A DNA stretch of 64,000 nucleotides from Nageia nagi (Eukaryota; Plantae; Pinophyta), in contig JBITNC010000001.1 of the NCBI GenBank assembly GCA_050084985.1, forward strand, positions 17,670,001 to 17,734,000. Reading direction: 5' to 3'. The notes beneath the pieces are model-generated. The model was not told where the DNA came from, ran no database searches, and saw only the letters and a list, made by a program, of their open reading frames with translations. Of this stretch, positions 1-64,000 are shown piece after piece. How positions within the stretch are numbered: the first letter of the stretch is position 1; every line of letters begins with the position of its first letter. Position numbers and translations under genes: made by a program.

Positions 1-1577
1 ACAATCGAGAATACACCTTTAAAACCAGCCAATGCAAAAAGTGTATAACTCAAATTCATGGCAAAATGTAAGTAAGTTACCTTCCCAAATGTGTGGAGGT
101 TGGCATCACCGCAAGACACCAATTTCTGAAACTTACCAAGTTTCCTATCAACAAGCTCATCCAAATCATGCCTAAAAAGAAATAGTGCGCTGCTGTCATA
201 AAAATCAGAATTCAACTTGTACCTGTTTAGAATGTTTCTGTGGATTCTCAAGTTCAAATTTATCTTCTTTTTCCTTCTATAACTGATTGAGGCACCTTTA
301 CATATGAAATTTTCTGATCTTACTTTTCCTAAGTTGATAAAATGAACACATATGCAATTTTTCAACTCATGCGTAGCAGTCTCAAATCTTATTGCATCAA
401 ATATCATGCAATGTACAGCCATATTCATGTGAATTGCAGCCAAGCCATTTGTCATCAGAACAGTCCAAAACGTCTTGCAAAGTGGAGTACAAAACATGAA
501 GGAAGATGTACTAATGTTTTGACAACAAGTATATATAAAACTTGTCTTTGTGCATGCCCAAAGAAACACACAAATCAAATCAGTTTCCTGTGTAACTTCT
601 GCAATCTCAAAACTGTATGCCATCTTATGCATGTCAATAATCAAATACCAACTTGAAATCCTCCAATGTAGTGTGCTCCAAATCAAACCTGAATTGAAGA
701 TGTACAAGGGCTCCAAAGCGTGCTCAAGAGTTTTCACAAATGCTATGAACTGTATAAAAGTAGAAAAAATGCAGTCAAGACTGCCTAAGTGCTTCTTCAA
801 GACCCATGAAGTTTTCAAAGTATCTTCCAACTCCAACAATCTAAAAATGAAATGATTAGTTTCCCATCTATAACTGTTACACATTCTCAAAATGAAATCA
901 AAAATCATCAAGGAAAAATTATGAACCAATGTATGCCAAGGTTCAACAAGAAGTGCAACCCATTCATCCCATTTGTCTTTCAAACCATGTTCCAAGTATG
1001 TGCAAGTGTCCCAATAAAGTGTGGAATCAGTCTCCTTTTTGCTATTCCAAAACTTCATCAACAAGACAACTATAATCCCTTGAATTCTTTCAATTATGAT
1101 ACTTTTTTGCTGGCTATCCCAATTGTCTAAATAGCTGAGAATGTCATGTGGAATTGTGAGGTGACAAGTGTACCAATTGTCCACATTTCCTACTGTAATT
1201 TTTCTGATTTCTTTATCAGATTCATAGGTTGCCATCAAGTGAGAATTTTGTGCAATTCTTTCCACATATAAGGCTCCAAAAAACAACTCCAAATACGAAA
1301 ACAGAATCAACAATGTGTATACCAATGAAAGCCATAAAAAGAGATGGAAAGATACCACATATGACCATGAAAAAGTATCTTTCTCTGTAATGTTCCATGT
1401 CGGGAGTGCTCTACACATTCTATCATGCATCCACATGAGAAAAATCAGCATTTTATTTGAAGGAACCATGGCTGTAGTAAATTTACCTTCACATGAAATA
1501 TCAAAGAGTTGTCCTCCTCCCATGTACTTGTATGAAACTTCCAAAATTTTGCATGCAACTTTGGATGTGTTTTCCTA

Positions 1578-1825
1578 ATTCCTTGTAGCACTATACTCTT
1601 GCCATCTAGTACAAATTTTAATTCCAATTTTTGATAATTGGTAGAATAATCACCAAGAGACCAAAGCAATTGGACTCCCAAAACCATATGAGGCACACCA
1701 CCCAATGGAAAAAACAAAGAATTGCTCATCACTCTCATAGTTTCCAAAGCTGATTTTTATATTCTTTACTACTTTATTGCAAGGAATGAGGTCACCAAAG
1801 GACTCAATTTGGAAATCTCTCTTAA
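1578..1825 (-). pseudogene. Ty3/gypsy aspartic protease C-terminal remnant, frameshifted
   Basis: FQIESFGDLIPCNKVVKNIKISFGNYESDEQFFV followed by MVLGVQLLWSLGDYSTNYQKLELKFVLDGKSIVLQG, typical of the RVP_2 C-half (D.VLGVQWL..LG). Confidence 0.75.
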
Positions 1826-2903
1826 CTCCATTCAAACTGTCACTAACTGAAAATTCTCCAATGCAATTATTATGTTCTTCATTGATTTCATTCCCAAAAA
1901 GTGTACAAAATGAAGTATTTTGGATCTTTTTGAAACATACCTCATGTGAAAGAGTGACATCTCTATTACCAATCTCTTGAATGTAATCAGCCATGCAAGA
2001 TGAACCATGCTCCAATGTTGAAATGTCTTCATTATGTTCTCCTTCAAAATTTTCTATTTGGCCTTCTTCTTTTTCAGTGGTGGAAACTTCAGAATTTTCT
2101 GCACAAATTACCTCAAGCTCTTTTTTTTTATGGACAGTTTTAATTTTTTCCATATTTTCCAAAGCTGATTCATCAACATAGTCCTCATTAAGGTAAAAAT
2201 CTGTAGAATCATCCTTAGACCCTTCATTTCCAAAGAAGCATTTCAACTTCTTTTCACACTGTTTTACAACACTATCAACCAAATAATGGGCAGCTGCAGT
2301 AGAAATCAAATTTCTCCTCTAAACATCCAATAACATGGACAAGAGTGGTTGGTAAATATAATCACCTTCATTTATAATCAAGACCATAATATCTCTCATG
2401 GCTGAAATGACATTATTAGCATGCTTTTGTCTTGCTAATGCAATGAAGTGATGAAACATTTGGTAGATTAATTCATCCATTCCCAAATCTAACAAAAGAT
2501 TTCCCATTCTAGTTTTTGCAAATATTTCAAGTAGAGAAACCCTTCTAGCAAAATGAGAACTTGAAACATTTCCTAAACCCTCAAAACTATCAACCAACAG
2601 CTGAAATATTGCTCTCAATGTGTTGTCATCATAAGGAGTTCTAGGTGCATAAATTTGCAATATTTTACACAAACATGAAGCAACCATAATTCTTACCTCC
2701 TTATCCTTGTGGTTCAACCATTTCACCTTGCTTAATGATTTTACCACTGGAATTAAATCTGCATGTGGCTCATCCATCATATGCAGACAATCCTCTACTT
2801 CTAAGATGCAAATAAGAGCATCTTTTGGCTGAAAGAGAATTCTAAGTTTTTCACTGGCATAATTGAGCCTTTTAATCACCTCTTTTTTGCCAACTAGTGC
2901 CAT
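1650..2903 (-). pseudogene. PDS5: Intronless PDS5 N-terminal HEAT-region fragment plus acidic linker; one in-frame TAG at 2321-2319
   Basis: HKDKEVRIMVASCLCKILQIYAPRTPYDDNTLRAIFQLLVDSFEGL...RRVSLLEIFAKTRMGNLLLDLGMDELIYQMFHHF matches plant PDS5 from memory (V.VAVASCISEITRITAPDAPYDD..MKEVFQLIV..F..L...KR.SILET.AKVRSCVVMLDL). ORFs 2903-2319 and 2309-1650 are in the same frame. Confidence 0.88.
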
Positions 2904-3590
2904 GATCCACCATTAACCAATTCAACCCCCAAAAAACCTTTGCTTCAACCAGATCCCAAATCACAAAACCTAGATAGTCCAAAACTGAAAAACTCTACAA
3001 TAATTTTGCAAACCCTATTTCTGCAATTTAATTTCTGAAAATTGGTAAAAAATCATAGGAAATGCTAGATCTCATACCAAACATTTTTGTAGAATTTTTT
3101 TTTTTGAGGGTAGCAATGCAAAGTAAGGCTTAATGGGTATTCAAATCCACCCCACAAATGCTTTCACCTGCTAGAATATTTAAAAAACGTCACTTTTCTT
3201 TTTTTCCTCAAAAGGACCCTTCTAGAAGCTTAAAATTGCATACAAAGTGCTCAAAAATACCCCTTAGGGTTAGATGTTTGGCTTAGTATGCTGGATCTGA
3301 TGCTGGAACTCCAAAATTGGCCTCAAATGGCCCCTCAAAGTAGGGTTTCCTGATACCCACGAAATTAGGGTTTCTTTCTACAACCAAACAAATTACCAAG
3401 AATCTGCAATACCCAAAATGATTTTCACCATAAAATTGGCAACCCTAATTCTAAAAAACTCTGAAACTGAGATACCCACAATTGAAAAACACTAAAAAAT
3501 GCTAGATCTGAAAATTCCGCAGAAATATTTTACTCAAAACTCCAATTCTTTGAAAAATGTTAGATCTAACCACAGGCTGGCAAGATCCAA

Positions 3591-3602
3591 GCTCTGATAC
3601 CA
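3591..3602 (-). promoter_or_regulatory. Primer binding site (tRNA-iMet), TGGTATCAGAGC
   Basis: Exact canonical sequence, 2 nt from the LTR end. Confidence 0.95.
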
Positions 3603-3604
3603 CT

Positions 3605-4336
3605 TGTAATGTTCCTTTTATTTTTATTGCTCAAGTGAATGCTCAAAACATAGTAATAAACTTGCAGCCAAGGAACAATGTCAAAACTCAGAAAAATATG
3701 CAAAATAATGGAGAGAATCAGCCAAGGAATTTTTATTAAAAAAATGATGTCAAACCAATACAATAGCTGAAGTGCCACAAATGCAGATCCAAGCTCACAA
3801 AAATGCCACAAATTGGCCAGATCTGAAAATGGTGCAACAGAATGAGGCTAGGCTCCCATGCAAGGCCTCCAACCCTCAAGATCTCTCCAAGAAATCGCTA
3901 CCTCCAACTCTAGATGTGCAAGCATCCCCAAGAGTGAGGCCCACAACTCCTGAAGTCTCCCAAGCAATAGCTACCTTTAGCTCTAGGTGTACAAACACCC
4001 CTAAGACTAAGGCCCACAACCCTTGAGATCCAAATATGCATGAACACGTACACACTTGGGTTGAGAAAGGAATCTCCACTCAAAAATAATAAAATAGATG
4101 AACCACAAGCTTCCTCAAATAGGATGCCCACTTCCCTTTTATAAGCTCATATTCTAATTTGGAGTTGACATCTCCCAACCCTAAAATCACTTAGAGTGCC
4201 CTATTACAAAATAAAAATATAAAACATAAATAAACACAACTTAAGTTATGTCTCCTAGTCACATGAACTCCTTTTTCACTTTTATAATTAAGTGTAGGAG
4301 ACATTTACAAAAAATATTTATTTTTGGTACATTACA
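3605..4336 (-). repeat. 5' LTR (732 bp) of the PDS5-carrying element
   Basis: Termini TGTAATGT...ACATTACA; adjacent PBS; near-identical inverted copy at 23361-24094. Confidence 0.93.
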
Positions 4337-5698
4337 GATGCTTACCCTGGAGACTTGGCATTGTTTAATATTTTAATATGCTAATATTTATTTAATAAAA
4401 ATATCAAGGCAATTATTAATTGTAAATGCAATATTAGTCACCTAATTTGGGGCGTTGCATATAAGAAGCCTTGATGATTGTAATTTTGGCATTAAATGGG
4501 CCTGTTTTGTAACGTTGCTCCTCTTTAAGGTAGAGTATGATACCAAGGTGATTACACACACTACGAGGCACTAGAAGACCCCACACTTGGACGTTGGGCA
4601 TGACAAGAGGATTGGGCCATTAAGATGAGCAATTGGGCATCCCAAGACACCCATGTCTCACTTGGAGGCTCTTAGCACAATGGCATGGATACCAAGGCAC
4701 AAGGAAGTCTCCCATAACCCAACGTTGGCATTTTATGCCCTTGGATGTGATTACACTCATCTCAAGGCATCTCATCATGCGTGTGAGATATGAGAGCACA
4801 TGGATTACCCTTGGACACCGTTGGATGAGATTACATCAATTCCAACACAAGATTAATGATGAAGCTATCTCGCATTATAAAAGGACTCCTAGAAGACAAT
4901 ATCATTATGTAATTATTATGATTTTTCTTCTTGGCTTGGGCGTTGCTCTTCCTTGATTTCATTCTTCGGAGTGACGTACCTATTGCAGGGCGCAAAACAG
5001 GACTTATGTGAGGAATAGCACACCTCGGGTTGTTAGCTAGCTATTCAGGGGGTGTTGGCATTACCCTTGTATTAGTAGAACATTGCTAGTGGATCTCTGA
5101 AATTCCACCACAACTATTGAAGGAGGAAGCCTTGGTGCAAGACTTGTCACACTATGGATCTGAGCCCTGGAGCATCAATCTTCATTGCACAATCATTGTA
5201 ATTGAGGTTACTACACTTGCTAATTCGAATACAATTACATTTGGCCACTATTTTGCTATTTACTTGTCATTTTGTATTAGTTGTCTCTCCTTTCTTGGAC
5301 ATTGGATTTGGAGTGCATAATTGTGTTAATTACAAGTGATCTAGCTTTCCTAATTCCTACGTTGGGTATGTCTGAGCATTTGCTTGTTGTTGCTTAAGAC
5401 ATTGCTTCCATAGCTAGACGTTGGGGTTGTTGGAGCTTATTGTGCTCCTGAAAGTGTGACATTGGCATGCTTGCATGAAAACTAGCATTTTGGCTTGGTT
5501 CGTGGATTACTGACTCTTCTTGGTGTGACGTTGGCTCCTGGGGAGCATTTTGCCCCAGATCTGAGACTCGGAGTGTGACGTCCCTCTAGTGATATTTTGG
5601 CAATTTTTATTATTATTTTAATTTTGGAATTTGAGGATTTGTGTAGAATCCGAGTGAGCCCTAGTTTGGCTCATCGCATGAGGGTTGAGCTTATAACA
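4337..5698 (+). mobile_element. Old LTR fragment into which the PDS5 element probably inserted
   Basis: Ends ...TTATAACA, has a TATA box, and resembles the A/C LTR families in reverse. Left boundary and TSD not seen. Confidence 0.45.
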
Positions 5699-6144
5699 GG
5701 TACATATCTTTCCAGAAATGAAAAGCAAGAAGCAAGAAGTAGGACTTCTTCAATTGCTACCAAATGCCAAATATATTGGAGAGTTAACAACCTAGGAAAA
5801 TACACTTACCAGAAAGAAGCCACAAGGTGATGCTGCTTGAAAAACTTGTCTGACTTTTGAAAAGCTACAGATCTTTTCCAATGTACAAGGTGACCAAAAA
5901 CTACATGGTAAGAAATTTTCAATAGCTGCACCTTGCTAAATCAATACCACAATCTGAGGAAAAGGAAAAAGAAAGAAGCAAACCCCATGACACCAAAACA
6001 GACTACATATAAATTTTACAAACACAGAGACAAGCAAATTAAACTTAATTTTGTGCATAAATAAGGATGATATGAGTTCACATATTGTTGAAAAGGAAAT
6101 AAAAGAACTATCTATAATAAATTTAGAATGTGAACTATCTGTCA

Positions 6145-6341
6145 GAAATCTAACATGTCATGATATGAGTTCACACGTTGTTGAAATCTAACATGATATG
6201 AGTTCACACGTTGTTGAAATCTAACATGATATGAGTTCACACGTTGTTGAAATCTAACATGATATGAGTTCACACATTGTTGAAATCTAACATGATATGA
6301 GTTCACACGTTGTTGAAATCTAACATGATATGAGTTCACAC
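6145..6341. repeat. 33-bp tandem repeat, about 5.5 copies (CATGATATGAGTTCACACGTTGTTGAAATCTAA)
   Basis: Directly visible, nearly identical units; a degenerate unit lies at about 6068-6092. Confidence 0.95.
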
Positions 6342-6560
6342 ATGGATTCTAAGTTATTCTACCTAAGGAGAGACCATATAGGAGCATACTGCGATCCTCC
6401 TTCATATCCGCACAAAAAGGCATTACAATTTGATGCAATTTTTCTTCTATTGAGCTATTTCATTCTTGTTGAATATCCGTTCCTATAAATGCTTTCCACA
6501 AATAACCAAAATGCTTCTATGCAGTACAAACATTAGGAAAATAAGGAATTTTGACATTAC

Positions 6561-6662
6561 GAGTGATCCAGACTGAGTGATGATATCTTTAAACCATCTC
6601 TGCGATGTGGTTGTAGACTGGTCTCCAGAAAGATAAGATCCGAGGCATATGCGGCTACACAA
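6561..6662 (-). CDS. ACH2: Acyl-CoA thioesterase II exon: [33 protein letters not shown](S)
   Basis: tgtttcAG / GTaatg; 102 nt; contains the ASD motif with the catalytic Asp and SLDHS; in frame across a 19.9 kb intron. Confidence 0.93.
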
Positions 6663-8709
6663 CTGAAACAATAGCAATCCACATAAAGTGAAACACTGGG
6701 AAAAGTCTTTGGTATGTCTACTTGATCAAACATCAAGAATAAATGTATCCGAAGAACAGATAAGGATTGCATTCTGTCTACATTCATGAAGACAGAGCCA
6801 AGACCGCCAATAAAAACTAACATTTAAGTTACATTGTATAGGTGAATGCGAATCCATCCATCTTTATCAGAACCTAAGCCATGCTGGGTATGCTTCTAAT
6901 ACAAAAGGAAAAAGGAAAAACAATTCAGCCAAGAAGATCCAGCTGCAAAAATCACTTGGAAATTGGGATTACTAACTTGCCAGGCTTTTTCTCCAAGAAA
7001 TGACACACAACATAACTGCCCTATTTGTAATATTGTAAGTGTCAGTCTTTAAAAAAGATTCAAGCATGACAAACATATATCAAAAGATAATTTTCATGAT
7101 TTAGAAGCAAAATGTCCCCTACAAATTTCATGAACAAGAATCATGCAGTTGTAACAACCAAAGACAAATTTGCACAAAAGAAACAACTCGTAAGGCACAT
7201 ACAATCTAAAAAGATAATGCAGCATTATTTTACTGGGGCAAACGTAGTGATGGTCTCAAATCATAATGCATCTTTGCAGGTGATCTCCCAAGGATAACAA
7301 GTTTGCAGATTCTTTGGTATCAGTTGCAAGCTCAAACTGTACCATGACTACCTGCATCTTAATATGACAAAAGGAAGAAGATATATAGAAAGAAGTAATT
7401 AATATTGATGTCCTCAGATGGCCAAAATAGGTCAATAGGACTATAAACAAAAAAAAAAAAGATCTATGGGACTATTGAAAAAAGTAAGCTAAACAAATTC
7501 AACTAGAGAGTAAAATGGAAAATACATTTGAATAATATGTGGTGGCACACAAGTATCCATGCTGATTGAAAGTGGATTTCTGAGATAAGGAAACATATCT
7601 CTATCATCATACAAGGCTGAGAGATCTATCAAAAAGTCAGAAAATTGGTGTTACATATCTAAATGAGCATCTGGCTAGTAGGCAAAGAGAGGAGAAAGAT
7701 GATGAACTTTGAAGAAAAGTGGGTCCTACCCATGTAGTGGAAGGTAGAGAGTATATAGGGATTCAAATAACCCCTTGGAAAGAAGAAAATTGTTGAATCA
7801 GCATGGATCTGCTATTTGATGTCTGAGTAGAGATCATCGAAGAGGTGATTGGAATCCCCCAACATCACAAGCAGGAAGGAAGAAAGCCAATTAAGGATTT
7901 ACTACCATTTGCAAAAATGGTGAGCAAACTCAAAAAATATCAAGAAGAATCCTGAGGCTGTCAGCCCAATGCTGCTGCTAAACACAACCAGGCTAAGTGA
8001 TGATGATATCCATGATATGCAAAAAGTAACCATAGAAAGCCAATTTGATCTAAGAGGCAAAAGCAGTGAGATCTAAGTGGCAGTGACGTATTGTTGATGG
8101 AAATCTATTAAACTAAAATTGCACCTATCTAAAATAATTTTATGTAAATGATTTACTTGATTTAGGCAAAAAGTTTATTCGAGCTCTAAGCAATATCTTT
8201 TAATTTAGTATTGTCGTATGTGCACATTGGCCTAGGTGATTACACCTAGGTGAATTCAAAATTTGAGTTCTCAAAGCTATATAAAGCAAAAGCAAAATAC
8301 TTATGTATACAAATACTGATTTCTAATCATAGGATGCTTATAGCATGCGCAAATCCTCAAATAAAAAGTTTACAAATTCAATGCAATGGCTGCCTTCTAA
8401 ATAACAATATTTCATCACATCCATTCCCACATGGAGAACATAAAACAATCTAACAGATTCAAGAGTTTCGATTTTATTCATTGCATAAGAACATTACATT
8501 CAACCAAAAAACGGAGTCCATGTTTTTCAACTCCCAGGTCTGCAACTTCTCTTACGCAACTAAAATCTACTCCTACTACATAAACAAGAAAGATTACTCT
8601 TCTCTCTTTTCAAAAGATCCCAAAAAATCCAAGATCCCCCTCAAGAGAGCTCTCCCAAAGTTTTATAACCGAAACCTCCGTCCTACAGGTTTCTCTCAAT
8701 CATTTCAAC

Positions 8710-9200
8710 CATAGAATAAAAAAATAATTTTTTGAAAATATGGCCTAGGGCAAATACATAAAAATGGCAAAAAAATGGTCAAAATATGGTGAATACGACA
8801 AAAAATTGTGAATACGGAAAAAATAACAAAAAAACTAAAAAAAATGGTAAAAAAACAGAAAATACAAAAAAGTTCATGACAAAAAATTTGACAAATTTGG
8901 GGAAAAACAGACAAAAGACAGGAAAAAATGTAAAATAAGGCAAGTACGATGCATATGACAAGGTTTTTATGCATGTTTTTTTGGTCGTTTAAACACCAAA
9001 TACGACAAGTACGAACATTGTACCTTCGCGTTTTTAAGTTGTTTTCAACGTTTTTTGCTCATTTAAATGACATTTAAACAGCCTTTTTTCACTAAGAAAA
9101 AAATGACCTTTTTGGCATTTTTTGAGGGAAAATACGGTATTTTTCAAGAAACAGAAAAAATGGCATTTGGTACCTTTAAACGGCCTTCTTTTATTATATG
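8710..9200. mobile_element. hAT-type MITE
   Basis: TIR CATAGAATAAAA / TTTTATTATATG; 8-bp TSD ATTTCAAC/GTTTCAAC; same family as 17615-17828. Confidence 0.8.
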
Positions 9201-9750
9201 GTTTCAACTTACTCCACAAACTATGCCACTCCTCTAACCTCTTCAACTCCCCTTATGACACATATACAAGTCATTATAATGGTTATAGGTGAAGAGCAAC
9301 TGTTGTCGAGCCTTAAACAACAATGTCGATTCTTATTTTGATAATGATGTTAGCATACGATTTGTTGTACTCCAGCAAGGGTCTTCAATACTGAACATTG
9401 TGCTGCAAAGATGTAATGTTCCAAATTATAAAAAATAGAAAATTATACAAATTGCATCAAGATCTCAAGAAAACACCAAAAATGGACACCAAGGAAATCA
9501 GATCTGATATTATTAATGCTCAAAGAGACAAGTACAATGCACAACAAGGATCCAAGATTGCCCAAATGGGTTGGACGAATCATTCCCACTCACCAGATCT
9601 CACTATAAATGGCCCTTTTGACGTCTAGCTAGAAGGTTCGATCTGAAGCTCCTACGAACTCCAAGTCACCCCCAAAGGTTGACATCACACTATTGTGGTT
9701 CCAATCTCCTGCATCTGAGCATTGAAGGTCTTCACACAAGATGGCAAGAG

Positions 9751-9883
9751 CTTGATGAGGCTCCACCAAGGGCATGGAAGCTTGATGAGGCTCCACCAAG
9801 GGCACGAAATCTTGATGAGGCTCCAACAAGGGCACAGAAGTTTGACGAGGCTCCACCAAGGGCACGAAAGCTTGATGAGGCTT
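9751..9883. repeat. 30-bp tandem repeat, about 4.5 copies (CTTGATGAGGCTCCACCAAGGGCACGAAAG), inside a degraded LTR-like segment (~9412-10226)
   Basis: Units directly visible. The flanking sequence starts TGTAATG and contains the GGAGGGAGATGTCCCA..GGGCTCACA motif shared with A-family LTRs. Confidence 0.8.
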
Positions 9884-11437
9884 CTGATCCAAAAGGGGTA
9901 ATGGTGGCAAGCAACCAAATTAGCAAGTAGATGATCAAGTCTTCAAAGATGTCCCCCACTCATGCATCCTCCTCTCCTTATAGATGGAAGTCTCCTTGTG
10001 AGGGTTAGATTTCGCCTCATTGTCATGCATGCTTGGGAATCACACATCATGGTCTAGATCTCATCTTGGGATTTATGAAAGGTTGGGCGTCTCACTTTGA
10101 ATTTTGTGAATTGTCCTTGGAATCATCATAATTACTCTTAGATGCAATAAAATACTCATATCCTACTCAAGGAGGGAGATGTCCCATTTTTGGGCTCACA
10201 ATTTGGTCCCTTGGACCCACAACGCCTTGTAATGTCGCCAATTTTGAGAAACCTTGTTGAAAGCATAACTTTCATCACAATCCATGTATCGTCGATTTGT
10301 CTTCTAAAATGGATAGAGAATCTCGTGCTAATCGTTTTGACAAGTCACACAAGATGGTTTTGCCAAGAACCAGGGGAGATATGGACTTTTGAAGATTCGC
10401 CTCCGTAGCCAATTTCTACTATCACACGCACGAGACCCTCTTTATTAATATTGTATTTAGTGTCGTTTGTGACACTTAAAAATAAAAGGTTTGGCCCTAT
10501 GAGGAGGAATATTTGGAGTGAATTCTATTTGCACCACCATAACCATCAACAACAACCCTTGAGAAACATGCTTTCATTGAACAATACCAAGTTTTTCCAT
10601 GAGATATAACTTGGATTCTGATTCTCAGCCTCATTATCATGAATTGTATCAAATTACCCTCTTATGAACCAAAGACTTAAACAATGATTTATCACATATA
10701 TCCAATAGAACACAAGATACAATAGAGATCTCCACATGTCTTCCAATAGAACACATCAATGAAGAAGAATTATCACCAAATATAGTCAGAATTTGGCATT
10801 TGAGATGAACACTACTATAACCCTACTTATTGCTCATAACCATAATTGTTAGTAAATTATAGGGTGCCTATAAGGTTTGTGTTTATTCATGGGAACCCTT
10901 TGCATAGATATATACTTGCAAGGAAGAACCTTGCTTGCATCATCTATATTGTATATAAATATATGTTTATCCTTCCATCTCTTGATCACTAATAGCAGTA
11001 TCCATATAAGGCCAAATCTCCTTTTTAAAGGAATACCCCATAGCCTCATAGGTCATAACACAACACACTTCAATACTCTTGTCAAAATAATATGAATTTG
11101 GATCTGAAACTATTGTACATTCAAATGTCTTCTAACATATAGGCACTCAAAAAGCAATAGAGGCTAATGGTAAGGTATCAACACGCAATGCATCAGGTAG
11201 AAAAAAGGAAAGCAATATCCAATCATCTAGATAAATGGAAAGTTAAGAGGAATCAGTTGGTGTGGATTTCTTTCCTACCCTTGCAGGGCCGCAACGAAGG
11301 TAGGCTTAGCATCAGAAAGATGCCTCACTAGCATATATGGTGAGATACCGTTACCTATCTCCACTCTAAGGGACTGACTACCCTATAGGGCTACTTGGCT
11401 TCATGACCTCTAGGACTGGAATTTCTAGAGACCCATC

Positions 11438-14400
11438 TGTTGTGCTCGCACAACACACCCCAAAATATAAAATTTTGGAGACCCTATTTTTGCGAAGGCA
11501 ATAAGGTGCATTGTTTTGAGATTGGCTTTTGGCGACGGATAGTTCATTTTGAAAAGTGCAAGCATGATATCAGGGAGTGATTCAAGGAGATCATGCGACG
11601 AAGACCTTGAAGAGTATCAGAGTATCCAGTCACCAGCTTTGCATCCAAGGAGCCAAGATTTGAGAGAGAGTACCAGAGCACGAATTTTTTGGGTCTAGAG
11701 TGAGAACAATGGAGATGGGGTCATTTTTCAAAGTTTTAAGCTCGAAAATGGTAGATATGACAAAAATGGTCATTTTGGTCAACTTTGAGCCTGAAAAGCT
11801 CAAAAATGACAAGTATGATGGAAATGTGCGTTTTGGTCAATTTTGAGCCCAAAAATGGTCAATATGGTAAAAATGCATGTTTTTGCACTGTTTGAACCCG
11901 GAGAGCTTGGAAATGGTAAAAAATGCAAAGTTGAGCTCAAAAGGGCCGGGAATGCTTGGAAATGCCGAGAATGCTAGAAATGGTCTTTTTTTCACAGTTT
12001 AAGCTCGAAATTGCTGGAAATGATTGAAAATAACAACTTTAAACTCGAAAAGGCGAAAATGGTCATCTTTGCAACGTTTGAGCTCGAAAATCATTGAAAA
12101 TGCAAAGTTTGAGCTCGGAGGTGTCGAAAAGAGCATTTTGGTCGAGTTCGATCTTGGAAACGTTGGGAGTGGTTGGAAACGTACATTTTGAGTTTGGAAT
12201 GGATCGAAAATGCAAGTTTGAGTGCCCCTAGCCCTAACCACGTTTTTCCAAGGTATTGAAGATCCAAAATGAGGGTAAATTGATGCATGTTTTTCAAAGA
12301 TAAATGCAAATGGTGCTTGTTTTTCAAAGATAAATGCAAATGGTGTTAGAATTCAAGTCTAAGAGCGTTATTGGAGAGATAAGGTGAATTCTATCACAAT
12401 TAAGACTTTAAATTTTCGATTTTGACCAAGTCTAAGGCATTCAAAACCTAGGCGTAGTTTTTCAAGCCTATGGGAAATCCATAGAGATGTTTTTTGGTGC
12501 CTAGATTGTGAAGAAAAGTGGAAATATACCGAAAATCAAATGTAAATGCATAGATGGATGGAAATGATGGTTTTAAGACACTTTAGGTCTCGAAATTTTT
12601 GGTTTTGAGCAAGTTTAGATCCCCAAATTCCTAGACGCAAGTTTCTAAATTTTTCCAAATTCATTGGCATGAAAAATGGCGCATAGAATGACAATATGAA
12701 GTGTTTTTTGCTCAAAAATCAAGTTTAGATGCTTGGGAACAAGGAAAAGACCATTCTAAGCACATTTAATACTCAAAATTTTCGATTTTGAGCACCCTAA
12801 AGGCTAGGCACAGGTTTTCAAGGCTATGGAATTCCAATGGAGTGAAAAATGGTGCCTAGGATGAATACATTTGACAAATTTTGATCAAAACACAAGTTTG
12901 AGGGGTCCATGGGGTGCAAGTTGGCATTTTGAGTACATTTGGGTCTTGGAAAAATCAATTTTGGGCAATTTTTGAGCACCTAGAGGGCAGGTGCAGTTTT
13001 TCTAATTTTTCCAAATCCATTGGCAAGAAAAATGGTGCCTAACTTGGATAGAAAAGTGCAAAAATCAACAAAAAATGATTTTAAGGTGTCCATTAGGTGA
13101 AAATGATGATTTCTAACACATTTAGAATTGAAAAATTTCGATTTTCGAGCCATTGAAAATCCAATGGAGGGAATTCTAGCGCCTAACATGAAGGAGATTC
13201 ACAAATTTGGCTCAAAAATTGATTTTTAGGACTTCATTGCATGGACAAAGTGATTTTAAGAACATTTAAACTTGCAATTTTTCAAATTTGAGCAAGTTTA
13301 AGGCCCCTAGAACCTAGGTGCAGGTTTTCATGCGATTGGGGAATCCATTGGAGTGAAAATCAGCACCTAAGTTGGAGAGATAAGTGCAAATTTGCTCAAA
13401 TTTCGAATTTAACCACTTGTTTGCAAGAGAAATGTCATTTTGAGCACATTTAACACTTCATTTTTTCGATTTTGAGCAAAGGAAAGGCCTCTAAAAGTTA
13501 GGCGCATGTTTTCATGTCACTAGAAATCCATACAAGTGAAAACTAGTGCCTACCTTGAGGAGGAATGTCAAAATTTGCTCAAAAATCGAATTTTATGGCT
13601 TCATGACATGGAAAGGCACATTCTAAGCACATTTAAAATTTGGAAATTTCAAATTTGAGCAAGTGTAAGTGCTCAAAAATCTAGGAGGCATTTTTCATTC
13701 CTATGGAAATTTTCACTTTTTTCTACCAAAAAAATCCATAGACATGAAAATTGCAAATTTTGCCAAAAATCCCAAATCCTTCTCCAAACCTTCTAAAAGG
13801 CTCAAAAACATCTCAAAAGTTGTCAAGTACCTTATAATCTTATCCTCCATCCATCCATGAGCTCAAATCCACTTTTTAATTTTTTTCGAAATTTCAGACA
13901 CATCTTTTTCAAAAAATTCTCTCAGAATTCCTTGAACCAGAATGATCACATCATGGGCAAATCCATATTCAAAGAAAGGAGCTCAAAAGATTGACAAAAG
14001 GATCTAGAACAATGATTTGAAGCTTCAAATTTTGCCAAATTGATGCAAAACGTCTTGAAATCCGTGTCAAGGGGCATCAATTTTTGTAAATATTTTATTT
14101 CTAGCATACTTTAGCAGGATGATTATTGTTCTCCCACTAAAATGACATTGTAATCTCAATTTAGCATTCAAATTAGCATTTTAAAAATTTTTTTTAAGAA
14201 GTAGGGCAACACCCTCAAATTTGACCTAAAAAGTCTATAAATAGACGATAGCTGGTCACTTTTGAAGCAAAATGGTTTTAGTGCAAATTTGTGGAAAATT
14301 GGCAAATTGATGTATCCTTGTAATTTTTGCACGAATTTAATACAAAGTGGTGAAATACTTGAAACAAAGAGATTGTCATTTGTGAGATTGTGGATTTGAC

Positions 14401-15161
14401 CATTTTGGAGCTTTTATGGATGATTTAGAATCTTTCACGCTTTTCCTTGAAATTTTTCGAATTTTAGGAAAAAATTTTGAAAATTTTTAAAAGTTTTTGA
14501 ATCATTCCCAAATTGTTGCCTATCCATAATTTGCATAGTAAGTGGACATATTCTGAGGATTTCTTCATTCAATAACATCAAATTAGATATTTCCACTCGA
14601 AACAAAGTTTGTGCACACTTCTTGTGTTGTATTTCCCTTTTTATTGCATCGGTCTTGCTTGCAGAGTACCAATAGTCAGCTTTGCTCCCTGCTCCTCTTA
14701 AGGATAGATTGAACTTCGGTTATTCTATTTTTAGGTTGGAAGACTTCGAATGAGATTTCTTAAATGATCCAGAAGTACGATACCTTAGACATTGCTTCAC
14801 TGTGACTTTTTTCTTTGTCATCTCACCAGTATCGAAACATTCTCGTCCCCTTTTCTTTTCTTTTTTTTACACTTTTTTAAACTTATAGCAACTTTCGAAC
14901 TATTGCAAGATAAGACACCTTAGTCCCCACAAAAACGTGTGTTAACAGTTACTACCTCTACTAGACCACTCAACTAATTCCCAAACAAGACCTACACAAT
15001 TTAAAGCTCGTATTAACGACAAAGCTTTCTGATAGAAACCTTGGGGTATCAATCCTTACAAGAGAAGTACAGTAATGCGTTCTCACCTACATGTAGGGTC
15101 GCTTTCCCATCTTGATCGTCTAGGAGATCACCAAGTAAAAGGAAAGGTTTCCTTCCTAACA
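11438..15161 (+). mobile_element. Solo LTR B1 (3724 bp), Tat/Ogre-like long LTR, nested in Z
   Basis: TGTTGTGCTCGCACAACA...CCTAACA; perfect TSD CCATC; TATA at 14236-14243; homologous inverted copy at 45644-51939. Confidence 0.9.
12448..13710 (+). repeat. ~180-bp subrepeat array in B1, each unit with an imperfect CTAGGCGCA...GGTGCCTAG palindrome
   Basis: Units near 12448, 12632, 12804, 12985, 13314, 13498 and 13681. Confidence 0.75.
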
Positions 15162-15341
15162 CCATCCTGCCTCTAGATGATATAAAACGGTAGGTTGATT
15201 AGCTTAGAGCATAGTAAAGCAGGTGACAGGAATATTAACTCACAAATTTATATGGACCTATTCAGTGCTTGCGTTAATGGAAAGTTGTTGGGGTTTGTTA
15301 ACAAAAAGCAAAATAAATAAAGAAAAAAAAAGCTGAGAATG

Positions 15342-16545
15342 TGTAAAACTCTAAATGCGATTTCACATACAATTAAGCAAATTCAACTAAACAAGCACCC
15401 ACGTCTAGCCTAGAAGGGCATCAACAAGCATTCAACACCTCAATATGCCAATGTTAGGGTTACGACATCCAATACAAATCTATACAACACAATAATGCCA
15501 ACATCTCGCTACAATATGCATGAAAGAGTAAATACACCACAACGTTGCAAATATAGACAATTGCACAACACAATAGCCCACGGCATGTATTGAAGATATA
15601 GAATGAATACAGATACAATACTAGGCTTCAAGGGCTCAACATTGGCCTCCAAGGAGCCAACTAGGGCACAACGAATGTCTTTACTGCTGAACAGACGGAA
15701 CATTGAATGGGACATCCTCACTCCCTCAGAATTTGAATCCTCTCCACCGAAGGAGCCCTCCTCAAACACTGACGACCAATTGAATGGTAGAAGTGTGACC
15801 TCGGAATACCACCGGATGGGCTAGGGTGCTACACCAAAGCCGTATATTAATAGGATCCCTTAGCCTATCAACCCTCCTAGATGTTGCACCTAGCGATGTT
15901 GCTTGACCTTGCACCAAGACTTCTGTCCACAGCACAGTATGAGTAATAATGATAATTCTATATATCCAACAATAATGCTCCGAGGGCTAATATAGCTTTC
16001 CTGGATCTAGATCTCACCTCAAAGTCATCACCCAGTACCCTCAAACCCCAACGATGGCACCTAGGAGTCATTCTAAGCCCAACATGGGTATTTGGGCCTC
16101 CCTCATGCTCCACGTGGGTTCTCAAGCTCAACATGGGCTTAGGGATGCATGTTTGGGTCAAGGAGGCATGCGTGGGCATCTAGGAGGGCACTGTCGGTGT
16201 CATGAGCCAACGTGGGGGTCTAGAAGTCTCCCCAAGGCTAGTGCATGTGTACAAGTGCTCCCAATCTCAATGTTAGGGCCATTAAGTGCTCATCCATGCT
16301 CTAAGTGCTAAATAGACATGGGATTCCCACAATCATGTTTCGAGATCTCCAAGTACATTAAAACACACTAAACTACACTTGGGAGGGAGACGTCCAACTT
16401 GGGGCTCATAGTGGGGTTCAATGACCCATTAAGTCTTCTATCCCAAGTTCTAACTAATAAAACATTATTAATAATTAAATATGATACAAAGAGGGAATCC
16501 ATTGGATTTCAAAATTAAGTACAATAATCAATGGGGGATGTCACA
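15342..16545 (-). mobile_element. Solo LTR, family A (1204 bp), nested in Z
   Basis: TGTAAAAC...GATGTCACA; perfect TSD GAATG; homologous to 54124-55286, whose adjacent PBS gives the orientation. Confidence 0.9.
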
Positions 16546-17614
16546 GAATGGAAGAAACTCAAAGGGACTTAGTGTGAATGATGACAATTCGCTAGTATTG
16601 CAAGGTTTGCAAGATATAGGATCCAGATTTGGCGGGAAACTTCATGCAATTATCAAATTAAAGAGGTACACAACAAGAATGCCCGAAGTACAACGTTAAA
16701 TGAGCAGGAAGCAGAGCGTTGGTAAAAGACAACATAAGATACGTTCAATATTCAATCACTTATCACTGTTCTACATGCAAGATTCCACATAAACGACATA
16801 GAAGAAGATAATTTCCAAAATACAATAGTTAATGTGCAAGTATGGAACTGATAATCACTTATTCACTTCAAAAGATAATTGTTTTACTTTCCCTAAAACT
16901 TGAAGTTTTCAAAGGAAATGCCCACAAGTGAATAAACAACTATTAAAGATATCACATATAAAATATTCCACAACTCCACTAAATGAACAACAATCACAAC
17001 ATCAATATAGAATCCACAACTAAAGAACAAACACCAAAGGCCAAGTGTTCCTAGGCAAGCTTCTCTCTATTTCCATTATGAGTAAAAAGGGACCCCGCGA
17101 GGGATACTTATAACATTTGTGTCTGACAATTGTTGCCCTAATTCAACAACCAACATTTAATAAAAAGAAACTAACACAACTTGACATAACACCAAAATGC
17201 CCTTCAAAACAACTGAAGGGTCAAGTTCTGACAACAATGTTTGACACGAATCTAACAAATATAACGCCCTTTAAAAAAATTGAAGAGCCAACTCTAATTA
17301 TTATTCTTTCAACAACCTAATATTGCCAAAGTACTGACTATAGCCCAAGACAACAAAATATAGCTGAAATCATTAACTTTGAATATGTGGGAGCTCAACT
17401 CATCCTCACAGTTCAAGTCTTACAACAAAATTATACTATGCATGTGACCACTAAACAAAAATTAAATGTTTTCCTTCAACAACTGCTCCCATTCGACATC
17501 AAATATGCCATAGTTCATGTATCTATAGTTGAAGAAGGCAATCTTCCTTGGAAGCTTTGCTTGCAAAATCTTTTCTGTCGGGTCCATCTTGCCAAAATAA
17601 TCCTCAATTAATAT

Positions 17615-17828
17615 CATAGAATAAAAATACAATTTTTTTAACAAATACGATCTGGGGCCAAATATGAAGAAAACGGTAAAAACGACAAAAAAATACGGGA
17701 AAAATGGGGAAAAGACGTCAAAAATACAATAGAATGTAAGTGTTTTAAAATATGGTTAAATTCGGCATGCCTTAAAAAACACGTTTAAACGGAAAATACA
17801 TGTTTAAACGAAGTTTTTTTATTCTATG
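17615..17828. mobile_element. hAT-type MITE (214 bp)
   Basis: TIR CATAGAATAAAAA / TTTTTATTCTATG; perfect 8-bp TSD ATTAATAT. Confidence 0.93.
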
Positions 17829-17926
17829 ATTAATATGCAGGTTTCTATCATTTGATACTCCCAAGCGTATATTGACCTATCATCATCAATTATTGTGCCA
17901 ACTTTGATCAAGTTTACATCTTTGAG

Positions 17927-20900
17927 TCAGAGGAGTTCGTCCAGCAGGTTCTTAGTCTCCAAGAATATTTCATCTATGTTCCTAACATATCCATCTTCTT
18001 GGAAAAATTGTATTCCTATTTTGAACCCATCCATGCGCTGTTGAACTTCTTTTTCCAACTCTGCTCTCATTCCAGCCAAGTATTCATATTTGGCCATGGA
18101 ACCTTGTAACCAATCGTGAACATAAAATTGCGTGGCATAACTAATCCTTCCTTCTTCTAAGGGCATTGATGCTTCTTTCTCCATCTTTTGAACCATTGAA
18201 AAATTCTTCTTAGCCTTCTCCAGATTTTCTATGATCTTTGGCTTCATTGCTATCATTGTCCCTTGTTGGACCAAGAAAGAGGAATAATCCATCCTAAGCT
18301 TACAAACAGTCTTGAGCACGATATTATCAATTCTTCTCTTTTTCGATTAACCCCCATGTTCCAAGCAGTTGACAACTTGATGTCTTTTGTACTCATCTTA
18401 GCTACCTCGATCTCCTTTACTAGCTTGTTCTTCTAGACCAATTGCTTCTTGAGATCTTTAAGCTCTTATTCTCTTTTCAAACCTGTTTTTTCAATTGAGG
18501 AGGTTATAGTGTGAAGAACATGTTTGTAACCTCGCCAATCTACTTTTGCTTTTATTCCCATAGTTTCCACAGTCATGTCTTCCGCCCCTTTAGGATGCTT
18601 TTTCTTTGAAAAGAATCTATCTACAGTCATCACATCTTCTCTCATGGTGGGGAAGCATTCCATACCATATTCTCCTTCTTCACATTTTGTTTCAGTTTCT
18701 TGATCACCCTCTTCTGGATCCTTGTGAGATTTCTGCATTCTGGCCACATAAGCATTCATATCAAAATTCCAATCCTGTCGTTCATTAGCTGAGACTCTTC
18801 GGATTACAAGAGTCTACATTTCTATTTCTTGAACTTGTGCTACTCTAGTTATTTCCTGAGGTATGATCATCAACTTTCCTTGATGTATCTCTAAAGGCTT
18901 TGCCTGTTGCTGCACTATAGATAGCTGCACTATCTTTTTTCCCGATTTACCTTGGTGCTCTATTGCTTTTCTTCTCTTCCTTTGCTCTTCACTCTCTCCT
19001 TTGTCATCACCATCTCCTACTGATCCGGACTTCTTACCTAGGGAGTATGCCTTTTATGATGAGTCTTTTTAGCTTCTTTCGGGTGAGAAGAAGAGTTATT
19101 CTCCTTATGTGAAAGTGAACAAGTGGAAGAGGAGGGAGCATCCATGGGAGTTGATGTCATAAATTCTTGCATTTCAACCTCATAAACCTCATCAATAATG
19201 ATAACTTCTTCCTCTCCTCCAGAAGAGGACTGATCCAATTGATTAAGAATTTCCAAAGCAAGGGGAGTATCTTGAATCATTTGCTCTATTGTTCTTTCAG
19301 CAAGATTATCGTTGCTTTGCACATCACTGTTGGACTCATCACTTTTGTCTTCACTGCCTTCTCTCAAACCACTAGTTCTCGAACTACTAGTCCTTGAACC
19401 ACTAGTTCTTGAGTTGCTCGTATTTGACCTAGACCTCCTACTAGATCTCGAACTAGTCTCAGAGCCTGAGCTGCTGGAAGTGCTACTACTATCATTTGAA
19501 TCATCCTTCTTGGAATTTTTACTTTTAAGGGAGCTCCTACTATCACAACTTTCTCCTATCACAGGATCATTCCCAACAAATTCTCCTTCCTCCATATATT
19601 GGGTCACATTCGTTGGCTCATCATTTGTAGGTCCACCAAAATCATCTTCAACATGAATCCTTCTGAGGAATCTTCATGTTCTAGGTTTTTTTGCAACTTT
19701 AGTTGGGCCTTTTGAACTTTTGGGCTTTGATTTTTTAGGTCTTTGATCATCAGCGGTGTTGAGAGGGGACTCTTTATTACTGCATGGTTGAGTGTGTTTA
19801 ACGGGAAACCAGAAGTCCCATGCTCCTCAATGTCTTTCTTCATATCTTCCATTGCAGCTTCAAGATGTTGAGCTGCAGTCCCACTATACTGTACTGACTT
19901 GAAAGTGCCATATTCTCCAATTCTAGCTTGTGGTCTTTCTGGCAATATCTCCATTACAATTTGTAATGGCTTAGGGTTCCTAATTGCATTTATTCCCCTT
20001 ATCTTTGCAATTTCAAAATCAATCCCTTTTCTCATTATGTCATCCAAGTTGGGTTGCTTCAATAATTCTTGATGGACCTTCAAGATCTCATCATCTTTCA
20101 TAACATTTATGTACTTCCCCAACAATCCTATGGGTTGATGGGTAATAGGTGTAGGCCAAATCTTTGAGTAGACCAAGCAAAATTGGTGTATCTTCTCCTC
20201 TGGATCATAACTCCGATATACTTGTGTGATCGGGAAATCATAAAGACGGATCTCCTTAGTTGCCGACCCAACTTCTTTCTACCTAGTGCAAGAGTACTCT
20301 CCAATCACAATGGGCAAATTGAATGTAGCATCTTTTTTTTTTCAAACATTGTTCCGTAGGTACAAGATTTGTCTGCAGAACTCCATCATTATTAATCTGT
20401 TGCTGGCATATTTGAGTAACAATAATGGTGGCTCTTGGGAACTGTATACCAGTATATACATAGCACCGCTACTTTATAGAAAGAAATCTTCGTATGGCCT
20501 AGTAGTTTGAAATGCAAAAGCAAAGACTCTTTCAACAGTCAAATTTCCCTTAATTTCTATTAAAATTGGATACTCCCACCCATCTATCTTCATCTTGCAA
20601 TCTTCCCATTGGTTTGGGTACCAAAACTGGGGGTAACGACCGGATTAGCAGGGTTGGGCACACTCTCAATATCACCATGACCAAAGGCTCTATTCTTTCC
20701 ATCCAAGAGGAGGTATACCAAATATGTATTCATGTAAAACTTTTAAGTTTCACCAATCTGCATCAACTATTCACTCAATGCATCATTAAGGACTCTACTC
20801 CATCTTATCTTATTACCCATGCCTATCAAATAGATGAATCCTGTGAATTCCACTCTGAACTTAGCATCGGTTGGTTGTCCGATAATTCTACACAAAAGAC

Positions 20901-21739
20901 TGATAATCTATGAAACTATGGTGTGGAAGCTAGTTTTGGGTGCATTGACCAATTTGCTCCCCGTATAATGCTGGCAATCATCTTGCAACCATTGCTTGAG
21001 CAAATTTGTGGGCTTACTCAACCCACGGCTAAAGGCCATAAAGTCTTTCTCAATGTAAATCATTCCTTCATTGGACAAGTTGAAAGCCTCTTCGATTCCT
21101 TTCATTGAAAAGTCCATCGGTTGGTTGTCCGGTAATTCTACACAAAAGATTGATAATCTATGAAACTATGGTGTGAAAGCTAGTTCTAGGTGGATTGACC
21201 AATTTACTCCCATATAATGTTGGCAATCATCTTGCAACCACTGCTTGAGCAAATATGTGGGCTTACTCAACCCATAGTAAAAGGCCATAGTCTTTCTTTG
21301 TGTAAATCATTCCTTTGTTGGACAACTTGAAAGCCTCTTTGATTCCTTTCATTGAAAAGTGCATGATTTTGTGTCTTGCGGTATCAAAGAGAACTCTCTC
21401 TAAAAAATTACATCATTTCCCCACTTCCAAACACAATTCTTGGAATGAGGCAGCAGTAGGAATGATGCCTATATCAACCAATCATGATGTGTATAATACT
21501 TCCCAAGACAAGGCAATCTTATCAATGCTTTTAATAACATCCTTCTCAAAACTGATCAGGGTTTCCCTCACCAACCACTTTGAGCAAGGGGAAAGTGACT
21601 TCTAAAGGTTATCTTTAACAACCTTGGCTTTTACTGGCTTCTTCCCCTTTTCCTTACTGCCTATTCCCTTGTTTCTCCTTCTGGATGTTCCAACTTCTAG
21701 TTCTTGCTCATTCCTTCTTTTCTGGACTTTTGGATCCAT
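17927..21739 (-). pseudogene. Decayed LTR-embedded unknown gene of element Z: basic N-terminus, conserved domain, Ser/acidic tract, coiled-coil-like C-terminus
   Basis: Collinear ORF pieces 21739->20908->20176->19038->18466->17927. Conserved block MDFS.....AF...NAPK.SF...LLCRIIG....KFR.EF.GFI.....G.KIRWS..L.D.....L......KFYMNTYLVYLLL is shared with 37148-32049. Confidence 0.75.
20865..21360. repeat. 250-bp direct tandem duplication inside the Z ORF
   Basis: TTGGTTGTCC.TAATTCTACACAAAAGA recurs at 20871 and 21121, and the downstream sequence is duplicated with substitutions. Confidence 0.9.
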
Positions 21740-23038
21740 GTTTAAGATTTTGACGTACCTGCTATAGGAGAACAAGATTAACCCTAAGCTACTATGGAAG
21801 AGTAAAATGGGGGCGAACTAGATATCGACAATCTCATGATGGAGACAAATTAGATCAATTTGGGGAACCATGGTTTTGACAATACAATAGAAAAAGTAAT
21901 GGTGTAACAAACAGAAGGGAACTAACTCTAACTAGGTCACACCAAAACAAACATATGTGAGAATCAAACTTTAAGATAGATGCAACCAAAATGATTTAAC
22001 TTTTTCACCAGATACAATGAACAATAGCAAAGCAAGCAACTACCTATGAATGAATTTTGACCTTGATAATTTTCTCTAACAAAGCTTAACTCTCTCGCTC
22101 GACGAACTTCGCCTGACAAACGACTGAAAAGATTGGAACAAACAAGGTTACTATGGTAGTTTTGACAAAACAAATAGGGAGAAGACAAACAAAGAGTGTA
22201 GGTGGATAAACAAAGGGTTTACTCTTTATACCACAATAGTTTACTGGCTTTCACACCTAGGTAGCTTAGTTTCTAAAGGCTATTCCAACAATCTCCTGGA
22301 AACAAGCGATCAAATTTGAGTGACAGTAATATGAAAACTGAAAGAATATGTCATTTCTTATAAATCCTTTTGAGACAAATGGTGCTTTGCATGTTCCTAT
22401 GAACCAAATTCTGACACTTGGCGAACTATTCCAATGATCTGAAACGGTCGCTCACTTTTAGCAACTTGAAATTTTATGTCGTCATCTGAATGAAGTATTG
22501 AATTTGCTATGTGCACTAGTGAAAATTGGCAAATTCCTTTTCTCCATGTCGCAAATTTTAAGCATCTATCTTTGCATAGACTTGATATCATGTGACCTCC
22601 TTTTTCAAATCTTTACTTGCCAAGCACAAGGGTGTGAGCTTTGGCTCAACAATTTCAAACCTTTTGCAAATTTTCGATCAGGTCGCAAGTTTGGACAATA
22701 ATGCCTATAGCACTTCCATTGGAATGTGCGATTAGCCTTGAGGTCTTGTTAATCTGCAATAAACTTATTCTGCTCCTCCAAAATGCCACATTTTGATTAA
22801 TTTCAGTTTGGGAAACCTCTTATACATTCATCTGGCAATTATCTATCATTCTGGATGAGGTCGCATGTTCTCAGGATAGTGCCCTGGTTGCTTGTTATAG
22901 AAGACTTGCGTCTCACACTGTCATCAAATCGTGCAACTCACTTGCCTATTGGTTAATTGCATGAGGCGAGATTTTTCTCTTGCTATTGGAGTTCCTTGAT
23001 GTCTTGTGTCAATCTAATGAGCAATAAACGACATATAT

Positions 23039-24907
23039 TGTAAGGATCCAAAACACAAATCAAGTGCAATTAAACCCAAAAACACAAATATGCACCAAAC
23101 GTTTGGTCCAAAAGGGCAATTACAAGCATCAAACACCTCAATATGCCAACGTTAGGGTCAGTGCACCAAACACAAGCTCAATCAACATACAAATGCCAAC
23201 GTATGGCCAGAAGCATATATCAATGATCAAACCCTCACAATGCCAACGTGTGGCTCATACATGCATAAAATAGACAAATACACCACACATTGCAATAATG
23301 GACATGTGCACAAAATAATATGAGATCCGAATGCCCACTGGTTGTATATATTATAAAGAATGTAATGTACCAAAAATAAATATTTTTTGTAAATGTCTCC
23401 TACACTTAATTATAAAAGTGAAAAAGAAGTTCATGTGACTAGGAGACATAACTTAAGTTGTGTTTATTTATGTTTTATATTTTTATTTTGTAATAGGGCA
23501 CTTTAAGTAATTTTAGGGTTGGGAGATGTCAACTCCAAATTAGAATATGAGCTTATAAAAGGGAAGTGGGCATCCCATTTGAGGAAGCTTGTGGATCATC
23601 TATTTTATTATTTTTGAGTGAAGGAGATTCCTTTCTCAACCCAAGTGTGTACGTGTTCATGCATATTTGGATCTCAAGGGTTGTGGGCCTTAGTCTTGGG
23701 GGTGTTTGTACACCTAGAGCTAAAGGTAGCTATTGCTTGGGAGACTTCAGGAGTTGTGGGCCTCAATCTTGGGGATGCTTGCACATCTACAGTTGGAGGT
23801 AGCGATTTCTTGGAGAGATCTTGAGGGTTGGAGGCCTTGCATGGGAGCCTAGCCTCATTCTGTTGCATCATTTTCAGATCTGGCCAATTTGTGGCATTTT
23901 TGTGAGCTTGGATCTGCATTTGTGGCACTTTAGCTATTGTATTGGTTTGACATCATTTTTTTAATAAAATTCCTTGGCTGATTCTCTCCATTATTTTGCA
24001 TATTTTTCTGAGTTTTGACATTGTTCCTTGGCTGCAAGTTTATTTCTGTGTTTTGAGCATTCACTTGAGCAATAAAAATAAAAAGAACATTACAAAGAAC
24101 GAATAGCAATACAATACCAAGCTCCCAGAGCTGGACATTGGCCTCTAAGGAGCCAACTAGGGCAAGTTGTGTATCCTCAATGTTGGATGGGCAAGTAGAA
24201 CCATGGGACAACCTCGCTCCCTCAGAACCTGAATCCTCTCCACCAAAGGAGCCCTCCTCTAATCCTAAAGGCCAATTGAATGGCAGAAGCTCAACCTAGG
24301 AATACCACCGGATGGGCAAAGGTGCTACACCAATGCCATAGACAATCAAGATCCCTCAACCTGATGGCCCTTCTAGATGTTGCACCTAGGGGATTGCTCA
24401 GCGCCGCTAAGACTTGTGTCCACATGACGGTATCAATGAGATAGTAGAATAATCAGGTATATCCAACAATGAGGCTCCAGTGCCTCTTTATACACTCAAC
24501 TTTGTTTGGATCTCACCTAAGAGTCATCACCCGACTCCTTAATCCCAACGTTAGCCTTCTAGGGGCCCAGAATGCCCAATGTGGGTCAAGCATGCAAACG
24601 TGGGGGCCTGGAGTGCCATAAATGCCAACGTGGGGGCCTGGAGTGCCATAAATGCCAACGTGGGGGTCTAGTAGTGCCACGCATGCCCAACGTGGGTCCG
24701 GGAGCCATGCGTGGGGTCTAGGTGTCATAATGGGCCAATGTGCGGGTCTACGAGTCTCCCAACTTGGGGCTCACAATGGGTTCCATAGACCCATTAAGTC
24801 TTCTATCCCAAGTTACAATATGAAAGTACAATGCAATGATAAAACATATTACAAGAGGAATCCGTTGGATTCCACAATTAATTACAATCATGTAAGGGGA
24901 CGTAACA
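23039..24907 (-). mobile_element. Solo LTR, family A, nested in Z and itself interrupted by a PDS5-family solo LTR
   Basis: TGTAAGGATCC...GGACGTAACA; TSD TATAT/TCTAT (1 mismatch); homologous to 54124-55286. Confidence 0.85.
23361..24094 (+). mobile_element. Solo LTR of the PDS5-carrying family (734 bp)
   Basis: TGTAATGT...ACATTACA; perfect TSD AAGAA; near-identical reverse complement of 3605-4336. Confidence 0.95.
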
Positions 24908-26577
24908 TCTATGCTAGGTCGCACGAATTCAATGAGTGGGTTAGGTCGCATGTTTTTGAGACAATGCCCTTTACACACCCTTCAAAATGCGACTAACCTT
25001 TTTCCAGTGACATGATAACTGAGCCAGGCCACAACGATATCTCCTTCAGGTCTCGCGAACTTGATAAATGAGCCAGGCCATGTGTTTTCTTAGCATTGCT
25101 TTTTACACTCTCCTCAAATCATGCAACTAGCTCTTCCTTAGGCAAATAGTGGAAAACGATGATCAACTCATGGTATTTATATAGCTCCAACATGCCAGGT
25201 GGGTCCATTTTATCGAGCCAGGTGTTCATTTGAATACGATCGCATGTTTGGGCCGATTAGGCTAGGTTGCATGGTTTAAAATACTTGCTTTTGGCATACA
25301 CTTGAAATCACACGACCTCCTTTTCCCTTGCTCGCATGATGCTCAAATGAGGATCTAAGACCCTTTTCCCTTGCTTGCATGATTTTGAAAACTAGCTTGG
25401 GGCATCACTTTTGAAACGCGCAACCAACTTCTCTTTGACTTGTGCATATGCCAAAATGTAAGGGGTTGCTCTCTTTTATGTCCTTGTTGACTTGATTTTC
25501 GAGAACAAAGCCTAGGTCACATATTTTCAAACACTTGTCCAAGGCACTCTTTTTGAAACGCGGGATCACATTATTTTCTCATTTTGGTCACTTGTTTTTT
25601 GAAAGTATCCTTTTGCATACTTCTAAAACCATCCGACCTACTATTTTCAGCTAACTTTGGTCGCTCATTTCTTCGAACACACCTTTTGCATTCCTCCCAA
25701 AAGCACGACCTCTCCATACTTAGAAATTTTTTGCTCAAATTGAGGTTGGCTAGCCAATATTTGCAATTTTTGGAGGTTTCACTTCTTTTACTATGCCCGG
25801 ATCACTTTCTTGAAAAAACAATCACTTTGACACCTTAAAATGTGCGACCCAAAACAGGAAATTTTTGCCATAATGAACCTTCTTTGGTCGCACCCTTTAT
25901 AAACTTAGCTCATGCACTCTCTTGAAAATATGCAACCTTAAGTGAACTTGTGCAAATCTTCAAGGTCTTAGAAACTTTTGAAGGGTTTTAGCTAAGGCAT
26001 GCTAATTCCATTTTTAGCTCTTGTTTTTCCTGGAATTTACTTGTTGAAGGTACCATTTTGCAAAAAAGTAGGATCCCTAAATTTACGAAAATTAAGCGTG
26101 CGTTGTGCCGGCACAACAGAATCCACATGTCTAAGATTCAACTACGTATTGTTTTTGTATTCTAAAGAAATATTTGCCCACAGGCATTTCAGTATATTAT
26201 TTGAACTGGAACCGGAATGTTCCTGAAACACACAAAGTACCCAACACATTTTTTCCACTCTTCCTCTTCCTGTCTCAGGATAGTTTGAATTGATATTGCT
26301 TTCATATTCTATTTTCACATTGAATAACGCACAAGCATGTATACTTAGTATACAATAATCTTAGCATTTTAGTAGACATTCCTATGTTTGTTTCCATTTC
26401 AAGATACAAAAGAAAGAATAATATTTATTTTCATGGAATAATAATGCAATATATTTAAAAATCAAGGAATCTAGAAGTAGCATATTACTTATTACTTTGC
26501 AGACTTAGAATTACTAAGTCACAATATTTTTTAACTTTGAAATGCACTAACAATGAATTCCAGAAGAAATACAATAC

Positions 26578-26634
26578 CGATGCAAAGCCAGGTCATCAGA
26601 GAGTTTTCCCCTTGCCCTGAACCAATATTTCTGT
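26578..26634 (-). CDS. ACH2: Acyl-CoA thioesterase II exon: QKYWFRARGKLSDDLALH(R)
   Basis: gcacAG / GTattg; 57 nt; YWFRA.G.LSDD.ALHR motif. Confidence 0.93.
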
Positions 26635-26785
26635 CTGTGCCAATATGATTGCATTTAGGAAAGTACAAATCATCTCAAGGTAGAAAAAAGCCTTTAAAAT
26701 AGAAGGAAAAATATGATGCTTGCAACTAGTTAATTGATTCAAGTACGCAATTATGTCAAATTCTATTTTTTATCCTGAATCTGAC

Positions 26786-26890
26786 CTTGGTTGGCGTGGA
26801 ATAAAATGAATATCATCGTGAGGTTCACAAAACCGAATCTCTATAGGCCATGGAACAAGCTTTCTTCTGGCTAGCTTTTTCCTGCTGGCC
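26786..26890 (-). CDS. ACH2: Acyl-CoA thioesterase II exon: ASRKKLARRKLVPWPIEIRFCEPHDDIHFIPRQP(R)
   Basis: tcaacAG / GTcaga; 105 nt; VPWPIEIRFCEP motif of plant ACH2. Confidence 0.93.
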
Positions 26891-27009
26891 CTGTTGATCA
26901 AGCAGGAAGAATAATTACATGAATTAATAAGTAGCTATTGAATGAATAAGTCTCAGACATGAGATCAGAAGCGCCAGCATGTATCTAGATCCAAGACAAG
27001 GCAGCTTAC

Positions 27010-27065
27010 ACAGGGATTCGAGGGTCAGTGAGGTATCCCTCAAGAAGTTTCTCCCTTGACACAAG
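27010..27065 (-). CDS. ACH2: Acyl-CoA thioesterase II exon: LVSREKLLEGYLTDPRIP(V)
   Basis: cactgcAG / GTaagc; 56 nt; in frame; resembles the plant L.S.EEL....TDP.LP segment. Confidence 0.88.
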
Positions 27066-27153
27066 CTGCAGTGATTATTTTTTAAAACATCAGTTTTGAC
27101 GGTTTTCAAAAGAATCTTATGATTAACTAAAAACCAAGATTCCATTCAAATAC

Positions 27154-27213
27154 CTTGTCTGGATCTGGTGCACTTGGCATAGGTTCATGATGCTCAAATC
27201 CATTTTCACGTTT
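27154..27213 (-). CDS. ACH2: Acyl-CoA thioesterase II exon: KRENGFEHHEPMPSAPDPDK
   Basis: tctttgcAG / GTattt; 60 nt; matches GFEHQ..MP..PDP of the family. Confidence 0.92.
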
Positions 27214-27857
27214 CTGCAAAGAATCCACAAGAATATTAGAATTCTAAATTGATTAGGATTTACAATCAGATATACAATCGCAAGAAATTATAATTCCTAT
27301 CTTCTCTGCCATATTAATAAAATTACAAGATCTGTGGAGTGCCAGTTTGAATCTTCTAGATAGACTTCAGTGTTTGCAGACCATATTATGTGTAGAATCA
27401 AGCCCTTAAAAAATATGCAAAGTTTCAACAAGTGGATGCATAATCTGAGCTGCTAAAGCACCTGATATTTAGGCCCTAATTGTAAGGTAATCTACATGTT
27501 TTGATACCTAAAAAAGCTATCCTTTCACTGGAAAAACTATTTACCAGCTTCACTTACAAAATCAACAATGGTAACCATATATACATAACCTTGAACAATT
27601 ATAATATAAAGATAACAAACAATCATTAGTTTAAATAGATCATATCAATTATCTTACTGCACCACCTTTTCTTCCTTTCATAGTTTGCACAGTTCAGATA
27701 GAAACCCAGCATGAGAAATAAATGGCTATATCCTCCTAATCTATAGTTGTGGAACAAGGAACTTCGCAATCTTTTGAAATATTTGACAAGATGGAACAAT
27801 TAACATGCATTAACCATCAAATAATGGTCTAATTCTTACATGCAGCGTCCATACTAC

Positions 27858-27970
27858 CTGGAATGAAGCACCCATTGTGAATATCAATTGTCCTTTTTGT
27901 ATGGCTTCTACTTGTCGAGTAGAAAAGCTTTTTCCATCACGAACACGATGAACATGATAAATGATTGGTA
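27858..27970 (-). CDS. ACH2: Acyl-CoA thioesterase II exon: (L)[37 protein letters not shown]
   Basis: ttgttgcAG / GTagta; 113 nt; phase-compatible with both neighbours; canonical PIIY.V.R.RDG.SF.TR.V.A.Q.G motif. Confidence 0.95.
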
Positions 27971-28199
27971 CTGCAACAAAAACCAAATGTCTGATCATTC
28001 CATGAAGATATCCCTAAGGTTACATGGCATTTCAGAGACATGTGCAATGGGGGACAAGGAGACACATTTTAGGGGTAGGAGGGGATGGCAGGCCATTTTC
28101 AGGAATTGCGATGGGGATGTCAAGAAAACTACATATAAAAATGAGTAAAAAAAATTAAAATATAGCAAATTCACATACTTGTTAAACCATAGTCTAAAG

Positions 28200-28470
28200 C
28201 ATAATTGTCAAACTCAAGAGTCCTGAGTACTCACCCAAGCTTTAGTACGAGTGGATTCAACTGAGCCAAGTCTACTTGGACTCGATTTTTTCCAAGTCCA
28301 ACCCAAGTCCAGGTTGAGTTCAAGTTTTTCTTGAGTTTTGTCAAGTTTTTTTCATCTTTTCTTTTTGTCAATCTTTCTTCACTTTTTCTTTTTGTCAAGT
28401 TTTTGCCAAGTTTTGCTGAGTTTTCTTTCCAAGTCCCAAGTCCAATCAAAGTTTGAGTTTAAAAACTACG
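28200..28470. mobile_element. hAT-type MITE (271 bp)
   Basis: Imperfect TIR CATAATTGTCAAACTC / GAGTTTAAAAACTACG; perfect 8-bp TSD GTCTAAAG. Confidence 0.85.
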
Positions 28471-28984
28471 GTCTAAAGGGCCAAGGATGATTGCGTATCT
28501 AGTAAAACTGTCTAGTATATTCATTGTTTTCCAATTTCCACTTGTCTAGTAAAACTGTTTGCCAAAAACCATCTAGTTTTAAGCGCCAAAGGCTATAAAA
28601 TATAAATTGTTTGTTGACAACAGGAGAAAAGAACAATAGGATAAATTCATGTGTAAAACTCAGAAACTATCTAATTCACCATATAGCTCAGATCTTAGAA
28701 CTGTTTGATCCTGTCAATCGCATACAAAAATCTGAAACATGAAATCATCATATGTTATAAATTAAAATATTAAAGCCTAAATGTAATAATATAAAATCTG
28801 TCATTGTCCTTTACTATTGTTAGTATTTTCAACTTTTTACTTTTACTATTTGCTAAGAGTCTTCATATAAAACATTTTCAACTTTTGTTTTAGGTCTACG
28901 ATTAAAAGGGTCAGAAGGGGCTCGGTGGACCCTGCCATCTTCCCCCTTGAGGATGGCCCTCAAAGGCTGAGAAACATGTGCCCC

Positions 28985-30160
28985 TGTAACACTAGTCACT
29001 GTACTAGCTGAACTATAACAAATGGTATCAAAGAAATGACCTTGGTTGCCTATAGGAGAGAAAGTTCAATCGGACATCAAATCGCAATTATATTGCTTCT
29101 GTTGGTATTAGTTATTACTAATGTGATATCAAACGTGTAATTTGCATGCAATTTATGTTATTGTACTAGCTGAATCATAACAAGTGATATTAGAGACATG
29201 ACCTTGGTAGCCTATAGGAGTGAAAGCGCATCAGACATCAAATCTAAAATTATAGGTACTAAATTTTCCTGTAAATTTTTTTGCAATTCATATTCCATAT
29301 ATTTGAATTTGTGGGATCAATAATTATAATCAAGTAGCAAAAACAAAAGTATAGAAACCTGAAGTATCCATCAAGATAATTGTCCCATTAGATCCATCAT
29401 CGAGAGGATTGAAATAGTATGTAACTCCAACAACATCCTGGGTATACCTAAACAATCCTATATAACCAAAATCACTCCATCAAGAGATTTGTACCATTAG
29501 ATCCAAAGGACCTTCCTAGTAAGTTGGTAGGAAGGATTACTAACATCTAGAAGACTAGTCTTCAATAAAGGAAACCACATCAACATCTAGAAGAGTAGTT
29601 TCAAGAGAGGAAATTATGTTGAATAGAATAAAACCCCTTCAAAAACTTAGAGCAACTTACACCAATGATCCATGAATGAAGCAAAAAATGTGGAATTATT
29701 CAAAGGTTACGAAGGAAGCAGATGCCAAAATATACAACATAATGTCGGAGGAAGGAAAGATGAACTATTTTGCAGACAATGTATCACCAAAAAGCTCATG
29801 GAGACATCTATGGGTGAGCTAAAATCTATATTCCAAGATTTTCTTATTAATTATGGAGAATTGGTCAAAATCATGCAACAAACAACAAAAACAAGCACAA
29901 AAATAATTCCAAAATAACTCCTCGCAAGGAGGATACAAAGAAAGGTACAATTTTTTCCAAAATGACCTTTAAATAGCAAATCAACTAAGTTGAATGTATG
30001 GAATTTTAACAGGAAGAATCTAGAAGAATGGCTTGGGTTAATGGAGCAGAAATATGCATTCCATAATGTTCCACAATACACAAGGGTACCTTACCACTCA
30101 TGCACTAGCAAAGGGATTCTTGGAAATTCATCCATTTCAAGTTGAAACATTGTGAAAGTA
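28985..30160 (+). mobile_element. Highly degraded gypsy 5' region (PBS-like site and gag remnant)
   Basis: AACA-AA-TGGTATCAAAG at about 29023, duplicated at about 29180; KLNVWNFNRKNLEEWLGLMEQKYAFHNVP resembles gypsy gag (KFDG.DP..W...MEQFF..H.VP). Confidence 0.5.
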
Positions 30161-32048
30161 CATCAAATTGGAAAAGACTCGAAAAAATTCTCTACAGTTC
30201 TATCGCAGCAAAAGATGTTAAGAGCCATGAAGCATTTAAGTCTTAAAGACTAGCATTGACAAATTTTTAACTTACCTTTGCAAGCGGCGATGACAAATGT
30301 GCATCTAGTCAACTTGTAGAGAAAGCACTTCATATCTAGCACTATGAAACCTACCATAACAATTTCTTTGCTAAAGCTTTGGAAGCAAAGGCAATCAATT
30401 GCATATCTAGTTATCATGTAGCAAATACGCTTCATCATTATCATTGTGAAACTTACTTTTATAATTTCTCTGCTTATCTTTCGTAGTGACCATGGTAAAG
30501 GGTATATCTAGCCATGTTGTGGCAAAGGTATTTGAGATACTCATAGCGAAAGAAGGGAAAACAATTGACCTTCCGCATTCAAGAATCCTAGATGACCTAA
30601 GGAGATTTACACAATTGTCATTCATTCCTTGAAGGACGAATGAGTTTCAAAGTCAAAGAAGATCAATCCCATCAAACTAAAAATTGGCATAAATCAATGG
30701 CTATTGCAATTCTTTCTACTTTTGGAAGATCCCATTGACCTCTAGATCATCATGTACAAACATGGTGTTGCTTTGTCTTTTTGAGAGCAAACGAAATTGC
30801 TACATGGCATATTTTAGACATGTTAACAAATACTATGGAAGAGCAAGTGCAAATTTTATAGTCACAAGAATCGGATCAAAACCTAATTGTGGTTGTTACA
30901 CACATATGTCAAGTGTTGGGGGCTTTTTCTTTAAAACCTTGCTGATGGGCAAATGAGCTTCCAAGGCTTGTGGGAAGACACCAACACCTAGGTGATAGGG
31001 CATGACCCCTACCCGCTATGAGGACTGGTTACCTCAAAGGTCTCATGATGGTGTGTGCGAGAGGTTGATCAGGAGACTGGTTGAGATGTTTGAAGTTGTT
31101 CCCAACTCAAATATCATTTGTTTATCAAGGACTCAAAGGGTCCCTGTCTCTAGGAAGTGGTTGTTTCTCAAACAAAATAAAAAAAGGTGGGTTGCGAAAG
31201 ACGCGCAAAAAAATGAAAAATAAAGAAAAAGGTTGAGTAGACAGTGATATGTGAGTTCAGCACAAAAGTTCAATGATCTCACCGACTAGTACAAATTTTA
31301 AGAATCAACTCTAACGGGCTTGTCATGGGTTCCACGCACTCCAAATCCACCTTACTAGTCAACAACATGAATGACCTAGCAAGAGGAGCTTGAAGCTAAG
31401 GTGATGATGACAAATGATGAGATGTAGGTAGAGCTCGGACGAGGGAGTGAAGTTCCTATGTTAAGCGACATATGGAAGCCATCTCAAAGTGTACAAGTCT
31501 ATATTGCAAACTATGAATTGTTATACAACCATGCACTTCTTGAAGTACTTCTAAAAGTGTTCAAGCACTCTTTTGTCCACTTTAAGCAAGATTTACAAAA
31601 TGTACCAAGTATTCAAGACAACACAAGATAGTAACATCCATTCACATTCATAGTTCCAAATGAGAGCATTCACTTATTCATTTACTTGAAATAAATCACA
31701 TTCACAAAATGGAGGAAACTTGCAAGCTTGAAAGTATTAAGTTGTCCAATTTGCAAAATGTCTAATCCTCTACAAATGAGCCCAAATGGGCTATAAATAG
31801 TTTTCTTGGCAACACTAGATGTTGCCCTAACCCTAATTCCAAAATACGAGAAAATACAAATGGACAAATCACAAATTGCCAAATGGCATTACAAAATGCC
31901 AAATGGCATTACAAAATGTCTTCCACGCTTGTGGGAGCAAATCCTCATCCATCGCAAGCTTGGGAATTAAATAACCAATATAATAAAAGTATTTTATCAT
32001 AACATGTGTCTTTTCTTGGAAATAAACAACAAACTATGAAAATTGTGA

Positions 32049-35000
32049 CTAAGATGAATGTGGGCCCAACGCCTTAATGTGTCCCTCGAAATCCTCGTCC
32101 AAGAATTTCACTGTGAGTTCCAATCCATGCAACATCTCTAACATCTTTGGAGCATTCCCAGCAACACAACGTTCAACCTCTTCAAACATCCTTTGCATGT
32201 CATTCTTCCAGGCATGAGCTCTCAACAGGTGTCTCAAGTGACTTCCAGTCTGATAGGTGTTGCCATCATCGATCATGATTAAGCTATGAAGGAAGTGTTG
32301 GCCAGGTCCTTATTTATGATGGTAGCATCATCATCTATGAATTTGACCTGTAAATCCATTTGTTCAAGGCTGGTGTTGGCCTTGTTGTTGAGTGCTTCGA
32401 CCTCCTTTTGCACTTCCTAGAAACAAATAGCTATCTGATTGACAACACCCAAGTAGAACTAGTAATATTCACAAAACTTCACATCCTCAAGCCTTCGACC
32501 TTGTGTCATCTCAAATCTCATTATCATTAGCTTTCGGGAATCTAGGATTCTGAGAAGGCTAGCTCTCTCCACCACAATGTCCTTTAACTTTTGTTCCTCA
32601 AGTGTGGCCCTCTGCAATGCACCAACGAACTGCTAAACCACCACCAAGACCTCATCGATTACCTTCTATTTTACTACAATCATACCCTCCTTGACGGATT
32701 TTATCTTTCGAAGCTCCTCCGTGGGTACCTTTGCTAACTCTAACTCTCTAGTCAATCTTTTTTTAGCAGCTAACTCCTTCTTGAGGCCTTTTATTTCTTT
32801 TTATTTCATCATCCCATCTTTAGGAATTGCCTCAATGTTGGATATGATCGCATGTTTCTGCCCTACCACTCCAATGGGACCTGTATTGATGATTTGGTTT
32901 ATTTGTCTAAGGTCTTCAAGTCATTATGGATTGTCTTTGTCGGCGATTATAGAATTGATGTGAATCGCATTATTGGCCAAATGCACATAAGTCTAGGTCT
33001 TACCCAGGCGAGTAAAGCTTTTGTGACAATCTAAAATCACCCTCGGCAAAAACAACTCCAACTATGGTATTCCAACCCTCAACTAATGAAGGAAACACAC
33101 CCACGTTGGGCCCCTTGGGCATCCAATGACACTACAATGCAAACGTGAGCCTCCCAAGGCCTCCACGCAACTCCTACACCCTAACATCAGCCCTCTAGGG
33201 CACACACCAACACTTGGCACCTCAACGAATGCCTCACAGATGAATATGCAATGCTTGTACACCCACAAATGCAATAAAGCTTCCAACACCAGTATGCAAG
33301 AGACACACACACACATACATAAACAATGGACAACACAATGGAGAGAGAGACACAAGTTGTATTTTATTATGGTATGAAAATGGAATACAATGAGGATCTC
33401 AACAAATCAGATCTAGGGTTCCAAACCCTCTTCAAGTCGAACACACTGCAGAAAAGACTCACTTCCTTAGTATCCAAATCCTCTCCTGCAAAGGAGCCTC
33501 TTCGAACCCTAGCAACCAATGAAGGTAGAAGCTTGTCCTCAGAATACCACCGGATAGACTAGGTGACCCACCTAAGTCATAGAATGCCAGGCTCCCAACC
33601 CTATCACTCCTCGAGACGTCGTCTAGGAATAATGTTCAGCACCACCAAGACTTGAATGCCCAATCGGGTTCAACATAGAAGAAGTATAATCAATAGCTAA
33701 CCTCCTCATGGAACTCCATCCTCAATATATAGCCTCACGTGTCTATCCATCATACCTTGTTATCATCCCAAGCCAAGTCTATTCCAACGTTGGGGTCAAC
33801 AGGTCAACCATGCCAACATGGGGGTCATATTGGCCCAATATGCTAACGTGGGGGTCCCATGGGCTTAGTGTGCCAACATGGGGGTCATAAAGGCCCTCAA
33901 GGCTGACATGGGGTCTAATGGGCCTCCTCAAGCTGACGTGGGGGTCCAAGTGACCTCATAAGCCAACGTGGAGTAAGCGGGGCCCTCCCAACACAATGAT
34001 GAGAGACACAATTATGTATTTTATTATGGAATGGAGGTGGAATACAATGAGGATCTCAATATCTAGATCTAGGGTTCCAAACCCTTTGCAAGTCGAGCAC
34101 CACAGGAAAGACTCACTCCCTTAGACTCTGAATCCTCTCCTGCGAAGGAGCCTCCTCGAACTCTGGCGACCATTGAAGGTAGAACCTCGCCCTCGAAATA
34201 CCATCGAATGGACTAGGTGACCCATCTAAGTCATAGAGTGCCAAGCTCCCAACCCTGTCACCCCTCTAGATGTCGTCTAGGAATAATGCTCAACACTACC
34301 AAGACTTTAATGCTTAATCGGGTTCAATACAGAAGAAGTATATTCAATAGCTAACCTCCTAATGGAGCTCCATCCTCAATATATAGCCTCATGTGTCTAT
34401 CCATCATACCTTGCTATCATCCCAAGCCAAGTCTATTCCAACGTTGGGGTCAACAAGTCAACCATGCCAACGTGGGGGTCATATTGGCCCAATATGCTAA
34501 TGTGGGGGTCCCATGGGCCCAGTGTGCCAATGTGGGGGTCATAAAGGCCTTCAAGGCTGACGTGGGGTCTAATGGGCCTCCTCAAGCTGACGTGGGGGTC
34601 CAAGTGACCTCATAAGCCAACGTGGGGTAAGTGGGGCCCTCCCAACGCTGGTGTATCCTTCTGCTCACTCTGGCCTATACAAGACTCATGCCTATCTAAG
34701 GATTCCCACAATTCGGGATAACCCATTACAAACTAATACAACACTACTCAAGGGGAGACGTCCCATTACTGGGCTCACAATGGGGTCCACAGACCATAAG
34801 CTCCTGCTTGAGTTACACATGTACAACAAGACCATGAACAAACACTAGATTACAAAGTGACCATGACACATTTTTTCAATGGTCCAAATGGGACATCACA
34901 ACTTTCTCCAACCTGATCATTCTCTTCTCTAACTCCAAACTTGTCCCCTACATCCATGTTAAACACGTACAAACACTCTTCCATGTTAACACCCATTCAT

Positions 35001-37148
35001 CTGTGGATGATAGTTGATGGGTTCCAACAACTACCTCCTGAATGGGTGGTGCTTTTCCTGGCCCTTTTCAAGGGTCTCTCTTCTTCACTGCGATCTCCTA
35101 AAACCTCTATCGATCGAGACTAGAAAGGCCTTTTTTTTTAACAGTGCTCTTTTTTGTACTGACTCTGAAGCTCGACCCTTACCCTTAGCTGTCGAAGGTT
35201 TCAAGGAAGTAGGCTTTTAAACAACCTTCACGATTTCTAAAGATTTGTCCTCTTGTTGGGTATCTGGAACATCATTGCGTTGCGTTGTACTCACTTCCTA
35301 CTCATCTTTTGATTCAGCTACTTTTCCTTCCTCTTGACTATCATTAGGTAAGTACCTAGAACTAGAGGATGAGGGGGACCCAAATGGCAGAACGACTGGT
35401 GATGGACATGCAGTTGATTCTCTAGGTGGTCTTGGCAGTGGGGATGGATCCTTCTCTCTGTTCCTAACACACCTCACCATCTTGTCAGTGGCCACCCGTT
35501 CCAGCTCTCTCACATCATGCTCATCAACGGTGTCCTTGACTTCTTGTACTACCTGTTCCACTAGATTCTTGCCACGTATTGATGCATATTGTCTGATGGG
35601 TTCTTCAACCGTGGTGGGAAACTGAGTCACCCTGGAGGTGGACTCTTGTGGTCTTCTTCCCTTCTGTTGTGACAATCTTTTGTTGATAGTGGCTTCAACA
35701 AGCTGTTGTTGATCATGGGCATCCTTGTGCATCTTGTCACGAATCTTCTTCATTTCTACCTCATTGCTCACATTCCGCAAAGGTTCTTCTTCTCAGAGTG
35801 GCTTATGTTCATATGTTTTCTTCCTCTCCTTCAAGTAAAATTGTTGGATCCTATGCTCAGGGTCATAATGGTTGGCGGCGGGCATCTTCTTGAAGTTGAA
35901 TCTCTCCAACTCCTCCTTCATGGTGTCAACGTCCGCCCAAGTCTTGCACTGATATTCACCCACTATTATTGGCAAGTTTGAAGTAGCCGATTTCTTCTGC
36001 CACACTTGTTCATGTAAATAGGCCAACTGCCTCATCATCTCCATAAGTAATAATTTGTTACTCACAAACCTTGGCAATTGATATGGTTGCACGGCTGATC
36101 CATGGATTCTGATGTAGGAATAGCGTTGGTAATGGAGGAAGAAGTCCCCATGCTTCTTCAACTCATCTTGGGCTAAGTTAGAGATCTTGATCACTGTGAT
36201 TTCTCCTTTAAGCTCCTTGTAGATCTCATACTCCCATCCATCGTTCTTCATGATGAAACTATCCTATCTCCTCTCAAGCTTCCATTTGGGGTAGCATCTC
36301 CAAATGGCATATGTTCCTTTCTCAATCCATGCTACTTTCCCTTTAGTCGTGGCCCTATACTTGTCGTGGAGCAACAAGTATATCAGGTAGGAATTAAGGT
36401 AGAATTTGCATGTGGTGCCCATGGATGATAACTGATCTGTAATAGAGTCACTCAACAACTTGCTCCACTTGATCCTTTCCCCTCTAGCAATCTCTACAAT
36501 GAAGCCAAAGAACTATTTTCTGAATTTGGAAGCATCTTCTTTTCCGAGAATTCTAGACAACATCAAGATCATCAACCCCACTGAAGGGTAGAAATTGGAG
36601 CGAGGGGCATTTATGAGAGCATTCCCCTTGAGTCCATGATGCTCATCCAGCATCCAACTCTTTATTGCAACGACAACCTTGTGAGTCTCTTGGTAGCATG
36701 CTAATGACTTTGCTTTGTTGTATTCAAAATTTCCCTCGGAAGTCCATTGGAATGCCATTCTGATGGCATCAAGGCTGAAGTCCATAATGATGTCTCTTTT
36801 GAGGTCTCGAAGGACTCTCTCTCCCTTTTGCCAATGATGATCAACCTCCATGCACAATTATGGAAAAGGAGCTATAAAGGGGATGAATGCACAGGTGGAG
36901 ATGCTGGAGAAGAACACAATGTCTTGTTTGAGGTCATTGACTGATAACCCATGTATTTTCTCCCTCATTTGCATAGGGTCAACATCTTGCCAATCTGTGT
37001 CTTTGATGGTAGCAAGACCTTTCCTTGAGAATCTAGCCCCTTGGGGAAGGGAGTCTTATCTTTCGCAAATGATGATGATGCAATCTTATCTCAGCCGCTC
37101 GAGATCCCTAGCAAAGTCTTTTGCCGAATTACTCTTGGAAGTAGTCAT
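32049..37148 (-). pseudogene. Decayed LTR-embedded unknown gene of element X, interrupted by solo LTR C1; paralog of the Z gene
   Basis: ATG at 37148; pieces 36857-36513, 36458-36264, 36251-35793, 35780-35298 and 32276-32049. Motifs KFYLNSYLIYLLL and YSYIRIHGS...PY.LPRFVSNKLLLME..RQ are shared with Z. Confidence 0.78.
33022..34900 (-). mobile_element. Solo LTR, family C (C1), with an internal ~655-bp tandem duplication, nested in X
   Basis: TGTGACAATC...GACATCACA; TSD GCTTT/ACTTT; homologous to 52308-53553; block ~33340-33990 is repeated at ~33995-34645. Confidence 0.88.
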
Positions 37149-37363
37149 GATGCTTAAGCTTGCAACGAGGTCTTCCAAGGGTGATGTGTGGGTTTCCAAG
37201 TGGTGAGGGAGGGCATCCAATGTTGGATTGGCTTGTCTCCCAATTGCTAGTGCAAGCCCTAGGATGTAATGACATGAAATTCAAACTCAAAAATCTGCAA
37301 TTTTGGTGCAAAAGTAGAAGATGAGTGCGATTTGAATTTGAGAAAATGAGGTACCCAAGCTTG

Positions 37364-37371
37364 TATTTATA
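37364..37371 (-). promoter_or_regulatory. TATA box (TATAAATA) between the palindrome array and the X ORF
   Basis: Position and flanks are conserved with 41172-41179 in Y and 44952-44959. Confidence 0.6.
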
Positions 37372-37528
37372 GCTGAAACTAGCTTCCAACAAACCCTAGT
37401 CGGCTAGTTCAAGGAGGAAAATACATCTTAATCGTCCAGCTAGCCAACCTCGGGATGTGTGCCTGCATCAAATTTCATGTCGAGTCGGCCAGGACCGGAC
37501 GTGGGGGTTTCAAGGCACCTTCAGGCTC

Positions 37529-38496
37529 GGAGCATGCCCAAAAATGACAAGATTTTGTCTTTCTGGATCATGCGCCAGCCTTGAGGATGAATGCTCTTCT
37601 CACGTTGGCCTTCCTTGCTCCTCTGCTCGTTCAACTTGACACTGAAGCTCACCTTGAGACCTGATCTTGCCTGTTTTTTGCTCTTTCAAGGCGCCAAGCT
37701 CGTAAATTTTGACCTTTAAGCTTGGCCTAGACACTCCCCAAGCTCGGCGCATGGTTCAAAAAGTCAAGTTTTTGTCTTTTGGAATCATGCGCCGGTCTCT
37801 CCAGCCTTTCTAGTTTGAGTACATGATCCAGAAAGACAAGATTTTGTCTTTCTGGGGCATGCGCCAAGTTGGAGATGGCCAGATTTGCCCTTTTGCGAGT
37901 TTTTGCTTCCGCGCCTTAGCCAAATTTTCATGATTTTCTCCTCCCGAAGGCTTCCTAGGTCTGGCGCATGATTCAAAAAGTCGAGATCTTGTCTTTTGAA
38001 ATCATGCGCCAACCCTTTTGGAGTTGCTGGAGCTGATATTGGGGTTTGAGGCTTCATGCCTTGGCCAAATTTTGTCTATAGGATGAACTAGAAAACTTTA
38101 TGGGTTGGGCGCATGGTTCAAAAAGGCAAGATTTTGACTTTTTGAGGCATGCGCCAACCTCCTGGATGCTTGGGTTTGACTTCATCATTCTCGAACTTGT
38201 CCTGTTCTTCCTCCCAGCTTGATCGCATGGTTCAAAAAGACAAGATTTTGTCTTTTGAAATCATGCGCCAGCCTTGAAGTACCTTCTTCTTGCCTTTTTC
38301 GAGTTTGATTCCGATCCGGAGTGCTCCTTGCCCTTGGCGCATACTCCAAAAAGACAAGATTTTGCCTTTTGGAGCATGGGTTGGGCTTGAAAGTGGCCTA
38401 GATTGCCTATTTGGGATTTAACTCCAGTCTGGATGGCTCCCTGACCCAATGGCATGATTCAAAAAGACAAGATTTTTTCTTTTGAAATCATGCGCC
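37529..38496. repeat. Array of eight ~48-bp palindromic units (GGCGCATG-ATTCAAAAAGAC-AAGATTTT-GTCTTTTGAAAT-CATGCGCC) with dissimilar spacers
   Basis: Units at about 37529, 37746, 37817, 37963, 38108, 38222, 38336 and 38449. Confidence 0.92.
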
Positions 38497-39894
38497 AACC
38501 CTAGGAGGAGCCTAGTTTGACTTATTTTTGTCCCGAATTGCCCTGGACTCTCTTGGTTCACCTAAGACCAACTTTTGATTTTCCATACTTAGGCCATTTT
38601 TTGAGGAATTTCAGGTTTTTAGCTTGCTATGACTAAGCCCACCCGAAGGATGAAGCTTGAACCTAGGGGACTCAACATTGAATCAGGATCTTACGACACT
38701 ACTTGGACTAGACAAGACAACAACATGACAATGTTTTCACAAGGGTGTTGAGGGTCCCCAAAATCGCAAGATTTTGGGGCATGTTATGTTTTAGTCACAA
38801 CATCAAGATGACATGAGGATACGAAGGGCCATTTAATCTAAAGTCATTATCTTTACATTAGTGTACATCTGACAAGACCAGTTGAGTAGTCACTAGTAAT
38901 GACCAAACCATGTCAAAATGATTGAAGTTGAAACTCACATTCAAGTAAAGACAAAATATCACTTGAAACATAGATTTACTTTGTGAAGCCATATGTGTTA
39001 TGATACAAAGTGTTGTTCAAAAAATATAAAGTAAAGCACAAAATATCATGATGTGAACATAAGTTGCATAACAATTTGGAAAGTTTGAAAGCATAAATAT
39101 TTAGAAGTTACAAAGTTTGAAAGCATAAATATTTAGAAGTTACAAACTTTGAAAGATTAAAGATTTTCAAGATTTTTGGTATAAATTTGTGTTTCTTATT
39201 AGGACTAGGGGCTAATTGAACTTTTGTTGCAAGAATAATACAAGCTCAAGAAACTTATTCTATAAATTGTTATATTACTTTTATGGAATGAAATTTTGAT
39301 ATTTCATAACATTGCTATATTGCTCTTTGTGAAATAAATAGAATTACAATTTGAAATATGTTGTTTGGGCATGGTTGGTGAAGACTGTTTTTATGCGATA
39401 CTTTTCTTTGCATTTTCATTTTTGATTTGTAGAAACTATTGAATATGGTCTAATGCATTTACATTAACTCATGAGATTTAGTCATATTTTCGCATGTCAA
39501 AACCTAGAATCTGATATTTTAAAACTCATATTTATCACATGCAATTTGTGTCAGATCATTGCATATGGAGATCTCATACTTTGGTTGTACACTATTTGTG
39601 GCAATCTGTTGAGTGCTTGTTTTTCCAACTTGGTTTGTTTAAGGGCCATCCTTATTAACTAGAAGAGATCATTGCCTAAGAGTAGATGAGTTAATTGAAT
39701 TGTCCAAGGATTTCCTCGATAAAAAATCCTATCAACAGGTTCCAAAGCGTCAAAAAGGTAAAAATCATGTATATTAACTCTTTTCACAATTTTGTTTAAA
39801 TATTTTAGCAAATTGTTATTTCATGCTATAATCATTCAATATCAAATTATCATATTTTTCTCATTTTGGTCATTTGGGCATTAGAAGACCTTTC

Positions 39895-42800
39895 TGTTGT
39901 GACTAACACAACATGCCCCAAAATCCTACGATTCTGGGGAACCTAACGCCTTGGTCAAGCATCATCATGTTAAACATAGAAGTTTGTCTAGCCAGACCTA
40001 ATGCTCGTCATCACTGGAAATAGGAAGATCAAATTCGGTGCAATTAGGGAACCCACGACAAGCTCAAACTCAAGCAAGGCAAAGAGGAGCTCCCAAAAGG
40101 CCAGTGCATGCCTCTAAGAGTTGTGTTTGTGACTTTTTCTGGCATGCACCTAACAAGTTCAAAGCCAAATCAATCGAACGCATGCATCCAAAAGACCAGC
40201 ACATGCTCCTAAAAGACCAATTTGTGACTTTTTTCAACATGCACCAGGTGGAAGGAGTCCTTTTGGCAAAGTTTGGGACCAAGTTGAGCAAATCTAAGCC
40301 ATCAAGAAGCTAGCACATTAGGAAAAAAGACAAAATCTTGTGTTTTTTTGGCATGCGCCTGACCAGAAAGGCCACCAGAGTTGAATTTGGACAGTGAGAA
40401 GTCAAACTGAGTCTTCTAGGAACCCAATGCATGCCTCCAAAAGACAAAATCTTGTCTTTTATGGTATGTGCCTTGCCCAGAAGGAGGCCTAAACGACTTT
40501 GAAGGTGAAAACCGGCTAAGGCATGAACACTCAAGCTCGAGATCAGGCACAGAAGGATCCAAGAGGGTTGGCGCATGATCCCAAAACACAAAATGTGGCA
40601 TGCGCTCAGCTCACGAGGAGCTCCGGTTGAGCAAAAAACGTTAAACTTGGCTAAGTCTTTCACTCGAAGGTTCAAAACAAGCAAATCTGGGAATTAGGAG
40701 GCAAGCGCATGTCTTTTTTGGCATGCACTCAAGCTTGGACAACTGGCAGGATGGGCACACGAAAAAAAGATAAAAATTTGACTGTTGTAGCATGCGCCCA
40801 ACTAAGGAGGGAACCTGGAGGAGTTCGAGGTGAAATTTTGACAAGTTTAGGTTCCAAAAAAGACAAAATCATGAGCAACCTGAGGCTAGAAAGGTGACAT
40901 AATGATGAAAGAGACGAGTTGTGGAGCTCGAGAAACTCCCACTAGGATGACTAGCAGCCTCAAGTGGAGTGCATGCAATAAAAAGACAAATTCTTGTGTT
41001 TTTTTGGCATGCGCCAACCTAGAAGACTCCCTCATTCCCTTGTTCCAGATGTTAAGTTGGAAGATTGCAAATTCAAGACTGGCAGGCAACTCAAGATTGA
41101 CCATTTGGGCGGTTGTGATCATTTTACTCCTGATTCTAGTCGACTAGGGTTTTCAAAACTCTAATTTTTCCTATAAATAAGAGGGATTTGGTTTATTTTT
41201 GCAAATTCAAATCATGCTTTCTTCAACATATGTGCTAGGAAAAGGAAAGAACTAGAGCGTCAAGATAGACAAATAATTTCCAAACCCTTTGTGGTGACTT
41301 GAGAAAACCTTCCTCTTCACTTTGCTAAAACGATCACATCAAGTACCTAAATGATGGAGACAAACTCCAAGGCACCAAAGAAAAAGCTCAAGGTGAAAGA
41401 GGTAGTAACCACCAACAATGCCTCATCAAGTCAGAAACCCCGGATTGACCTTATAGCCTCAATAAGAGCATTACACGATGATTCCAGCCAGAGGGTAGAA
41501 GACAAATCCACAGAGACTTACGATGTGAGTAAGTTTGTTTTTAAGGTCAATAATACACTTTTTGTCACCAAAGTCTTCCTAAAAAAAGATCCAACGAAAT
41601 CTCAAGACTTGGAGGTCCATAGTCTAAAGACTGAAGTTGGTGAAGTTAGGACTACTGGGGCAAAGCGAATCAAGGAAGTCACCAAACTCGCCAAGGAACT
41701 GGAGGAAATCCAAGAGAAACAGAGCCTTGAAGGAGAAAGCACATCTTCCAATCCAAATCAATCCAAGACAAGGTGATCGCAAACAGACAGTGGCGTATTC
41801 AACAGGCGAACGATGAAGGCTTCGGGCCAAGTGTTACAAAGGCAAAGAAGATGGACAAGTTTTAGTAGACTTGAGGAGCATTGAGGTGTGGTGTTGCAGT
41901 CGCAATAATTTAATTTAATTGCAATTTTATTTCAAATTTGGATTTTTAAAACTTATTAAATTCAGTAAAGCTTTGTGATGGATGAGGATTTGCTCCCACA
42001 AGTGCTGGAATAAATCTTGTAACACCATGTGGTTGATTCTTATTGGACCACTTTTAATTTTCTTGAAATTCGCATTGGGGTTAGGGCAACACTTAGGGTT
42101 GCCATGAAAAACTATTTATATCCCCTAGATGCTCATTTGAAGGGAGGATGGAATTTTGGAATGTGGACAAAAACATTTGCAAATAGATAAGTAGAATAAT
42201 TTTTCCTATCAAGTACTTGTCTATTGCGAATATGGCATGATCTTTAAGTTGAATTGCACAACTCCATTTCTTTGTTATTATGAGCTTGGACATGTAATGT
42301 TATCATTGATGTGTGTTGCTTAGATGCTTGGAACATTTTGTAAACCTCTTGAGGGGTGGGCAAAAGAGTGGTTGATTATCCCTTCAAAGTGTTGAATGTG
42401 ATGCATAGTTAATGATTGCTCATGGTAGGACACTAGACTTGTATAATTTTGAAGTGTATTCCCCTATGACGTTTAACACGAGAACTTCATCCACATGTTG
42501 AAAGTGTCATCCTTGTGCTCCCTTAGATGCATGCTCCCTTCATTAGACCATTTGTGTTGTTGGCTAGTGCAAGTGGATATCCATTCTTCTAGACCATTCG
42601 TGTTGTTGGCTAGAATGAGAGGATATGTGGATGTGTGGAACTCACAACAAACCCAAAGGAACTTGGCATTCAGACACTGTACCAATCGATGGAGCCATTT
42701 CCAATCTTCCCTCCTACACTTTTTCTTTCATTTTTCACTTTTTCCGCGGTTTTTGCACCCCCATTTATTTATTTACTTGCAGTATTTGAGAAAGAACCCT

Positions 42801-43040
42801 TGTTTAGACATTGAGACAATCTAAGCCCTTGATTAACAAATTTTATTTGAGTTGGTGTTAACTTCAAACATCTTAGTCAGTCTTTGAGTCTTGTTCTTGC
42901 ACATCCATCCAAGAGACCTTTGAGGTAACCAGTCCTCATAGTGGGTAGGGATAATGCCCTTCCACCTAGATGTTGGTTTCTTTGCGAGCCTTGCAACCTT
43001 TTTACCCATCCGCAAGGTAGGAAAGAAAAACTACCCAACA
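39895..43040 (+). mobile_element. Element Y: internally deleted relative of X (3146 bp solo-LTR-like unit)
   Basis: TGTTGTGACTAACACAACA...CCCAACA; TSD CTTTC/CTATC; shares both termini, the palindrome array (40104-41015) and the TATA boxes with X; only a short ORF remains (41351-41776). Confidence 0.85.
40104..41015. repeat. Degenerate palindrome array of element Y, about nine units (GCGCATG...AAAAGACAAAATCTTGTCTTTT...CATGCGCC)
   Basis: Same unit as 37529-38496, more decayed, immediately upstream of the TATA at 41172. Confidence 0.8.
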
Positions 43041-43339
43041 CTATCATGGCACCCTATGATGATATCATGCCACTATCAAATTGCTTGATATTATCATTGT
43101 TTAAAGATTTATCAGCTTTTTGTAATCATCAATGTTCATCTTCGTGTAGTTAATTAGGGCACTATCAATACCATTCTGGTCTTTGAGACAATAGAAGATT
43201 CTTCATGGGAGATTCATGATAATAACATTCTCGTTTTGATATTTGGGGTAGTAAAACTCCCTCATAGAAAATACCTAAGGATATCATTCCCTTTTGGTCT
43301 TTGGGATAGGTAGCAAAAGATCCTTCATGTGAAATCCAT

Positions 43340-45163
43340 GGAGGTTACCCACGAGAGCTTGTGAGATAGTTAAGAACACTAAGTCACTAGTTTTGGAGTT
43401 ATAAGGAGCCAAAATTTAAAGAAAAGATTTAAAGCACAGGATTTTGGGTCTTGGACAAGCCTATGGAAAATGGGCTTATTTTTTATCCTTAGCAAATGCA
43501 AATTTTAACAAGATGGGTTTGTGAAGGGTGACATGGCATACATTTTTGGTCTTGGAAGTTTTTAAAAAGAGTCAAATTTACACCTTCCAAGCATAGGTGC
43601 TCATTTTGAGGCTTTGTCAACATCAAAAGGAAAAAATGTGCACCTACATGAGAAAATCCACTTTTTAATCTTCAAGTAAATGTGGTTCTCGAACTGATGA
43701 GGTTGTCAAACAATGCATGGTGAACATATTTAAACTTGCAAGTTTTGGAAAAGGACCAAATTTGCTCCATCCTAGACCAAGGCACTCATTTTGAGGCTTT
43801 GAGCTCATCAAACCCCAAAAAAGTGCACCTAGTGCAAAAGTGTACTTGAAATTTTGAAACATGCAAATTTTGATCTCATGGGTTTGTGAAGGAGGGTAAA
43901 ATGCACATCTTCAACCTTATAACTTTTGCAAAATGACCAAATTCGCTCCCAACTAGATGGTGCAATTTTTGGAGGCTTTGAAACGTACAAAATGAGAAAA
44001 TGTGCGCTTAGGTGAGAAATGGACCATTTTGATCTTTGGGAAAAAGTGAAAATTGAAAATATAAGCTTGAGAAGGATGATAAATTGAACATATTTAACCT
44101 TGGAAGTTTGCGAATTTGATAAAAAAAACCTACTTTCTAAGCCTAGGTGCAATTTTTGAGGGTTTGGTACTATCAAAGGAGAAAAAAGAGTGCCTAGAGT
44201 AAAAATGCTCATTTTTTATTCTTGGAAAATGTGAAATTAGAGCATACAAGCTTGAGAAGGATGGAATGACAAGTGTTTTTAACCATGGAGATTTGCAAAA
44301 ATAACAAAAATCACACCCTCTAAGGCTAGGCACAATTTTTGGAGCCTTGAAGACTACAAAATTAGAAAATGTGCGCCTAGTGAGAAAATGCATTATTTTG
44401 ACCTTAGGAAAAAGTGAAATTTGAAAATGCAAGCTTATCAAGGAAGGTAAAATGAACGTGTTTAAACCTACTTGAAAATGAGATAATTTTGGCCCAAGGA
44501 AAATACAATTTTTGAAGATATGAGCTTGAGGGGATGATAAATTGAACATCTTTAACCTTGGAACCTTTGAAAAAATGATCAAAATTGCCCTCTCCAAGGC
44601 AAGGCGCACTTTTTGGAGCCTTTGAAGATTACAAAAAATGAAAACATGCACCTAGAGCAAAATACACTTTTGATCTTCAAAATATGCAAATTTTAAAAGC
44701 ACAAGGTTGTGCAGGGTCCAAACTGGAATATATTTAAGCTTAGAACTTTTCAAAAATATCCAAGATTGCACATTTTGAAGCTAGGCGCAATTTTCCAAGG
44801 TTTTGAAACTTACAAAATAGGAAAACATGCACCTAGTGAGAAATAGCATTCCAAAGGGATAAAAATGTGTGCCTAAGTTGCAAGGATAAAGCCAAGTCAA
44901 AGTCAACGACCAATGAGGAGGTGCTAAGTGTCCAAAAATTTGCCCAAAATCTATAAATACCAGTCTAAGGTTTTCATTTGTCTTACAAATCACATCCTCA
45001 AAGGCTAGGCGCACTTTTCCATGCTTTGGACTCATCAAACACCAAAAATGTGCACTTAGATCCAAAACGAAGTTTGAAGATCCAAAATTTCCCAAACCAA
45101 TGCACAACACATCCAATATCCATTGCCTACTCAGCCATGGACTTGAATGAGCATTTCGGTAAG
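43340..45163 (+). mobile_element. 5' part of another B-superfamily long LTR with ~183-bp CTAGGCGCA...TGCACCTAG subrepeats
   Basis: 43370-43475 aligns by eye to B1 11610-11720; periodic palindromic units; TATA at 44952. Left end not resolved. Confidence 0.6.
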
Positions 45164-45643
45164 TATTGCTTCCTTGAAACCCAAATCCTCTCCACCGAAG
45201 GAGCCCTCCTTTGATTTCAGCAACCACTAAAGGTAGAAGCGCAACCTTGGAATACCATCGGATGGGCAAAGGTGCTACACCAATGTCGTAGGCTACAAGA
45301 TCCCTCAACCGAATAGCCCTCCTAGATGTTGCACCTAGGGGATTGCTTAGCACTGCTAAAACTTGCGTCCACATGACGATATCAAGATATAATAGTATAA
45401 TCAAGTATATCCAACAATGAGGCTCCAATGCCTCTTTATAAAACTCAACTCTATATGGATCCACCTAGGAGTCATCACCCATCCTTCATCCCAACGTTAG
45501 CCTCTTGGGGGCCCAAAATGCCCAATGTGGGTGCCTAGGGGTCAAGCATGCCAACATTGGGGCCTGGAGTGCTGTAAATGCGAACATGGGGTCTAGGAGT
45601 TTCACGCATGCCCAACGTGGGTCTAGGAGCCATGTGTGGGGTC

Positions 45644-48600
45644 CGTTGGAAAGGAAACCTTTCCTCCTACTCGGCGATCGCTTAAACGAGAAAACGACCC
45701 AGCATGTACGTGAGAACGTGTTACTGAACTCCTCTTGTAACGACTTATACCTCAAGGTTTCTATCAGAAAGCTCGTGTCGTTAATACGAGCTTTAAATTG
45801 TGTAGGTCTTGTTTGGGAATCAGCTGAGTGGTGTAGTAGAGATAATAACTGTTAACTCACGTTTTTTGTAGGGAATGAGGTATTTTATCTTGCAATAGTT
45901 CGAAAGTTGCTATAAGTTTAAAGAAAGTGTAAAATAAAGAAAAGAGAAGGGGACGAGAATGTTTCGATACTGGTGAGATGATAAAGAAAAGGTCACAGTG
46001 AAGCAATGTCTACGGTTTCTCACTTATGGATCATTCAAGAAGTCTCATTCGAAGTCCTCCAACTTAAAAATAGAATAACCTCAGTTCAATCTATTCTTAA
46101 GAGGAGCAGGGAGGAAAGCTGACTATCGGTACTCTGCAAGCAGGACCAATGCAATCAAAAGAAAGAAACGACACAACAAGTGCACACAAACTTTGTTTCG
46201 AATGAGGAAATCTAATTTGATGTCATAGAAAGAAGAAAAGCTCAGAATACGTTCACTTACTATGCAAATTATGTATAGAAAATGATTTGGGAGTGATTCA
46301 AAAACTTTTAAAAAAATTCAAAAAAAATTCTTAAAATTCAAAAATTTTCAAAGAAAAACGTAAAAGATTTTAAATCATCTAAAAAAGCCCCAAAATGGTC
46401 AAATCCACAATCTCACAAATGACAAAGCTCTTTGTTTCAAGTACTCCACCACTTTGTATTAAATTCGTGATAAAATTACAAGGATACATCAATTTGCCAA
46501 TTTTCCACAAATTTGCACTAAGAACATTTTGCCTCAAAAGTGACACCCTATGGTCTATTTATAGACTTTTTAGGTCAAATTTGTGGATGTTGCCCTAATT
46601 CTTAAAAAAGCTTTAAAATGCTAAATTGAGATTACAATGTCGTTTTAGTAGGAGAACAATACTCATCCCACTAAAATATGCTAGAAATAAAATATTTACA
46701 AAAATTAATGCCCTCTCTCATGGGTTTCGAGGCATCTTGCATCAACTTGGCAAAATTTGAAGCTTCAAATCATCATTTTGGATCCCTTTGTCAATCTTTT
46801 GAGTTCCTTCCTTCTTTGAATCAGGATTTGCCTACAATGTTATCATTCTGGAAATTTTCAAAGAATTATGAGAAGATTTTTCAAAAAAATGGATTTTTTG
46901 GTATATTTTTCAAAAAAGATGGGGGTTAGGTCCGAAATTTGGAAAATTTTAAAAAAGTGGATTTGAGCTCATGGATGGATGGAGGATGGGATTATAAGGT
47001 ACATGGGAAATTTTGAGAGGTTTTGAGAAAGATTTGAAGTCTTTGGCAAAATTTTCGATTTTCATATCTAGATTTTTTTGGGAGAAAAAAGTGAAAATTT
47101 CCATAGGAATGAAACATGCCTCCTAGATTTTTGAGAACTTAAACTTGCTCAAATCTGAAAATTCCCAAGTTTAAATGAGCTAAAAATGTGCCCTTCCATG
47201 CAATGAAGACAAAATTTTCAAATTTGGAGTAAAATTTATCAATCCTCCTCAAGTTAGGCGCTAGTTTTCACCTCATTGGAATTCTAATCACTTGAAAAAC
47301 TGCGCCTAGCTTCTTGGTGCCTTTAAATTGCTCAAAATTGAAACTTTGAAAGTTTAAATGTGCTTGGAATGGGGTCTTTTATCCATTTATGCTTTCAAAT
47401 TTGCTTTTTGATCAAAAATTCATTTTCCTCCTTGACTTGGGCACCAAAAAAGACTTCATTGGAATTCCACTGGCATGAAAACATGCGCCTATGCTTTTGA
47501 GGCATTTCCTTTGCTCAAAAGTGAAATTTTGTGCATCTAAACCTTCTTGAAATGCCCTTTTCCTTGATCCCAAGCCTTCAAGCTTGATTTTTGGACAAAA
47601 TTTATCTTTTCTCCTCATGCTAGGCTCCAAAATTCATCCCATTGGATTTCCATAGCCATGAAAAGATGCACCTAGCCTTTTGGGCCTCAGAACTTGCTCA
47701 AATTCAAAAAATTCAAGACATAAATGTGCTAGAAATCATCATTTTCACCTGATGGACACCTCAAACTTAATTTTTCATGTTTTTTACACATTTCCCTCCA
47801 AGTTAGGCACCATTTTTCACTACTATCGATTTAGAAAAATTAGGAAAACTACGCCTAGCTTTTAGGTGCTCAAAAATAGCTCAAATTTGATTTTTCCAAG
47901 ACCTAAATGTGCTCAAAATCATTTTTCCAACCCAATGAACCCCTCAAACTTGTGTTTTGATCAAAATTTGTCAAATGTTTTCATTCTAGGCACCATTTTT
48001 CACTCCATTAGAATTCCATAGCCTTGAAAACTTGCGCCTAGCCTTTAGGGTGCTCAAAATCGAAAATTTTGAGATCTAAATGTGCTTAGAATGATGTCTT
48101 CCTTGTTCCCAAGCATCTAAATTTGTTTTCCGAGCAAAAAACACTTCATTTTTTCATTCTAGGCGCCAAAAATCACTCCATTGGATTTCGAATCATTTGA
48201 AAACTCGCGCCTAGGAATTTGGAGGTCTAAACTTGCTCAAAATTGAAAATTCCAAGACCTAAAGTGCCTTTCCGGACTCAAAATGTATATTTCCGACCAC
48301 TCGCGGCATTTCTGAGCTCAAACTTGACCAAAACGCTCTTTCGGGCACCTTTGAACTCAAACTCTACATTTTCAATGATTTTCGAACTCAAACGATGCAA
48401 AAACGACCATTTTCGCCCTTCCGAGCTCAAACTTGTCATTTTCAATCATTTCCGGCCTTTCCAAGCCCAAAGTGTGAAAAAAAAGACCATTTTCGAGCAT
48501 TTCCGACCATTTTGAGCTCAACTTTGCCTTTTTAACCATTTACAAGCTTTCCGAGCTCAAACGGTGCAAAAACGCACATCTTTACTGTACTTACCACTTC

Positions 48601-51600
48601 CAGAATCAAAATTGACCAAAACGCACTTTTTCGTGATAATGACCATTTTTTAGCTTTCCGGTTTTAGAATATATTATACTTAGGTATAATATTTGCTTAA
48701 GTTCTCTAGGAGTATTTTATTCTTTATTCCTAGGTTTAATTATTTTTTAGTTTGTTATGATTAGATCATAACAAATATTTGTCATCTTGTGGATTTTATC
48801 CTCATGCATGGTTATCATGCATTTGTCCACTAGCTTGTACTTTCCCCTATTTATTTGGGCTCTCCTTCATTGTATAATATCAATTCATTATATTTCCTTT
48901 CATGGTATCAAAGCTAAACGGTCTCTAAATCTGCCCTCAAAGTTTGTTTAGCGAATTTGTGAGGAGGGATTGGCCCCACCTCCATTTTTTTGTTACATTC
49001 CAATTTGTTGTGGCAGATGTCCTATTTTTTTATGAGATCCGAAGTGTTGGAATCTTGATACACATAAGATTACGCATCATCCATCTTAACCTCTTAAGCG
49101 TCATTGGTTGGTCGTAGGATGTGGTTTTATTTTTTGGTATTTTCTGGGTGTCTCTAATGAGTTTCCTATAGATGCTTCTTACATGGTGTGACTCTTTGGT
49201 GACTGAATCTGCATTCGTGCTTCTTTGCTGCTCATTTGTGCCTCTGCTGTGTGGATATCTTTGTTGCATTTTATTTTATGGGTCTCCTTGTTTGGCCACC
49301 ATGCGTGGACTTTTGTTTGTCGGGCATGTCTTGCATTGCGATGATTGATTCCATTAGTTCACTAGCCTATACGTTGTCTCTTCACAACTTGCTTGCAAGC
49401 TTGGACGTTGCATGGTTGGTGGCCTGTACTTTGTGTGGGGAGCACATTTTTGTCTAGGCTAAATTATCTTATTGTGGACGCCCACTTGTGCCATATTTGG
49501 CATCGTTCGGCTCTTTGAATGATCTACGTTTTTTTTTGGAGATCGAATTTGTTGTGCTCCTTGTGTGGAGCTCTCCTCATTTTTCATGGGCTCTTCTGTA
49601 GGCTCATCTCCTGCTCTCGGCACCTTTGATACGCACCATCCTAGCCTCCCTGGCAGCTCCTTCCATGGGTGTTTTTAGCATCACATACGCTACCCATATC
49701 TATTGCAGCTCATCTTCGCATGGAAAATCGGCCCTTTTCTATGTGTGTCTTGGCCAAACATCTGCTTCGCTTTTCATCACCGTCTCTTTCACTAGTTCAC
49801 AGCTCGCTTGCTAATTGGATCTCTCCGCTGACTAGACTGCATTTTTGGCGTGCTTGGTTGGCTGAAAAACGTCATATTGAAGATAGACACATTTTTCGAG
49901 TTAATTATTGATCAAATTTGATTTCTGGCAATGGATTTGGATACCCATTTTCGAGATAAACACTTTTGGTTTTTGTCTCACTCAATTTCAAGGTCATTTG
50001 GCAAAGTTACAAGCCTTGGAAGATTTGGATTGCATTCCAATTTCGAATTTTTTGGGCAGTTTCAGTCATCGGTGGTTTTTTTGCCTTATTCTGAGTTTCG
50101 GTGGTTATTTTTCGGAATTGTCAATTTCACAATCTTCTTGGTTCCTGTTGGTCGTTTTGACTATAAATACAACCCCATTTGGTCCACCTACTACCCGAAA
50201 TTTCAGTCGGAAGTTTCAGAATTAGATTATTAATTAAATTGGTCAAATTTAATTTGATTAATTTTCTAAAGTTTTGGGCTCTACGAATTTGATTTTTACC
50301 TCTCAACCAAATTAATTAAATATCTTGAGCTCCAGGTATTCGTTTAGGGTGTCGTTTTTTGCATTGTGGAGCAGACTTTGGGTATTTTTTGATGAACTTG
50401 GTTGTAAGCCTGATCTATAAAGGCATTTTTTTATGGGGGTAATGTTTTTTTGGTATTCTTTTATTGCCTTGTTGGGTGCCTTAACAAGTCTTATAGTGCA
50501 ACTCATGGTTTCTACCCTTGTCCTTAAGGTAGTGTATTTGACTCCTTCGTGGATCTTATGGTGGTCTTTCCATTACCTTATTTTGTGACTTGCTATTTCT
50601 CCTCGTCGGCATTAAGGGGGATTGTCGACTACTAATGCTTCCTCTTTTTGGATGCAACCTCTTTTTTAAGGATCTCAGCATACGAGCTCCAAGCTTGGCT
50701 CTCTAATGACGTGTGCTTTCTTCTTTGCATAAGGACTCCTGGCTTGGCTCTCTAATGATGTGTGCTCCTTATTCTCCATGGTACACGGGCTCCTCGTTGG
50801 TCTCTTGGCTTAGCTCTCTAATGACATGTTCACGAGAATTATGCTACTTTTTTTGCTTGTGGTCTACTAGCTGCATTGCTGATATAATTTTCGTATTGGA
50901 GTTTGTGCCCTAGTTTCAGGTTGAAGGACTCTCTTTGTTGGTGTTGATCAAGTAGTGTTGTGTGGCTCACTGCTGCATATTGGTAGCTCTTTGATCCTGA
51001 TTTATTTGGAGGTTCTTCAGCTTTTGGCTTACAGTTGTTCGTTGGCATCAATCTCTTCACATCATTATACTAGATAAAGTGAGCATGATTTCTTGAGTGG
51101 TGATGGAAGTTATCCACCTTCTTGCTTTTCTTTCTCTCTTTTAGGGGGTAGTTTTTCCTACGGGTTTTTACCTTTTCTCTGCTTATGAGAGATTTTTTGT
51201 ATATGAGTACCTAATCAAGCCTTGTTGCCGAGACTCTTTTTTTTGTGGATGTGCCACTTTACCTCCTTATTCACTTAAGGGGGAGTGTTAGAGTATATTA
51301 TATTTTGGTATAATATTTGTTTAAGTTCTCTAGGAGTATTTTATTCTTTACTTCTAGGTTTAAATATTTGTTAGTTTGTTATGATTAGATCATAACAAAT
51401 ATTTTTCATCTTGTGGATTTTATCCTCACGCATGGTTATCATGCATTTGTCCACTAGCTTGTATTTTGCCCTATTTATTTGGGCTCTCCATTGTATAATA
51501 TCAATTCATTATATTTCCTTTCATCCAAGCTAATACTTGACAAAAACGCTTATCTTTGTCACCTTCGTTACATCCATTGCTCTCGAACTTAAACTTGAGA

Positions 51601-51939
51601 AAAACACTCATTTTCGTCACACTTGACACTTGTGAGCTCACACTTTGCAAAAACGACCCCATCTCCATTGGCTTCATTCTAGACACAAAAAATCCATGCT
51701 TTGATACTCTCTCTCAGATCCTAGCTCCTTAGCTCCAAAATCAGTGATTGGATACTTTGATACTGTTTAGGGTCTTCTTCGCAAGATCTCCTTGAATCAC
51801 TCCCTAATATCATGCTTGCACTCTTTAGAATGAACTATCCGTCGCCAAAAGCCAATTTCAAGGCAATGCACCTCATTGCCTTTGCAAAAATAGGGTCCCC
51901 AAAATCTTGTATTTTGGGGTGTGTTGTGCGGGCACAACA
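45644..51939 (-). mobile_element. Solo LTR B2 (~3.4 kb net), nested in a family A LTR
   Basis: Perfect TSD GGGTC; starts TGTTGTGCCCGCACAACA on the minus strand; reverse-complement homolog of B1. Confidence 0.9.
48662..51523 (+). mobile_element. Structurally complete non-coding LTR element (TRIM-like, copia-type signals), nested in B2
   Basis: ~240-bp LTRs at 48662-48902 and 51286-51523; PBS TGGTATCAAAGC at 48903; PPT AAGGGGGAG ending at 51285; decayed TSD TCCGG/TCCAA; no gag/pol recognisable inside. Confidence 0.88.
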
Positions 51940-52307
51940 GGGTCTAGGTGTCATAATGGACCAACGTAGTGGTCTAGGAGTCTCCCCAAGGCTGGCGCAT
52001 GTATACAAGTGCTCATCCATCCAAGTGTAAAACCAATCAAGATCGATATCTCCAAGTATAATAAAACATCTAATCTATGCTTGGGAGGGAGACATCCCAC
52101 TTGGGGCTCACAGTGGGGTCCATCAACCCATTAAGTCTTCTATCCCAAGCTACAACTTGAAAGTACAATGCAACAATAAAATATATTACAAAGAGGAATC
52201 TGCTGGATTTCACAATTAATTACAATGATGCAAGGGGGACGTCACAAAGCCTCCACCATCTTCCTCCAAGTACCTCCCTAGGAGAGGGTTAGTACCTTGT
52301 GGTGCTC

Positions 52308-53553
52308 TGTGATGATCTAAAATCACCCTTAGCAAAAACGAACCAAGCTACGGCTTCTATAACCCTCAAGCACCCAACGATTGCCCCCTAGGGCATACAA
52401 ACACCTCAATGCACCAATGTGGGCCTCCTAGGTCTTCCACACTACACACCACACCAAACAATGATCTTACAAAGCTGACATCAGCCCCTAGGGCTTATCC
52501 AGCACTAAGCTAACCACACGAATGCGACACAACAACAATGGACAACACAGAAATATCCGAGATGGGGCCACACCACAATACTGAGCCAGAACAAGCCTCC
52601 AACACCACTGTATCACAACGCATGCATACAAAGGGAACAACACAATGATGATAGAGACACAAGCTGTATTATATCATGGAATAACAATGGAGTACAATGA
52701 GGATCTCAACATCCAGATCTAAGGTTCCAAACCCTTGTACAAGCCGAACACCATAGGAAAGACTCACTCTCTCAAACAATGAATCTTCTCCTACAAAGGA
52801 GCCTCCTCGACCTCTAGCAACCACTGAAGGTAGAAGTTTACCTTCGAAATACCACCAGATGGACTAGGTGACCCACCTAAGTCATAGAATGCCAAGCTCC
52901 CAACCCTGTCACTCCTCTAGACGTCGTCTAGGAATAATGCTCAACACCAACAAAACTTGTATGCCCGATCGGATTTAGTATAGAAGAAGTATAATCAATA
53001 GCTAACCTCCTCATGGAGCTCCATCCTCAATATATAGCCTCACGTGTCTATCCATCATACCTCTTTATCATCCCAAGCCAAGTCTATTCCAACATTGGGG
53101 TCAACAGGTCAACCATGCCAACATGGGGGTAATATTGGCCCAGTATGCTAACGTGGGGGTCCCATGGACCCAAAGTGCCAACGTGGGGACCATAAAGGCC
53201 CTCAAGGCTAACGTGCGGTCTAATCGGCCTCCTCAAGCTGACGTGGGGGTCCAGGTGACCTCATAAGCCAACATTGGGTATGTGGGGCCCTCCCAATGTT
53301 GGTATGCTCTTCTATGCACCTCTGGAGTATACAAGACTCATGCCTATCTAGGGATTCCCATAATCTGGGATAACCCATTACAAGTTAACACAACACTACT
53401 CAAATGGAGACATCCCATGACTGGGCTCACAGTGGGGTTCGCAAACCATAAGCTCCTGCTTGTGTTACACATGTACAACATGATCATAAACAAAACACTA
53501 GATTACAAAGTGACCATGACACATTTTGTCAATGGTCCAAATGGGACGTCACA
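52308..53553 (-). mobile_element. Solo LTR, family C (C2, 1246 bp)
   Basis: TGTGATG...GACGTCACA; perfect TSD TGCTC. Confidence 0.92.
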
Positions 53554-55286
53554 TGCTCGATGTGAATGGGATCTTAGAAATGTGGGTTCTGGATGACCCA
53601 AAGATCCATGGTGAGTAGATTCCTGATCTCTCAAGCTATGGGATCTCCTCATGCTCAGCTCCATGTCTGCCCTATCCTCCTTATGCAGCTCCTCTTTTAT
53701 CACCTGGAATAGAGCGTGGGCGGCTGACTTGCCTCTTTGGTTACTCACAAACTCCCACATGCCTGTTCAGTTGTCATTGCAAGGCAGTGATGGCTCCCAT
53801 CATGTTATGGATGGCCGAGATGAGCTCATTGAACTTCAAGTTCAGGCATGGAGTCCCGAACTAAAGTAGATCTTCCTCTCTTGGCCATTGTAGACCTTCC
53901 TCTTGGCGCATCATCCTCCTCTCCGAATGCACCCTCATTCGACGCCTCATTCATCCATGGCTGATGATCCTCCTCATGGACGGCCAAAGAAGGTGCTTCT
54001 TCGGTTTGTGACTTTCCGCTCTTCCTTGTAGACGCCATCTCTCTCCAAGTGCTAAATCTAGTGTAATAGCAATGTACTACAAGTCTCATACATAGGTTGG
54101 CCAGATCCAAGCTCTGATACAACTGTAAGGATCCCAAACACAACTCAAGTGCAAATCAGCAAATTCGATTACAAAAATCCTAACGTCTAGTCTAGGGCAT
54201 CAAAATTGAGTATTCACAACACAATATTGCCAACATCTAACTAAGAAAAGCAAATAGCAATGTACAAACCCCCACAATGCCAATGTCTGGCTCATACATG
54301 CATTAATGAACAAATATACCAAAACGTTGCAATAATGTACACAAGAACAATACAACATGAGATCCGAATGCCCAATGGCTGTATATATAATAATCAATGA
54401 CAAGTGATACAATACGAAGCTCCTAGAGTTGGACGTTGACCTCCAAGGAGCCAACTAGGGCACAATTGAATGTCTCTCACTGTTGGATGGACGGTAGAAC
54501 CATGGGACAATATTGCTTCCTTGAAACCCGAATCCTCTCCATCGAAGGAGCCCTCCTCTAATCTTGGCAATCACTGAAGGTAGAAGCGCAACCTCGAAAC
54601 ACCATCGAATGGGCAAGGGTGCTACACCAATGTCGTAGGCTACAGGATCCCTCAGCTTGATAGCCCTCCTAGATGCTACACCTAGGGGATTGCTTAGCGT
54701 TGTTAAGATTTTTGTCCATAAGACGGTATTAAGAGATAATAGTATAATCAGCTATATCCAACAATGAGGCTCCAATGCCTCCTTATACACTCAACTTTGT
54801 CTAGATCTCACCTAGGAGTCATCACTCGACTACTCCATCCCAATGTTAGCATCTTGGGGGCCCAAAATGCCCAACATGGGTGGCTAGGGGTCAAGCATGC
54901 CAACGTGGGGGTCTAGGAGTGTCACGTATGCCCAATGTGGGTCTAGGAACCATACGTGGGGTCTAGGTGTCATAATGGACCAACATGGGAGTCTAGGAGT
55001 CTCCCCAAGGATGGCGCATGTATATAAGTGCTCATCCATCCATTTAAGTGTAAAAAAGACCTTGGGATTCCCACAATCAAGATCAGGATCTCCAATTATA
55101 ATAAAACACCTAATATATGCTTGGGAGGGAGATGTCCCACTTGGGGCTCGCAGTGGGGTCCATCGACCCATTAAGTCTTCTATCCCAAGCTACAACTTGA
55201 AAGTACAATGCAACAATAAAATATATTACAATGGGGAATCCGCTGGATTCCACAATTAATTACAATGATGCAAGGGGGATGTCACA

Positions 55287-56499
55287 TTTTGTAAAATTTT
55301 CCTAGATCACCTTTACCACCAAATCCCCCTAAGCCTGTCAAAAACCAGCAGTTTGAAAAATGCTTCGTAAATTGCCAAAGTTTTGCTAGGAACATTCAAA
55401 TGAAGGACAAGTCCAGATTTGAAGAAAGAAGGTGCTTAAAGATGGTGAAAAGGATCCATAATTGCTTCAAAGCGTCTAGATCAAATGAAGAAGGCTCAAA
55501 TTTTAAGCTTTTCCTATTTATTTAGTTTACTAACTTAATGGGATGAATTTTTCTCCCATAAGTTCAAATGTAATTTCAAAACAATTTCAATTTCATTTCG
55601 TTTGAATTAGGGTTTGGGCAACAGTAAGAAATTTTGAAACTCTATAAATAGACCCTATGGGATCATTTTATGAAAAAATTGTAAACTCATTTGAACCAAA
55701 ATTTGAAGACTCAAGTGAAGATTTGTATCATTTGGTGTTGTGGATTGGATCTTTGGATAATGCATATTTCTTTGCAATGATTCATATGTTTTTGTACCTT
55801 TTTCCCTGAAAACTTTATAGTTTTAGGAAAAGTTTGTTATAAATTTTTTGAAGCATTAGAATTGTTTGAAGATTGTTACTCTTCTACAACATGCATGTAC
55901 AATGTTTGTATTCTGAATTGAACTGCTTTCTATGTTGTTTACTTATAAATCCACATTCAAACTATGTGGTGACCATGTCACATTCTTCCCTCCATATGTG
56001 ATTCTTGAAGAATCAAACTGATTTTTGCTCTACTTTGTTTATGATTTGGCCAATGTCATTCATATCTAGGTTTGAAGAATGGATGTGATTTCCTAACTAA
56101 CTTGAAAGGCACAAAATTTAGACAATGCAACATTGGTGGTAATCCATGTTGAGGCTCGACGCTACTTCTTTGGTCATTCTCCCCTATTTTGCTTTACTTT
56201 TATTTTTCTTTCTTTGAAAATCCAATGATTGCTAAACACGATCAAATAATCATGGACCGGAATCAACTTCGATAAAGGTAAGACATCCCAAAACTAGAAA
56301 CAAACTCCAAAGGCCTATAAGACGTGACTTAACAGCTACCTTCTCCCCATTCCTAAACTATCCCAAAGTTTACCATAAAACTTACATACCACTTTCGAGC
56401 AGGGATAGGTGATGCCATCTCACCTACCTGTTGTGGAACCATTTTCCAGTTTGCCATATTCCGATGACAGGTGTAAGGGGAAAGAAAAACCTCCCAATA
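55287..56499 (+). mobile_element. 3' part of a B/X/Y-superfamily long LTR, abutting the copia gag remnant
   Basis: GGGCAAC...CTATAAATAG promoter block like B1; end GGAAAGAAAAACCTCCCAATA resembles the Y end GGAAAGAAAAACTACCCAACA. Confidence 0.6.
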
Positions 56500-57740
56500 G
56501 ATGATTGATTTTTCTTTCCACCATTTTGTTCCTTCTTTATATGCCAATAGTCATTTATTGAGCGTCCGGGCTTCCCACAATGCAAACACTTCCCTTTCTC
56601 CTTCTATCCTTTTAACTCAGATCTCAATTGTGATCTTCCTCCCACAACTAGGGCTTCATTGATAGAGGGTTCCAGAGACAATTTCCACCTCAAATCTTCT
56701 CCCAACAAAGCGGCTACCACATTATCAGTATTTAGAGTTCCTGATGATGCATTATTGATGGTCACCACCAAATGATCCTAGATGTCCGAGAGGGAATAAA
56801 GTAAAGTGATTGCTCTATCCTCATCATCCATCTTCACATTAATAGAAAGTAGTTTACTAATTAGGGTATTGAACTCATTCAGATGATTTACCACAATCGA
56901 GCCCTTCTGCATCTTCAGATTATAAAGTCGTTTTTTCATAAAACCCTTATTTGTTGTTTTTTTAGTCTCATACAACTTCTCAAGCTTCTTCCAAAGGGCT
57001 TTTGTGGTCTTCTCTTCAACAATGTTGAATAAGATAGAGTTTGTTAGATAGAAATGAATTGTAGAAACTGTCTTCCTGTCCATCTTGCCCACTCCTCACC
57101 TATCATGCTTCTTGGCTTATTCGCAACCCCTTTCAAGGCTAGGGCTTGCTCGTTCTGAACCAACAAATCCTCCACCTTCATCTTCCATAGGGAAAAGTTC
57201 TTATCATCAAACTTCTCAATCTCAAACTTGGTTACACCTCCTAGCATTGTTAGAGCTACCACTAATACAAAACTCTTAACAAGTTTCAAGAGAACCTAGC
57301 TCTAGAACCAACTGTTAGAACTCAAAAAGCAAATTGCAACAAAAACAACATAAATATTAAACTAGAAATAAGACACGAGATTAACGTGGAAAACCTTGTT
57401 GTATGCAAGGAAAAACCTAGGGCAAAAGGCAGCTTTGATCTTTTATTAATCGCAGAGAACATTACACTTTTCTCACCTTCTATCAACTTCAAGGGATCAT
57501 TCTCTTTTCATAGAAAATAAAATAGCCTAAGGATAGTGTTTATTAATAAAGCGCTTATTTATAATGCATCTAATAATAAAACAACTTTACATTTATTAAT
57601 AGAACATCAGTACATCTAATAATAAAACAGTTGTACATCTATTAATAGAACAACTGTACATTTATTAATAGAACAGCATGTGTTACTCTAGTGTGGAGAT
57701 CTGGATATTGACTTCACCTGCTAAGAACTCTTAAGTTTCA
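56500..57740 (-). mobile_element. Ty1/copia (Tnt1-like) 5' fragment: LTR (~57740-57313), decayed PBS, gag pseudogene
   Basis: KFEIEKFDDKNFSLWKMKVEDLLVQ...LWKKLEKLYE...LYNLKMQKG..V.NHLNEFN (UBN2-type gag); zinc-knuckle remnant CLHCGKPG; PBS-like TGGTTCTAGAGC at 57310-57299; ~23-bp tandem units in the LTR. Confidence 0.88.
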
Positions 57741-58018
57741 CAACTATGGGAATTACTGCTTGGCTAACTTAGAGTAAATATTGTTCAGACCACCATTAGA
57801 ATAGAACTTTCTAAGCCACAAAAGTCAGGTTTTCTTAATGTGGATAATATCCAAACATGCCTTAAAGGTGGACTTAACATGAATCATAAGGATTAAGAAA
57901 TGGCTATTTTATTAATATGCAAGGGAAACCATCCAGCACAATCAACCATAATAGACATTGGACATTCATAAAACAGTTTATTTGAAGTTAAACCTGACAA
58001 GAAATAGGATATGCTTAC

Positions 58019-58106
58019 AGTTTACATCTGCAGTCCGAAGGAAGTATGAATGCAAACTGTGAGCAAGCATAAGTGGATCCACAGATTTACTTGCTGCAGC
58101 AAGTGC
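58019..58106 (-). CDS. ACH2: Acyl-CoA thioesterase II (ACH2/TesB/ACOT8-like), first exon found in window: ALAAASKSVDPLMLAHSLHSYFLRTADVN
   Basis: Acceptor ...aatgcAG and donor GTaagc; 88 nt, phase 0 to 1. Matches the TesB motif ALAAA.K.V......HSLHSYFL. The symbol denotes the family; orthology is not established. Confidence 0.92.
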
Positions 58107-60734
58107 CTGCATTGTCAGCATTTTGTTAAAACATTTCTTTCTTGTACAAAAAATAAAACTACAGTCCTTATTATCTATTATTAATTATTATAAACCCAAA
58201 TGTTATTTCTTTAAAGAAGGAATTAATCAGGAAAAATATTAAGCAACTTGAGACTTTCACAGCAAATGAAGCAGGACAAAAAGGTGAAGCAAGACAGGAC
58301 ATTGGAGAAATGAAACAGAAAATTGAAGCACAGCAACATGGAATGGAAAAGTTCCAAATGAGAAACACTGCAATCCGCCTCAATTGAAACAAAACACAAA
58401 AAGAAACAAAGGAGAAGCACAAGTAAAAAAGAGGAGAAAGGGGAAAACTCCTCCTATGCCAATGATGATACTGAAGAAGAACAGCCACAGCTGATTGACA
58501 CAACTGGACCCATACAGCCTAAGAAACACAGGGTGAAATCAGAGAGCCTCACAACAAGGAAATTTGCAGGCAAATGCGTAAAGATGCAAAAACTGCAGCA
58601 GGAACTCTGAGCCTGAAGTATAAGGATTACCACAGAATCATCAGATGTGAAAGACTGATATAGCTTCTGTGTGTCTTGCTTAATCTCATTTTAAAACTGC
58701 CTAGCTTAGTGCTACAATTTTTCTTACAATGGACTTTGAATTATTTTGGCAAAAGGTTCAGGGAGCCTGTAGAAAAACCCTTTCTTGATGTAACACTATT
58801 TACCCAATTAAAAAACATCTTAGATTTTCAGAGCAGTCACATCTGGCAAAATCTCTAAACCCAACGTTTAGGCCTTCTATCTGAACCCAACTTCAGCAGA
58901 AACCTGAAGCTAGAGATTAATCCAACAGAATGCACATAATTTGTCTACGTTTCAAAGACTCTCTTCTGCCTATATCACTACAATAAATGAACTTGTCATC
59001 ATCATAATACTATAACTAATCCTACTTGCATACAAGCATACTCTTTTTTATATTCATAGGTAGCTGCAATAATGTATAACAACTGAATGAAAAGCAATTA
59101 GCTTATGATTAGTGGTTTTATGGAGTGGTAATTACAATTATCATTTGACTCAGTTCATTGTGATATTAAGTTAATTAATAATTCAAATCACATGATCAAC
59201 TTAACAATTGCAGTGTATGACTTGAATAGAGCTAAAAAATAGATATTAACTAATCACATAATTCTGCAAGAATTATCCCCTGATGATGGGGTAGAGAGTC
59301 AGAGACAGATAAAAACGTCATGTTAAACATGATAGGATTAAACTGGATTCTGATGGTGTGTTCAAGATTAACCCTGAATTTGCCAAAGAAGGCATTAGTA
59401 GGTTATGATATAAGGGCAAATAATGTAGTTGAGACACTGACTCTTTGGAATGGTCTCTCCCTATGTAAGCAAATGCACTTTTGGGTGAAGGGAGACTCCC
59501 TGAAATCATCAACACAATCAACAGGCAAGCAGGGATTGGCTAGAAAGAAAAGAACATTAGCAATTCAATAAGTATACAGCATCATTGGTCAACGGAAATG
59601 CACATGCACATATAAAGAGGGGAACAAAGTGGGAACTTTTATTCTCCTGGACAAGGAATTACATCTATACCATGCCCCATCGCATGATGAGATGGTGTCT
59701 TTGGTTTCAATTGAATTCATCCCTGTCAAACACTAAAAGTCACATCCCCTAAATTCTCTCCTAAAAGCCCACTTGTACTACCATAACTCTAAGACTATCC
59801 CAACTTTTCTCACATGCTTTGGAAATTTGCACCAAATTCACCTCACATAAGTGTGGATCACATGGAAGAGGTGATGAATAGACCACTGGACAACTTCCAA
59901 GCAAGCATTATTCAACTTTGCTTTATATCCGTTCACACCATGTTCTCTATCATGCAACCTATCCATGTGCCCAACACCTTCAAGAAGGAAGATACAACCT
60001 CTGCATGAAATCATGAAGAACGACAGAAAAAAACTATGGGAAGGCAAATTATGCTATAGGAAACCCAAAGAAGGATGCAACACAGTTTACAGGGAAGAAG
60101 TCTGTCCATTATTTCTTACACCACCTTAACAGCTTCTGCACACTGGCTAGAAGACGGTAAAAGCTGAAAATGCCACATCCTTGAACATGAAATTGAGAAC
60201 CAAAAACCACATGCCAATAGTAAAATGGCTAGAGAGGATGAAAAGTAGTATGATACAAAGAAAGAAAAATCCCATTTACAAGCTGTTCCAAACTCTCATT
60301 GGAAAAAAGAAACAATTAAACTGGTAGTTTTACTAAGACTTAATATGTTCATGTCTAAAATACACTCTCCAAAGACTAGACCTAGACACATCTATATGAG
60401 TTACCTACAGAATGCAGAGAGGTTATGTATTATACATCTGAAGAAATAAAAGAATGATTCTTACTTAATCCCTACACTCAACATTGAATATAAATACAAA
60501 AATAGTATCATTATCTGCCCTTCTGCTGAATATGTTGCATGTTTGTGTGTGCATGCATGAGAGAAAGAAATAAATAAAGAAAATATATTAATGACCATGG
60601 GCGACCAAAAGCGGTCAATGGGACTAGACCATAGTGTGGTGAAGTACCAAGCAAGGCCTAAGATTGCTCTTCCTAAAGCTAAATCAAACTAAAGAGATAC
60701 AATAAGGGGTCAAAACCCTAAAAAACTATGTTCT

Positions 60735-61598
60735 ACAGAGTTTCTGGGATGAGGATGATAGGGTACAGCGGAGGTACGACAGTATTAAAATATGATAAAG
60801 TATAAATAAAGTATTAAAATTTAATAATATTAATTACATAATCAAGATTCAAAATTATCAATCAAACATGTCATTTAATCATATTTTAATTTTCATTATC
60901 AATGATCATAGAGTTTAAACTTTAGACATATGAATAATAGAATACTGAATAATGAGAGTCTAATATGAGAACAATGAACATAGCAAAATGCCAAAATGTC
61001 AAACTCAAAAGTAAAACATATCATATCATGATATCAATATGAGTCTGATACAAGAACATACTACATAGCAATATGTGAAGACTCAAAGCCAAAACATATC
61101 ATATGAGAGTATGATATAAGAACATAACAAAATGCTAAAATGCCCAAATGTCAAAGACTCAAAACATATGAGAAATCAAAGAATCAATCCTCATATTTTG
61201 AGTCTTCATGCTCCATAGGATCTAGAATCCTCATCCTCTTCACCACTACTCAATCAACAATCCCAGCTATTGGGACCCCAAATCCAACATCCCATCGTGT
61301 AGTTGGAGTTGATATGTACTTTGATGTCTTCTGCTCCTGGAGATGCCAGTCACTATGAACTGCAACTAGCTTCATTGCTCGTCTAGATGTAAGCATGTTC
61401 CTCTTCATTGAGTGAATGAAGTTATAAGTTGACTAGTTCCTCTCAATAGAAGAGGAACTAGCAACCTGAGAAAGGAGACAAATGGCAAGAGCACATAGCA
61501 ATGGAGCTCCATCTCCATGTAGTGACCACCATCCCATGGGGTTCCCACTTTAGATTTCTTCTCTCCCTCCCTCATCCATTCTACCATTAAGAGGATCA
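60735..61598 (-). mobile_element. hAT transposon 3' remnant with C-terminal dimerisation domain
   Basis: About 61545-61320 translates WWSLHGDGAPLLCALAICLLSQVASSSSIERN*STYNFIHSMKRNMLTSRRAMKLVAVHS, the canonical hAT dimerisation signature. Boundaries approximate. Confidence 0.82.
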
Positions 61599-61599
61599 A

Positions 61600-64000
61600 T
61601 TCAGGAAAAAACCCCTGACATTGAAAACCTTCAAGATGTATTCCTCAAGCATGCCATTCACACCCTTCGTCCTTTCCTCTTGACGCTCTTCAACAATGTG
61701 ATTAGCTCGAGTTTCCCATCTTCCTAGACATCCAACATCATCCATCCCATCTTCAAATCCGGCGATCCCAATGAACCGAGCAATTACCGCACCATTATTA
61801 TTGGCCACACCTTGGCCAAGCTTTATGTCACGATCATGGAGGAGTACCTTTATCCGATGGCCGACACTCGAGGATTTTTGGCAACATGACAAGCAAGCTT
61901 CCGTAGAGACCACCACACTATTGACCATCTCTTCACTCTCAGGGCTATTATCGAGGAGGCTAGATTCCGAAAGTCTGCAGTCTTTTGTTGTTTTGTAGAT
62001 TTCAGGAAGGCCTTTGATACTATGCCCTGACACAAACTCATGGATTGACTACAACGGTTAGGTGTGCCTAAGATTGGATTAATAGCCATTTTGACATTAA
62101 GAGACTATTTCAGGCCGCATTCACACTCCAGATGGATTCTTTGACAGCATTTTCAGCATGATTTGGGTGAAGCAGGGATGCCCTCTCTCACCGACTTTAT
62201 TTGGTGTTTGCATTGATGAGTTGGAGTCTTTTATCCTTGAGACTACAAAGCACAGTTTCGGTTGCCTTCTCCATGGTAGTCGTGTGCACATCCTCCTTTT
62301 TGCAAATGACATTGTGTTACTTTCCCAATCTATTGAGGGTCTCCAAAGTTTGATAGATGGCCTAGCAACTTTTAGTACTAGACAGGAGTTAGCAGTGAAC
62401 CTTAGAAAGACTAAGGTAGTGGCTTTCAATGTTTCGAAAGCCACAATGGACCAGACTCAGCTCATCTTCCACGATAGCATTATTGAGACTACTACTCCTA
62501 CACTTATTTGGGAGTTCTCTTTTCAGACCCTAGGTTCTCTATGCAGGCAGCAACACCATCTAGAGTTTGTTGAGGTTATGTGGCAGTTTCCACCTTGGAG
62601 AGACAATGCATCCAATTGCACTTTCAGGACATTCCATCCAAGTTAGAGTTATTCCAGTCCCTAGTCATACCCAATGCTTTGTATGGGGTTGAGGCTTGGG
62701 GACCCATTTTGGGAGCAACGGATTGGACTTCAATTGAGAGGATTTTGATCATTTTTCTATCTCATTTCATACGGAGTAAAAGGACGGTCCCACATACTAT
62801 CATACTTGCAAAGTTCAATTGCCAACCACTCTTGGTATGGGCCCTTGCTCCTATAGTCCTATTCCTCCATCACCTCCAGAGCTTATCTGATCGTGGTGAT
62901 GATACTAGGCTTCCCGCAAGAGCTGAGGCCTCCTGGATCGACGTAGCACCCCAGGGTTATCACCGATGTTGGTTTGTAGAAGTTTCTGCTATGCTCTTTA
63001 GATTTAATTTCTCCCCAGATAGATTAACCTCACCACAAGGGGCTTCATCACATACCTTCGAAGATTCCATGAATGCGACTCGTGAGGCAATCTATAGGGC
63101 TTTCATCCAGACTACCTGGGTTTCTCCCACGTAGTCGTTGACGCCTAAGTTGGATCACTATGCTCAACACTACCTTTAGTTAGAAAAGGGATTGATACTC
63201 TTGCCTAGTTAGCTCAACTTACATCTCACTTGGGTTGAGGATGTCCCTCAATCAGCTTAGGGTTTGCTTCCACCATTTGAGAGTTGAGACTGACCACCAC
63301 CTAGCCAGAGACTTGCAAGTTTGTCATCTATGCTCGTTGGAGATTGAGAGTGAAGACCACTTCATCTTTCGATGCCCAATCTACTACGACATCCGTGATC
63401 ATTACCATTGCCTCTTCCAAGATTCACAGAGTTCATTGGCCACATTTCTTCAGTACCCAAATCAACATTGCTTAGCCCTTTACTTTTGAGAGGCCCTTCT
63501 CCTTCGAAGATGTCTTTTAGCTCAAGCCCAACAGACATCAGGATTTCGACGCATTACCTCCTTCCGAGCTTCCTCCCAAGAGGGGGCACATAGGAGATGT
63601 CGAGATGAGTATTCACTTCCATTACACCGAATTAGGAGACGTATTTAGAGTACACAGGACCCGTTGAGGACTCGACAAATCACATCTTTCTTCTCCTCCA
63701 ATAGTAGTACCATTGACTCATCTCACAGAGATCAACATGACTCCTACCCAGAAAGGAGAGCACTCCCATACTCTCCCCCTTGAGAGGGTCGGGATGGTCT
63801 TCCTTTGCTTACCTCAGATTTTGTACCCCCCTCTCATTAGAGTTGGGATCTTTCGTGTGGTTGTAGTTGTTTATGCTAGCTTATTTAATGTTTTCTTTAA
63901 ATGATGCCCACTAAGGACTTTGTTGGTCCCTTGACGCAGGATTGTACATGCTAGTCCCATTGACCACTTTTGGTCAATCGTGGACATTAATATACTTCTT
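61600..64000 (+). mobile_element. 5'-truncated, decayed LINE (RT plus C-terminal CCHC; possibly RTEX-like)
   Basis: IHPIFKSGD..EPSNYRTI, FVDFRKAFD, VKQGCPLSPTLF, LLFANDIVL and CHLC....ESEDHFIFRCP motifs with stops and frameshifts; 3' hairpin near 63960. Confidence 0.9.

Follow-up and report, generated by a model that had tools for sequence, protein, structure and literature searches.

A Palindrome Array before a Gene with a VANC21-Like Predicted Fold in a Probable Solo LTR of Nageia nagi

A decayed, many-copy element in a 64,000-nucleotide stretch of Nageia nagi DNA (the window) carries eight palindromic units upstream of a gene of its own, ORF1. The top PDB match of the predicted ORF1 fold is VANC21, an anti-silencing protein of Arabidopsis (PDB 9lnj/9lnk). 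Because the array precedes the element's own gene and the predicted fold resembles VANC21, the element likely made a protein that docked on its own promoter and resisted silencing. Judging from the sequence, the array probably consists of DNA docking sites. That the ORF1 product would read them, in the service of activation or anti-silencing, is a model we hold to be about evenly poised. The units are numbered from the TATA side.

37528..38497, unstranded: palindrome array of eight 50-bp units, with periods of 217, 72, 145, 145, 114, 114, and 113 bp counted from the TATA side
37528..37577, unstranded: palindrome unit 1, nearest the TATA box
37745..37794, unstranded: palindrome unit 2
37817..37866, unstranded: palindrome unit 3
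37962..38011, unstranded: palindrome unit 4
38107..38156, unstranded: palindrome unit 5
38221..38270, unstranded: palindrome unit 6
38335..38384, unstranded: palindrome unit 7, with a degenerate right arm
38448..38497, unstranded: palindrome unit 8

The initial annotation described eight near-perfect inverted repeats with outer arms GGCGCATG/CATGCGCC and inner arms AAAAGAC/GTCTTTT, ending about 160 bp before a TATA box. All eight units are present with these arms, and 156 bp separate the edge of unit 1 from the minus-strand TATA box at 37372; the corresponding distance is 154 to 158 bp in five of the seven arrays checked. The repeats are imperfect: seven units pair at 17 to 21 of 25 positions, and unit 7 has 11 pairs in register. 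Mirrored matches of at least 17/24 occur at seven centers between 37400 and 38600, and none of 200 shuffles contained any such center. Each unit places an inner palindrome of A tract and T tract between two GC-rich, inverted half-sites separated by about 40 bp. The spacers (22 to 167 bp) had been called unrelated, which fails for spacers 6 and 7 (z 7.9) and spacers 3 and 4 (z 5.6). Since these pairs resemble each other, the array grew by tandem duplication.

The array belongs to the element E1, whose parts are as follows.

30914..38802, minus strand: E1, a TGTTG...CAACA unit and probable solo LTR of 7,889 bp including a nested insertion, delimited by its ends and an exact TSD
37366..37372, minus strand: TATA box 1, putative ORF1 promoter
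34902..37148, minus strand: 5' part of ORF1, broken by stops, a globular domain (the part with the VANC21-matching predicted fold) and then a low-complexity tail
33018..34901, unstranded: nested 1.9-kb insertion of another family that splits ORF1; its joint (33017-34902) is found in contigs of 4/4 runs, and P0003 matches both sides
32100..33017, minus strand: 3' part of ORF1, coiled-coil-like as judged by eye, without a prediction tool
31790..31830, minus strand: second promoter-like box, TTAGGGCAAC followed by a TATA-like word, 916 bp from the 3' end

E1 is flanked by an exact 5-bp TSD (30909-30913 and 38803-38807) and runs in the order 5' end, array, TATA box, ORF1, second promoter-like box, about 0.9 kb, and 3' end. 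Four public runs each cover its family in 30 of 30 bins. Among the copies compared (E1 to E5, L037, L039, and L041), the second box lies 0.8 to 0.96 kb before the 3' end in E1 to E4, L037, and L039, is also present in E5, and is unmatched in L041. We read it as the putative main LTR promoter, which would place the array and ORF1 in U3.

The integrase of LTR elements characteristically leaves TG..CA ends flanked by a 5-bp TSD, and both features occur in all seven complete elements (E1 to E5 in the window, L041 and L039 in metagenome contigs). The TSD is exact in four and carries one mismatch in three, and E4, E5, and L041 each show a change of a terminal base. From these ends and TSDs, we infer that the E1-type unit is a solo LTR, which is only probable because no PBS, PPT, or gag-pol lies beside any of the seven complete copies. 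A quite unlikely alternative takes the element as a complete nonautonomous unit of another kind, whose array could serve mobilization rather than anti-silencing. It must contend with the integrase signature, with TSDs shorter than the 9 bp of Mutator elements, with a purine run before one copy (L039:3021), and with another window family that has a tRNA-Met-type PBS and is also found solo. What speaks for it is that every one of the seven complete copies is flanked by a TSD and shows no PBS, PPT, or gag-pol, that loose ends of the 3' terminus show no recognizable PBS, and that solo LTRs are a minority in Pinaceae, according to the portion of the source cited (PMC5751070). No transposase family was found among the 90 window ORFs scanned. 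Long terminal inverted repeats, suggested by head-to-head element pairs, were rejected because every complete element carries its own TSD. The 5' terminus is itself a small palindrome (38782-38802, 39895-39913, 11438-11455, 26101-26118, and 51922-51939), followed in most elements by a second, CCCCAAAAT..ATTTTGGGG.

Nested repeats are abundant in the window, which is plant DNA. Exon-like pieces at 26600-28000 and 6560-6823 on the minus strand (Pfam match at 6560-6823) form an apparent acyl-CoA thioesterase gene, and the nested elements in between apparently occupy a single long intron. A long near-continuous frame at 3-2912 on the minus strand, which matches PDS5 at 2322-2912 and contains two stops, is possibly a processed copy. 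Two 730-bp copies in opposite orientation (3604-4336 and 23361-24095) are 97.7% identical and represent a young insertion family. The LTR ends of two other families bear 30-bp tandem units with a TGCCAACGTGGGG core (24590-24745, 33810-33975, 34465-34630, 45510-45630, and 53115-53280), which presumably recall a tRNA primer site.

ORF1 has evolved under purifying selection. Because VANC21 tops the PDB matches of its predicted fold, the likeness may reflect remote homology rather than mere analogy. Foldseek with the good ORF1 model returned no significant match in the PDB or among viral structures; a first model (35 sequences, pLDDT 43) was poor, gave an empty fold search, and was discarded. The ESM Atlas yielded only matches below 0.9, including Transposase_32 and ATHILA clusters at 0.81, which we treat as leads, and no usable match for a distant relative. 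Pfam does not recognize ORF1. Its relatives include hypothetical proteins of Taxus chinensis (two of the ten looked up), which makes a gymnosperm host likely; no relative was found in viral contigs, where 36 single matches to a loose pattern were taken as chance. No longer fused form was found, which is weak evidence. The frame contains 10 stops in 716 codons, six of them comparable with L042. The initial annotation took the stops to be consistent with C-to-T change; only three of the six are pure C>T/G>A changes.

A pattern search of metagenome contigs gave seven loci, six of them distinct (L043, a duplicate of L041, was left out when units were counted), and the window and these loci together provide 57 units scoring at least 25 bits in 11 arrays. 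Greater conservation of units than of spacers, proposed as a check on a cis-acting role, was found in three copies: identical non-CpG columns make up 69% of units, 65% of the ORF, 54% elsewhere, and 49% of spacers (p 7e-8; p 0.087 and 0.053 for two pairwise tests alone, at loci that had been picked by the unit pattern). Many unit CpGs survive, as previously noted, with 12 of 16 consensus CpGs intact in the eight E1 units and an observed/expected ratio of 0.89. The corresponding ratios are 0.38 for spacers, 0.32 for the ORF, and 0.37 for the window. CpGs are intact at 75/114 unit sites versus 28/94 inferred ORF sites; by the same method, survival in units (14/32) is not clearly higher than in the rest of the element (16/42).

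Covariation of arms, the subject of another proposed check, is absent overall: arms pair at 832 of 1,197 positions within units and at 835 of 1,197 after swapping arms between units of the same array. Only the inner arms show a small pairing excess (p 0.036), and the mismatches (89 G.T and 97 A.C) show no G.U bias. The lack of covariation argues against a role as RNA hairpins, an alternative initially offered in which the units would be a small-RNA source or a packaging or template-switch signal in the 3' LTR of the genomic transcript. Nor would such a role require the constant spacing or helical phase of the units, and Rfam gave no match to them at the gathering score. Every unit does fold (-14.7 to -24.5 kcal/mol, z -3.3 to -7.8), as any palindrome would, from palindromy alone. 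We regard this alternative as very improbable, even with the inner-arm excess and the siRNA hot spots at Sirevirus palindromes described in the cited portion of PMC4728375; hairpin RNA from the units may be a by-product.

The window also contains four sister elements.

39895..43040, plus strand: E2, with the same ends and palindromes, six units scored at about 40100-41016, and a TATA box at 41171; TSD with one mismatch
11256..26118, minus strand: E5, a distant sister with the same terminus; exact TSD
11438..15161, plus strand: E3, without ORF1, with 52-bp inverted half-site units at a period of about 183 bp; exact TSD
45645..51939, minus strand: E4, without ORF1, of the same family as E3; exact TSD

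The same array precedes a different short ORF in E2, L037, and L039. This ORF spans 141 codons in E2 (41351-41776, plus strand), and versions of about 140 codons follow the same array and TATA box at L039:199-609 (minus), L039:10582-10898 (plus), and L037:3293-3502 (plus). Copies share 43 to 69% identity, are unrelated to ORF1, and have no Pfam match above the cutoff. L041 has 10 or 11 units and lacks both TATA box 1 and ORF1. E5 retains an ORF1 homolog (about 17900-21740, 28 to 38% identity) and inverted half-sites of a GGTCGCA-type variant that span 49 to 52 bp without the inner palindrome. Across families, the half-site span is kept and the middle varies, which fits a trans-acting family factor with hitchhikers and equally a host factor. 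The initial annotation had suggested a VANC-analogous module; the predicted fold and the cis-site side (conservation and fixed spacing) lend it partial support, whereas the occurrence of the array with another ORF or with none shows that it is not exclusive to ORF1-bearing copies. Units of the E3/E4 family (12300-13700 and 47100-48300) repeat at about 183 bp, a nucleosome-sized period, as does another array of 51- to 52-bp inverted half-sites at 43500-45100 on the plus strand, ending before a TATA box at 44951. L039:4777-5790 (minus) holds a broken extra ORF with an acidic tail and no Pfam match, about 1.7 kb before a purine run and an element start.

The recurrent periods of about 72, 114, 145, and 217 bp are consistent with whole turns of 10.35 bp. 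According to the period classes that are counted as independent, the p value of the helical-phase test is 0.0007, 0.019, 0.06, or 0.44, and phasing is suggestive. In the 57 units, the columns that vary least are those of the A and T tracts, and the column counts show no CGG-CCG core. Such invariant tracts, the helical periods, and the nucleosome-sized period of E3 and E4 would also suit units that act by DNA shape, with phased A/T tracts between GC-rich ends bending DNA or positioning promoter nucleosomes without a specific reader. Two observations make this improbable: an exact inverted half-site is kept across families with differing middles, and periods of 72 and 114 bp fall short of a nucleosome.

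A more substantial rival, though one we consider unlikely, is that the array is an LTR enhancer for host proteins, either a transcription factor or a PMD/MAIL2-like protein, while ORF1 acts otherwise or binds elsewhere. All DNA-level evidence is compatible with it, as is the presence of the array in copies that have a different ORF or no ORF at all. Host RY sites have the core CATGCA, and E2F-type sites read TTTSSCGC; the half-site here reads CATGCG and no TTTSSCGC occurs, which argues against the RY-like or E2F-like host sites first suggested. The gene directly behind the array also has a predicted fold matching a self-targeting DNA binder. Palindrome clusters upstream of the TATA box are a known LTR feature, and a host enhancer role has been proposed for Sirevirus, as far as the cited portions go (PMC2829016, PMC4728375), but at 50 bp, with about 40 bp between its half-sites, the site here far exceeds the 10- to 20-bp Sirevirus motifs (PMC2829016).

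In the model that we favor, the palindromes would serve as docking sites on double-stranded DNA, located toward the upstream end of a probable retrotransposon LTR, and the element's own ORF1 protein, with its predicted VANC21/PMD fold, would bind them and keep family promoters unsilenced. A dimer or oligomer would read the two inverted half-sites, and in-phase spacing would align the bound complexes along the same helical face. The ORF1 protein would activate its own gene in positive feedback and act in trans on sister LTRs that have the array without the gene, while solo LTRs would keep both the ORF1 gene and its targets.

Tentatively, then, a large gymnosperm retrotransposon family may build a complete VANC-like anti-silencing cassette into its LTR, comprising helically phased operators of 50 bp, a promoter of its own, and a gene for a remotely related VANC/PMD-fold protein; solo LTRs would stay factor sources, gene-less sisters would hitchhike, and protein and operator would codiverge. 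If true, sequence-specific anti-silencing would operate in retroelements that inflate giant genomes, bear on retrotransposon activity in the heavily methylated giga-genomes of gymnosperms, and extend the VANC/PMD module beyond eudicot Mutator elements. In the portions of the VANC/PMD literature consulted, sequence-specific anti-silencing is shown for DNA transposons only, and what PMD/TRP28-type extra ORFs do in plant LTR retrotransposons is described as an open question. In E1, a candidate reader lies directly beside a sharply delimited candidate target, and the sister family E5 has a variant target. Pairing ORF1 with the array would bring together LTR palindrome arrays and VANC/PMD modules, both previously described. 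The literature searched, with subscription journals and Repbase/REXdb outside its scope, contained no gymnosperm LTR-borne gene with a palindrome array; published supplementary figures on PMD clades may already include the ORF1 family.

Among known systems, VANDAL21/VANC21 and VANC6 of Arabidopsis combine element-encoded anti-silencing with family-specific motifs amplified by tandem duplication in noncoding DNA, according to the cited portions (PMC5735166, PMC10398659). VANC proteins are defined by a DUF1985/PMD-related domain. E1 likewise encodes a protein with a matching predicted fold and has a family-specific, tandemly amplified noncoding motif; E5 has a variant half-site, and related families differ in motif. 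In contrast, VANDALs are Mutator-like DNA transposons, whereas E1 is bounded by TG..CA termini within a 5-bp TSD; VANC21 has a 9-mer motif, whereas here a 50-bp palindrome recurs at fixed spacing before one promoter; and VANC shows no sequence similarity to ORF1, the likeness being one of predicted fold.

Sirevirus (Ty1/copia) LTRs carry about 7 to 14 CpG-rich, family-specific palindromes in their upstream half, before the TATA box (PMC2829016, PMC4728375), and E1 shares this number, placement, CpG richness, and family specificity. Their motifs measure 10 to 20 bp with a CGG-CCG core, unlike the 50-bp units here, and the cited portions describe no LTR-borne reader gene, whereas in E1 a gene inside the element follows the array.

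Tat, Ogre, and Retand Ty3 elements have an extra ORF with a PMD-like (PMD/TRP28) domain and a coiled-coil part, and gymnosperm Tat lineage III carries a PMD extra ORF with tandem arrays nearby; a regulatory DNA-binding role is only proposed in the cited portions (PMC4408406, PMC11963269). E1 resembles them in its extra ORF, with a predicted PMD-like fold and a coiled-coil-like part, and in its adjacent tandem arrays. Their ORFs are described there as internal, either antisense close to the 3' end or in sense orientation ahead of gag, whereas ORF1 lies within a TG..CA unit with its own TATA box and is unrecognized by Pfam. An RNase H fragment in L039 that at first hinted at Tat lineage III was rejected as a sign of it: the fragment follows a zf-RVT domain and is probably LINE derived. 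Assignment to that lineage would rest on RT phylogeny, a C-terminal additional RNase H, and an antisense internal ORF, and no pol adjoins E1.

Finally, the host PMD-C proteins MAIL1, MAIN, and MAIL2 are paired with the promoter motifs M1M/M2M, palindromic for MAIL2, and oppose silencing (bioRxiv 2024.09.27.615353). They share with E1 a promoter motif paired with a PMD/VANC-type fold, which in ORF1 is a predicted one. As described in the portion cited, that system consists of host genes with single short motifs, a link to Polycomb, and putative binding, whereas here the array is the transposon's own.
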